The notes under the pieces were generated by a model. It ran no database searches, was not told the origin of the DNA, and saw nothing but the letters and a program-made list of their open reading frames with translations. A program made the translations under genes and the position numbers. 64,000 nt of DNA from Anthoceros angustus. Lineage: Eukaryota > Plantae > Anthocerotophyta. Location: the NCBI GenBank assembly GCA_010909165.1, contig VJWM01000044.1:1054001-1118000 (forward strand), written 5' to 3'. Each line of letters starts with the position of its first letter. The stretch's first letter is position 1. Below are positions 1-64,000 of the stretch, piece after piece.

Positions 1-1816
1 AGGCGGTGGAGCGGGGGGCGATCGTGATCGTGGCGGCGCGGGAGGTGAGCGTGGCCGTGGGTACTGTGAAGGCGGTGGTTGTGGTGGAGGACACCAACGG
101 GGTGCTGTCTGCCCTAGCCGGCGCCTTCTACTCGCATCCCTCCAGGAAGCTGAGCGTGGTAGGGATTACAGGGACGAACGGGAAGACGACGACGTCGTAT
201 CTGTTGCGAAGCATGTACGAGTCCATGGGGATGAGGACCGGGCTGCTCGGTACTATCAGCTACTACATCAACGCGAGGAGAAAGCTGGAGGCTCCGAACA
301 CCACTCCAGACGCGGTCTACTTGCAGAAGCTCATGGCAAGTATGGTGCATTACGGGTCCGAGGTCTGTGTGATGGAGGTTTCATCGCACGCGCTGGCGCT
401 GGGGAGGTGCACGGATGTGGATTTCGATGTGGCTGTGTTCACGAATCTTACCAGGGACCATATGGATTTCCATGGCAGCATGGAGGAGTACCGGGAGGCC
501 AAGGCTAAGTTGTTTGACAAGATGGTGGACCCGAAGCGGCACCGGAAGGTGGTGAACGTCGACGACCCTAATGCCGGGTTCTTTATGGCCAGGGGCGGGG
601 CGGATGTGCCTGTGGTGACCTTCGGGCAGGAGAACAGCGGCGCGGATGTGTTTCCGTTGGAGGTGCAGCTGACTCTGTTTGAGACCGACCTCTTGGTGAG
701 GACGCCTAAGGGGAATGTGGAGATCTCGTCCGGGCTGTTGGGGCGGCACAATGTATATAACATTCTTGCGGCTGTGGCTGTGGGGATCGCCGTGGGCGTG
801 CCGTTGGAGGATATTGTGCGCGGGATCGAGGAGGTGGATGCTGTGCCCGGAAGGTGCGAGCTTATTGATGAGGAGCAGGCGTTTGCTGTGGTTGTGGATT
901 ACGCACACACGCCGGACGCTCTGTCCAGGCTGCTGGACACGATCAGGGAGTGTGGGCCCCGTCGGATTATCACAGGTACTACTTGCTAGTAGCTAGGGTT
1001 GCTCCAAACCATTGCTGCCGCCGTTGCTGCTGGTGATTGAAGTAGTGGAGCTGCCTTCTTTTGGGATGTTGCAGTGGTGGGCTGCGGAGGGGATCGGGAC
1101 CGAGGGAAGCGGCCTATGATGGCCAAGATCGCCACTGACAAGAGCGACGTCACCATTATCACGTCCGACAACCCTCGAACTGAGGATCCTCGTAAGACTT
1201 GCTGGCTTGCCTGCCTCAGTCATTTTTCCCGACCGTCTTGGCGAAGCATGAGCGTCATATGGAAGAGGGATGGGCTGACCCGACCCTGAACCGTGTGGCT
1301 GCAGTGGACATTATCGATGATATGCTGGCGGGAGTTGGGTGGTCGGTGGAGGAGTATTGCGAGTGGGGGGAGAAGGACTACTATCCTCCCCTCCCAAACG
1401 GCCACAGACTGTTTGTGTATGACATCCGGTGCATAGCTGTCCGAGCTGCCGTTGCCATGGGAGAGGAAGGCGATGCCGTGGTAAGCTATCTGCTCTACTA
1501 CAAAGCCTAGCAGCAGGAGGCAGCGAGCAGCGCTTTATTGATAGTCATCTGTGGGTGTCTATGCAGGTGATAGCCGGCAAAGGCCACGAGACATACCAAA
1601 TCGTAGGCAAGGAGAAGCAGTACTTCGACGACAGGGAAGAATGCCGAGAAGCTCTGCAGCACGTGGACGCTTTGCACGCGGCTGGTGTGGACACCAGTGA
1701 GTTTCCCTGGAGGTGAGTTAGGTTTCACTCATCACCATACGTCTCACTATCTTCCCAAGCTAGGGTTCGCTGACTTTCTGGTGCATCCTTTTCACAGAGT
1801 GCTTGAGAGCGTGTAA
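1..1816 (+). CDS. MurE: Plastid MurE (Mur ligase), 5'-truncated by window edge; exons <1-975, 1075-1191, 1305-1480, 1567-1712, 1798-1816
   Basis: P-loop [65 protein letters not shown] and [10 protein letters not shown] are all present. Four GT-AG introns splice in frame. The donor AG|GTGAGT at 1713 gives a C-terminus EFPWRVLESV*. Confidence 0.95.
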
Positions 1817-1860
1817 ACGTGGGCCATCCTAAAGCAGCGCGTCCCCTGCGCGTGGCAAGC

Positions 1861-2382
1861 ATGGGAGAGATCAGCATTAAGTAAGTACGATGCTCGTGCT
1901 AACTGATTTCAGTTGCAACATTTGTGGGCGGCCCCACCCACCGTTAGCTTCCTGTCTCGCAGGCTCCCGGGCTCAACACGCAGTGTCATAACGTATGGGC
2001 CGAGCGGGCGTCGACCATTTCCGACAATGGTTGGCCACCTATTGTGGCTTCTTGGCAGGAGTGATCCGGTAAGGCACCCATGGGTCTGAAGGCTTCTGTG
2101 TACCTTCCCACGTCAACCGCGTTGTTGGTTGGTTATCCATACTTCCAGACTTCAAGTTTAAGCTCCCACCGGCTCCGGGCAACAGATCCGGTTCTCAAAG
2201 ATTCCGATGCCGAAACCGAGGGATTGTTTGTCACGGCACTGGCAACAACAGAGCACCTGTCGAGTCGTGTGGAATACCCGGGCCGTCGGCCACACTTCCG
2301 ACGGCGGCTGAATCGCTCCCAGTATAGAAAACAGCGTTGTTGCTCTATGCGGCGTCCACCAGCTTCTAAACCTGTCGGCTAA
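1861..2382 (+). other. Spliced segment downstream of the MurE stop (3'UTR introns or a small orphan ORF)
   Basis: Canonical-looking introns at 1881-1962 (GTAAGT...GCTAAC...CGCAG) and 2069-2148 (GTAAGG...TTCCAG). Removing them gives an open 119-codon frame from ATG 1861 with no recognisable homology. Confidence 0.35.
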
Positions 2383-2958
2383 GGTTAGTGGCGGCGCCGC
2401 GTGGAGCGCGGGTGTCGTTATAGTTTCTTTCTCTATCAGCCATCTGCAGTCCGCTCGTGCGCATCATGTATGTCGGCAATACGCGTTTTCGCGTGTTCTC
2501 CACGGTAAAGCGATCCAATTCAAATCTGGCTGCAGAAAGCGCGTTCTTATGTCGCTGTCCCGTGGCAGATTGACACTTGGACGGCATCCTCACTCTGTGC
2601 CACAAAGATTTAAAGGCGCTACTGGTTTCGTCTTGGTCTCAGGAGTCAGTGAAGGCTGCTGAGTAACATCCATCCAGATCTTGAGGCGCTTGTGGTCTCG
2701 GAAGCTCCGTGGTCAGTCTCGACGGCTGCGCCTTCAGTCTCATCACTCTCCTCGCACCCGCCGTGGCAGCTGCTTACAGCTGCAGCGTTTCCTTGGACCT
2801 GGACGGCAATAAAGCACAATTCTTCTGCAATTGCTTCTCAGGCTCCGCTTGCAAGCTTGGAGGAAAAGTGTGAGAAGTCGACTCGGAGTTGGAGTTGGAG
2901 TTGGAGCTGAATCGATCCCGAGCGGGCTTGTGTGAGGAAAATTTGCGCAACTCGGAGC

Positions 2959-3780
2959 ATGACCAACTTGGCTCCCATTGTGGTGCTTGCCAAGGAAGGG
3001 CTAGGCCAGATGATCGAGCACAACTGGCACTACTCGCCGGTGCAGCACACGCCACCTCCTGCACAGAAGATGGTAGCGCAGGCCGCGGCCGGGGAGGTCC
3101 TGGTGGAACACTTCGACAGTGAGGCATTTCCCGGAACCTTCGACCGCTCCCTGTCCCGGGCTAGCGACACCAGCAGCAGCGGCACCAGCGTCTTCACCGG
3201 GAGCGCGAGCAGCGATAGCACCTTCTCCCGATCCGTGAGCAAGGACTTCGGGGACCTGCCGCCGAGCAGGTCCGGCAAGCTGACGCTGGCGTCCGAGGAG
3301 GAGATGTGGAGGATCTTCCGGTCCGTGGACCAGGACGGGGACGGCAGGGTTTGCCTCAAGGAGCTGGCAGCTTTCTTGGCCAAGCTCGAGTCCGAGCTCA
3401 CGGAGAAGGACATCCAGGGGCTGCTGGAGTCCGCGGACGAGAACGGGGACCGGCGCTTGGAGTTCCACGAGTTCGTCAAGCTCTACCACTCGGTGGCTGC
3501 GCCGGAGGAGAGGAACGGCCACGGGCTGGAGGATGTAATGGAGGTGGACGATAACCCGGACGAGCAGGCGCTGCGGGACGCCTTCACCGTGTTTGATAGG
3601 AACAATGACGGCCTCATCTCCCCCTCCGAGCTCTTGCTGGTGATGCGGAGCCTGAGTGCCACGGGGAATTCCAAGAAGCTCAGCGACTGTTCCCGGATGA
3701 TCAAGGCTGTTGACAAGGACGGCGACGGCCAGGTTAACTTCCAGGAGTTCAAGGACATGATGACCACCGGCTTCCTGTAG
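2959..3780 (+). CDS. Calmodulin-like protein, 4 EF-hands, Ser-rich N-terminal extension, intronless
   Basis: EF loops DQDGDGRVCLKE, DENGDRRLEFHE, DRNNDGLISPSE and DKDGDGQVNFQE. First ATG is at 2959; 3010 is an alternative start. Confidence 0.92.
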   Translation: MTNLAPIVVLAKEGLGQMIEHNWHYSPVQHTPPPAQKMVAQAAAGEVLVEHFDSEAFPGTFDRSLSRASDTSSSGTSVFTGSASSDSTFSRSVSKDFGDLPPSRSGKLTLASEEEMWRIFRSVDQDGDGRVCLKELAAFLAKLESELTEKDIQGLLESADENGDRRLEFHEFVKLYHSVAAPEERNGHGLEDVMEVDDNPDEQALRDAFTVFDRNNDGLISPSELLLVMRSLSATGNSKKLSDCSRMIKAVDKDGDGQVNFQEFKDMMTTGFL

Positions 3781-4228
3781 CCCTGCCGTCCTTCCCGTTG
3801 CTGCAACAATGTCCGCGCATTCTCAAGACTTGTCACTTATCTTCCGGGGACCAGCGGGCACGCCAAGAACGCGTTTCACCATCCGGCTGGAAGAACTCAA
3901 ATTCATTCCGCTGGGAAGAGGCACTGTTTTTGGCCTCGCAGTCTCCTTGAGAGGGAAGGGAAGGCACGGCAATAGAAGGTAAGACGGATGCGTGCACACC
4001 AGGAAGAGGTCCTGGAGCGTCGTGGCTGTTGCACTTTGAATTGGCAGCTTCCGTTCTCTTCGGTGGTGGGCAAGCCTGGAACAACAACACGACAACTTAA
4101 CATGAATAAGCCAGCATAAGCAACAAGCAAATTGTGGCAATTTAAGTGTATCTGTATCAGAGATATTTGGGGTACCTTTTAGGTATTGTAGCAATTTTTT
4201 ACTGCCGGGATCGGGGCTGATAGGGTGC

Positions 4229-6140
4229 ATGTCCCTGATGCTTGTCACGGCCAGGCTAGGCAGTATGAAGAAACATATTTTAGTACTTCGCATAAACGAT
4301 CGTATTCTAACATTTCCACGCGAGGCTACAGCAGTACATGTTTCGGAATTCCTGAGCTCATGTTGTGAAGCTCTAGTCACTGCGCATTCCTATTCCGTGT
4401 CCCGCAATGTGCATTTTCTGCTCGCGTGCTCTGTTGTGTGGTGGCATACGCGGCAGGTCTGAAACAAGGGTTTAACAAGGATGCTGCGCTCTCGCTTCGC
4501 TTTGAGGACATGTACCAACTATTGGCCTCACGCCCGGGCAAGTCGCCGAACAGCGGCGTTTTGGAGCATGGCTGGCGGTGCTGCTGCGGGCAACCAAACA
4601 CCGGTAGCTTCATTTTTGCCACACAGAATCTTCCCAATGCTGCAAATGTTAAGTAAGACCTGACTGAGAGGTTGGGGACGTCTTTGAACTCCGTAATTCA
4701 CCTTGGCAGAGGATCTCCTACAGGCTGCAATGAATGCTGTGTCTGTGGAAAGGGGGGTCCTGGTGGAGGAGGCGGCAGAAATGGCCGTCGATTCCGAGCA
4801 GCCTGTCAATGGGACCAGCAGCCCTACATGGAAGTGGCGGCTGGTTTTAGCTTACGATGGCTCTAAGTACTCTGGTTTGCACCATAATCTCCTTCCGCTG
4901 TCTTCCAAGAGTCTGCATCTGCCGTTACAAGGGTTTAAGCTTCAAGCCTGTCTGCAGGATGGCAGCTGCAAGACCGGGATCCTACTATTCAGTTCCATGT
5001 CGAAGACGCTCTCATGAAGTTGACTCGCCTCACCAGGAAAGAGCTCAAAGTGATTGGAGCTGGTCGCACCGACGCTGGGGTTCATGCCTGGGGTCAGGTA
5101 ATTTCCGGCACAACGTCACTCTTGTAATGATGATATTGGGCAGCTTGTTGCAGTCCTGCTGAGGCCTTTGGGCGGTTGCAGGTAGCACAATTCACCACTC
5201 TGTCTCCATTTGAGGAGCTGGGAAAGGTTCATGCCTCTCTGAATGGTATCTTGCCGCATGACATCAGAGTTAGGGAAGTCTCAGCTGTTCATCCTAGCTT
5301 CCATGCTCGCTACTCAGCTCTGTCCAAAACTTACCACTACAAGGCTTATGTTTCACCGGTTATGGACCCTTTTCAGCGTGGTCACACTCTCTTCGTGATC
5401 GAGAATCTCAATGTGGAGGTTATGCAAGAGGCTGCTCAAAACTTTGTGGGAACGCACGATTTCTCCGCCTTTGCGAATGCATCTGATGACGCTGCCTTGC
5501 AAGATCCTGTCAGGACCATCTTCAAGTTTAACGTGAATGCTGCGGTAGGTACGTGAAACCGTGCTTCCCCATGTAATTTGGGTTTACTGTTTTCTGTGAC
5601 TTACAAGGCATTCCGTTGCAGGGACCGGAGGTTTGCTTTGTAGTAGAGGGAACAGGTTTTTTCTACAAGCAAGTCCGCAACATGGTAACGATGTCCGATT
5701 CAACTGCTGTTCCCCTGTGACTTCATGCACCAATATCGGTTGAAACCTAATCTCGTTAATCACCTTGGCACTCTCAGGTTGGCTTGCTTATTGAGATTGG
5801 GAAGGAATTGGTTCCTCCGAGGGCAGTGCTTGATGTTATAGACTCTAAGAGCCGCAAAGCACTGGCATCAGTAGCCCGCACTGCTCCACCTCAGGGCCTC
5901 TACCTAATGTCTGTGAGTTACGATGAAGCCGCTCTCTCACCAGTCGAAGAAGTGCCAAGGGCCAGTCATGGGACGTGGAAACAGCCTCCGAAAGCTGCAC
6001 TTTATAAACTTCCTTGTTCATTGGTAGCCTTCGTAGCCTTTCCTGTCATCAGTTCACTTCTGCTACACAGATTTGGGTTTCTTGATTTGATTGACATTCA
6101 GAAGCTGCTGTCGCTGATGCTAGCTAGCACTGCCTTCTAG
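4229..6140 (+). CDS. tRNA pseudouridine synthase A (TruA) family; 5' and 3' ends uncertain
   Basis: Motifs [67 protein letters not shown] and TAPPQGLYL. Core exons are ~4711-4874, 4958-5097, 5182-5544, 5622-5684 and 5778 onward. Confidence 0.9.
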
Positions 6141-6716
6141 GATGACTCCAGTCACGTCAGAAAGCGGCAGCGCCAAACATGAAGAGGTTCGAGAGTGTCT
6201 CAACAGGTGAAAGGGAAACGACTTCCCTTCTTCGAGGTCAGTCTACCCTCTGAAGTGCAGTTTTGCAAGCTATGGACAAAACAGAAGAGTTTGCTAAACC
6301 AAAGGCGCATCATGCCAGAGCCGAGTCCAGAGGCAAGAGGTAAGAGGCAAGAGCTGAGACAAGAGACTCAAGGCGTGAGGCGAGACCGAACACTAGACCA
6401 GAGAAGAGACCGGGTGAATGAGACGAGAGACAACACCAAAAATATTAATGACAATAGAGACAGTGCAACTGGCAAAAGGGAAGTGTGGTGACCAACACAT
6501 ACACCAAGCATTCCAGAAGGTAAGGGCCGAGACCAGAGCTAAAAGGCAAGAACAGCTGCGAGAAGCGAGAGGCCAGAGGATTTATACCCTCTGGGCATAG
6601 CAGATTCTCGAGAATTATGAACCTACTGTCTACGAAAGGATTACTTAATAGTAAATATATTGAGTATTTTATACTCTATTTAAGCATTTTATCTACATTA
6701 ACTTTAAAACTTGTCT

Positions 6717-7983
6717 AGTAACAAGCCTTGCATGAGAAGCATGCAGCCCTGATCTAGTTAGTAAGTTGTAAATAGTGGTGGTAAGACTTAGCTTAGGGCT
6801 TAAGGAAGGAAGTCTGCTTTAGGCAGTTACTTTGGAAATGATGTAAGCTTCCCCCTATATAAGGAGATGAGGCTAGCCCTAGAGAAGCATCTCTTGTGAT
6901 CCTAGTATGGGGAGCTACACTCTTGAGGATAGGACTTTGGTACCTAGAGGCCTTGGGAGCTCGAAGTGTGAGCATGTCTAGAAGGATCCTAGCACTTGGG
7001 AGCTACACTCTTGTGAGGATAGGACTTTGGTGCCTAGAGGCCTTGGGAGCCTAGGTGTGGCGTGCTGAGGAGGAGGTCGAGGGGAAAGAGCTAAGCTCCT
7101 AGCTTAGGCAAATATGGGGAGCTCTCTCTGATCTCTCATGTATTCTTGTTGACTCTTGCTGAAATAAGCGACGGCGTCGACTCTGAGTCGTCCGTGGAAG
7201 GACGGCGGGCTAGAGGCCTAGTCGGTGTTTGGTGATGTTTTGTCGCTAATCGCTGCATTGCCCACCTCAGAAAAGGGGTGTTACTTGTGGTATCAGAGCT
7301 CAAGATTGAAGCATCTTTTAGCTAGGGTGCTAGCTGGAAATGGCCCATCACAAGTAACACCCCCTTTTCCGCGAGGTGGGGCAGTCAAAAACATCAGCAA
7401 ACACCAGCACTAGGCCTCCAAGTAGCCCGCCGTCCTCGAAAACATCACCAAACACCAGCACTAGGCCTCCAAGTAGCCCGCCGTCCTTCCACGGGATGAC
7501 TCGTAGTCGACGCCGCACTGCCTATTCCAAAGAAGAGTCAACAAGAATACATGAGAGATCAAAGAGAGCTCCCCATCTTTGCCTAAGCTAGGAGCTTAGC
7601 TCTCTCCCTCGATCTCCTCCTCAGCCTCCTCTAGCACGCTCACACTCTAGGCTCCCAAGGCCTCTAGGCACCAAAGTCCTATCCTCACAAGAGTGTAGCT
7701 CCCAAGTGCTAGGAGCCTTCTAGACATGCTCACACTCCAGGCTCCCAAGGCCTCTAGGCATCAAAGTCCTATCCTCAAGAGTGTAGCTCCCCATGCTAGG
7801 ATCACAAGAGATGCTTCTCTAGGGCTAGCCTCATCTCCTTATATAAGGAGGCTCACATCATTTCCAAAGTAACTGCCTAAAGCAGACTTTCTTCCTTAAG
7901 CCCTAAGCTAAGTCTTACCACCACTATTTACAACTTACTAACTAGATCCAGGGCTGCATGTTTCTCATGCAAGGCTTGTTACT
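6717..7983. mobile_element. Fold-back element: two inverted LTR-like arms (6717-7289 and 7349-7983), PBS, 5-bp TSD
   Basis: The arms are reverse complements, roughly 90% similar by eye. Termini are AGTAAC...GTTACT. TGTCT flanks both sides (6712-6716 and 7984-7988). TGGTATCAGAGC lies at 7288-7299. Each arm has a TATA box and an internal ~89-bp tandem duplication. Confidence 0.85.
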
Positions 7984-8506
7984 TGTCTTATACTTCTGTT
8001 TAAAAGATTGTATTTTATAGATATAAATCATTTTAAATTAACTTATAGGGTATATAACTTAATAAATTATATGCCCTAGATCATACATAAGTTCATTCTT
8101 TCCTCTTTCTTATTATATGTAGGTCTATTTTATATATATGTTGTATTTTCATTATCATCAATATGCTCTACCATGATATCCTCATGAAAAGCATCTTCAG
8201 CTTTAGCTTTCACAAGGTGAAGATCGTAGTTTTATCCTTCTTCACTAATAACGTTCAAAGATAAACCATAATCTTTATGATTGTCATACTTAATTGTGCC
8301 ATCTATTTACTATAAAGTTTTATCTTATACACAATCTACAATTGGGATAAAACCAAATGTTCCAACACATGTACGAGTTGAATTTTAGAGGACTCTCCGC
8401 GATTACATTTTGTTCCGTATTATCTGCCATGTTGTCATGATGTGTGCTTTTGCTAGACTGCTCATGCATGGATATCTAAATAGAGCACAAGAGAGGATGT
8501 TGCTTT

Positions 8507-8599
8507 GGAGAGCTCACACACATACATAGATGTCTAAATGGAGGTGATGCTTCTGCTTCTGCTCCATTTAGACCTTTATGGATGTACATGGAGCTCTCC
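8507..8599. ncRNA. MIRNA-like imperfect hairpin (candidate)
   Basis: GTCTAAATGGAG (8532-8543) pairs perfectly with CTCCATTTAGAC (8562-8573). The stem continues with mismatches out to GGAGAGCTC/GAGCTCTCC. Confidence 0.35.
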
Positions 8600-8784
8600 T
8601 TGGAGCTTGTTCAAGTTTCCTCAAACCTCGTCGAGGAGCGGCCTTATCGTGGAGCAGAGCGGTTGTTGTTAAAGGGGTGGTTTTGGTGTTCGAAGGTGTA
8701 CTAAGGACTGGTTTTCAATATCCACAGGCCAATATCCAACTGCGATTCTCTAGTAGGGCATGCATGTTGCCAGTAGCAAATCGC

Positions 8785-9005
8785 CTCTTCCCCGTGACAC
8801 CATTCCCGTCGCACCCTTCCCATGTGACATTTTGTAGCACCGTTCCCGTGATCCAAGCCCTGCATGACGTCTTCCCGTGATCCCAAGCGCTCATGGCGTC
8901 TTTCCGTGATCGTCCGTCTGTAACATATTCTTGCACCCTTCTCATGGTCAAGTCCTGCATGACTGTCTTCCCGTGATCCCAAGCTCACATGGCTATCTTC
9001 CCGTG
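8785..9005. repeat. Degenerate ~30-bp tandem repeat (core TCTTCCCGTGATCCCAAGC)
   Basis: About 6-7 imperfect copies of TTCCCGTG-containing units. Confidence 0.7.
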
Positions 9006-9305
9006 GTTGTGCTTGTGTGTCAGGACGTGACTGTCTGTCCCTCCTAGAGTTTGTCAGCAGGAACTTCCTATCCGATTAAACCCTTCCTCACTTTCTCAGG
9101 ACTGAGTGTCTGCAGTGCGTCTGGTTGTACGCCATCCCCTCTCATCATGTGAAAAAAGTTGAGCACCACGTCATTGTTGCCTAGGCAGAACGACGGCTAT
9201 CCCATGCCTTGTTGGGGGTATGCTGCTATGTGCAAACGACACTCCATGTTGTTTTGTCACATGCATGAGCAGAGAGCTGGTTTCTGTCCGGAATACGTCG
9301 TGCAG

Positions 9306-10196
9306 TCAGAGAGGCACTTCAGGCGAACTCGCAACGTCCCCTGCACACACACAGAACAATGGCGGGTGCTAACCTGTCAGTCCAGGCGACCTAGCAAATA
9401 CAAAACACACCATTCAGGTGCCTCAATGACTGCCCCTTCACCTTCAGCAGTCTCGCGAGCAACATACGAGGATCGCCTTGCTGGTAGCGCCTGAGGCGCA
9501 GGTGTTGGCTGCATTTGCATGAGCGCCGCAACCACAAACTGCTGTCAGCAAAATGTGGTCACAAGCACTGTACAGAATGAGCCTTGACCGCGAAACATTG
9601 TACCCTTGATATCAGCTAGTATGCCTCCATCTTGTATCCAGATTATGGTGTCACATGATCTCAATTTGAATGATTCAAATCACACCTCCAGTTTTGGGCG
9701 GAGGGTCAGGACAGGCTGTCTGTTATCTACAGGGATGTTTTGCTGCAAAAACAAGGGAACTGGGTCAGATGGGCAACGGAAGGTTTGTTGGTGACCTCAA
9801 GGACAAGCACATGCATCTGCCGTCACACGATGCCAACCTTGGCTAGAGCCCAATCCGCAGAGTCGAAGAAAGCCCGCGATGTTTTCTGCAAAGATATCCA
9901 TGGTGGTATCGTAAGTATTCTCACATGCAAGGTGACGTGCGCAGGTGCTGTTCAGCCACGGATTCAGTAGCTTACCGTCTCCACGAAAGACTTCCTTTTC
10001 GGCCTAACCCCGTATTTCTTCGCTGCTGCCTCCTGCACATTCCAAGGTTGCATGCAACTCAGAGAAAGGCAAGGAAAAATCTACGGTTAGATAATCCGCA
10101 TAAATCCACCTCGGCTATCAGCGTTTCTTCCTCGACAGCGTCATCGGGGCTAGGGCTGGAGACTCCTTTGCTGGTCTGGCCTTTTTCCTCCTCCAT
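9306..10196 (-). CDS. ENSA: Endosulfine / ARPP-19 family protein; exons 10196-10110, 10032-9976, 9885-9838, 9742-9686, 9508-9442, 9340-9306 (last exon tentative)
   Basis: Absent from the ORF track because the exons are tiny. Spliced translation is MEEEKG...EAAAKKYGVRPKRKSFVET-KTSRAFFDSADWALAK-...LRPKLE-PTPAPQALPARRSSY. FDSADW is the plant endosulfine signature. All introns are GT-AG and in phase. Confidence 0.9.
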
Positions 10197-10297
10197 CCCC
10201 GGCCGTCCCCTTGGAAGGGAGATGCTCCAACCAACCGGTAGTTTCTCCGATCGACAGCGAGTCAGCTACGTTACAGCTTAAGGAGAAACATGAGGTG

Positions 10298-10540
10298 CAT
10301 GCAGGTGACAACATCAGGCTTGACGATTCCCTTCCATCAATTCCATCTCAACCAGTTGCTCTGCGCCTCAACGACACCAGCTTTTCCTTAACAAGATTTG
10401 GACGAACACCTTCCTCTCGAATCTCGTCATAGCATCGAAACGGCCGACCATGCCATACACGAATCCCGCCTTCAAGCGTTCAACGTCTTTCAATGCCAAG
10501 CGCCCAGGTCTGCATTACCAGCTTCCCAAAATCCATCCAT
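10298..10540 (-). pseudogene. Frameshifted P-class PPR fragment
   Basis: Pieces MDGFWEAGNADL / LALKDVERLKA / YDEIREEGVRPNLV / AEQLVEME / VKPDVVT parallel the segment GFCSAGNADQALKFLDGLKA...YEEIREGGVVPNLI...AEQLFEEM...TPDVVS of the PPR at 12355-15204. Confidence 0.6.
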
Positions 10541-10807
10541 GGGAGTGCCCTGTGTAGCGGCACAGCCCTTTCTTTTCCATTCCTCGCACCGTGACATCCA
10601 ATTGGTAGTGTGGCCCCAACGGACCGGTATTTTGTCTTATACTGTGCCCTAAAACAGCTCACTAGCAAATTCCGCCTTTCGACAGGATCTGATTGTGAGG
10701 CTTCTCCACGCGTTGCCACGCATTGAGAAGACAACGCTGCAAATCGATCTAATCTACAAAGCTCTTCTGTCTTCGTCCTCAAACCCTGTTGAGATCTACG
10801 GGTCACC

Positions 10808-11724
10808 ATGGCCCACACTATGGATGTGGACATAGAACCAATATATTGTGTGGAGCAAATTCAAATACCTGCTGGCCTCCCAGAAATGCTTAAGAACTTT
10901 GCCAAGGAAGCCATCAGATCACAGCCTCCACATCTGGAAGAATTTGCCGCAGATTATTTCAGCCTGCTCTACAAGATGACCAAATTGGACTCATCTGCTC
11001 CTCCCCCAACCTTAGTGCAGGTGCTCACTTTGCTCCTATCAACCATCTACGTAGTGCGTCACCACTATTGTCAGAAAATCTTTGTGACTACGATTTTGTC
11101 ATCTCACAGCTTCAAAGATGTTGGGAGGAGCTGCGTGGCATAGAGTTCATGAGCCAGGACGCGATAGAAAGTGCCTGTGCAGCACACGGGGTTCCTAGGG
11201 CAGCTCTGAAGAAAGTTTTCACTCTGCACGATTTCAAATCTGATCTGGTGGATCCCAAGGAGGTGGTGGTGCTTCTTCTGACGTGCCTTGCGCAGGTATT
11301 GAGATCGGTATTGGGGTCAATCAGAAACGCAAGTAGTGCTGCTCCCAGCTGTAAACAATCTTTGCTGTTGCCCAGAGCTTTGTTGCTGTATTGAGGGGCA
11401 TCTTTGAAATCTTCGGGCTAAACAACGGAGGCAAAATTTCAGTGGCTCTCTTCCTCAAGTTACTGTCTTTCTTATCTAAGCGAGACAGGGACATCACCCC
11501 ACAGTGCATTTCCAACCTCACGGCAGAGCTGTAAGTTGCATACGTGATTCATGTGCTAATTCAGGCCTCGACTGCACTGTTTGCGGGCACTGTGGTCTGA
11601 ACTGGTTCTTCGTTATTACAGGCTGGTTCCAGGTGATAAACCACCGGAAATAACTTACACTCAAGTGAAGAATAGCCCCCACATGCTACACTTTTTTGTT
11701 ACTCCAAGTGGAGGTCCAGTATAG
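10808..11724 (+). CDS. RSP11: Radial spoke protein 11 / ropporin-1-like (RIIa docking domain); exons 10808-11020, 11110-11295, 11376-11530, 11622-11724
   Basis: N-terminus EPIYCVEQIQIPAGLPEMLKNFAKEAIRSQPPHLEEFAADYF matches the RIIa domain of Chlamydomonas RSP11 and ROPN1L as recalled. Later exons (SFVAVLRGIFEIF..., ITYTQVKNSP) also track RSP11. Splicing is in phase. Confidence 0.85.
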
Positions 11725-12354
11725 CCAACAGACACCGTGCTTCTCACGTGTAGAACACGAGCAGAACTATTCACCTGCAGACCCAGGTACGAGCTACGCA
11801 TCCCTACAGCACTGATGGCCATTCCTGCAAACGGCGGGGCAGTTGCCCAGGACCACTAACGCCTTGGTGGCCTTAGTGTAGCTAATTCTGGTAAAGATCA
11901 AGCAGCCTTACACGACGTTTCGGGCATTAACATGCCAAAGATTGACTAGGAAAAATGGACCTTTTCAATATACACCGCGGACAAGTTATAACCAATGCCC
12001 ACCAAGGGAGCCACCTCGTAGCCGATTTCACTTGTAACTGTTGTAACTTTGTTGCATGGATGCACCTTTGGTGGATTCATGCAAAACTGCCAAGATGAAA
12101 CCACGGTCCAGAATGGAAATAGAAACAAATGTCCAGCCATTTGTTCAGATCACCTGCAGCGATGTTCACAAGATCTGATCTTAGAGGGGGAGAGGGAGCA
12201 GACACAGTCAACAGCTGAAGATGTCAAGTGACCATGAAGATGAACAGAAGCAGATACTGACCTAGTGTGCAGCCGGAGCTGGTACAGCATTATGCTAAGG
12301 AACCCGCACGCACAGCAGTGGTGCTACAGAGGCAACAGCAAGACCACCACTATT

Positions 12355-15204
12355 TTAGCCTGCAAGCACTTGATCAGTTCTTGAGCTCCCTCGTCTCATC
12401 CGAGTGAGGTAATCACTATAAGTGACGTAGTCGGGGACAAAATTCTTGTATTTCATCTCCCTGAACAGTTGCAAAGCTTCCCTTGTCTGACCTGCTTGCC
12501 TTAGATAATGTACAAGAGTGTGGTAAGTGACAGCACTTGGATTACATCCTCTTCTGTTCATGTCCTTCAGGAGTTTGATGCCTTCCTCTGATCGACCACA
12601 CTTGCAGAGCCCATCTATCAGGGTATTGTATGTCACTGCGTCGGGCACACAGCCCTTTTCCTTCATCTCCGAAAATAGACCATATGCCTCAGAAATAGAC
12701 CCTCCCTTCACATACCCGTGGATGAGAGAGCTGTAAGCAATGAGGTCTGGAGTCCATCCGACCTCTTTCATCTGCTGAAACAACCTGTATGCTTCATCTG
12801 CCTTCCCCAGAGCACCAAAACCAGAGATGAGTGTAGTGTATGTTATCAGATCAGGAAGTGGACCCCTTGTTTTCATGCGCTCAAAGATAGTGCAGGCTTC
12901 ATCTAGCCGTGATACTTTCACAAGTCCAGAAAGTAACACATTATAACTGACCACGTCAGGAAGACATCCTTTTCTTTCCATAAGTGCAAACATATCCCAA
13001 GCTTGCCCAGCTTGATCACTCCTGCACAAGAGATCAATCATGGGGCTATACGTAATGACATCAGGTGGACAACCAGCAGTCTGCATCTGTTCAAAGAGTG
13101 TACAGGCTGCATCAATATTACCCGCTCTCGCTGCACCAGCAATGAGTGCATTATAGCTGACAACGTCAGGAGTGACTCCTATCTGTTTCATTTCCTCAAA
13201 CAGTTGCTCTGCTCTGTCAAAGTCACCAGCCTTTCCAAACCCATCCAACAAAGTATTAAACATGATGAGATTGGGAACAACACCCCCCTCTCGGATCTCT
13301 TCATACAGCTTGTGGGCCGCTTCCATACGGCCAACCTTGCTAAGCCCGTTCATGATGGTACTGTACATTACTACATCAGGGGAATTACCACTAGCCTTTA
13401 AGCCATCCAAGAACTTCAATGCCTGGTCGGCATTACCAGCACTACAAAACCCATTGATGAGAGTGCCATAGGTGAAATGGTCTGGGGCACAGCCACTCTT
13501 CTTCATGTCCTCAAATAAAGTCAGGGTCTCATCCAATCTTCGTTGCTTGAGGAGGCCATGAAATAATGAGTTGTAAGTGTAGACATCTGGCTTGCAGCCC
13601 TGCAATTCCATGGCTGTAAACAGATTCTGCGCTTCAGCAACCTTGCCAGCTTTGCCAAGTCCCATGATCATCGTATTGTATGTGATTGCATCAGGGGTGC
13701 ATCCCGCTCTCTGCATATCCTCAAAGATGCAACTTGCTTGTGATACATCACCTGCCTTCAAACACCCATTAAGCAGGGTGTTGTACGTTGTTAGGTTAGG
13801 TGCAAAACCATATCTTTCATTCATGTCTGCAAAAAACTTTGCAGCTTCAGCATATCGACCAGCTTTGCTTAGAATGTGGATTACAATGTTGCATGTCGTT
13901 GCATTTGGCAGACACTGCTTCTCCCTCATGTCTGTAAAAAGACCTAGAGCCTCATCCGTCCGTCCTACTTTACCAAGCCCAGATATCAAGGAATTGTAGA
14001 CAAGCGAGTCCCCAGCCATGCCCTTTTCCCTCATTTCCTCGAAGTATCTCCAGGCATCATCAAGTCTGCATACATTGACAAGCATGGAAATGATAGTGCT
14101 GTATGCAACTACACTGTTGGCCGCCCCCACTTGTTTCATCTTGTCAAACAACTTACAACCTTCGTCAACCCTGCCAGCCTGACCTAGTCCATGCACCATA
14201 CTCGTGTAGAGAATCTCATCAGCAGCCACACCTTGACTCTCCATTTCCTCCAAGAGGCTAAACGCTGTGTCTATCAAACCAGCTCGAACATACCCATTGA
14301 TCAGAGCACTGTGTGTCCTCAGAGTCGGAGCACAGCCCACACCCTTCATCTTTCTAAACACATCATGAGCCGAGTCCAACTTCCCTGACTTGGCATACCC
14401 AGTTATCACCACAGTGTACGTGTACACATCAGGCTGGACACCATCCTTCGACATCTGCTCAAACATCCTGCTGGCTGTCCCAAAATCACCCCCCTTCACC
14501 AGCAAATTGATAAGACAATTGTACGTCAGAGTGCTAGGTCTGCTGTGATGCCGCAGTCTGTCGAAAGCCCTGACGGCGCCCCTGTAATTCTTAGCCCTCG
14601 CAAAGGAAGTGAGAACAGTTGTCACTGTGACTTCACTTAGCTTCTTCGACACAGATGCCAGCTGCTTCACCATCTCCCACATGGAATCATACAGACGAGC
14701 ATTCCCCAGCTTCTCGATCATCACAGTATACGTGAAGTCGTCATGCTGGAATCCCTCCTGGTCACCGGCCCATAGGAAAAAGCTGAGAGCCACATTAACA
14801 TCCCTGTGGGTTTTGATCACCTGACAGACATACCGAGGGTCCACGAAGCCGACTTGTTCTAAAGCAGCTAACGTTTTGGGTCCCCATTTCAGCTGCTCAA
14901 GTATGCCATTCACAAGATCCACCACCCTGGAAGCGTTAGATACTTCAGCCACTGAATAGAAGCATCTTCCAAGCCCAGGATAGCTGGAATACAGGCCAGA
15001 TTCCTCCCTCCTCCCGGAAACTCCACCGTCCATGGATGAGAAACTTGCTGGATGGCCCTCATTGCGGGGATCAACAGAAGGTGTGCGTGCAAAACCTGTG
15101 GAACTGGAATTCACGCAGTCAGATTGTGGGAACAGTCTGCCCATAACCACCGGAACAACCTGCTTCTTCAACGACTTCACCGGGCCTCTCAGCTTATCCA
15201 GCAT
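12355..15204 (-). CDS. P-class pentatricopeptide repeat protein, ~21-22 repeats, intronless
   Basis: 949-aa ORF with regular 35-aa motifs (PDVxTYNxLIxGLxKxG) and the typical ALSFFLWAGDQEGFQHD leader. An in-frame stop upstream at 15253-15255 fixes the start. Confidence 0.95.
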   Translation of the reverse strand: MLDKLRGPVKSLKKQVVPVVMGRLFPQSDCVNSSSTGFARTPSVDPRNEGHPASFSSMDGGVSGRREESGLYSSYPGLGRCFYSVAEVSNASRVVDLVNGILEQLKWGPKTLAALEQVGFVDPRYVCQVIKTHRDVNVALSFFLWAGDQEGFQHDDFTYTVMIEKLGNARLYDSMWEMVKQLASVSKKLSEVTVTTVLTSFARAKNYRGAVRAFDRLRHHSRPSTLTYNCLINLLVKGGDFGTASRMFEQMSKDGVQPDVYTYTVVITGYAKSGKLDSAHDVFRKMKGVGCAPTLRTHSALINGYVRAGLIDTAFSLLEEMESQGVAADEILYTSMVHGLGQAGRVDEGCKLFDKMKQVGAANSVVAYSTIISMLVNVCRLDDAWRYFEEMREKGMAGDSLVYNSLISGLGKVGRTDEALGLFTDMREKQCLPNATTCNIVIHILSKAGRYAEAAKFFADMNERYGFAPNLTTYNTLLNGCLKAGDVSQASCIFEDMQRAGCTPDAITYNTMIMGLGKAGKVAEAQNLFTAMELQGCKPDVYTYNSLFHGLLKQRRLDETLTLFEDMKKSGCAPDHFTYGTLINGFCSAGNADQALKFLDGLKASGNSPDVVMYSTIMNGLSKVGRMEAAHKLYEEIREGGVVPNLIMFNTLLDGFGKAGDFDRAEQLFEEMKQIGVTPDVVSYNALIAGAARAGNIDAACTLFEQMQTAGCPPDVITYSPMIDLLCRSDQAGQAWDMFALMERKGCLPDVVSYNVLLSGLVKVSRLDEACTIFERMKTRGPLPDLITYTTLISGFGALGKADEAYRLFQQMKEVGWTPDLIAYSSLIHGYVKGGSISEAYGLFSEMKEKGCVPDAVTYNTLIDGLCKCGRSEEGIKLLKDMNRRGCNPSAVTYHTLVHYLRQAGQTREALQLFREMKYKNFVPDYVTYSDYLTRMRRGSSRTDQVLAG

Positions 15205-15705
15205 CCTGTTCAGCCAGTTATCCCCTTGCAGGGAACTTCCGGTTCGCGATCATTACATCAATTTCCGCTGCGAGGTAGTTTGGTTTCGGATAATTAGGGC
15301 ACTTGTTGTTGCTAGGGCGCAGGAGGTAGAAGTCAAATCGGTGTCCACCCTCATGGTAGTTCGTTAAGAATAGTATTTTGCCCTGTAGACACTGCTAAAC
15401 GTTTTTTTGGGAGGAGCCGGCAAGGGTGCTTTCTTCTTTTGGCCTTCTCCCTGCCCTCTCCCTTCCTCATCCCCTCATCCTTTACCAAGCCCTGGAACGG
15501 ATGGAGATCTGGAAGCTTCCTAGAGCCGGTGAAGTGCTGGTTGCGACCTGCCAGCAGCGCGGCTGAATCTGCTTGCTGCACCAGCTCCATGTCGATTTGC
15601 TTCCTTCATCTGCTGGGTTCAAATCGTTTGCCAAATATTTTGTACAGCTTTGGTTGCCGTTGCATTTCCTGGTAGTCCTTTAACCTGCATCCTGACAACA
15701 GAGTG

Positions 15706-16314
15706 ATGGCTGACGAGATCCCTCAAGCCGAGATCCCTCAAGCTGAGGACAAGATCGAAGCCAAGGTCACAGGTCAGGGACCACTGGCCGTGGACGTGAG
15801 TACCAAGACACCGGATGACGCGGTCTCCGGCGAGAAAGAGTCGCCGGAATCGCAGGAGGTTCGGATTGTGTTTAAGTTTGTTGATGAAAACTCAGATGGA
15901 AAAATCTCTCGTGTGGAGCTGGCGAACTTCCTCAAGAAGCTGGAGCACTCTAACCTCACGGACAGGCAGATAGACTGTCTGTTGAAAGTGTACGACGAGA
16001 ATGGGAGCGGGCATTTGGAGTTCGACGAATTCCTTAAGCTCTACCGCTCTTTGAAGGAGGGGGAGGACGAGGATGGGACGGCGGTGCGCGACGAGGAGGA
16101 GCTCTTCCATGATGCCTTCAATGTGTTCGACAGGAACAAGGACGGGCTCATTAGCCCCGCCGAGCTGCAGCTCATTGTCCAGAGCCTGAATCTGGGGAAG
16201 GGCAAGACCCCCTGCGATTTCAGCGCTATGATTCAGGCTGTGGATACCAACGGTGATGGCTTTGTTGATATCAAGGAGTTCACCAAATTGATGCAGAGCA
16301 GCCTCTACTCATGA
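15706..16314 (+). CDS. Calmodulin-like protein, 4 EF-hands, intronless; paralog of 2959-3780
   Basis: Loops DENSDGKISRVE, DENGSGHLEFDE, DRNKDGLISPAE and DTNGDGFVDIKE. Clear colinear similarity to the first CML. Confidence 0.93.
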   Translation: MADEIPQAEIPQAEDKIEAKVTGQGPLAVDVSTKTPDDAVSGEKESPESQEVRIVFKFVDENSDGKISRVELANFLKKLEHSNLTDRQIDCLLKVYDENGSGHLEFDEFLKLYRSLKEGEDEDGTAVRDEEELFHDAFNVFDRNKDGLISPAELQLIVQSLNLGKGKTPCDFSAMIQAVDTNGDGFVDIKEFTKLMQSSLYS

Positions 16315-16559
16315 ACAGCGACTTGTGTTTTATCGAAGGTTCAGCAGAATGTTGGAGCTTCGATTTCGCTGTCACCTTGTCACGGTCAGCATGACTTGCC
16401 GTACCAGCGTCGTGTTGTCCAGTCCGACAAGTTATCGTCTCAGTACGGGACAAATGTGAAAGTTTCATGCAAATTTTCGGATGCAGAAACTTTCCTTGCC
16501 TTGAAATAACGACGAACTCCGCCTCTAAAGTCACCAAGGTCATTCACCTCTATTATAGA

Positions 16560-18210
16560 CTAGCTATTTGCAGGCTTGGTTTCAGACTTGGGCTCGTTTT
16601 CGGACTCTGGCTCGTTTTCGGACTTGGGCTCGTTTTCGGACTTGGGCTCGTTTTCCGACCTGGGCTCGGTTTCAGGAGCCTCTGACGTCAACTGCCGGAG
16701 GTTGTATTTGGCCAGCTCCTTAAACCTATGCACCACTCCGACGACGCAGGCTGTCTGTTGAACAGATTCACGATTTTCAGTCAGCAGTCAGGAAAAACGA
16801 CAGCAACTTGATCTGAGAGAAAAACGACTTCGTGCATACATACCTTCACAACCTGCACTAGAATGGTTTTGTCAGGGTTCTTCAAATCAACTGAATGAGG
16901 CTCTGGAACGAGCCCTGCCACTGCCTTAATGAGCTCCATCTTGTCGATTGTCGTGTTTGCACGTGATTCACATACGATGGCAAACTGCGTAGATTGTTTC
17001 ACCAGGACAAGTGATTCAAGAATGTCAAGGATTTAAAGATGAGCACCGAAAGGCTTGAACATACCTTCAACGGTTTCTGCTCTGGGCCGCTTGGGAAGTG
17101 GTGCAAGATGAGAGCCTTGGCACCCCGTTCAACCTCTGCTTTAGAAGCATACATCGTAACTTCTGCAGGCATCAATCTGAGGCAAAATCTGCGACATGCC
17201 CGAAGAATCGTCTCAAAAGACTCAAAAATATCCTCGGTGTCCCTGAGCTTTGCATGCTGCAGTGGCTTCCAACTTAAAGCTACATATGCGCTTGGCTGGC
17301 AATGAACGTGGGCATCTGGCTTGCTGAAGACCTACCTGGTACAGGTCTTCTTTGTGTCGGCAGCATCTTGCACAACTGCTTCCACTAGCTGTACAGGGGT
17401 AGGCCCTGCTGAGCTAGATTTGCGCATGCGAATGAAGACTATGCCATGACAGCCTGTTTCAAAACCAGAAAACCGGTCCTGCTTGCACGCACCAATCCGT
17501 CAGAAGACTTGAATTCAAGCAAACACAACAAGATTCTAAGCAGGAAAGGCTCCCAGGGCGTTACCTTCGTTTTCTCCCGAATTTCTTTCAATTCAGCTTC
17601 GAGAAGGTCGTCGATTCCCCTTGCTCTTTCTGGGCCACTTGCATGTCTGACCTTGGTTTGCTTCCCCTCACCCTCTTCGGCACCGTCGGAGTCAGAGTCC
17701 TCAGAACATGAAGAGGCCTCCTGATCCGCAGCCTTTTCACCCTTGCCGTCTCTGTTCTGGCCACCATCCTCTTGAAGTTTCTCCCAAAACTGCACTGGTC
17801 AACCTGTTTCATCAGAGACATGCAGCCACCGGTCTCATTGCTGCAGCGCACAGTATTTCCTACACCTAGACCACTGGAAATGATATCTGTAGTAGGTAGA
17901 AGGGGTCTTCCATCTGCTGGAGCAGAACCGTACCGTTTCTAGCATGCTGATAGCCTCTCTCACGCTCTGACGCTCCTTCCCCCCCACGCAGGTAATCAAA
18001 AACCCTTGAAGTCCAGCAGAAATACCTGCCTTGCGTCCCCCAACCTGTTGCCATTCTCAAGGTTAACCACTGCTGGCCCTTGGTTCACCGGCGTGAGCTT
18101 TGCAACAAACCAAGATGGAGCCAAAAAGGGAGCAGAAAGCCCACATGAGGTAGGAACTTGGCCCGCTTTCGCTTCCTGTCACTGGCCGCCTTTGTCATTT
18201 TTGGAGGCAT
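16560..18210 (-). CDS. THUMPD1: THUMP domain-containing protein 1 (TAN1-like)
   Basis: Spliced pieces MPPKMTKAASDRKRKRAKFLPH, GLQGFLITCVGGKERQSVREAISMLE, DDLLEAELKE, MELIKAVAGLVPEPHSVDLKNPDKTILVQVVK and TACVVGVVHRFKELAKYNLRQL. Confidence 0.85.
16575..16675 (-). repeat. 18-bp coding tandem repeat, (SENEPK)x5, at the THUMPD1 C-terminus
   Basis: CTTGGGCTCGTTTTCGGA occurs about 5 times on the + strand and reads in frame in the last exon. Confidence 0.85.
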
Positions 18211-18440
18211 CGCACCTTGGAGACCCTGCACTACAAATTGGTGAAGCTCTGGATTTGACAGAACGCTTTGCTCCTGGTTCGCAAAACCCTACGTTCCCGT
18301 CAAGCTCAAGCTTGGGACGGAAAGCACGTCTGACCCGAAGAGCTCGCTCAAGTGATGAAGCTTCGGTCAAACCTTGGTCCCCTTGATGGGTTTCTTTGCG
18401 TTGCAATTTTGGGCCTAGTTGCCTACCAATTTGGGAATTC

Positions 18441-19820
18441 ATGACAGCTCCCATGATCTTTGCGGCGGATCGGTCCCATTGGGCTGGACTTGTTTGCTTC
18501 CAGGGGATGCGGGCCAGGAGTAGCGTCCAGCAGGGCCTGTGTCTCATTCGCACCTTGGCAGCGTGGAGATCAGGAAGCTGCTTGCCATCGCTGAAGCCAT
18601 GTAATCAGGTTCCGATTCGATGCCGGCCTTGGGCACCTCGGCCACATACTGTGCCACCCCTGCCCGCCAGGAGGTGCTCGAATGCTTCAGCGTGGGAGCA
18701 TGCTGGGGAGGACAGGGAGGAACTGGAATATGCGGAGCGGGAGCAGGAGCAGGACCAAGAGCAAGAGGACGCAGCCACCGGGGCTCATGAGAACGGGAGC
18801 TCTTCATCGAAGCAAGCGAAATGCACTACTACCCTCGTAGATTATCTAAGCCTCACAGACAAGGAACTGCTGACACAGTGCGTAGTGGACACTTTCAGGG
18901 CGTCGGGGCCTGGCGGGCAGCACCGGAACAAGACTGACAGTGCTGTCAGGTTGAAGCATTCCCCAACTGGGCTTGGAGGACAGGTTGGTCTCCTACCCGC
19001 CATTCCCCTTCTCTCCTTTTCGGCCTTCAGAAGACGAGGGTGGCTAAGATTTGAACTGCGGATGCTCTGTGTGACAGGCGTCAGATGAGCGTTCCCAGCA
19101 TGTCAACAAGCTGCTGGCTTTGGACAGGCTTCGGCAGTCGATTGCTTCCAAAGGTTAGTGAAACATGCAGCAGACTCATCTCTTCATGCACGCCTCGATT
19201 TCTGCAGTCTGCTAAATATGCTTGTGCTCTGTCTCGGTTAGTCAGACGACCTGTGGATCTAGCGAACTACGCGCCGCCTCCTGAGCTTCTCATAATCTTG
19301 CCACCAGCTTCCACCGTGAAGAAGGAACATGGAGTTCGCCAACAGATAGGGCCAAAAAACAAAAGCTATGTCCTTGTAAGATCTCTCACATCCCGGCTTT
19401 TCTGCTCCTCCCTTTTCCTGCAACAGCCACTCATCTCTGTGCGTGCAAGTGCAGGGCATGCAAGCGCTGTTAGACCTGCTGTATGCTGCCAACGGCTCTG
19501 TATCAGAAACTGCTGTACCACTGGGGTCAGTGTTCTGACCCGTCATTGTAGCAGCTTCCACAATTCTAGGTTGCAGAAAGATTGGGTGGTACCATCCTTC
19601 TATTGATTTGTGCCGTCTGTTGAATCCAGATTAAGCACGGGTATGCTGTCGAAACTGATCACTTCAGATAAGACGTTGTGGGTAGCTGCGAATGCAATCC
19701 GAGCTGAAAAGGTCATAACTTTCGCTGATTTCCGGCACATCCTTCATGCTGCTTCTTCTTCTCTGGACCCTCATGGAGCAGGGTTGTTGGTCTGCGCAGG
19801 GTCTGAAGCCATTGCGGTAG
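18441..19820 (+). CDS. Class I peptide chain release factor-like (GGQ) protein, probably organellar
   Basis: Motifs [82 protein letters not shown] and GLKPLR*. The start codon is uncertain. Confidence 0.85.
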
Positions 19821-20247
19821 ATGCGACTGCCATTATTTAGCATTCTGTAGGTTGTAATAGTTTCAACAAGACATTCCTAATGAGAAAAACGGTCTCAATA
19901 ATTCAGTAATTATTCGGTCAATCTCCATGCCGAGCTTCGGGTCGGCACTGCGTTATCAGGAAACTCCTCCCCTGCGATTTACGTGTATGCCCAACGCGCG
20001 CTTCCAGTCCGAATCATCCTGCGATTGCGGAAGAATGAGGCTCTCACGAATGAAGTTAGGGCTCGCAACTCTGGAATGACTGCGCTCTACGTTCATAACC
20101 TGAAGGATTTCTTGGTATGTTTGGCGGCGATGGACAATCGGATGTCTTTGTTTCTGTCCATCGTCTACTAGGTAGTGTGGTGACTCCAACTGTGCAGAAT
20201 GACAGACTTTGGTGGCCCGAGCATTTGAGGTGGGAGAGGTAGGCGCA

Positions 20248-20793
20248 ATGTTCACCAACGCGGTTCGGTGTTTGGCAAAGAAAGTAACACCGCGGGGGCC
20301 GCGAGTAGTACAGCCCAAGGCGGACCAGGTAGGGTTAGCGGACATTGTTCGGGGAGTTCTGCGGGAGCATGGCCCCATCACCGTTACTGACTGCTGGAAG
20401 CACGCTCAGGTGGATGACCCAATTGAATTCATGCCCTTGCCCATCATCTTGCTTGAGGGTTGGCATTGTGAACAATTTGATAAGTAGGGACGCGTAAGGA
20501 GTTGCCAATTGTTAAACTACCAAAAACGCTGCTGACGGCCTTTCTTGTGTTGTTTCTTGGGTTTTCAGCAAGAGGGAGTCAAGAGCAAGAGGCAAATGAA
20601 GCTCATGCTCCGTTGGCTTAAGGCGAGGGACGATCTTAAGGTCACGTGCAATCATCTGGGCGCTGGAGAGAAAGGGTCTTCTTCTTCCAAAGAATTCTTG
20701 TTCGCTTTGAGCACCAAAAACGCCGGGCAGCCTGCTGCTTCCGGAAAGCCTGGGTCCGGTCAGGAAGTGTCCAGTCCGCGGTTGCCTTTGTAA
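20248..20793 (+). CDS. Probable plant mitoribosomal protein mL80-like; exons 20248-20409, 20569-20793
   Basis: LREHGPITVTDCWKHAQ-QEGVKSKRQMKLMLRWLKARDDLKVTCNHLG resembles the Arabidopsis At1g73940 family as recalled from memory. One in-phase intron. Confidence 0.6.
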
Positions 20794-21399
20794 CCATCAC
20801 TCTTTGTAGCATGATCTAGTTTCCCCAGGACTTCGATTTTGTAGCAGCAATACTCTCATATTTGGCAAGACGCTGGTGTTGGCCTGTTGATCGCACTCCC
20901 ATGTTGAGCTCTTTCCGTGAGATAATATAGACTCGTGCACTCTTTACTCAGGAGAGACCAGACACAGAAGTGACGGAAGGTCCAGAGCGAATGCTCCAAA
21001 ACAAAGACGCTGGACTGCTAAAGTCTAAACTTGTTCCCTAACTAACATGGACGTTAGCCATGAGGCAAGGGCCTACTCAGGTGCAAAAATGAAAGAACAG
21101 ACGACTGCTCATTCCCAAAGGCTTCTAAACCTCAATGACACCAGTTAACTATACACAACATTGATCCCGGCCTTGTGCCAGACTTAAGTTCTTGGCGCAG
21201 GAATATCCTTTGTTTGCTACAGAAGAATGTCAGCTGCGTAACCATGTCAAAGATCGCTCCAGTCAGATCCTGATTCAGCTCGGGGTGCGGTGACGCTGAT
21301 GTTAGTGAGCGGCCCTTGTTGCTCCTAAAAATGGTTTCGTCAAAAGCCTAGATATATCTCTTCCTGGGAAAGTGCCCATGTAAACTTGTCAGATCCGAT

Positions 21400-24300
21400 G
21401 TCAGAGCACGGCCCAATCATGTCTGCATGCAGAGAAACAGTCAGAGGGGGCAACCTATTTACATGCTGATAACGACTACACATCAGAGCTTTTGCAAGTG
21501 AACCTGAGCAAAGCTCGTAAGATTTCATCCGAAATTCCACCAACACTGACCGATGTCCTATATGGAAGTCCACGGATTTTCCCAGATGATGACGGATCAA
21601 ACGCAACAGACCCGGTCGAGCCTGCAAGTCCTGCCTGCCGCTGGTAAAAGCTTGCAGCCGCCGCTGCAGCGTTTTGCATGTCCGTCCACGCTCCCGCTCC
21701 TTGTCCTCCCATTAGTCCAGTCATTCCAAACGCTCCTGCTGCAGCCTACACCAGGCAAATAGTTGCACCCGTCAGAACGTCAAAACAAGAGCTACAACTT
21801 GTCGAATCAATACCCCACTTGTAAAGGGAAAAAAGAAAGGGAACGAAGAGCAAAGTAATGACCTGCTGCTGTAAAAGTAAGAGTTGTACACTAGGATCCA
21901 AGGCTTGCGCCATTCCAAAGCCACCTAAACCTCCAGTTGCCAGCAACATTTCACTGCAACCACACAAAAAGCCTCCCCTTCGTCCTCAGGAGTAAACTGC
22001 AAACAGTCAAGATTCTCACTAGGACGGTAGAATCAACTTTCCAACCTCTTTGAGGCTCTAAATAGCTCGATATATCGAGATCCAATATTCTGTCTGTGGC
22101 GCTCCATGGCCCGTTGAGCCTCATCGGGTGAGACAAACTCCACAAAGGCCTCCCCTGTCGGGCGGTCTGTTGCTCCCATCACAACATGAATGCCATTTGG
22201 CAAAATAGAATACCCCTCAAAAAAATCCATGATTTCCCTCTGCCCAGCATTATATGGAAGACCTCGCATTTTGATGCAAACATGATCTGACATATCACCC
22301 ATGCCCTGCAAACCAGAAATGCTTCCCAGCCCTGCGGCTTGAATGGCTGCTACATTCATCCCAGTTAAACCCTGCACTCCAAATGCTCCCATCATCCCCG
22401 GGATCTGGAACACAATCCCACCAGCACATGACCATTCAGGCAAGACCTAGGCCCCACACCCTTTCCACTGACTTATAAGTCCACAGTTTTAGAGCCCCAG
22501 TTCTATTTCGCATGGTTGTTATAAGAGAATCATAACTCAAGGCTCAACTGACCTGCCCAACAGCACCAAATTGAGAAAATCCAGTGACACCCGAAAACAT
22601 CCCATACATACGCTGCTGCACAGCAGTCATCATCTCTCCTTTTGTACTCCGAAATAGTTCCACATACCGCTGCAGAATCACCAGCACACTACCTTGTGTG
22701 AGGCACAGTCCAGATGACAGTCAATACTTAGCACCTACTCTCACAAAAATAGCCGATTGAAAATGAATGTACTCACCGAGCCCATTGGCTCTCTATGCAA
22801 CTGCATGGCTCGAGCTGCAGTTTCCTCATTCACAAATTCCACAAATGCCTGTATACAGATTGTCACTTGTGATAAGCAGAAGATCCCACAAAAAAAACAA
22901 AGCTGACCCAACAGAGCATGGATACTGACCTCCCCAGTTGGACGGCCATCTGCATGAGTGCATAGAAAAATGCCATCGGGTACAACAAGCATTCCCTTAA
23001 AGAAAGCTGTGATGTCTGCCGAAGTGCAGCTGCAGCAGAGAAAGCAAGAATTTGTAGCTTATCCCTGGAGCTCTAGAGTAGCTTATCATTGGATTACACA
23101 ACCAAGGGCAACAATCCTGCTTAAACCCTATACCTGTAAGGCATCCCCCTCATTCGCACAACTCCAGTGTATCGCATGTCTGGGTTTCCTGACATTCCTG
23201 GGATTCCTGTGTTGAGCACACTACCACCGCTTACTGCGGCACTTCCTCGCCCAACCATGCGCAAAGCTCCCTGGTAAAAACGAGCAGTAAGACTCCACCA
23301 TGTTGTGCAGCTGTTAAGCTACAAGCTGGAAAGTGATACACAAAACCTACCTGCATGTCAGCTGGGTGACCCTTGAATACTTCGATGTAACGGCTGCCAA
23401 TATGTTGTCTACACAGAAAACCACAGATAAGCCTAGAAGTCAAAGGTCCAGAAATGCTTCTTGCTTCTCATCTGCCATCCTACTAGCAAAGGAGTGAAGA
23501 TCAGATCAGACCAGATCCTTTGACCTGAAAACCGAAGGCACCCACGCCATTCTAAACTGGGCAAATTTCGTCCACTCGCTGCTCACCTATTCCTCTCAAG
23601 GGCTTTATTAGCTAAGTCAGCATTTGCAAACTGCACATATGCTTGTCCAGTGGATCGTCCTGCAGAAGGACAGCGATAGCAATATAATAAGGGGATGATC
23701 CGCTTTGGTCGCACTACAAACAGCTACAAGTTCAAGTTGGAAAGACACCTTGAAAATTAACACAAATAACCACCCCGTCTGGTCCCATGTCCAAACCCTT
23801 GAAGAAGTCCGCAATATCGGCTTCTGAGGCACTGAAGGGGAGGCCCCGTAACCGTACGACATTGCTGCGTTTTCTGCAGAGAAAAATTTGTGGTCAGCAA
23901 GCAGGAAGACGATCACTGAGCAAAGAGAATCTTGCAACTGAACCCACCCCCCTGCCATGAAGCTAATGCTGATGTCAGCAGAGTATAGGCTAGGCTGCCT
24001 CACATGCAGCGCAAGATTATCAAAGCCAGTAACTCATCAATTGCAAATTGCCACAAGATAGAATGCACCGATCAGAATGCCCTCCTCCCAAAAAGCCCCG
24101 ATGCTGTGCACGTCATACGAACAATCACAACACTCACAATTCATCATCGAGAGCACTTCCTCCCACAAGCCCTCCTATGCCCGCCATGGCTGGCCACCAA
24201 GTAACCTAAAACCTCTGAGCTGCAAGCCACATGCATTGTCACAACAGGCAAGCACAAATAAGAAACCCTGCCACCTATCCTCCAATCCCACTACAGTCCA

Positions 24301-24554
24301 GTCGACTGGCAACCACAAACACCGCAACATAGGCCTACGCCTGCCTTACCACTTGTCCGCAACCTGCTTGGGCGCGGCGCTACCGTAAGCCTGCTGCCAC
24401 AGCCTGTAGGCGTATCCGTAGCACTGTCTTGTGGGCGGACCATCGATAGATAGGGATGGCCTCCGGGATTTCGATCCTGCCCCGAACCCCTTCCTCGGAC
24501 TAGATCGACGTAACGACTCGACGGGCTCAGGTAACCTGTCCAAGGTCCATCCAT
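21400..24554 (-). CDS. hnRNP F/H / GRSF1-like RNA-binding protein with three quasi-RRMs; ends approximate
   Basis: VVRLRGLPFSASEADIADFF (~23800-23860), VVRMRGMPYS-CTSADITAFF...GRPTGE-AFVEF, CIKMRGLPYNAGQREIMDFF...RPTGEAFVEF...IGSRYIELF, plus Gly/Met/Gln-rich low-complexity linkers. Confidence 0.88.
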
Positions 24555-24577
24555 AAACCGTTTGACCTCTTAAAATC

Positions 24578-27500
24578 AGTTTCATACTAAAATTTCCTCC
24601 ACCGTTAAAAATTAATTAATGGTCTCCTTTCCCATCGCCAGGGATGAACAACGATATCCTTAGCTTTCCAGCCCGCTTTGTTTCCGGCGCCTTTAACCCA
24701 CAAACGTACAAGGGGTTTTCAGCATTTGTTTAGGAAAAATCGCTTGAAATAGTTTTCATCATTTTATTGGTGAGTTATTTGGAACTAATATTCAAAAAAC
24801 TATGGCAACGTGCTCCAGGACATGCTCTATCCAGCACACTTTGTATCATCTCGATCTGCCCACCCACAAGTGAAAACAAGAGACCAATCGAAATGTTGGG
24901 GCTTAGATCACGAAATGGGACTTGAGTGCACATACATCTTACTAGTTAGCAATCAGGTGAGCTCCAAATCAGTGCTCCCTTACACCATTTGACTCACAGA
25001 GACATATTAGTAACCATGACAATCTGATGAAAAGAAAGAGTCAAAAAGCTTATGAAACTGCCATCACCCAACACAAAAAAGGTCGAAGCATCCCCAACCC
25101 AAGTTCCTCACTAACCTAGGACGTGTCCAAACTCCATGGCTTGTCTTGCCGTGGTAGAAGTCTGTTGGCCAGACGGTGCACAATCATTGACCGTTCCCGG
25201 GCCCCACCTCGCCACCGCCTCCACAGCCTCCCCCGTTTCCCCGCTCCCCCGCCTAATCGGCTGCCCGTGTCTTCATGCCACCGCCTAGAAGCATGGTTCC
25301 CACGCTAGTCATAGTGCTCGTTGGCTCTATAGAGGATGAGCCAGATACTACAGCTACAAACAAATTGTTCATCCGGACAGCATTGCCGTTGGCCCTCCTC
25401 ACTTCCACCTCCAATGATGGAATAGGGTAGACAAAAAAAACAAATACATTAGCTCCCTAAGCACCATCAGCCCAGAAGCCCACCCCATTCCAACTGAAAA
25501 GTAACACGCCTCTACAAGCACCACAGACAGCGCTTCCAATAGCTCCCACTCGATAGCCCCTTGGCGTCAAATGAAATGAAGGCAACCATCTCTCGGTTCC
25601 CCTCGAACATGAAATGCAGGGGACTCACAAAGGGCTGCAGCACTTGCCCACGAACTTTAGTGACAGCAAAGGCATGGACATGGAGGACGCTCAGCGCCCA
25701 CAAAGTCCAATCAACCTTGCCTTCAAGCCAACTCCGTCTCGACCGAGTAGCCGCTACCCGAATCGGGAATGGGTCTGGGCCCAAGATAATGGGCTCATTC
25801 CCGCGCAGCCCTACTTTATCCTCGTCGCCCCCAGAGACATCTTGCTGCCATATGGGACCTCCTTCCCCATCGCCGAGGAGGAGGCTCACAACTAGCTGCC
25901 GGGCATTGTAGTAACGGAATTGCCTGAGCTGGAAGACCAAAATAGAGTTTTACTTGCTGACTTTGGTTGGGGGTGCATGTGCCGCGTGCTGCAGTTTGAT
26001 GCACTCATCCCCCAGCGGTCGACCCTAGTCGAGCCTCCATATCTCCCATAGTACTTTGGGCTCGTCAATCATCCCAACACTTAGGCATATCTTTTGTCTG
26101 GAGCGGCACTTGAAATGAATACTGACCTAACTTGTGAAGAATTTGTTCAAGCGTCTGCTCCCAAGTGTCGCCTACCGTATGTACATCCTCCATGTTTCAC
26201 CTCGCCGACTCCCTCAAGCAGCATTGCCGACCCTCCTGGTCCGAACGCAAGTGGATGGGAGGAGTTGTTGCCTCTAGACTCCTCAAAGGGGCTGTAATCA
26301 GGATTTGGGTTTGCTAGGGCGGTCATGCTGCATTCGTCCTCGTTCTCTGCGGACGGGCTGCGTTGGCTTCTGGCCTCCCTCCATGAGAAGGTGCACGAAT
26401 GAGCCGCTGGTTGGAGGGTCCTCTTGCATGTTACAGTTGCGATAGTGGGTTGCCTATGTGGACACCTCACCGGGTGGATTAGGAGCCGAGTTTTTAGTAA
26501 AAGCAAGTTGCTATGGGAGGTCTACCAGCAAGACGTTGCCCGGCTTGCACATAAGCAAGGTAATGTTTGATTGTGGTCCATGGATGATTAAGGGAGGGAA
26601 CAACGACCCAAGGTCTCGGGATTCGCTTCGGGTAGGTGTGAGGAACTCGAATGAAGGGATGCATCGGCAAGCACATGAACTAGCCATGGTCGTGTGAAGG
26701 GTGGTGAAGTTTCATCAACGTGGGCCGCGAGATGGTCGAGCGGTGGTGGCTTACCTGACCACCTCTAGGGAGGAGGTGATGTTCCTCATGGTTGGTAAGT
26801 CTTAGAATTTTTGCGACTTAGGTCGAGGTACGACGCTTGTCTCGGCAAATTTTTAACCTCACCGGCACTGTGTTCGGGGAGGCCATTAGAGTCCAGATGC
26901 TTCGAGAGCAGGTCTAGCCTGTCATTGCCAAAATGTAGACAGGGCCACATGATGCTTTAGAGATAGTGGCTAGGGACCGAACAATAGTTGTGGGCGTAGT
27001 GTCGGTGGCAGCAAGGTTGAACAGAGGATGAGGTGGCGTGGCCACCAAGTCCAAGTCAATCGGCTAATTGGAACCCTACACTACAGCCCGGGAGCGTAGA
27101 GCCAGCTAGTGAACCTGGGCATGGCCCCAAAGGTGGATTTGATGACCCGCCACCTGCACACACAAAGGATGTTGAACATCTGGAATTGTGGCTGGAACAC
27201 GATAATATTTGAAGCGGTTGAATATACGAAGCCGCTTTCAGAAACCCCGGACCAATTTAAGGTTCACCGTACAGTCCCAAAACCCGTGACTCTTGATGTT
27301 CTCGGTTTACGCCTTTGGGTCTTCTTACTGCCTTGTCACGGTTTGATCCGTTTGGACAAAATTTTGCCTCCACATATGGTGCACGGCGCATGTGTGTGAG
27401 TGCCGGCATACCGGTGCCCTAAAAGAAACTCAACTTAGCTGGTATAAAAACTACAACTTGGATCTCGAACTTTCGACTATAATTCTTAGTCGAGTTTTTT

Positions 27501-29590
27501 ACCACTTTACCAACTCTAAGAGACAACAAAACTTTCTGATCCACAAATAATATATACTAATGAATATCTACATATATATGCTCGTACCCTATGCTCTTAT
27601 GCTCCCTCCATAGGGCGCCGACATGCTGGCGTCCTTAAATAGGTTTTTAATGAGCGCCGATGTGCCTGCGTCCGCATTAACACTACGGCTTACAACCACT
27701 TTGTGGTGCACCCATGCACATTATGACTTACATACATTAGGCTATGTATCCCTTGCTTGCGCAAGAGAATGAGAAAAAACACACCACCTTTCACACTTCT
27801 GATCACGACACAGCCTTGGTCGCTCACAAAGATGGTGTCCAACACACAAAAAATGTATTCAATTGCCATGACCTCTGTAGAAAGATGGTCGCCATCTGCA
27901 TGAGCTCGAGAATAGGGGAGAAACTTGGCCATGTCATGTCTCTCCTCACCATTCCGATTCAAGTAAAATTTACGATTATGAATATTAGGGCATGGGTAAT
28001 TTCAAACAGCGTGCATAAAAAACCGTTGAAATTTGAAAATAATTTCCATGATTCAAAGTTCAAGACTACGAATTATTAGAGTAAGGGGATTTTAAACCGA
28101 ACCAATTATGTATCACTTTTATAACACAAACTATGCTGGCCAAAACAAAGAAGCATGACTAGAACTAGTAACCCCGGATTTAATCTCTCATTTCAATCCA
28201 TATTACCTATTCCCTAGACACTAGGAAAAATTTACTTTTAATAGGCATGTCGACGCCTTTAGAAGTCTTGAACCCAAAACCTCTTGTCCTTTAGAAGTCT
28301 TGAACCCAAAACCTCTTGTCCACAACTCCCGAGTCTTACGTTTCATTAACTTTCCCACATACAAATTCAAGGAAGCACAAAGTATATCTTGAAATGAAGA
28401 CGCCGGCATGCCCTCATTCTTCTTCTTCTTCTTCATGCCCTTATGCTCCCCCATGTTGCTTGTTTTTTATAACCACGGTTCAGGTGGTTTTTTAGCCACT
28501 AGCCTAGGGTGTCTGTCCGACGTTGAGTAGTTCGAAGAAGCCATTACGGTTCATATAGTTTATCAACAAAAGGAGGGTGTTTGTCTGACGTCTAGCAGTC
28601 ATTGCCAAAGGCCATGAATCTTGGGCGTCGGCGCCCAAGGCACGTAGCCTTTGGGCATGACTTCTGCGCTAGCATGCTGGCGCCTAGGTGTGTCACTTAC
28701 GATATGTTTAGGGTCTTCACACCCTCCGGCTATTGTGCACAACGACGTCGACCGTGTCTGGATTGGATGCATAGCATGAATATAGAAATAGCCGTATGCA
28801 TTTCCTTCGATGATGCTGGAGAGATGGTCGCTCATGTTCATTTAGTATTGTTTAATGAATGGCAGGCACTAACGACATGGACATCATTTCCATCGAAAAT
28901 AATGGTCGACCTGTAGGATGAACCCTTCGTCTACCACTGTGGGCCGCTAAAAGATATAAAATTCCATATGACACCCTAATTGTGTGCCTTCTTCTGCAGG
29001 GTAAGCTCAAATATGCCATTTCAATGCCCATCGAAAACCCCGTTCCGCGTCTATTCACGTCAGAAGCCGCTTGATGTATATTCAGCCACTTCAAATATTA
29101 TGGTGTTCTGGGCAGGCAGTCGATGCGAGCCAGGGCTCAATGGTTGCGTCAACATCTCCACACAGGGCTGGGTGGGATAGCGAAGCTGGATGTCAATTTG
29201 AGGGTTTTGATTGACGTCCCAAAGGACGAGACTGATGTGTTCCGGCATGTGCACATCTGGCTGAAAATAGAATCGTAGGGGTCTGTGCAAATGTTGCTCG
29301 GGAGGCACAGGCTCGAGTGCGGGCTTAGGAGGTGGGTCTGTAGGCCTGCCGTTGTACGGGCGGCGAGTGTGTGTACACTGGGGGCGCCACGCTCATCGAC
29401 GTCAACAAGCCCTCCGTGGACGGCGCCACCCTAACATGTTGTTGCGCTGGAGGTGCCCGGGCGGAGGTTGTTTAACATCTCTGTTCAAGTTTCACACTAA
29501 AATTCCCTCGAATGTTGAAAATGAATTAATGGTCTCCTTTCCCATCGCCATGGATGAATGATAATATCCTAGCTTTCCCGCCTGCTTTGA
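24578..29590 (+). repeat. ~100-bp dispersed direct repeat (24578-24680 and 29488-29590) bracketing decayed, unassigned sequence
   Basis: Shared AATTAATGGTCTCCTTTCCCATCGCCA...GATATCCT(T)AGCTTTCC.GCC.GCTTTG, roughly 80% similar by eye. Confidence 0.7.
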
Positions 29591-29985
29591 TCACGACACT
29601 AATTCTTTGATGAAGGATATCTTTTCCCGCCCGCTTTGTCTCATTGCCTAATTTTTCGATAAGAGAGATTCGCTTTCCCGCTTTAATAAGGATATCGTTT
29701 TCCGTCCGCTTTGTCCCATTGCCTAACTCTAGGATTCAATTTCCTGCTTTGATAAGGATATCTCTTTCTAGGGCGGTTTCTCCTCGGCATCTAATTCTTT
29801 GATCAGGAATATCACTTTCCTGGCCACTTTGTCCCCCTAATTGCTTGATGAGGGATATTACTTTCCCACCCGCTTTGTACTCGACGTCTAACTCTTTGAT
29901 AACCAATATCATTAATGTTGTCTAATTCTTTGATAAGTCCCACCCACTTTGTCTTGGCACCTAATTCTTTGATAATCAATATCCT
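29570..29985. repeat. Degenerate ~45-50-bp minisatellite, about 9 copies, plus one inverted copy at ~30130-30170
   Basis: Unit is approximately AATTCTTTGATAAGGATATCTTTTCCCGCCCGCTTTGTCCCATTGCCT. Confidence 0.8.
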
Positions 29986-30388
29986 TGAATATTGGCTACA
30001 CACCTAACTACATACTATTTATTAATCAAAATGATTAAATCTTCAATCACACCAATAATCTGTTGAACATTTAATAATTTTGATTGATAAATAGATACCT
30101 AATTAGATGCATAGACAACATTAAATAATATTGATTATCAAAGAAATTAGACACCTGGGACAAAGTAGGGATGTCGCTGCTGATCAACTCAAACCCTTCC
30201 TTATTTTTCCGGTCACGGATTGAAATTGGAGCAGTCACAGACCGCTTTCACTCCTCCAATTTTAGAAGGTACAATAGCATCAGGAATAATGGCGAACATA
30301 TTTGCCATATGGGTTCTAAATGTGGCCACTCCATGGTCTCACTCTCCTGAACGAGAAATTTCAAAACTGTGCCCACTCTGGCTGTAAA

Positions 30389-31699
30389 TCACAATCGGTT
30401 GATGACGGCCTCCACTTCAGCAGGCGTGTAGAGATGGTACTTGGGTGCCACTTTCGCTATGTCTACGTTGGAGGGTGTGATCTGGGATCAAACAACAGCG
30501 TGGAGACTTTAAGTCAGGGGAAGAATGAACGGTGGGCAAGACCAGTGCAGATTCTGAGAAGTCGTAACCTTTTCCTCCATGACTTGCTTTAATGTGGAAA
30601 GGGCCAGAGTTTCGGCTTCCGCAAGCGTCATTTCCTGTTTGTACAGACTCATAAGCTGCCCCAATCCTTCGGTGCAACAGAAATTAATGACATCCAATTT
30701 ATAAGAGGAATGGTCACCTTGTTATAGTGCTCCTGTAGCGAGGTGTCAGCGCCCTCAGAACCAGAACCTATAGCTTTCGCGTGACACTGCCAGAAAGTGC
30801 CTGATGGGTCTGTGTGGTACCTGTTGCAAGGCAACAAGTTACGCGTGAGCTCGCCGACTGTGATGCTACCCAGCAGAGTCATCTGAGCTGAAAGCTTTTG
30901 GCGGGAACTCACAAACATGGGCCATTCTCATCCCAGCCAGCAATCAACAGAGAGACGCCGAACGGTCTGGACTGCAAACAGGTGTGTCAAAACAGAAGGT
31001 GTGTCAAAACAGAAGTTCCTGGAGAGACAATTTGGAAGAACACCAAACAAGATGCCAAGTACCATAGAGTCCTCGTCGCCCTCCCCGAACCGCAAAGCCA
31101 AATCACAGATGGCTTGTGTTGTGGACTCGACGCTCATGGGCTCATTGTAGGAGAACCTATGATTCTACATCCATGACATGATAAAGAAAAGGGTTAGCAT
31201 TGGGAAAGAACACACTGAGGTTAGGTGGACAACCACAAACTGATATCAAGCGGCCTCAACTTGCCTGTGTTTCAACCCGAGCATGCTCCACCAGAGTGCG
31301 TGCATCAGCAGTGAGGCCACTCATAGCACACCCGATATGCTCATCAACCTCCATTATCTTCTCGACACTGGAGGGTTCCTGCAACAAAATTAGGTCAGAA
31401 GGTCCAAACTGCCTCCGTGGCTCTGCTGCGGAACCGTAACAAACTTCACCAGAAGAGGGGAGGTAATTCGTTTCTCCACAGCAAGAACGACTCCCTCCTT
31501 GGTCCCCAGCCCCACGGCTGTCGATCCGAGCTGCAAGGCAGAAAAGCATTACAGAAGTGCCGATGGGAGACATCAACCTGAGCTGCACACGCGCAACACC
31601 TACCTTAATAGCTTCAATGGCGTACTCCACTTGAAAGAGCCGCCCCTCCGGAGAAAATGTGTTCACTCCCCGGTCATACTCGCTCCTAGTTAGAAACAT
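30389..31699 (-). CDS. PSMA5: 20S proteasome subunit alpha type-5
   Basis: [39 protein letters not shown]...[46 protein letters not shown]...[11 protein letters not shown]...[30 protein letters not shown]. Confidence 0.97.
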
Positions 31700-34449
31700 G
31701 ATGATTTGCTGCAACCGGTGCCGGTGCCGTTCCCTCGCAACACCGGCTGTGCACAAGACCTAGACGCTCGATTGCAGCAAGTCGCCAGCAGACGCTCGCA
31801 ACCCGCACACGAAATGGTCGCCGGGAGTTAAAAGAATGTTTGGGGCCATACCAAAGTTAGGCTATCCCCTCCACACTGGCTGGGTCACGGAACTTCCGAA
31901 AATTATGTAAAACTCTGTAGGAGGAGACGATGCTGTATTCGCTCAGTATGTTACATCTGAATTGGTGAAAGGAATGCAGGTGCACTGCTAAACTGAGAGA
32001 AGAGGACTGTAGTCCGATGTGCTCACGCAAAGCTCGCCGACTGAGGAATCTGGGAGAGAGCCTCCATGGTGGACAGCTTGGATGGCTACGTTCAAGCCTT
32101 GGGCTAGAAGGCAAGGACTTGCAAGGAGGTCAAGTTTTTGGCACGAAACCATGAGTGCTGGCACCGGATGTTTGACACAGGTATTTGCACATCTCAGCAG
32201 GCGGAGGCACGTCGATTCTAGGAATCAGGTCAAGATAAGTCAGCTTGGAAGCCTCAACCTGCTCTTCCCTGCCAAGGAAGAACAGTGGTTTATGATGGAT
32301 CGGAGACGGGCAAGCCTGACTGATGTGCACCTAAACTAGGAGAGGACAGGAACCTTTGGCATACGTGAGAAAACCATACAATGGAGAAGAACGACGGAGG
32401 CATCGTGACGAAGAGTAGCTGCCATGGCGACAGAGTTTCGCCTCCCTCGGTCAGCATGCAGTTTTCAGTCTGCTACCTTTGCATATAACGCCTTTCACCA
32501 AACCGAACGAGTACAGAGTCGCACAACCAAGTCGGGAGCTGCCCCTGCTGCGCATCTTCCGGCTTGGTAGTTCGACATTGTACAGGCGGGTGATCGGAGA
32601 TTTCCGTGAGGACATACATCCGGCGGACATCCTGCATGCAATGCCATAACCCAAACTCCTAACACGGCACCCAAGAGCAGCGGGACATAGTCGAAGCACA
32701 CATGTACCAAGGACATCCCGTAGTAGGGTTTGCCAGACTGTTTCAGGAGTTAAAATTTATGACCCATTTATGCGACAAATCTCTATGCGCTAGGGATTTG
32801 ACGCACACATACATCTTGCAATAATTACGATAAAAAAAACATGATGTAATTTACTAAGATATGTACCTGATGCATGTTATAATTTTTTAACTGAAACTAT
32901 AAGAGATTTGTTTCTATGATATACCGGCAATGGTGATTTCTGCTTTGTAACCTCTAAACAATCACCCCTATTTTCCAAGAAATTCAAGCATTGTAGTTTC
33001 TGATTTTCTACAAGCGCTATGATTAGACATCAATTCCGACAAAATAAGGTAGTACGAAGCTCTATATGTGCTTCCCAACAAGCCTATGGTTGCCCTCATG
33101 GGAGCAAAATTGTAGTTTCGAGTATGAAAGGAACTTCCTCAAAGGTTTCGATTGAGATGCCCTTCTTCGGCCTCTTTCGAAGTGTTTAGGGGACGAGCTC
33201 ATGGGCAAAACACATGTGGAGATGCAAGAGGATCATTGCTAGTCACCATGAGAAATCCAAGGAAATTTGACATATAGTTCATCAGATACATCAAGAGAAA
33301 CGGCAGGGCCCTTCACAAAATGGACCCACCATGGCAGCAAGCTTCCATCCCAACTATCCTAATCGAGTTCATAAAATTGGCCCCTATGTACAAAGTGGAG
33401 ATCACGCAGTCCGTGCCGCGCATGCGAAGCTCCTCCTTGAGTAGTTGCCACCAGTAGACGCAGGACAAGAAAGCCCCCCTGTCTTTGAGGCAACCCGAGG
33501 AAACCTGTCCTCCCATCCATTGGCCACCACCCACATTCCTCATCCCGGTCTCCCGTAGCTGGGATTATCTCTCCTACCACTCACATATTAGTTCACTAAA
33601 AATCTCAGAGGCGGAGGACACGAGGATACCCGGAGCCCACGAGGAACCCATCTCTCGGCCTCCGACTCTCCTCCACTCCCCTTGCTCGCTGTACTTGCAT
33701 AGTTAGAGGCGCAGTCAAGCTTTTCATCTAGAACAAATACAAAAACTCTCGAACAACATGTAGTACAGAACCGCACTTCCAATGTGGAGACGAGAAGTAG
33801 TAGCATGCCGCCAGCACGAACAAGAACGACTTCCTCAACTCCTACTCCATCTCCACACTCAGGTGGAAAGTTGGGATATGCCACCATTGTCGGTTCCCCT
33901 CGAACATATAGTGGATACCCCCCGGGCCCGAGGGTAGCACATTCTCGAAAGCCCGTGGAATTACAGAGCATAAACTCGCAAGGACAGTCTCTGCCTAAGC
34001 CTCTGCCAAGTCCGCCCACCCAGTCTCCATTCCCACCCAGAGCTTCCCAATTTCCATTTCAACCTGGTTCCCCCCGAGTCTCCAACGGTGGAAGACCTCC
34101 ATCACCGGGTGCCCACGCTGATTACGGATGGCAACGCTGATCAGGCCACTAAGGCAAACTGGTTCATGCGGGCTCCCATATACATGATCAAGACCCTACT
34201 GTCCAATATCTGGACCTCGACCTCAAAGAAATTTGTTTCCCTCCCACAAATAAGGAACATGGCATGATCTCGGGATGAGGTGATGCATGCTACACATCGC
34301 CGCAATTTGAGTGGGTCAACAGCCCGATGAGCCCAGGCTACACTTTACACTGTCAGTGCAAGCTCTTGTGCATGCTAAGTTCCGCCCTCCCATGTATGTC
34401 ATAAGGCAACCTGGATGCGAGAGTACTGGGATGATTCAACGGTTTTGCT

Positions 34450-36505
34450 GGGCTCTTCCAATGCCCAAGAGGCCCCAGCTACTCCACTTTTGTCACACAC
34501 ATGTCCTGCTTGAATCAGCCCACACTTGCATCATCATAAACTTTCAAGTACTAAGACTCCAAAGTTTTTAGCAAACGTGGCTGCCATAGAGGTGGTTGCA
34601 CTTGAAGAACTGTGACATTTGTCTCTTCCAGCAAACACAGGTAAATTCTCCATCTTGAGTGGGACCTCGTGCACGTGGATTGGATCGCCTAGCCCTCCGT
34701 GCTCCAACTTCGCCCACCAAGTCTACTTCTTCTTCCTCTCACCTTATGACATCCTCCCGTGCGTGTGCACTTTCTCCCGATCCTCCATAAAGTAAGCAAG
34801 CTCATCAGTATTTGAATCTATGTCCTCCAAGCTTGAAGCCCGGCAACTTCCACTCCTACTCCCACTGGGTTTTGGTCTACCGTTCATGGACTGCTAAGTG
34901 TCCCCCACTACTTCCTCGCTCGCCCTCCGAGAGCGCCTCGCATTCACAATTTTCGCCGGCTTAACGGAAGCCTCAACTGAACCGCACTTGCAATTTCAAC
35001 CATGAATGTAGCAATGCACCAGCCTCTCCTCGTGCCCATCTTCGCCATCGCTTGCTTGCTGGGCTGCACCTTTTGGCACCTCAACTCTGGGCGCGGACAG
35101 GACGAGCACTCTTGGCAAGGCCAAACGAGGTGTGGGCTGCCGACGTTGGCACGGTGATGAGCGGCACTTCGGGGCCAAACACGGAGCCATGGGCCGTGTG
35201 GCGCGGGTGCCACATGATTGCGTCCATTCCCACCTTAACTACAGTAATAAGCGTAGTCGGATCAACCAAGGACCGTTGTCGCAACGCCCCGCTAATCATG
35301 AAGCACACTTTGATGAATTGCATTCATCAACGCCGGCGGTGATGTCAGTCCGTATCCTCACGCCCACCCTTGGTTTTGTAGAGCCTTGATTGAAACACTG
35401 TCGCACAAAGCCGGGTTCCCATGCAGAATGAGCGGACTCAATCACTTGGCTCGGATTGGCAACAACCCATAACCTTTCTTTGGGCTCTTCCAATGCCCAG
35501 AAGCTACTCCACTTTTGTCACACACATGTCTGCTTGAATCACACTTGCATCATCATAAACTTTCAAGTACTAAGACTCCAAAGTTTTTAGCAAACGTGGC
35601 TGCCATAGAGGTGGTTGCACTTGAAGAACTGTGACATTTGTCTCTTCCAGCAAACACAGGTAAATTCTCCATCTTGAGTGGGACCTCGTGCACGTGGATT
35701 GGATCGCCTAGCCCTCTGTGCTCCGGTAACTTTCGCCCACCAAGTCTACTTCTTTCTTCCTCTCACCTTATGACATCCTCCCGTCGCAGCGTGTGCACTT
35801 TCTCCCGATCCTCCATAAAGTAAGCAAGCTCATCAGTATTTGAATCTATGTCCTCCAAGCTTGAAGCCCGGCAACTTCCACTCCTACTCCCACTGGGTTT
35901 TGGTCTACCGTTCATGGACTGCTAAGTGTCCCCCACTACTTCCTCGTTCGTCCTCTCCGAGAGCGCTCCTGCATTCACAATTTTCGCTCGAAGCGGAACG
36001 AGCGAAGCCTCAACCTGAACCGCACTTGCAATTTCAACCATGAATGTAGCAGCTGCAAGTTCAGCCTCCCCCTCCTCGTGCCCATCTTCGTCATCGCTTG
36101 CTTGCTGGGCTGCACCTTTTGGCACCTCAACTCTGGGCGCGGACAGGACGAGCACTCTTGGCAAGGCCAAACGAGGTGTGGGCTGCCGACGTTGGCACGG
36201 TGATGAGCGGCACTTCGGGGCCAAACACGGAGCCATGGGCCGTGTGGCGCGGGTGCCACATGATTGCGTCCATTCCCACCTTTCTTAATAAGCGTGGTCG
36301 GATCAACCAGGACCGTTGTCGCGCCCGCTAATCATGAAGCACACTTTGATGAATTGCATTCATCATGGCGTGATGATGTCGGTCGTATCCTCACGCCCAC
36401 CCTTGGTTTTGTAGAGCCTTGATTGAAACACTGTCGCACAAAGCCGGGTTCCCATGCAGAATGAGCGGACTCAATCACTTGGCTCGGATTGGCAACAACC
36501 CATAA
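34450..36505. repeat. Tandem duplication of a ~1.03-kb unit (34450-35476 and 35481-36505)
   Basis: Near-identical copies from GGCTCTTCCAATGCCC to GGCAACAACCCATAAC that differ mostly by small indels. Decayed ORF of unknown identity. Confidence 0.9.
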
Positions 36506-36679
36506 CTGCTCTTTGGCGAATCATGTACTGGTGCTTACGTTTTGCATATGTATGATGGCTAAATCGAGGTCCACATGGGAAACCGTGGCAAAACCATTTT
36601 AGCCAAAAGAAATTTATGGCTAAATCTTCCTTCCCCAGCAAAACCAGAGTTCACGGTAGAGAATCTTTGTAATTTGGCA

Positions 36680-37165
36680 ACAGCATGACATGCCCGATTC
36701 ATGCAGCATGTCCCGATATATATGTCCCGGTCAGGATATGTGCCTCTTCAGCAACTCTCCTAGCAAGGGAGCACTAGTGAAAATTTTATCGAAGCTAACA
36801 TGGCGATGAGCTCCGCCCACATGTTCACATAACCCTATGACCCCTTTCATCCCAAGCTCATCCTAGCCTTTATATTCTTTTTTGACACAGAGAGTCTTTA
36901 CTAGCTTGCTAGTGGCTTCATTATCATGATCGACCATGTCATCATCATCGGTTAAGATGTCATTCGGATCACATCGGAGTGGGTCCTTCCCCCCATATAT
37001 TTGAAAATCATGCATACACCTGGTAACATTACCACATAGCATCCACACTTTTAACCCCCACTTTACAGGCTTAGAAGCCATATATTGCATTCTGAGACAT
37101 TTCCTATTTCAGCATGCAACCATAGCCTCATCAATAGTGAGCTCTTGGGGTTCACTCAATAGTCT
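36680..37165 (-). pseudogene. piggyBac-like (PGBD) transposase relic
   Basis: Colinear motifs QELTIDEAMVAC*, MQYMASKPVKWGLKVWMLC, HDFQIYGGK, HVSFDKIFTSAPLLGELLKR and IYIGTCCMNR. These correspond to the piggyBac IDE, QYxPxKPxKWG, FDNFFTS and GTVRxNR blocks. In-frame stops are present. Confidence 0.8.
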
Positions 37166-38789
37166 CAATCAATAGCCTTAGCACTACTAGCAGCTGGTGG
37201 AGCTAAGCTTGCGTGGTAGGCGAAGACTTCGCTGGTGGCAACCTTATAGGAGCACCGGCAGACCGAGGCCTGCGAATGGGAGTTCCGCGAGCCACCACAT
37301 CTCGACAGCCAGTTTGCAACACATGACTACCAGGTGGCGGAGAGAGATCTTTGAGTGTGCCACCTTGAAGAATGTCACCTTCCATGTTGTCTTGGGCAGA
37401 GATGTGGCAATCTTTAAAGACAACGGTGGAGAATGGATGAAAGACTAAGAGTGCATAGCATTGTGACATTGCAATAAAGCCATGATAGAGGATTGAGAGT
37501 CATCATCTACTTTGCCTTTAACCTTTATCGTCGAGTCACCTCACCATTTTCTCGAGACACCTCACAATTTTCTCATATTGCCACTTCACAATTTTCTGGT
37601 ATTGCCATTTAGCATGTCTCCATTAAAGCGCGAGGCAAGGTGAGCATCTCCCGTTGACAAAATTTTTCCAATTATCCCATCAAGGGTATCAATAGCATAA
37701 TCACTAAAGCATCCAAGCATTTCAACTATTCTAAAGAAAATCCAAGAATACCAATGACCACCTTGAGATTAAAACGTGAAGAGCAACCTTCCCAACCGAG
37801 CATAAAAAATGACTGTCTAGGGGAGCCCTCACGCCTTATCATGGCAGCCTAGAGGCTTTCTTCATCCCGAAATAATGCTTTCTTCAACTTTAAACACGCT
37901 CGCTCTCTTTAGGCTCGCTATACAGATGGTTGAAGTGCTTGAACGAGGTAAAGAGTTTGGGAAGTGTGGGAAGGGCAGGAAGGAAAGAGCAAAAACCCAA
38001 GAGAATTACCAAATAATTACAAAATTTTAATTTATAAAAAATCAACACAATGTAAATATATCATAATAAACGGAAAACAAAACATGTGCTCGTGTGTACT
38101 TTTTGCTGTTTCATAAAGGCTTGCGCACTGCCTCCGCCTGTGAGCCAGTGCACTCATAGGCAACTACTTACTCACCACCAGCCTGATTTAGAGCTCTGAC
38201 GGCTTGGTCATTTCTCCACCACCTTGTGTTCGCTGTTGTGAGATCTCTCTTTCAGCTTGACCTGCTTGTCCAGTCTATGAACAGTCCAGAACTTGAATGA
38301 GGATACTCTTAAGTCTCAGCATACAACAGGCTTACACATACAGGGCAAATACAGATTGACAAGAGTTAAAGAGCGGGCTCACATGTTAGAGAAAGGGATG
38401 CCAACAACAACCTGAGCTAGTCAAAGAATCTGTGAAGACGACGGCAAAAACACAACATAACCTACTGTGATATCTGTCATGGTGCAAGAAGACCTAGACC
38501 GAATCCCAGGGTACGATGCTTCATTACAGGATACGACTGCTCGTGCATTATGGTCTGCAAAGTTTCGACCTTCTGATACCTGCAAGCAATACAGACTTAG
38601 AGCAGAATACATCACCACCTGGATTCCCAGTACCAGTTCTGATACTGAAAACTAACTAGAGGCTTTCAGCGGAAAATCATGCGTGACACAGGAGAGAACA
38701 GCACCTTTCAACGGAATACAGCCAAAAATGGAGCTCCACCTAAGTGACTCTTTGATGGACTAGAGTTATCTGTTCAGGACTTCGAGCTA

Positions 38790-40360
38790 CATCGAGCATC
38801 AATCTGCGGCAGCTTTGCTAAGCTCTCACCCAGAGCTTTCTCATTCCCAACCAAAAAGCTATGTACCAGTCCATCCACGTCTGTCCACCAGCTCTGTCCA
38901 GGTTCCTTCCACGCCTAGATTTTTTTTCCTTCTCTCCTGTATCTCCTGTGCCTGGTCCCACATCTGGGAATCGGTGTATCTGTTGGACATCAACACGTAT
39001 GCTGCAGCATCCTTCCTGTCCACCTGCATTCCTTAATCAAAAGCACAGCGTCCCACGTCCACGTTGCTCCACTTTCGACAAGCACCCAACAGAGTGTGCC
39101 ACACTGTAGCATTGGGCGTTACAGGCATTGATCTTGCCAAAGCCAGTGCCTCCTCCAGCTGTCCCACACGGCCCAGGAGATCCACCATGCGGGTGTAGTG
39201 CTCCACCGTGGGGATGATTCCATACTGGCTGCTCATAGCCTCGAAGTTCTCCCATTCCTGGCCCATTCCCTGCTGGGAATATCTTGCTATCAAGGCAGTC
39301 TATGTCACCTCGTTTTTCTGACTAAGTCCATCAAACACTCTCTGAGCGTCTTCCAAGCTGCCACACTTAGCATACATGTTAACCAAACTGCTCGCTACAA
39401 ACACATCGGCACGATGCTCTCGTTCTCTAATTCGTGTATGAAGCTGCTTCCCTTCCTCCAAAGCTGCGGTCCCTACACTTGCACATGCCTGCAGAAGGCA
39501 CACAAATGTCACTAAGCTGGGCACAGCCATGCCTTCTTTCTGCATAGCACCGTAGATACGGAGGGCTTCTCTGCTGGGAATATGCTGCTATCATCACAGT
39601 CCACGTGACCACATCTTTGTGACTAAGTCCATCAAACACTCTCTGAGCGTCGTACAAGCTCCCACACTTGGCATACATGTCCACCAAGCTGTTCCAGACG
39701 AACAAATCACGCTCTACGCCAGTTGCCGCCACATCAGCATGCACCTGCTGCCCAGTTGTCCAGTCTGATCCCCTTTGCACAAGCCTGAAGGGCTGCCACA
39801 ACGACATGTCTGTCTGGATTCACACCGGACCTGCACATCCGATGATACAGCTCTATGGCCCGCTTGTCCTGCATGTGTTTAACATGCGCAGAAATTATGG
39901 CAGACCATGTGAAGGCATCAGGCATGGCGATCACTTCAAACACATCCATCGCGTCTTGCAACCTGCCATGCTAAGCATACAGTCGCAGTAGGTGGAAGCC
40001 CAGGAACGTATCTGACAGGTAACCTATCTTCACCGTGCAAGCATGGACTCGCCTACCCAGAACCAGATTCTTCTTGGCTGAACATTTCTTCAGCGAAGTG
40101 GCAAAGAGAGATTTGGAAATACAACGGTCTGTCGACACCAGAACTTCCAACGCTTCAACAGCCTCAGTAAGATGTCCACCATGGCATAGCTTGCTCACGG
40201 TTTCGGCTGTCACGCCCATATACTGAGCTGTCAAATTCTTCACCGAGAGGATCTGCTCAAATTTCCTGGAAGAGACATCTCCAGCCAGACATTGCCTTGG
40301 ATGGGCCGTCTTTCTCGTCAGGGTGCTGCACCCCCCCAAGTTCGATATCCTTAGCTCCAA
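38790..40360 (-). pseudogene. PLS-class PPR pseudogene with E/E+ domain, no DYW visible
   Basis: Motifs NSLVDMYAKCGSL, HYTRMVDLLGRVGQL, VWHTLLGACRKWSNVDVGRCAFD and AWKEPGQSWWTDVDGLVHSFLVG. Stops at 39971, 39300 and 39033, plus frameshifts. Confidence 0.88.
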
Positions 40361-40638
40361 CGCTTGCTTCCTCGAAGCCAGTTCAGCGGGTAATCTTCCA
40401 TGACAACCGACCTACCACTCTACTGTATCCGTGCATAACGTATTTGCAAGATGCCCTCTTTATTGTAAAAAGATGAAGTTCGTGACACTCAAGAATTTGT
40501 TGAAACTGTATTAATGGATACACCCTTTATTTCTTTTGGAACTACGCACAATGCAACGCATCCTTATATATTGATGAGATTATTCTATTTATCCCTTGTG
40601 TATATCTCACATCTTTTACTTTTGTAAACAAGTTCAAA

Positions 40639-41446
40639 CTATAATTCATCGTGGAGTTCCCATTCACAAGTACATCCTGGATCCGGATCTCCACATGGTG
40701 TTCCAACTGCAAATTGTCGCTTGTTAGCACCACATGTACAATCATCTTAGATGTAATTATGCAAATATGAAGAATGTATGTGAGTACCTATTGGTGTTGA
40801 AGGTGGAGCCGGCCCATGTGTTGGAGGATTCCTTGTTGGTGTTGGAGCCGGCACAAGTGTTGGAGGATTCCTTGTTGGTGTTGGAGCCGGCACAAGTGTT
40901 GGAGGATTTGTCGTTGGTATTGGAGCAGGCACGTGTGTTGGAGGATTCATTGTTGGTGCGGGAGCATATATTGGAGGATTCATTGTTGGTGCGTGAGCAG
41001 GTAAGGGAGGAGATCCAGACGGTCCAAAAGGGATGGTGGGGGGCAGATCAGAAAATGGTGGAAGAAACTTCACGGGACTTGGAACATGAGCATGTTTAGG
41101 TGGAGAATGAAAAGATGGAGGATCAGTACTAGGTGAGGGTGAAAAAGGCCATGGTTCATCACCTCCTTCTGGAGGAGGTCTCCATGGTGGTGGGTTTTCC
41201 GTGGTTGCACCTTTAACTGTTTTGGAAGAACTATAACACGCAAGACACAATTAGTCCAATCCACAACATATAGACTCCACCTTTTTTTTCAAACGTCACA
41301 TTCATAAAAGTGAAAATCATAATTCAAAGCTTGTACCTCTCAAACATAGATTCTTCACTAGCCATCCCAGATAAAGATTGTGAAAACCTTGTTTCACCTT
41401 GAACAAAGAATATAAGAGCAACAACTGTATAAAGATACCCTAACAT
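40639..41446 (-). CDS. Secreted Pro/Thr-rich repeat protein with short Cys-containing tail; exons 41446-41337, 41230-40788, 40706-40639
   Basis: All three exons splice in phase through GT-AG introns of 106 and 81 bp. Signal-peptide-like MLGYLYTVVALIFFVQG, 39-bp and 33-bp repeats (NPPTLVPAPTPTR), C-terminus VGTPCGDPDPGCTCEWELHDEL*. Confidence 0.7.
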
Positions 41447-41894
41447 GGTTGTAAAGCAAGACATTGCAAAACTTTCCAGCTATTTATGACTATCAAAATC
41501 ATTTGGAAAAGCTCTAAGATATCTCTCACATATATAAACTCAAGTGCATACTTTTCTCGATAGAGACTAACATGCATAGTTTTTCTCGAGAATGAGAGAA
41601 AATTGATTTTTTTAGATAAAAAATAATAATATGAGAAAATTTGATTTTTTTAGAGAAAGAATAATAATACGAGAGTTATGATCAAAAAAATATGTAATGA
41701 AAGATGCCTTCTTATTGTAAAATATAAATGCATAATAGTCATATAGTATAGACATTCGATTTGGGGCTATCACCTAGACATGTATATGTATGGATACTTC
41801 TTTTATCTATTTCATTACATGCACTTAAATTGTTGGAAACAAGAAATGTATCACTTAATTGCAAGGTGGTGGGTTATAGAATGGTTGTGATGTG

Positions 41895-42095
41895 ATTTAC
41901 AACATATGAAATGCAAAAACGTGTGGCATGGCCCTTGGGTGTGACTGATATACATGAGGTGCACAACATATAAAATGCAAGAACGACCCTTGGTTGTGCT
42001 TGGTACTAATGATTCACAACATATAAAATGCAGGCATGGCCCTTGGGTGAGACTGGTATTCGTGGTTCACAACAAATAAAATGCAGGCGTGACCA
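41895..42095. repeat. Degenerate ~52-65-bp tandem repeat x4
   Basis: ACAACATATAAAATGCA...GGCATGGCCCTTGGGTG recurs 4 times, about 450 bp upstream of the secreted-protein ATG. Confidence 0.75.
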
Positions 42096-43256
42096 TTCAT
42101 TAGTATGTATAGACAACGCCCCATTTATTGGGCACGCTAGCCTCCCTTGTGTGTGGTCTTCGGCACGAGATTACCTGCTGATAAAAATAAAAGTAAAGTA
42201 AAGACCCCTGGGCGTGGTTATTACTTGCTTTGTTGAACCCGACCATACCAAGTGATTTATCTTCTATGATTTAAAACTAAACTTGATTTACATATTGTGT
42301 TGAATATAGCCCACGCGAATTAATTTACCTAGTATGATAAAATCTATTGATAGGCTACATGGTATATCATACCTAACATGTAGAGCTAAGTGCTAAAAAC
42401 ACTTCCGAGGAAACTAATGATAGTGAATAGTTTCCATGCTTATATTTTCATCTATTGCATTTGCTTCACACTGTAAACTTCACGCCATGTTCATCCACTA
42501 GCAGCCATGTTGTAAATTTGGTGGTTTGGCAGTTGTGTTGAGATATCGATGATGTTGTGAAACATATTCCCCTTTTTTTGATGGGGGTATAGGGTTTGGA
42601 GGGGCGACACAATATCATCTCCTTGTCGATGGGAAAAGGGAGGGACTGAGCTCTTCCTTATGTCCATCTTGTAAAAGAGAATTGTAGAGAATTAGTACAT
42701 GGAAAGGTGAAACAAATGTCATGGCGACGCTGAGAAGTTCCTTTGATAGTGCAATCGACAGCCTGCGAGCTCTGTTTGCAGCACAAGATCAAAGGGCTGA
42801 GATTGATAGTAAAGCCCTAAGAGCACGGTTTGGTTCACAACTGCAAAAAATTGCAAAATGTGCAAGCTCAAAATTGAAGAATTAACCTCAAAAGTGACTC
42901 AAGAGCTCTAGCATTTTCAAGCTTGGTAGCTACTTATCGAAGGTTCTTCTCCCCTTCTAACTGCTCATGATTTAGCTCATTTTCTAGTAGAAGATTGTAA
43001 CTTGGAGGTTAAGCACTAGGCTGACAGTCGACCAAAAGAGGATACATTGAAGCATATTTTTGAAAGGATGAAGAAAGTTGACTTGTATTACTTGTACCCC
43101 ATATGTGAGTTCTTAAGTGTGAGGGCACTCATTGATGAGCCCATTCTTGGATGCAAGCCAGGACAGATGTAGTAAATCTCCCGCTGGGACATCAGTGTGT
43201 GTGGAACTGCTAATGTAGGGTTGAGAAAACGGCCCCCATGAGTCCTTAGTCTACAA

Positions 43257-43559
43257 TTAGTCCCCATTGTGGAGGTCCTGAGCACCTCCCTTTTGGGGGT
43301 TTTCCATTTGTTGAAAGAAAAAGGCCAAGAGCTTGGTGTATGCTTTCTCTCCTTCTTGCTTGTACTTTTTCTTCATGACCTCTATTTTATGCTTGCATTG
43401 CTTCAAACGTACGGTCCAAGAATAATATCTTAACGGTGAAACCAAACTGCAAATTTCTTGACACTTCTTTAGCTCCATATTGGCCTCGTTCACCTGAAAA
43501 TATTTCTCTTCAAACAACAAAGTTAGTTTTTGGGCGCCTTCATGTGTCCAAGTCGCCAT
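43257..43559 (-). pseudogene. Myb/SANT-like (trihelix) domain fragment, probably decayed
   Basis: WTHEGAQKLTLLFEEKY...TVRLKQCKHKIEVMKKKYKQE...FFQQME fits the trihelix W...QCKxKIxxLKKxYKxE...FFxxMD pattern. Conserved Trp positions have degenerated. Confidence 0.55.
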
Positions 43560-43963
43560 CTCCTGACCAACCTGTTGGCTTCACTATTCGACATGATTGG
43601 GGGGAAAATATGCCATAGAACGCGGCAGATCCGCCATTGCTTTCTTTTCGAAGCTGGCTAGGGCGCAACGCAGCTTGGTACGGCTTGTGAATCTTAATAT
43701 TTATTATTTAGTACATTGCATAACATCTCGAGCGACCAAGATACACCCGATCGAGATGGAGCACGGGCGAGAGCAGCATATGCCGCAGGCATTGCAAACA
43801 CGAGGTCCGCCCGTAGTCGCAGAGAAGAGCGCATATGAAGTCGTAGCGTCTTTTAATATGCAAGCCCGGTCATCACGGAATTCACCCCGGAGAGATTTGA
43901 GGGTCTTGAGTCACACTTTAAACCGTATTTCGTGCTACCTGGAGTCAACTCGAACAAAATACT

Positions 43964-46900
43964 GAAACCATACTCCGCCATCTCCTCCAGCGTCGGGCAA
44001 CCTCGCGATTGCGATTTCGCCTGTGTCCTTCTCCATTTCGGCGACGCCCGCCTCCTGTTCCATCGCCTTACTTCCTCCGTCTCGCCAATGTAGCCGAGCC
44101 GCTCTATCTCTCGCTCGTGATCCGTGATCACGCCCGCAGACACCATTCCTATCAATGGTAACTTGAGCCGCAGCCTGTGGTCTCTTTTGGGTCTTCCATC
44201 TCCGCCGTTGCTCCACCACGCAATCGAGACCAGGAGATCCTCCATCTCCTTGTCGCTGGCTTCCTTCTCCTCGGCATGGCCGGCCCGCACTCGCCTCCGC
44301 CTCCTCGCCGCCTTCACTGGCTTCACCGGCCAAGGGCTGGTCCGCCCGCCGCCCGCCAGTCGCGAGCCTTCTCCTTGCGCCCGCCTCCTCCGCCTCCGCC
44401 TCCTCGCCGCCTCAGAGGTCACCGCTTGGGCCTCTCCTCAACACAGCCACCCAAAGAAAAGGAATTTAGTCCGTCCTATCGAATGGACCAGATTTCCCTT
44501 CGGCCTCCCGGCCTCTTCGATGCGGCCGAGCCTTCCTCCTCGCCTCCCGGGCCTCCAACCGCCTCCGGAGGAGCACCATGCGCCTCGGTGGCTTCTACTC
44601 GGGTCTTCTCATGTCCAGAGACCCCAAAGCCCGTGTCTCTTCCACGGCCGCCACCGTGAGACCCCAAAAGTCCGTAGAGGGAGCGGGCATCTCACGGCCG
44701 CCAAGGGACCTCCACCGCACCGAGCAAGTCCTGACTGGTTCTCCGGACCTAATCAGCCCCTTAGGTCCCGATTGCCGAGGTCCCGAGCTTCACCTCCTTG
44801 GCCCTCTTGGCCGCCAATTCCTTATTCGCCTTCGCCGGGCCTCCTCCGCCCGCCGCTACCCTCTCCTGCAGAGGTCTTCACGCTTGGGCCTCCTCAGGTT
44901 CGCCCACCTCACCCAGAAGGAATTTAGTCCGTCCCGAATGGACCAGACTTCCTTCGGCCTCCCGCTTCGATGCGGCCGAGAGCTTCGCCTTCCTCCGCCT
45001 CCCGGGCCGCCAACCGCCTCCGGAGGAGCACCATGCGCCTCGGTGGCTTCTACTCGGGTCTTCTCCGTCTCGAGACCCCAAAGCCGTGTCTCTTCCACGG
45101 CCGCCACTGGTGAGACCCCCAAAAAGTCCGTAGTGGGAGCGGGCATCTCACGGTCCGCCAGGGACCTCCACACTGCAGTCCGGAGTAAGTCCGGACTGGG
45201 TTCTCCGGACCTAATCAGCCCCTTAGGTCCTGATTGCCGAGGTCCGGAGCTTCACCCTCCTTGGCCCTCTTGGCCGCCAATTCCTTATTCGCCTCTTCGC
45301 CCCGGGGCCTGAGGTGAGGGGTTCGAGCCGACCCCTTGCCTCTCCCGGCTGGGCGATGGATCGGCCGGGTTTGCCGCCGGACCGCTCCTTCGGCCTTCTC
45401 TTTTCTCTTTCTTTACCCGGCAGGCATGTGCACCGCCCGAGGTGCGTTGGCGGTGGCACCGCCTTCCGCCTCTTCGATGCGGCCGAGTTCGCCGGGCTCA
45501 CGCTGTGGCCGGGCGCCGGGCCGCCCGCCTCCGTCAGACCGGGCCGCCCGTGGGCACTGGAGGAGGGAAGCGGGATATCTTCCCACACTTCCCTAGGTGG
45601 TGAGGGGGTCCATTCCCACGATGGAGTCCCAGATCCTTCCGCCCCTCCTCCCGACCTGCTTGGGGGGTCGGGCCTCTCCTCAGCGCCTTGCCCGCCTGCT
45701 AGGTAGGCCGCCAACCCTTTCCGAGCGCCCGCCTACCTCCCCATCCTTCAGAGGTCGTAATGTCCCCACATGGATCGTATGGGGATAGTCCGGACGGCGG
45801 TGGCTTCCTCATTATGGGCCTCCTCAAACTGGCGAAGATGATCCTTCCTACCGCCTCTTGCCTCAGCAACGCATGCAGAACACCAAGAATTATCACCAAG
45901 GTGATCCACCTTGGTGAGCAAGTTCCGTGGACAATGATCCGGGCTCGCCTCACCCTTCATCCCCAGGTCCGATATCAACCACCGCTGGTTGTCCGCCGCG
46001 TCGGCCGACGCGCCTTGCCGCCTATCTTTCCCTCGCCTTGAGGGGCCTCGACCACGCCCATCCTCCTCCGCTGGGCGGCCAGGCCGCCTCGTGACCTCCA
46101 AGGTCCATCTCCTGATCCTCCGGAGGTTCTTGGACCGAACCTCCTTGTTGGCCGCCAACATCTTCCGGCGAACTCCCGACCAGAGTGACATCACAAACGC
46201 CCGCATACCGAACACGCCTAAGTGCCACTCTTCACTAATCCTCCCGCCTCCAGCCATGGCCCAAAGTCCGGATAGCGCCGGTCACAATGTTGCGCCTACC
46301 AGTTCCATGGCTCCCATACTCAGCCTTTTGGGTCCCATCGCCTTCTTCTCCTTCGCCGAGCGCCTCGAGACCGCGCACGATGCGCCTCTTCGCTGTCACG
46401 CTCCAACCTCAACGTGAGCCGCCAAGATGCCAAGCTGCTCAAAGAGATAGCGCCAGAGGGTTGCGGAGCGCAAGAGACTGCGAGAATTGTCTCGAGGTCG
46501 CACTGAGAAATGACCCTCCTCGTCGGCCGCTGGAGTAATCGGAGGGTGCCTCTTCTCCCAGAATCGCCAGAGGTCCGCATGGCTTACCTTACGCCGCTGC
46601 ACCGCCTTACGCCGCTGCATGCCCGGGCGTGAATACCGCTATAACGGCCCCTGCAAGCAGCCCGCTCGCTGCATGCCCGACCTCCACTCGGGGCCGTCCA
46701 CGTGGCGCCCGTCTCACGACTCAACTTCTAAATTACTCGGCATTTATCCTGCTTTTGACCCGGAGTGGGTCCGACTTATCCTGCCTGGCTTGTCATAGGG
46801 TCCGGGTTACCTACTCCGAGTCCGGAGTATACTCGAGCTCCGAGCACCATCCGTGCTTATTCCTCCTTCACTTATTTTACTATTCGCCTACGAAAACAAA

Positions 46901-49900
46901 ACCCAACTTATTTCCTAACCCCCAAGGGAAGTCCGTAGCCCACATACTCCCCTTCTCATCTGTTGGCGTCTCCGCCAACACTAGGCATGATACTTTTTCA
47001 CCCGCCACCCGTTCACCCGAGTGGGCAGCAATTCACCATCCAACTGCCGAAGCTGAACGGACCCATTGGCGTATACCTGTACCACCTGGTAAGGTCCCAT
47101 CCATCGCAAGTGGAGTTTACCCGGGAAGTGCATATGGCGGTCATAAAGAAGGGCCAAATCTCCTTCCTTCACATACTCTTGAGTCCGAGCCTCGGCCATG
47201 CCACAACTTGCGCTGACTGCCGCTGCCGCGCCTTCTTCCCGACCTCCACTCGGGGCCGTCCACGTGGCGCGCTCGGTCACTCACGACTCAACTTCTAAAT
47301 TACTTTCCTGGCGTACTTATCTGTTTTGACCGGGTGGGGTCCGGACTTATCCCGTTACCGGTGCTTGTCGTAGTCAGGGGTCCGTTACCTACTCCGGAGT
47401 CCGGAGTATACTCCGGAGCCAGTCCGGAGCACCATCCGTGCTTATTCCTCCTTTCCGCCTTATTTTACTATTCGGACCTACGAAAAAACAAAACCCCACT
47501 TATTTCCTAACCCCCAAGGGAAGTCCGTAGCCCACATACTCCCCTTCTCATCTGTTGGCGTCTCCCCCAACACTAGGCATGATACTTTTTCACCCGCCAC
47601 CCGTTCACACGAGTGGGCAACAGTTCACCATCCAACTGCCGAAGTTGAACGGACCCATTGGCGTATACCTGTACCACCTGGTAAGGTCCCATCCATCGCA
47701 AGTGGAGTTTACCTGGGAAGTGCATATGGCGGCTGTCATAAAGAAGGGCCAAATCTCCTTCCTTCACATACTCTTGAGTCGCCTTACATCATGCCACAAC
47801 TTGATTACATGCAGTTGCATTCTCTGCTGCGCCTCTTCTTGACCCTCCGTATGCTGAACAAACCCTAGCAAGCGCTCCAGTTGGCTTTCCTCATCCGTTA
47901 AGCATCTCTCCATCATGACACGGAGTGTTGGCACCTCAAACTCTACGGCATAACGGGTGAGTGCCCATAGGCTAGGTAATACGAGTTCTGTAGTTACCTT
48001 CTCCGCTCAAGGCCCATAGCGCCGATGGTAGCTTTGTATCCTACCAGGCGCATAATTGACCGTGAAGCTTATTCAGATGCGCGATAAGTCCGCTGGTCTT
48101 CTCACAATCCGCTGGCCTTCGGGTTGTAGGGGCCGCTTACATGTGTGATGCCAAATAGTCCGTCATTGCGCTATCACATCATTGAGGAAATGAGTTCCCC
48201 TATCGCTACTGTACCGCAACGGACACGCATTTTGTGATGATGTTTTCAGAGGAATTTGGCCACCGTGCTTGCAGAGTCCGGCCCTAGTTGCGACCGCCAC
48301 CCACCGGTGAGTCCGCTGCCACCAAGATGTACCGCTTTGTGTGTGCCTCGTGGTCAGATAGGTCCGACGGTCGATGCCCCACTTCTCAAAAGGCGCTAGT
48401 GCGATGGGCACCAACGGCCATTGTGTTGTGGAGTTTGGCCCGATCCGCCGACAAGCATCACATCTCTTCACAAATTGGTGCGTTTCCCATACATGGTGGG
48501 CCACCAAGACTCACCTCCAAGATTTTCTTGGTGGTGACTACCGCATAATGTCCACCGCCCAGCCCTTCGTGCATCCCTTTATTACCACCTGCCTCACTGC
48601 TGGAGGTACCTCCGCTCCACGCCTGCCCCATCTTAAAGATGCACTGTTATACAACCTAAAAGGACGGGCGTAGTGCACAAAGGCCTATCGCTGGACCCGG
48701 TTCAATCCGTTTGGTAGTTCCATTTCCCATAGGTACCGCCCACTCCCATAGGTGGCCCGCCTCCCTTCTCCGCTCACGGTGGGTCTGCTGCTCCAAGCTT
48801 AGGGTTTGTCCCCGCACTCCGCTTCTTCCTCTATCGCCGCCACCAGTTCTTCGTCCGGAAGGCATCCTCCGATCTTGCAGACAGTCCCGCTTTTAACCCG
48901 ACAAGAAGTTAGCGCTTTTGGTGTTGCCGCCTTGCGGTCTCTACCTCAAAGGTGAACCTCGTGAGTAACAGTAATCCACCTCGCACCGCCTCGACAGACC
49001 GCTTTGTTCACCAAATGCTTGAGCCAAGTGATCGACATAAAACACAAACTCATTGGGCGTAAGGTAATGCAATTTCTTAATCACAGATACCATCCCCAAT
49101 GCCTCGCGCCCGTAGTAGTGTACCTCCGCTCGCATGCGTGAGCCGCCTTCCGCGTAGTAGATTGATGGTCCCTCCGCTTGTCGCCCTTTTGGCCGAGCAC
49201 CACCCAATGGCAAAGGTGGCACATCCACATACACATGGAATCGCTTTCCCGGACCTTTCAATACTGGGGCACCGACTGTGGTTTGTAGGTCTCAATGCCG
49301 CCTCCGTGTGTCCAAGACCACTCCTCCTTCCTGAGTAACTCCGTTAGCTTGGCGGCCCGCTTTGCGAAATCCTGGATGAAGCGCCTGTAGTAACCCACCA
49401 TGCCTGTGAACTCGAACTCCTTCAAGCTCTTAGAGGTGGTCAGATGAATGACCTTCACCTTGTCCCGATCCACAAGCATCACATCTCTTCACAAATTGGT
49501 GCGTTTCCCCATACATGGTGGGCCACCAGTACCCAGCCTCCAAGATTTTCTTGGTGGTGACCTGTGCTGCATAATGTCCACCGCCCAGTCCTTCGTGCAT
49601 CCCCTTTATTACCACCTCCGTCTCCGCCTGTTGGAGGTACCTCCGTTCCACGCCGTCTGGGCCCATCTTAAAGATGCAGCCGTTATACAACCTAAAAGGA
49701 CGGGCGTAGTGCACAAAGGCCTGTCGCTGGACCCGGTTCAATCCGTTCGGTAGTTCCATTTCCCATAGGTACCGCTCCAATTCCGCATAGGTGGGCCGCC
49801 CTCTGCGTCCGCTCCCCTTCTCCGCTTCTGCTGTGGGTTCGCCGTTCCCAAGCTTAGGGTTTGTCCGGCTGCACTCCTCTGCTTCTTCCTCTATCGCTGC

Positions 49901-50910
49901 CACCAGTTCTTCGTCCGGGAAGGCGTCCTCCTGATCTTGCAGGACAGGCTCCGTTTTAACTGGACAAGAAGTCAGCGTTTTGGTGTTGCCGCCCTTGCCT
50001 GGTCTCTACCTCAAAGGTGAACTCCTGTAGCAACAGAATCCACCTCGCAATTCGCCCGGACAGATCTGCCTTGTTCACCAAATGCTTGAGCGCGAAGTGA
50101 TCGACATAAAACACAAACTCATTGGGCAGAAGGTAATGCCTGAATTTCTTAATCACAGATACCATCCCCAATGCCTCGCGCCCGTAGTAGTGTACCTCCG
50201 CTCGCATGCGTGAGCCGCCTTCCGCGTAGTAGATTGATGGTCCCTCCGCTTGTCGCCCTTTTGGCCGAGCACCACCCAATGGCAAAGGTGGCACATCCAC
50301 ATACACATGGAATCGCTTCACTCCCGACCTTTCAACACTGGGGCACCGACTGTGGTTTGTAGGTCTCAATGCCGCCTCCGTGTGTCCAAGACCACTCCTC
50401 CTTCCTGAGTAACTCCGTTAGCTTGGCGGCCCGCTTTGCGAAATCCTGGATGAAGCGCCTGTAGTAACCCACCATGCCTGTGAACTCGAACTCCTTCAAG
50501 CTCTTAGAGGTGGTCAGATGAATGACCTTCACCTTGTCCTGATCCACCTCTATCCTCTCGCCGACACGCGTGTCCCAAGAAGATCCCTCCGCCATACCTC
50601 AAGTAGCATTCTGGGATGTAGGCACAGTTGAGTCTCCTTACAACGCTCCGAGCACTTCCGCAGATGTCCAACGTGCTTGTCCTCCTCCCCGTGCACACAA
50701 AAGTCGTCCAAGAACACCTCCATAAAGTCCTCGTAAAATCCCAAGACGCTGGTCACCATCCTATAAAATGATCCGGGTGCCTTGCCATCCCCAAGGCGCT
50801 TGCTTGTGGCGAACGTCCCCACTCCGTGGTGAGCGTTGTCTTGTCCACCGACTCCCTTAGGTGCGCTTGGTTGTAACCGGAGTAGCCATCCAAGAAGGAG
50901 TAGGTACCCG
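43964..50910 (-). mobile_element. Ty3/gypsy (Athila-like, non-chromovirus) 3' part: RT C-half, RNase H, integrase and long 3' region; internally duplicated and truncated
   Basis: YSFLDGYSGYNQ, VFLDDF (50703-50714), REALGMVSVIKKFRHYLL...SGRIARWILLLQEF, YWWPTMYGETHQFVKRCDAC, PFEKWGID, SDRGTHFLND and GKLHLRWMGPYQV...VNGWRVKKYH (twice). Confidence 0.92.
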
Positions 50911-50934
50911 TTGTCAGGATCATTGGACTTCAAG

Positions 50935-53900
50935 GTTAAATTAGTAGGGTTTTGTTTTTGTAGGAGTAAAGGATAAAATGAGGCGAATGAGGAAATAAGC
51001 ATGGGTAGCACTCGGACGGCGCCTGAGTATTCTCCGGACCGGAGTGAGGAACAGGACCTACTATGGTAGGTGCCACGTAATGGATAAGTCCGACCCACCA
51101 AGACCCAGGATAAGCCTGCATAACTGGGAGTTGAGCCGCGGAGCGACCGCGCCGCCACGGGCAACTCGAGTGGAGAACGGCATGCACCGGGCCAGATCAG
51201 AATCCCTGCCGAGGCGTTATAGCGGTATTCACGCCGCGCGGGCGTAAGACCGTAGTACGCGGCGTAAGGCCGAGTAAGCGGAGGCGTAAGGTCGTAATAA
51301 GCCATGCACTGCGCTACATTGTGTGGAAGAGGCGCCCGCCTGGCATTACTCCCAAGGAGCGGCCAAGGGGAAGGTCATTCTCACGCAGCCTCGAGACACC
51401 GCGATCTCTTGCGCCCGCAACCGCTCGGGCGGTATCTCGTGGACACTGACGCTCACGGCTCACCGCTGAGGTCGGAGCAACAACGCGCAAGAAGGCGAAC
51501 GTGCTGCCAGCCTCCAAGCTGCCATGCAAAACCAAGGGAGGAGAAGGCGATGGCACCCAAAAGCTCATGGAAGTTTGGGAGCCATGGAACCTTGTGGAGC
51601 GCAACATTGTGACCGCGCTATCCGGACTTTGGGCCCCGGCCCAGGAAGGTGAGAATTGGTGCAGGAGTGGCATTTGGATGTGTTCCATGGTCCGACATTT
51701 GACACACCGTCCGGAGTTCGCCCGAAGATGCGGGCAATAAGGAGGTGCGGTCCAAGAACCTCCGGAGGACCCAAGGCGATGGACCTTGAGGTCCCGAGGC
51801 GCCTACAACCGCCCAAAGGAGGAAGAGGGGGAGGAGCCCTCAAGGCGAAGGGAAGATAGGCCGGAAGAATGCCGAGGCTCGACGCAACGGACCACCAACG
51901 GTTGGTCGACATCCGACCGCTGGACCGAGTAAGGGCGGTGGCCCGGATCATTGTCCATCGAACCTACCAAGGTGGATCACCTTGGTGATAATGCTGGTAT
52001 TCCCGCACGCTACCGCAATGGGAAGAGGGCGACTGGGAAGGATTATTTTCGCCTCGCTTAGCTGTGAGGCTCGCAAGCTCAGACCGAGAAGCCTCGCCAT
52101 CTGGCCGCCCCCATACCGATCCATGTATGGGGCATTTCGAGCTCCTCAAGGAAGGAGAGCTTGAGCGAGCGCCCGAAAGGACTGAGGCCCCGCCAAGTGG
52201 AGCGGCAAGGGCGCCGAGGGAGGAGGCCGATCGCGAAAGCCAAACGGACTCGGAGGAGGACGATCGAGGATTCCGACTCCATACGCCCTGAACGGACCCC
52301 TCACCACCTGTGGAAGTATGGAAGAAATTCCCGCCTCCTCCTCCGTGCCCCAACCAGAGCCAAACAGAAGGCCCGACCTCAGCCCCCGCCACCCACCACT
52401 CCTACCGAGGAGCCTCACGACTGGAGGGAGCCAAGAGACGCAAGACCACGGCTACCAACGCTGCACCCCTGGCCGGTGCCAAGATTCTCCCCGCCTGAGT
52501 GGCAAGAGGCGGAAGCAAGAAGGAGGGCGTAAAGGACGCGCCTGTGGAGCGGAGGACACGGCAATGCCCACACTCGAGCCGGTCCTGCCGACAGGGGCAA
52601 AAGGCTTGCTCCCTGACCCTCACCTCCTCCGAGCCCTGTGGAGGAAAAGGGCTGAGAAGGAGCTCGCGCCAAAAGGGCCAAGGAGGGGAAGCCCGAGCCA
52701 AGACTCGTGACCTAAGGGTCCCGATTAGGTCCGAGAACCCACCGACTTACTGACAATGTATGGAGGTCCTCTGATCAGGATGCCGGCCCCGCCACGGACT
52801 TTGTGGGAGCCTCACTCAGCCGCCGTGGAAGAAACACGGCGTCCTGCCATGGATCAGATGCCTGGGGTCTCGGATGGCCGAGAAGACCTGTGGAGGTAGA
52901 AGCCACCCGAGGCGCATGGTACTCCTCCGTGAGCTTGAGGAGCCCAGAGGCGAGAAGGAAGGCCAAGCTCGGCCGGATTGAGGAGGGAAACGCCGGAGGC
53001 GAGAGGGAGGTCCGTCCATCCGCAAGGACCGACTAAATTCCTTCACCGGAGGAACACAAGGCACCAAGGAGGCCCAAGCGCGGCGAGGACCTCCGCAGTG
53101 AGGGGCGAGCGCAGAAGCAGAGCGGAGCAAGCGTAGCCGGGCGCGGATCCGCGAGGCACTGACCGACCAGAGCCAAGCCGAGAGGCTCAGTGAAGGTGGC
53201 CAAGGAGGCGAGGCCAAGGCCGATCGCGATCACTATCGGCGTGATCGGAACCGTGGAGGGAGGCGGCCGAGAGAGCCACGCCAATCAAGGCCGAGCAAGT
53301 GGTCATGGAGCACGACAAGCCGCAACACTGAGGCCAAGACCGGAAATCGGGACCCTGTGGCGCACAAGAGGTAGAAGGGAGGCGCAGGAGTTGGAGGACA
53401 AGAAGGACACCTTGGAGTTACAACCCAAGACGCGGAGCAAAGCAAGGAATTCTCAATGGGAGAATCCAGACTTCGAGAGATAGAGCGCCCACCGCCTCAA
53501 GATGGAGCAGGAGGTGGCGAGCAAGCGCGACCAACCAGCCCAAGAAGTCGCCACAAGGAGGTGGAGGATCTCCTGACTCGGCCCCGGAGGTGGAGCAGGT
53601 GAGAGATGGAGGACCGCAAGGAGACTTTGAGCCGCAGCCCAAACTATCATTGAGAGGAATGGTAGTCTCAGGACATGGTCGCGAACGCGACCGGAAATAG
53701 AGCGCCCCCTGGCGACGGAGGGCAACGATGGAACAGGAGCAGGACGCCGAGATGGAAAAGGGCTGGTGAAGCCCGCAGCCGTTGCCCACCGTCTGAGCGG
53801 AGATGGCGGAGTTAATGCGTAATGGACAAGGAGGCGAGGGCGCCGGAAGGCATAAGAAGCCGTCCACCGAGGAAGTCGGAAGGGCAGCTGCGTTATGGCG

Positions 53901-55803
53901 GGCAAGTCGGAACCAACGGGAGGGAGTTGGAGCAAGTGAGCAACAATGACGATCATGGAGGTGACCGAGGCAGCCTGGCAGCAAGGCCCAAATTTATCCA
54001 ACTCGGGAGGTGGAGCAACAAGCGGGCAACAGCTCACCTGAGCATGGCTAAGGGAGTATCGGTGCTCGGGCACACGTGGAAGAGGCAATCCAGCAAGTGG
54101 ATTCGGACTTTGCCTATTACCACACCGAGCTCCCTGGCTGAGGCCTCCGCCGCCACAGAGCCCCTGGAAGGCCCTGAGGGGAAGAAGGGCAGACAAAGAC
54201 AGGACCCTAGGGGCCCCTGCTTGGAGACGGCACAAGGAGGGAGCCCAAGAGGAGCGGACGCAGGACCCCAAGGTAAGTTCACCACCACCCGATCCGCAGG
54301 GGTGAGGGGCCCGCAGGGTGCAACCGGGGAGCCAACCCAACCAAGACAAGGGTCTGGGTAAGGAGGAGGACCTAGCAAGACGAGGTCCACAGTGAAGGGG
54401 TCCGAGTTGGAGATCGGACCTGAAGTGGCACGGACCGAGGTCCGAACCCCGAGACGAGGCCGACCCACCGGCTGACCGGAAATAAACCGACCTTGGAGTT
54501 CAGTTCGAGTCGAGACCGACCGAGGTCCGACTCGGCAAGAAGGAGGAGTCCCTCTCGACTTACGCTAGGGGAGCGATACCGGGCCCCACCGGAGGGGACC
54601 CACGGAAGGCTGTGAGGAGCGGACGGACCCCAAGGTAAGTTCACCACCACCCGATCCAAGGGGGGTGAGGGGCCCGCAGGGTGCAACCGGGGAGCCAACC
54701 CGACCAAGACAAGGGTCGGGTAAGGAGGAGGACCTAGCAAGACGAGGTCCACGGAAGGGGTCCGAGTTTGAGATCGGACCTAAGGGTCCCGATTAGGTCC
54801 GAACCCCGAGACGAGGCCGACCCGGACTGGAAATAAACCGACCTTGGAGTTCAGCCCGGAGTCGAGACCGACCTCGAGGTCCGGACCAAGAAGAAGGAGG
54901 AGTCCCTCTCGACTTACGCTTAGGGGAGCCGAGACAGGGCCCCACCGAGGGGACCCACGGAAGGCTGGGAGGATGACGGTAACGGCCGCCGCACCGCCGC
55001 AGAGCCAACCCGGCTGTGATTCCGGGAAAGGAGGGGTCTACCGGATCATCCGATTGGGTGCGCCGCAATTGTCGTGATGGAGATTGACCACCAATCCCAA
55101 GGCGGAACCGACCTTCCCACCCCACCCCGGCGAAGGAGATAGGAGGAGGGAAATAGGATGGTAGGCGGCGATTAGGCATACCGAGCCGCCCGTAATAGGT
55201 GTAATAAAGACGCCGACCTAGGCGTAGTATAAGAGGGCCGGGCCCTCAATAAATCATCTTTCCTTGGTGTTGATGCTGCTCTGCGCACTGTGTGTCTTCC
55301 CCGATAACGTGAGTCCCGAGTCACCGAAAGGTGCACGATGACCGAGGGATCGATCGTGGTCCCGTGACGACCTAACGTGTTGTGTGTGTGGAGTGGTGAT
55401 CGGGGACCCGTGCTCGTCGAGCCGCGACCCAACGGACCGAACGGGTGAGCCGGAGGGACTGGAGGGCGGGGCGCCCGGACGAGAGGCCCGTGGAACGACG
55501 AGGAGGTCCGGACTGTAACCCGCTGCCTTCCTTAAGACCGATAAGTGTAGTGTGAGAGAGGAGTGGACGAGAGGTGAGAGAAGAACGAACGAACGGACGC
55601 GAACGGTCCTTAAACGCTTGGCCATACCGAGGTAGCAGTAGTAGCTAGACGTGAACTAAGGGTGTGTGCGTTAGGACCGAGTGACGAAGTAAGACGAAAC
55701 CACCGAACGCCGCAAACGGAGCCCTGCGCTATCTTGGGAACGAACTCCTTCCTACAACGACACGGATTGTGGCGCGCCTGGCCGCCAAGAAAGTCGCGCC
55801 ACA
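50935..55803 (+). mobile_element. Inverted copy of the same family's post-integrase region plus LTR, inserted within RT
   Basis: Reverse-complement similarity to 43964-46900 and to 60350-63470. Ends in ...GTCGCGCCACA at 55803, matching the LTR ends next to the PBS copies. Confidence 0.75.
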
Positions 55804-55809
55804 CTCCGG

Positions 55810-58800
55810 CCCCGCCACCTTGTCCAAGATGTCGTCACGGCGGCATGGGAAAATGGTCCTTCGCCATTGGCGGCGTGAGCTTCCTCCAATCTGACACGGA
55901 TTGTAGGCGGCGCTAGCGCCGCCAAGAAAGTCGCGCCACATTCGGCCCGCCACCTTGTCCAAGATGTCGCCCACGGGCGGGCATGGGAAAATGGTCCTTC
56001 TCAGTGGCGGCGTTGAGCTTCCTCCAGTCCTGACAGACACGGATCTGCCCTTGCTGTTTCTTTGGCACTACAACAATGGGTGCTACCCATTCGCTGTTCA
56101 CGATTGGGAAGATGATGTCCGCCTCCAGATATTTATCCAGGACCTCCTTAACCTTGAGCGAGTGCTTGGGATTCAGTTTATACTGCCGAATCCGAACAGG
56201 CACCGCCCCTGGCTTCAGATCTATCCGGTGTTCGCCCCACTGTTTCGGAATGCCCTTCATGTCCGTGACCTTGAAAGCAAACACCTCACTAAATTCCCCT
56301 AACAGCTGAGTGAGGCCGTGCTTCAACTCCGCCGACATGCCCTTGCGGAACTTCAGGAATTTGCCCAGGCGGACCTCCACGTCTTCTACATCATCAGGAT
56401 TGACCGTTTCTCTTTCCCTCGCCGCTTCGCTACGCCCAAAGCCATCGTCCTCCATCCGGGGTTCATCCTCACGCATTCCCCATTCCCGGAAGAGCTCGTC
56501 TGAGGTGAACCGGATTACTTCCTCGGGGTCCTCCTCGTCCGGTGGATTCCTTGTTTTTCCTTCCTCCTCCGAGTCCGGCGCAGCCTCCACTCGGAAACAA
56601 CTGATTACCTCCGCTCCGAAAGTGTCCCTCCGGTAGTCCATCTCTTCTTCGGACCACGAGATTTTTGGAAAGGGTAGTCCTCATTCGTATCTTCGCGCTC
56701 ATCGTCCCCACTATCTTCTGTGAGGTGTACCCTCCGTGGTGCTTACGGCCCCACCACGTGTGTCCTTGCTCCAGGTAATCGCTACCCGTCCTTCCCTTAC
56801 CTTCGGATCCCAGTCTACTGGCTTGAAGTGTATCTCCTTCCTTCCGAAGTGTAGTTTTGTCTGAGCGAGTCCCACCTGTGGTCGCCCAACAAGACCTCAG
56901 ACTGCAGGTCCCAGGTCCGATGACCACGAAGTCCAATGTATAGGGTGCTCCCGCTATGGTGGCTTGGACTCCGGACAGCTCCCCCGCTGGCGCGCGCCGT
57001 GACATGTCCGCCATCCTGAGGGTTTTGGTGGATGGCTCAAAGGCGGTGAACCCCAACCGTCTTGCAGTGGCCTCCGTGATGAGGTTCACTCCTGACCCGG
57101 TGTGGGCACGCTTAATCACACCCGCAATTTCTACTCAACCACCGCCCGGTCCGATGAGATACTACTCTTACCTCCACGTTCTTGACCTTCCGGCCCAAGG
57201 AGTTTCGGCGTGGTTGTGTCTCCCTGATGGCCCTCCGGACTTCCTGCCGATACTTCGGGTTGTCTTTTAACAACTGCCTAAGTGACACCAAGTGTTGTTG
57301 ATCCATCATCAAGTCGGCCACCTTGAAAGGCGTGGGTGGCTCCTTCACTGCATCGCGTGTTCGCCTTGACTCTTCCAGCGATCCGCCACCGCCCTGTGGT
57401 GGTCGGACCACCTCCGGGTCCTGTCGGATCTCTTCCTGAAGCATCTCCGCCACTTCCCGAACCACATCCGGTGGGAACTGGGGTGTTGCCTTGGGTGAGT
57501 CCGTTTCTCCTAACGTTTCCGGGCTTGGTTGGCTTCCTCCGCGTAGCCGATTTAACTCGCCTTCCTTAGCCGGAGCCTCGCAGTGTCCTGCCCTCCGTAT
57601 CCGTTGGACTATCCCCATTTTTCTTCCTCTTCAATTGTCTCCTCTCCTTTCGCTTTCTACGGGGCTTGACACTTCCAGACTCAGTGTCCGCCTCCTCCTT
57701 AGCCGAACTCGCCTGCACCACTGCTCCAAGTTCCTTCGGCGCCTCTTCCCACTCCGCCACCGTGCCTTCAATCAGTAGCGCGCCTTAGGGAGGGAGGCGA
57801 GGGCGCTCTGCTCCCGCCGGGGTGGCATAGCGCACTGCCCGAACGAGGATTCTCTATTGCTGTACCGCCATGTGCCCCGCCATAATCTCCACACAGGCGC
57901 TCAAAGTCCCCGTTGCCTTGCCGAGTGGGGTATGGGCACGCGTTGGAGTAGTGCCCGGGGTTCCCGCAGTTCCAGCAGACTACCGCCATCCTGAGAATTC
58001 CTGGAGGGGCTCCCATGCGATGCTGCATCGGAGGTCGATGCACGGATGGCCCATCGGGTACATCGTCTTGGGATACCGCGGCCCCGGTGGTGCTTCTTGC
58101 ACTTGGTATGCGTCCTCCCACTGCTCCTCGGACTCTTCCCCGTAGTCGTACTCCACCTGGTTCACGGGTCTGGAGGGGCAGTTAGCCTTCGAATGCCCAT
58201 GTTGGTGGCACACCGCACACCACAGATGGGTCCGGACCGTGGTGGCCGCCTTCCGCCGTTCTTTATCCTTCACTTGGTTGATTGTCAATTCCTCCACCCT
58301 CTTCATTACCCGTTCCAGATCTTCCCTCAACCCCGCTACTTCTTTCAAGGGAGTTGGGTCAGGCGGAACCTCTCGCATCGGTGCAGGCATCATATATAAC
58401 CTCCTTCTTCTCCACCCTCCGCTTGACTACGGGCTTTTTCTTCTTATTTCTTCGGCGAGGTTCTTCTTCCTCATCCTCGGATTCTTCTTCAGAGTCCTCT
58501 TCCTCCGATGCCACCTCGGTCTCATCATCCTCCTCTCCGAGGGTTCTTCATCTCTGAGTCCCACCGCTTCTTCTTTTCTTCTTCCTCCGGGCGTCCTCGT
58601 CGTTGGTGCATCGATTCTTCAGAGTTCTCCGCCGGACCGCCTTGCTCACATCCTTCTTCGCCAACAAAGAAGACGTGCTTAGCCATTGGCTTGGGTAAGC
58701 CAGCTGCGAACCAACGTATCGCCTGCATGGTGGTGTGGGTGGGGTGTCGATCTCGAAGAGCGTAGAACCGTTCAATGTACGATCCCAACTTCTCCGCCTT

Positions 58801-59135
58801 GCCTCGCCTGTGTTCTCGAGTTTGACAAGACGAGCCGCCCTTGATCGATCCCACTCAATCTTTCCAAGAAGGCATCCTTCAATGCTTCGAAGGTCGTAGG
58901 GGAGGCGTTACAGGCGGCCGGTACTTTCTCATGCCAGCTGGCATTTCGGGACCCCTTGGAACAGCTGGATAAGCTGCGCATCCGAACCTTCTCCGTTGAA
59001 GTTCGCCTCACACAAGTCCTCACGGTTCTCAGGCTCTCCTTCTTACCTCCAAAGAGGAGTACTCATCCTCCCGATCCACACTTACCTTCCTACTTGGCTA
59101 CGGAGCGATCTCATTCCCAAGAACGGCGCCAAAAT
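55810..59135 (-). mobile_element. Ty3/gypsy 5' part: PBS, gag with CCHC knuckles, protease, RT N-half
   Basis: PBS TGGCGCCGTT at 59122-59131. CAVCHQHGHSKANC and CWNCGNPGHYSNAC zinc knuckles. Degenerate xTGSGVNLI protease. WVAPIVVVPKKQQGQIRVCQDWRKLNAATEKDHFPMP. Confidence 0.92.
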
Positions 59136-62100
59136 GTGGCGCGACTACCGACGGCCAGTAAGCAGCACAATCCCGTGTCGTTGTAGTAAGGAGTCCGCTC
59201 CCCTAGAGAATGATAAGCTCCGCTGCTTTTCGACCGATCCTTACTTTGCGTCCGCTCAACTTTAACACACGCAATCGCTGCTTTTATGCCTAACTACTCA
59301 TAACGTTTCACCGAACAGCCCGGTGGTGCTTCTTGCACTTGGTATCGTCCTCCACGCTCCTCGGACTCATCCCCGTAGTCGTACTCCACAGTTCCACCCA
59401 GTGCGGAGGCGATTAGCCTTCGAATGCCCATGTTGGTGACACACCGCACACCACAGATGGGTCCGGACCGTGGTGGCCGCCTTCCGTCGTTCTTTATCCT
59501 TCACTTGGTTGATCGTCAATTCCTCCACCCTCTTCATTACCCGTTCCAGATCTTCCCTCAACCCCGCTACTTCTTTCAAAGGAGCTGGGTCAGGTGGAAC
59601 CTCTCGCAGGTGCAGGCATCATAACCTCCTTCTTCTCCACCCTCCGCTTGACTACGGGCTTTTTCTTCTTATTTCTTCGGCGAGGTTCTTCTTCCTCATC
59701 CTCGGATTCTTCTTCAGAGTCCTCTTCCTCTTCCTCCGATGCCACCTCGGTCTCATCATCCTCCTCTTGAGGTTCTTCATCTTGATCAGGCCCGTTTCTT
59801 CTTTTCTTCTTCCTCCGGGCGTCCTCGGTCGTCGTTGGTGCATCGATTCTTCGTAGTTCTCCGCCGCTCGGACCGCCTTGCTCACATCCTTCTACGCGGC
59901 GGACGTGTAGCCATTGGCTTGGGTAAGCCAGTTGCGAACCAACGTACCGCCTGCATGGTGGTGTGGGTGGGGTGTCGATCTCAAGAGCGTAGAACCGTTC
60001 GATGTACGATCCCAATTTCTCCGTCTTGCCTCGCTTCAGGTTCTCGAGTTTGGACAAGGCGTGGCCTCGATCCCACGGAATCTTTCCAAGAAGGCATCCT
60101 TCAATGCTTCAAAGGTCGTAGGGGAGGCGTTGCGGTAGGTACTTTCTCCAGTACCAGCGTAGACCCCTTGGAATTTGGATAAGCTGCGCATCCGAACCTT
60201 CTCCGTTGAAGTTCGCCCGTGACACGAAGTCCTCCACGAAGGTTTCAGCGTCTCTCTCCTTCTTACCTCCAAGAGAGGAGTACTCCTCCACTTGCACTTA
60301 CCTTCCTGCCAGCTACGGAGCGATCTCATTCCCAAGAACGGCGCCAAAATGTGGCGACTTTGACGGCGGTAGGGGCCGATCCGTGTCGTTGTAGTAAGGA
60401 GTCTGTTCGAATGGCTCCGTTTGCAGCGTTCAAGATCCTTACTTTGCGTCCGCTCAACTTTAACACACGCAATCGTCGTTTCGTCTAACTACTCATAACG
60501 TTCACCGAACGGGCCGGTGTGTAAGCGTTTGAGACCGTTTGCGTCCGTATCGTTCCGCCGTCACTCGTCCCTTAAGTCCGCTCCTCTCATCACTCACTAC
60601 GCTCATCAACCTTGGAAAAGAACGCAAGTGGCTACACGCCCCGACCTCCGTTGCTCAACTGGCCTCTCCGTCCGGCTCAGACGCCTCCCGAGTTCCTCCG
60701 GCTCACACGCCCGGCGACACCGGGCCGCCTGGACGAACACGGGTCCCCGCCGCCTCCCCGCACACACCACCACACGCTAGGGTCCGTCACGGGACCTTGA
60801 TCGGCCTCCCGAGCCGCAGGCTCGCCTGACTCAGACTCACGCTTAGCATGAAGACACACAAAGGTTTGCAAGAAACGCGATCAACACCAAGAGAAGATGA
60901 TTTATTCCGAAAGCAAATTTCTTATACTACGCCCAAGTCGGCGTCTTTATTACACTATTCGAGCCGGTGGCTACCAAGACGCCTAATCGGCCGCCTACCA
61001 TCCTATTCCTCCTCCTATCTCCTTCGCTTGCTGTGGCCTGGAAGGTCCTGGTTCCGCCTCGGTATTGGTGGTCCAATCTCCGTCTTGCCTCGCTTCAGGT
61101 TCTCGAGTTTGGACAAGACGTAGCCTTCTTGATCGATCCCACGGAATCTTTCCAAGAAGGCATCCTTCAATGCTTCGAAGGTCGTGGGGCGTTGCGGCGG
61201 TACTTTCTCGGTACCAGCCCTTCCCCGGACCCGCAATTTGGATAAGCTGCGCATCCGAACCTTCTCCGTTGAAGTTCGCCCGCGACACGAAATCCTCCAC
61301 GAAGGTTTGCGTCTCTCTCCTTCTTACCTCCAAGAGAGTACTCATCCTCCGCGCATCCACACTTACCTTCCCTGCCAGCTACGGAGCGATCTCATTCCCC
61401 ACGGCGCCAAAATGTGGCGACTTTGGTGACCGTAGGCGCACAATCCGTGTCGTTGTAGTAAAGTCTTCAGAGAATGGCTCCGTTTGCAGCGTTTCGATCC
61501 TTACTTTGCGTCCGCTCAACTTTAACACCGCAATCGTCGTTTCGTCTAACTACTCATAACGTTCACCGAGCGGGCCGGTGTATTAAGCGTTTGAGACCGC
61601 TTGCGTCCTATCGTTCCACGTCACTCGTCCCTTAAGTCCGTTCCTCTCATCACTCACTCGCTCATCAACCTTGGAAAGAGCATTAGTACTACCCAGGACC
61701 TCCTCCGTTGCTCAAGCGGGTCCCTCCGTCCAGACTCTGCCGCCCTCCGGAGTTCCTCCGGCTCACACGTTCGGTCGCTCGTGGGCGGCGCTGCAGGCGA
61801 ACACGGGTCCCGGTCGCTCTTCCCTGCACACACCACCACACGTTAGGGTCCGTCACGGGACCTTGATCGATCTCCGGGCGCCGTGCACCTTTCGATGACT
61901 CGGGACTCACGTTAACGGGAAGACACACAAGGTTTGCAAGCAGCATCAACACCAAGAGAAGATGATTTATTCGGCGGCCTCGGCCCTCTTATACGCCCAA
62001 GTCGGCGTCTTTATTACACCCTATTTGTGGCCAGCTCGATGCGCCCTAATCGGCCGCCTACCATCCTATTCCTCCTCCTATCTCCTTCGTCGGTGGGCTG

Positions 62101-64000
62101 GGAAGGTCACAGGTTCCGTCTCGCAGCCATCAAGACCCTAATCGGATCCGCGAGGCGGACCCCTTCCTCTTCCTAACTGTTACACGGCGGCGGGTCCGAC
62201 GACCGCACACACAACGCTGCCCCTGCCCCCAAGGGTCCCTCCTAGGGGCCACCGACCGCCGCCTCCCTGCCAGTAAGCCTGAGGGACCTCCTCCGTTGCT
62301 CAGCGGGCCTCTCGTCCGGCTCAGACGCCTCCCGAGTTCCTCCGGCTCACACGTTCCGGTGCTCGGCCGGGCGGCTGCAGACGAACACGGGTCCCCGATC
62401 GCTCTTCCACGCACACACCACCACGTTAGGGTCCGTCACGGGACCTTGATCGATCTCTCGGGAGGCCGTGCACCTTTCGACTCGGGACTCACGTTAACAA
62501 GACACACACAAGGTGCAAGCAGCATCAACACCAGAGAAGATGATTTATTCGGCGCCTCGGCCCTCTTATACTACGCCCAAGTCGGCGTCTTTATTACACC
62601 CTATTACGGTGGTGGCCAGCTCGATGCATGTCGCCGCCTACCATCCTATTCCTCCCTCCTATCTCCTTCGTCGGTGGGCTGGGAAGGTCACAGGTTCCGT
62701 CTCGGTATTGGTGGTCAATCTCTCCCGTACAGCGATTGCGGGCGCGCAATCGGATGATCGCGGCGGACCCCTTCCTCTTCCGGAATCACATCGGGTTGGG
62801 CTCGTGGCGGTCGGCCGTTACCACAACGTCTTCCCCCCCAGCCCCTGGGTCCCCTCCCGGTGGGGCCGCATTGTCTGCTCCCCGGTAAGTCGGAGGGACT
62901 CCTCCTTGCTTCCCGAGTCCGGACTGAGGTCCGGCCTCGACCCGAGTCTCGAACTGGAGTCTCGCTTATTCCCGAGTCCGGCCTCACGGGTCCGTCTCAT
63001 CTCGGGTTCGGACCTCGGGGTCCGTCTCATCTCGGGGTCCGGCCCCCAAGCTCCGGACTTATCTCGCGGGACCTCATCGCTAGGTCCTCATCCCTACCCA
63101 CCGACCCTTGTCTTGGGTGGGTTGGCTTCCTCCTTCCGCCTTCGTGGCCACCGCCTATCCTCCCGAGCAGTTGTGGACTTACCCCGAGATCCGCTTGGCT
63201 GGCCCCGCCTCCTCCCGAGGCTCTTCTCCCCGCTGCCTCCAAACAGGCCACTAGGGTCCCTGTCGCCCCATGCCCTTCATCCCTTCTCGAGCCTTCCGGG
63301 TCCGTCCATGTAGCGCACCGAGGCTTCCAATGCCTTAAGGAGCTCGTGGTAGTAGGCAAAATCCGAGTCAATTTGCCGGATTGCCTCTTCCACATGTGCC
63401 CGAGCACCCGATACTCCTTCGCCATTGGTGCTCCGGAGCCGAGCGGGCCGTCCGCTTGCCGGACCATCCCCGCCAGTTCGTTAGCCGGAGCCGGTCAATC
63501 TCCCGTCGATTCGGCGCACCCAATCGGATGATCGCGGTGGACCCCTTCCTCTTCCGGAATCACATCGGGTTGGGCTCGGCGTGATGCGGCGGCCGCCGTT
63601 ACCACGTCTTCCCCACAGCCCGGTGGGTCCCCTCGGTAGGGCCACCATTGTGCTCCCCGGTAAGTCGGAGGGACTCCTCCTTGCTTCACGAGTCCGGACC
63701 TCGGGGTCGGTCTCGACTCCGGTCTGAACTTGAGTGCCTTATTCCCGAGTCCGGACTGGGTCCGGTCTCATCTCAGGGGTTCGGACCTCGGGGTCCGAAC
63801 TTAGTCCGGTCCCCAAGCTCCGGACCCCTTGTCTGCGGACCTCTTGCTGGGTCCTCATCCCTACCCACAGGCCCTTGTCTTGGGTGGGTTGGCTTCCTCC
63901 TTCCAGCGCCTTTCGGGGCCCCTCTATCCTCCCGGCGGGTTGCGGTGGACTTACCACGAGATCCGTTGTATTGGCGCGTCCTGCTCCTCCCAGGCTCTTC
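59135..64000 (-). mobile_element. Tandem partial repeats of LTR 3' end, PBS and gag start, followed by duplicated LTR/3'-region segments
   Basis: Additional LTR-end/PBS junctions at 60350 and 61413, each followed by gag (EEYSSLGGKKERDAETFVEDFVSRANFNGE). LTR blocks are repeated at 60480-61020, 61550-62130 and 62280-62720. Confidence 0.85.

Follow-up and report, generated by a model that had tools for sequence, protein, structure and literature searches.

Two inverted copia-type LTRs within one target-site duplication in Anthoceros angustus: probable one-step insertion of aberrant cDNA

A 1267-nt element at positions 6717-7983 of a 64-kb window (the whole stretch of DNA that was analysed) of Anthoceros angustus contig VJWM01000044.1 carries two inverted long terminal repeats (LTRs) inside one 5-bp target-site duplication (TSD). 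On balance, we consider it probable that the element arose by a single, old, integrase-mediated insertion of two LTR-bearing reverse-transcription by-products of one copia-type family, which had been joined head to head. Judged from its sequence, the element would belong to a known kind of event, the aberrant insertion of an LTR retrotransposon, while an inverted LTR pair within one TSD is apparently undescribed; we found no description of such a pair in the literature. As far as the evidence goes, this is one decayed curiosity of no demonstrated function, and most likely an old accident of reverse transcription.

The sequence-only reading that first pointed to this locus had described two inverted arms of about 570-630 bp around a 59-bp spacer, each bounded by AGTAAC...GTTACT and carrying a TATA box, with a tRNA-iMet primer-binding site 2 nt past the left arm and the pentamer TGTCT flanking the unit on either side. 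Each of these features was recovered (Table 1). The arms measure 569 and 631 nt, both are bounded by the proposed motifs, which extend to a perfect 7-bp terminal inverted repeat (AGTAACA/TGTTACT), and both contain a TATA box. The primer-binding site is an exact match to the 12-mer TGGTATCAGAGC, which has no further occurrence on the two strands of the 64-kb window, whether exact or with a single mismatch. The distance from GTTACT to AGTAAC is 67 nt; the inverted repeat continues beyond the LTR for exactly 4 nt on both sides (TGTG/CACA), and subtracting this extension from each side leaves the proposed 59 bp, at 7290-7348. Both U3 ends point outward and both U5 ends inward, with the left arm in the polarity of a 5' LTR. 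The two halves differ in what follows the LTR: the left half continues with TG, the full primer-binding site and 49 nt, the right half with TG and TG only. The description of the unit as non-coding also stood, since none of its open reading frames matched any Pfam family.

Table 1. Features of the inverted LTR element and its flanks, in window coordinates.
Feature	Position	Strand	Remarks
Left TSD copy	6712-6716		TGTCT
Left arm	6717-7285	+	Complete LTR, U3 outward, AGTAACA...TGTTACT, 569 nt
TATA box, left LTR	6856-6862	+	TATATAA, ~140 nt from U3 end
Tandem duplication within the LTR, both arms	6898-7059; mirror ~7623-7801	+ (6898-7059)	~88-90 nt
Candidate poly(A) signal, left LTR	7163-7168	+	AATAAG, identified by reading; degenerate in right arm
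Dinucleotide between U5 end and primer-binding site	7286-7287	+	TG
Primer-binding site	7288-7299	+	TGGTATCAGAGC, complement of the tRNA-iMet 3' end
49-nt segment	7300-7348	+	Probably the parent's 5' leader; small 6-bp hairpin AGCTAG/CTAGCT
Inner end of right half	7349-7352	-	CACA, mirror of the TG spacer and the primer site's first TG
Right arm	7353-7983	-	Complete inverted LTR, U3 outward, 631 nt
Tandem duplication, right arm only	7388-7487	-	51 nt, 2 copies, 97%
TATA box, right LTR	7839-7846	-	Near-palindromic TTATATAA
Right TSD copy	7984-7988		TGTCT

The iMet primer site, the position of the TATA box, the terminal inverted repeat and the 5-bp duplication together identify the arms as copia-type LTRs. 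The same evidence, with the primer site at the left arm, a TATA box about 140 nt from the outer end, the 7-bp terminal repeat and the TSD, bears out the proposal of a retro-derived unit with two U3 ends outward. Two hallmarks of Ty1/copia elements are thus present, namely an iMet primer site no more than a few bases from the 5' LTR and a 5-bp TSD. Absent are the direct orientation of the LTRs, TG...CA termini, gag-pol and a polypurine tract preceding the 3' LTR; both U3 starts adjoin host DNA instead of such a tract. The unit resembles a TRIM in being small and non-coding and in having an iMet primer site and a 5-bp TSD. TRIMs, however, have short direct LTRs and a polypurine tract and are reverse-transcribable, whereas the LTRs here are inverted, about 570-630 nt long, and have no polypurine tract at a U3 start. 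With a solo LTR it shares an LTR sequence lacking internal genes within a 5-bp duplication, but a solo LTR is one LTR left by LTR-LTR recombination, has no primer site, and differs in this from two inverted LTRs with the primer site kept.

The TSD is the one observation that speaks for insertion in one step. Its two TGTCT copies are direct and not inverted, which marks the arm ends as the true ends of the element. Within the window, a 5-mer matched itself at this spacing at 0.13% of positions, an empirical chance of 0.0013 or about 1 in 750, and a one-step event would be the most economical account of the match. The suggestion that the unit integrated as one piece was upheld in this sense: we found no route by nested insertion or recombination that gives a flush inverted LTR with the same 5-bp duplication.

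The same duplication could also be coincidental, if the structure was built stepwise in the genome by two oppositely oriented insertions of one family, or by an insertion followed by inversion and deletion, and was then trimmed to two LTRs. A divergence of ~5-9% between the arms, together with their indels, could mean that they came from two source copies, and a chance of 0.0013 is small yet not negligible over a genome-wide scan. We nevertheless regard a stepwise origin as unlikely. The right arm taken alone has unlike flanks (TCACA inside, TGTCT outside), and crossing-over between inverted LTRs preserves their orientation and cannot flip a 3' LTR in place. The deletion, moreover, would have had to end at the last base of an LTR on the outside and no more than 2 nt from the primer junction on the inside.

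A quite unlikely alternative keeps integrase but starts from larger substrates: two full-length cDNAs would have co-integrated through their U3 ends with their free ends joined, and the resulting ~10-kb palindrome would then have lost its centre, so that two 5' LTRs were left. This sequence of events predicts the same outer geometry and TSD, and the primer-side bases kept by both arms are as expected of 5' LTRs. Long palindromes are unstable, which would favour loss of the centre. It requires an additional large deletion, however, whose right endpoint would by chance lie 2-4 nt from the U5/primer junction, and the element contains no remnant of internal sequence.

Where the right half ends is informative for the preferred reading of a single insertion of joined cDNAs. 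On the standard view of reverse transcription, synthesis of the minus strand starts directly behind the terminal CCA of the tRNA. Read as its mirror, TG plus TG gives CA, the tRNA end, followed by CA of the spacer; the 4-nt extension of the repeat beyond the LTR therefore places the end of the right half at the junction of tRNA and minus-strand DNA, within the last two primer bases. This inner end would then be a natural cDNA terminus, at which a random genomic deletion would rarely fall. We take its position at the primer junction as the best internal sign that the element was assembled from reverse-transcription intermediates.

The 49 nt at 7300-7348 are most simply, and probably, the parent's 5' leader; the assignment is presumptive and comes from a single locus. 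Other sources for the spacer were considered and discarded. A copy of a tRNA received no support, as ARAGORN detected no tRNA in the window and an Rfam search of 7250-7400 (E up to 10) returned only spurious hairpins from miRNA models. Against what we take to be the plant tRNA-iMet sequence, there was no convincing match to the spacer beyond 12 nt, a comparison that serves as a lead only. As a decayed palindrome, the spacer scored the same as shuffled sequences, and as filler from nearby DNA it shared no 11-mer with any other part of the window.

How the two halves might have been joined at their U5 sides can be pictured in two ways: by a strand switch, which includes fold-back, or by end joining. 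In the first, a growing plus strand that had advanced 49 nt beyond the primer site would switch at the 4-nt TGTG/CACA match onto a plus-strand LTR, which could be its own (fold-back) or that of a sister cDNA. Conversion of a folded-back single strand into a two-ended duplex would be a step without an observed intermediate. Alternatively, two fragments might have been linked by end joining. The product in each case would be a linear DNA of 1.27 kb with a U3 terminus at each end. Integrase could then treat the two U3 ends as a normal U3/U5 pair and join them to positions 5 bp apart in an AT-rich site, which would generate the TGTCT duplication. The duplication itself is directly visible, and it is the basis on which we propose the action of integrase. 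Two U3 ends may be acceptable to the enzyme because the terminal 7 bp of U3 and U5 are the same in this LTR, with agreement at 17 of the 30 terminal positions. Integration through two U3 ends in vivo is assumed here on the basis of in vitro work with retroviruses. If the insertion took place in one step, the site before insertion would have read AAAACTTGTCT-TATACTTC, containing TGTCT once and neither arm. Subsequent decay would have consisted mainly of C-to-T type changes, typical of methylated repeats, together with indels.

Comparable events are known in part. Autointegration gives rise to rearranged unintegrated retroviral DNA. Self-priming and fold-back synthesis by reverse transcriptase have been documented in vitro (PMC6088434). 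Such products resemble the present element in that inverted, LTR-containing DNA arises by strand switching or self-priming, but they are dead-end or circular and were seen in vitro or as unintegrated DNA, whereas the element is apparently chromosomal and flanked by a host TSD. They also have R at their centre, and the present unit U5. In Triticeae, aberrant template switching has been described to yield multi-LTR units that were inserted as one piece, in direct arrays (Sabot and Schulman 2007; PMC1950507). The likeness to those complexes lies in a multi-LTR unit within a single TSD, with formation before integration inferred here. They are arranged as LTR-internal-LTR-internal-LTR and carry coding domains, in contrast to inverted LTRs that lack an internal domain and have their U3 ends outward.

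We next consider the termini of the LTRs, for which AG..CT had been proposed. Canonical TG...CA termini are absent, and the arms run AGTAACA...TGTTACT. The AG start was seen directly; both outer ends being U3 starts, it is the one end that this locus shows directly. That U5 ends in CT is indicated by the terminal inverted repeat and by the gap of 2 nt before the primer site. In retroviruses, such a gap is the position of the two bases that integrase removes. We found no description of the LTR termini of hornworts in the literature. The pattern TGTTACT-NN-primer site was sought in metagenomes and occurred at 43 loci. These belong to unrelated repeat families, and none clearly starts with AGTAACA; on AG..CT ends they give no firm indication.

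Two groups of these metagenome loci have features of their own. Seven contigs (L004, L007, L012, L017, L023, L024 and L041; for instance L007:400-860) contain a TRIM-like element with direct repeats of ~190 nt ending in TGTTACT, an iMet site that follows the first repeat after 2 nt, and no more than ~80 nt of internal sequence. In aquatic and marine contigs (L003, L005, L008, L014, L028, L030, L038, L039 and L043), TGTTACT-TA-TGGTATCAGAGC lies within a repeat that is conserved for >3 kb upstream, and this upstream homology indicates that in these contigs the motif is not the terminus of an ordinary short LTR.

Comparison of the two arms speaks to the age and reality of the structure. A global alignment puts their identity at 91.7% over all aligned columns: 519 positions match, 47 do not, and 68 columns contain gaps. 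When sites fewer than 6 columns from a gap are disregarded, 22 of the 446 that remain differ (4.9%). The substitutions comprise 36 transitions and 11 transversions; in the outer 340 well-aligned columns the counts are 12 and 1, and the K2P distance is 0.04. CpG observed/expected is 0.37-0.42 in the arms and 0.76 across the window. The transition bias and the loss of CpG probably reflect methylation, a pattern equally expected of any repeat. If the arms were identical at birth and diverged at usual plant rates, the insertion would be a few million years old, a figure to be read as an order of magnitude only. An apparent increase of divergence from the outside to the centre (p = 0.0002) fell to p = 0.048 when gap-adjacent columns were removed and was set aside; it was mostly spurious, owing to misalignment beside indels and to the CpG-richer inner R-U5 part.

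These differences, about 5% at secure sites plus indels, and the depletion of CpG imply that the structure is old and real and not a fold-back read artefact. Palindromes are a known class of artefact, either of assembly or of reads folding back as chimaeras, and long terminal inverted repeats with a short TSD would formally also suit a DNA transposon. We judge an origin by either of these means most improbable. Among the differences between the arms (47 substitutions, 68 gap columns) is a 51-nt duplication, whose presence in one arm only argues against an assembly or read chimaera, and the site lies within unique, gene-bearing sequence with a TSD. With regard to TIR transposons and Foldback elements, the unit has long inverted arms and no transposase; the exact 12-nt primer site next to the arm, together with the LTR-like internal layout, points to a retroelement.

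The sequence-only reading had also raised the possibility of a non-autonomous inverted-LTR family, here one that a copia partner would mobilize. The TSD and the intact termini do resemble those of a mobile unit. Replication of such a unit is mechanistically unlikely, however, and the proposal found no support. Under the standard model, its RNA would end at the 3' side in the complement of R, so that minus-strand strong-stop DNA would have no annealing site; the first strand transfer, and hence canonical replication, would fail. In addition, neither U3 start has a polypurine tract next to it, and no second copy of the element was found in the 64-kb window. A 28-mer identical in both arms gave no match in metagenome, prokaryote-genome and viral collections (the host genome not among them), nor did a word search at the protein level using a 60-aa open reading frame from an arm, the host genome again being outside its scope. 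We therefore hold a mobile family to be very unlikely, and the element would be incapable of copying itself.

A further suggestion, that transcription from either arm yields a ~570-bp double-stranded RNA hairpin, had to be revised. The 1267 nt are predicted to fold into a single extended hairpin (minimum free energy, -1057.8 kcal/mol), as would be the case for any inverted repeat. Since transcription from an LTR promoter begins downstream of the TATA box, the stem would contain R-U5 only and be ~400 bp long, and the AATAAG of the left LTR would have to be read through. Hairpin RNA, the proposed siRNA source, is thus possible from this sequence only by way of read-through transcription.

In maize, Mu killer is reportedly an inverted duplication of a DNA-transposon end, with genetic proof of silencing. 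The present element is alike in being an inverted repeat of a transposon terminal region and a candidate source of hairpin RNA against its own family; it differs in deriving from the LTR of a retrotransposon instead of a DNA transposon and in being known from sequence alone. An insertion of this type would supply the promoter and leader of a retrotransposon as an inverted repeat from the outset, the type of structure that is said to have begun silencing in the Mu killer case. It is tempting to go further and suppose that AG..CT-ended copia elements of the plant lineage repeatedly make head-to-head LTR dimers and integrate them via two U3 ends, as a regular by-product of replication and a built-in hairpin trigger that silences the parent family. 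We think this conjecture doubtful; were it true, recurrent U3/U3 LTR dimers would form an undescribed class of retro-derived palindromic insertion. Should the one-step reading be correct, an LTR integrase would be able to insert DNA with two U3 ends in vivo, and dead-end products of reverse transcription could reach the chromosome.

The element lies between the 3' ends of two convergent genes, in agreement with its earlier placement between TruA and ENSA. On its left are exons matching Pfam PseudoU_synth_1 (TruA type; 5176-6140, + strand), and on its right is an exon matching Endosulfine (9826-9951, - strand). These neighbours were examined exon by exon and not as joined spliced models. Further genes in the window encode a plastid-type Mur ligase, EF-hand proteins and a 949-aa PPR protein, which is consistent with a land plant. 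The Mur ligase gene (MurE-like; 6-1700) has the middle and C-terminal domains in an intron-bearing, eukaryotic context and fits the plastid peptidoglycan pathway retained in non-seed plants. Beside the endosulfine gene, an open reading frame at 10808-11143 showed a weak match to the RIIa dimerisation/docking domain (E 0.0014, below the Pfam cut-off).

Other repeats were noted in the window. A tandem duplication of ~1.03 kb with 93% identity occupies 34449-36516, and ~190 nt at 29961-30150 are self-complementary (79%). From 44000 to 64000 extends a GC-rich block (55-64% GC) with strong strand skew, whose open reading frames of 240-300 aa matched no Pfam family. It is composed of tandem units of ~1.0-1.2 kb with 70-90% identity and includes inverted blocks, at 45.5-46.9 kb versus 50.9-52.3 kb and at 54.0-55.6 kb versus 60.5-64.0 kb.
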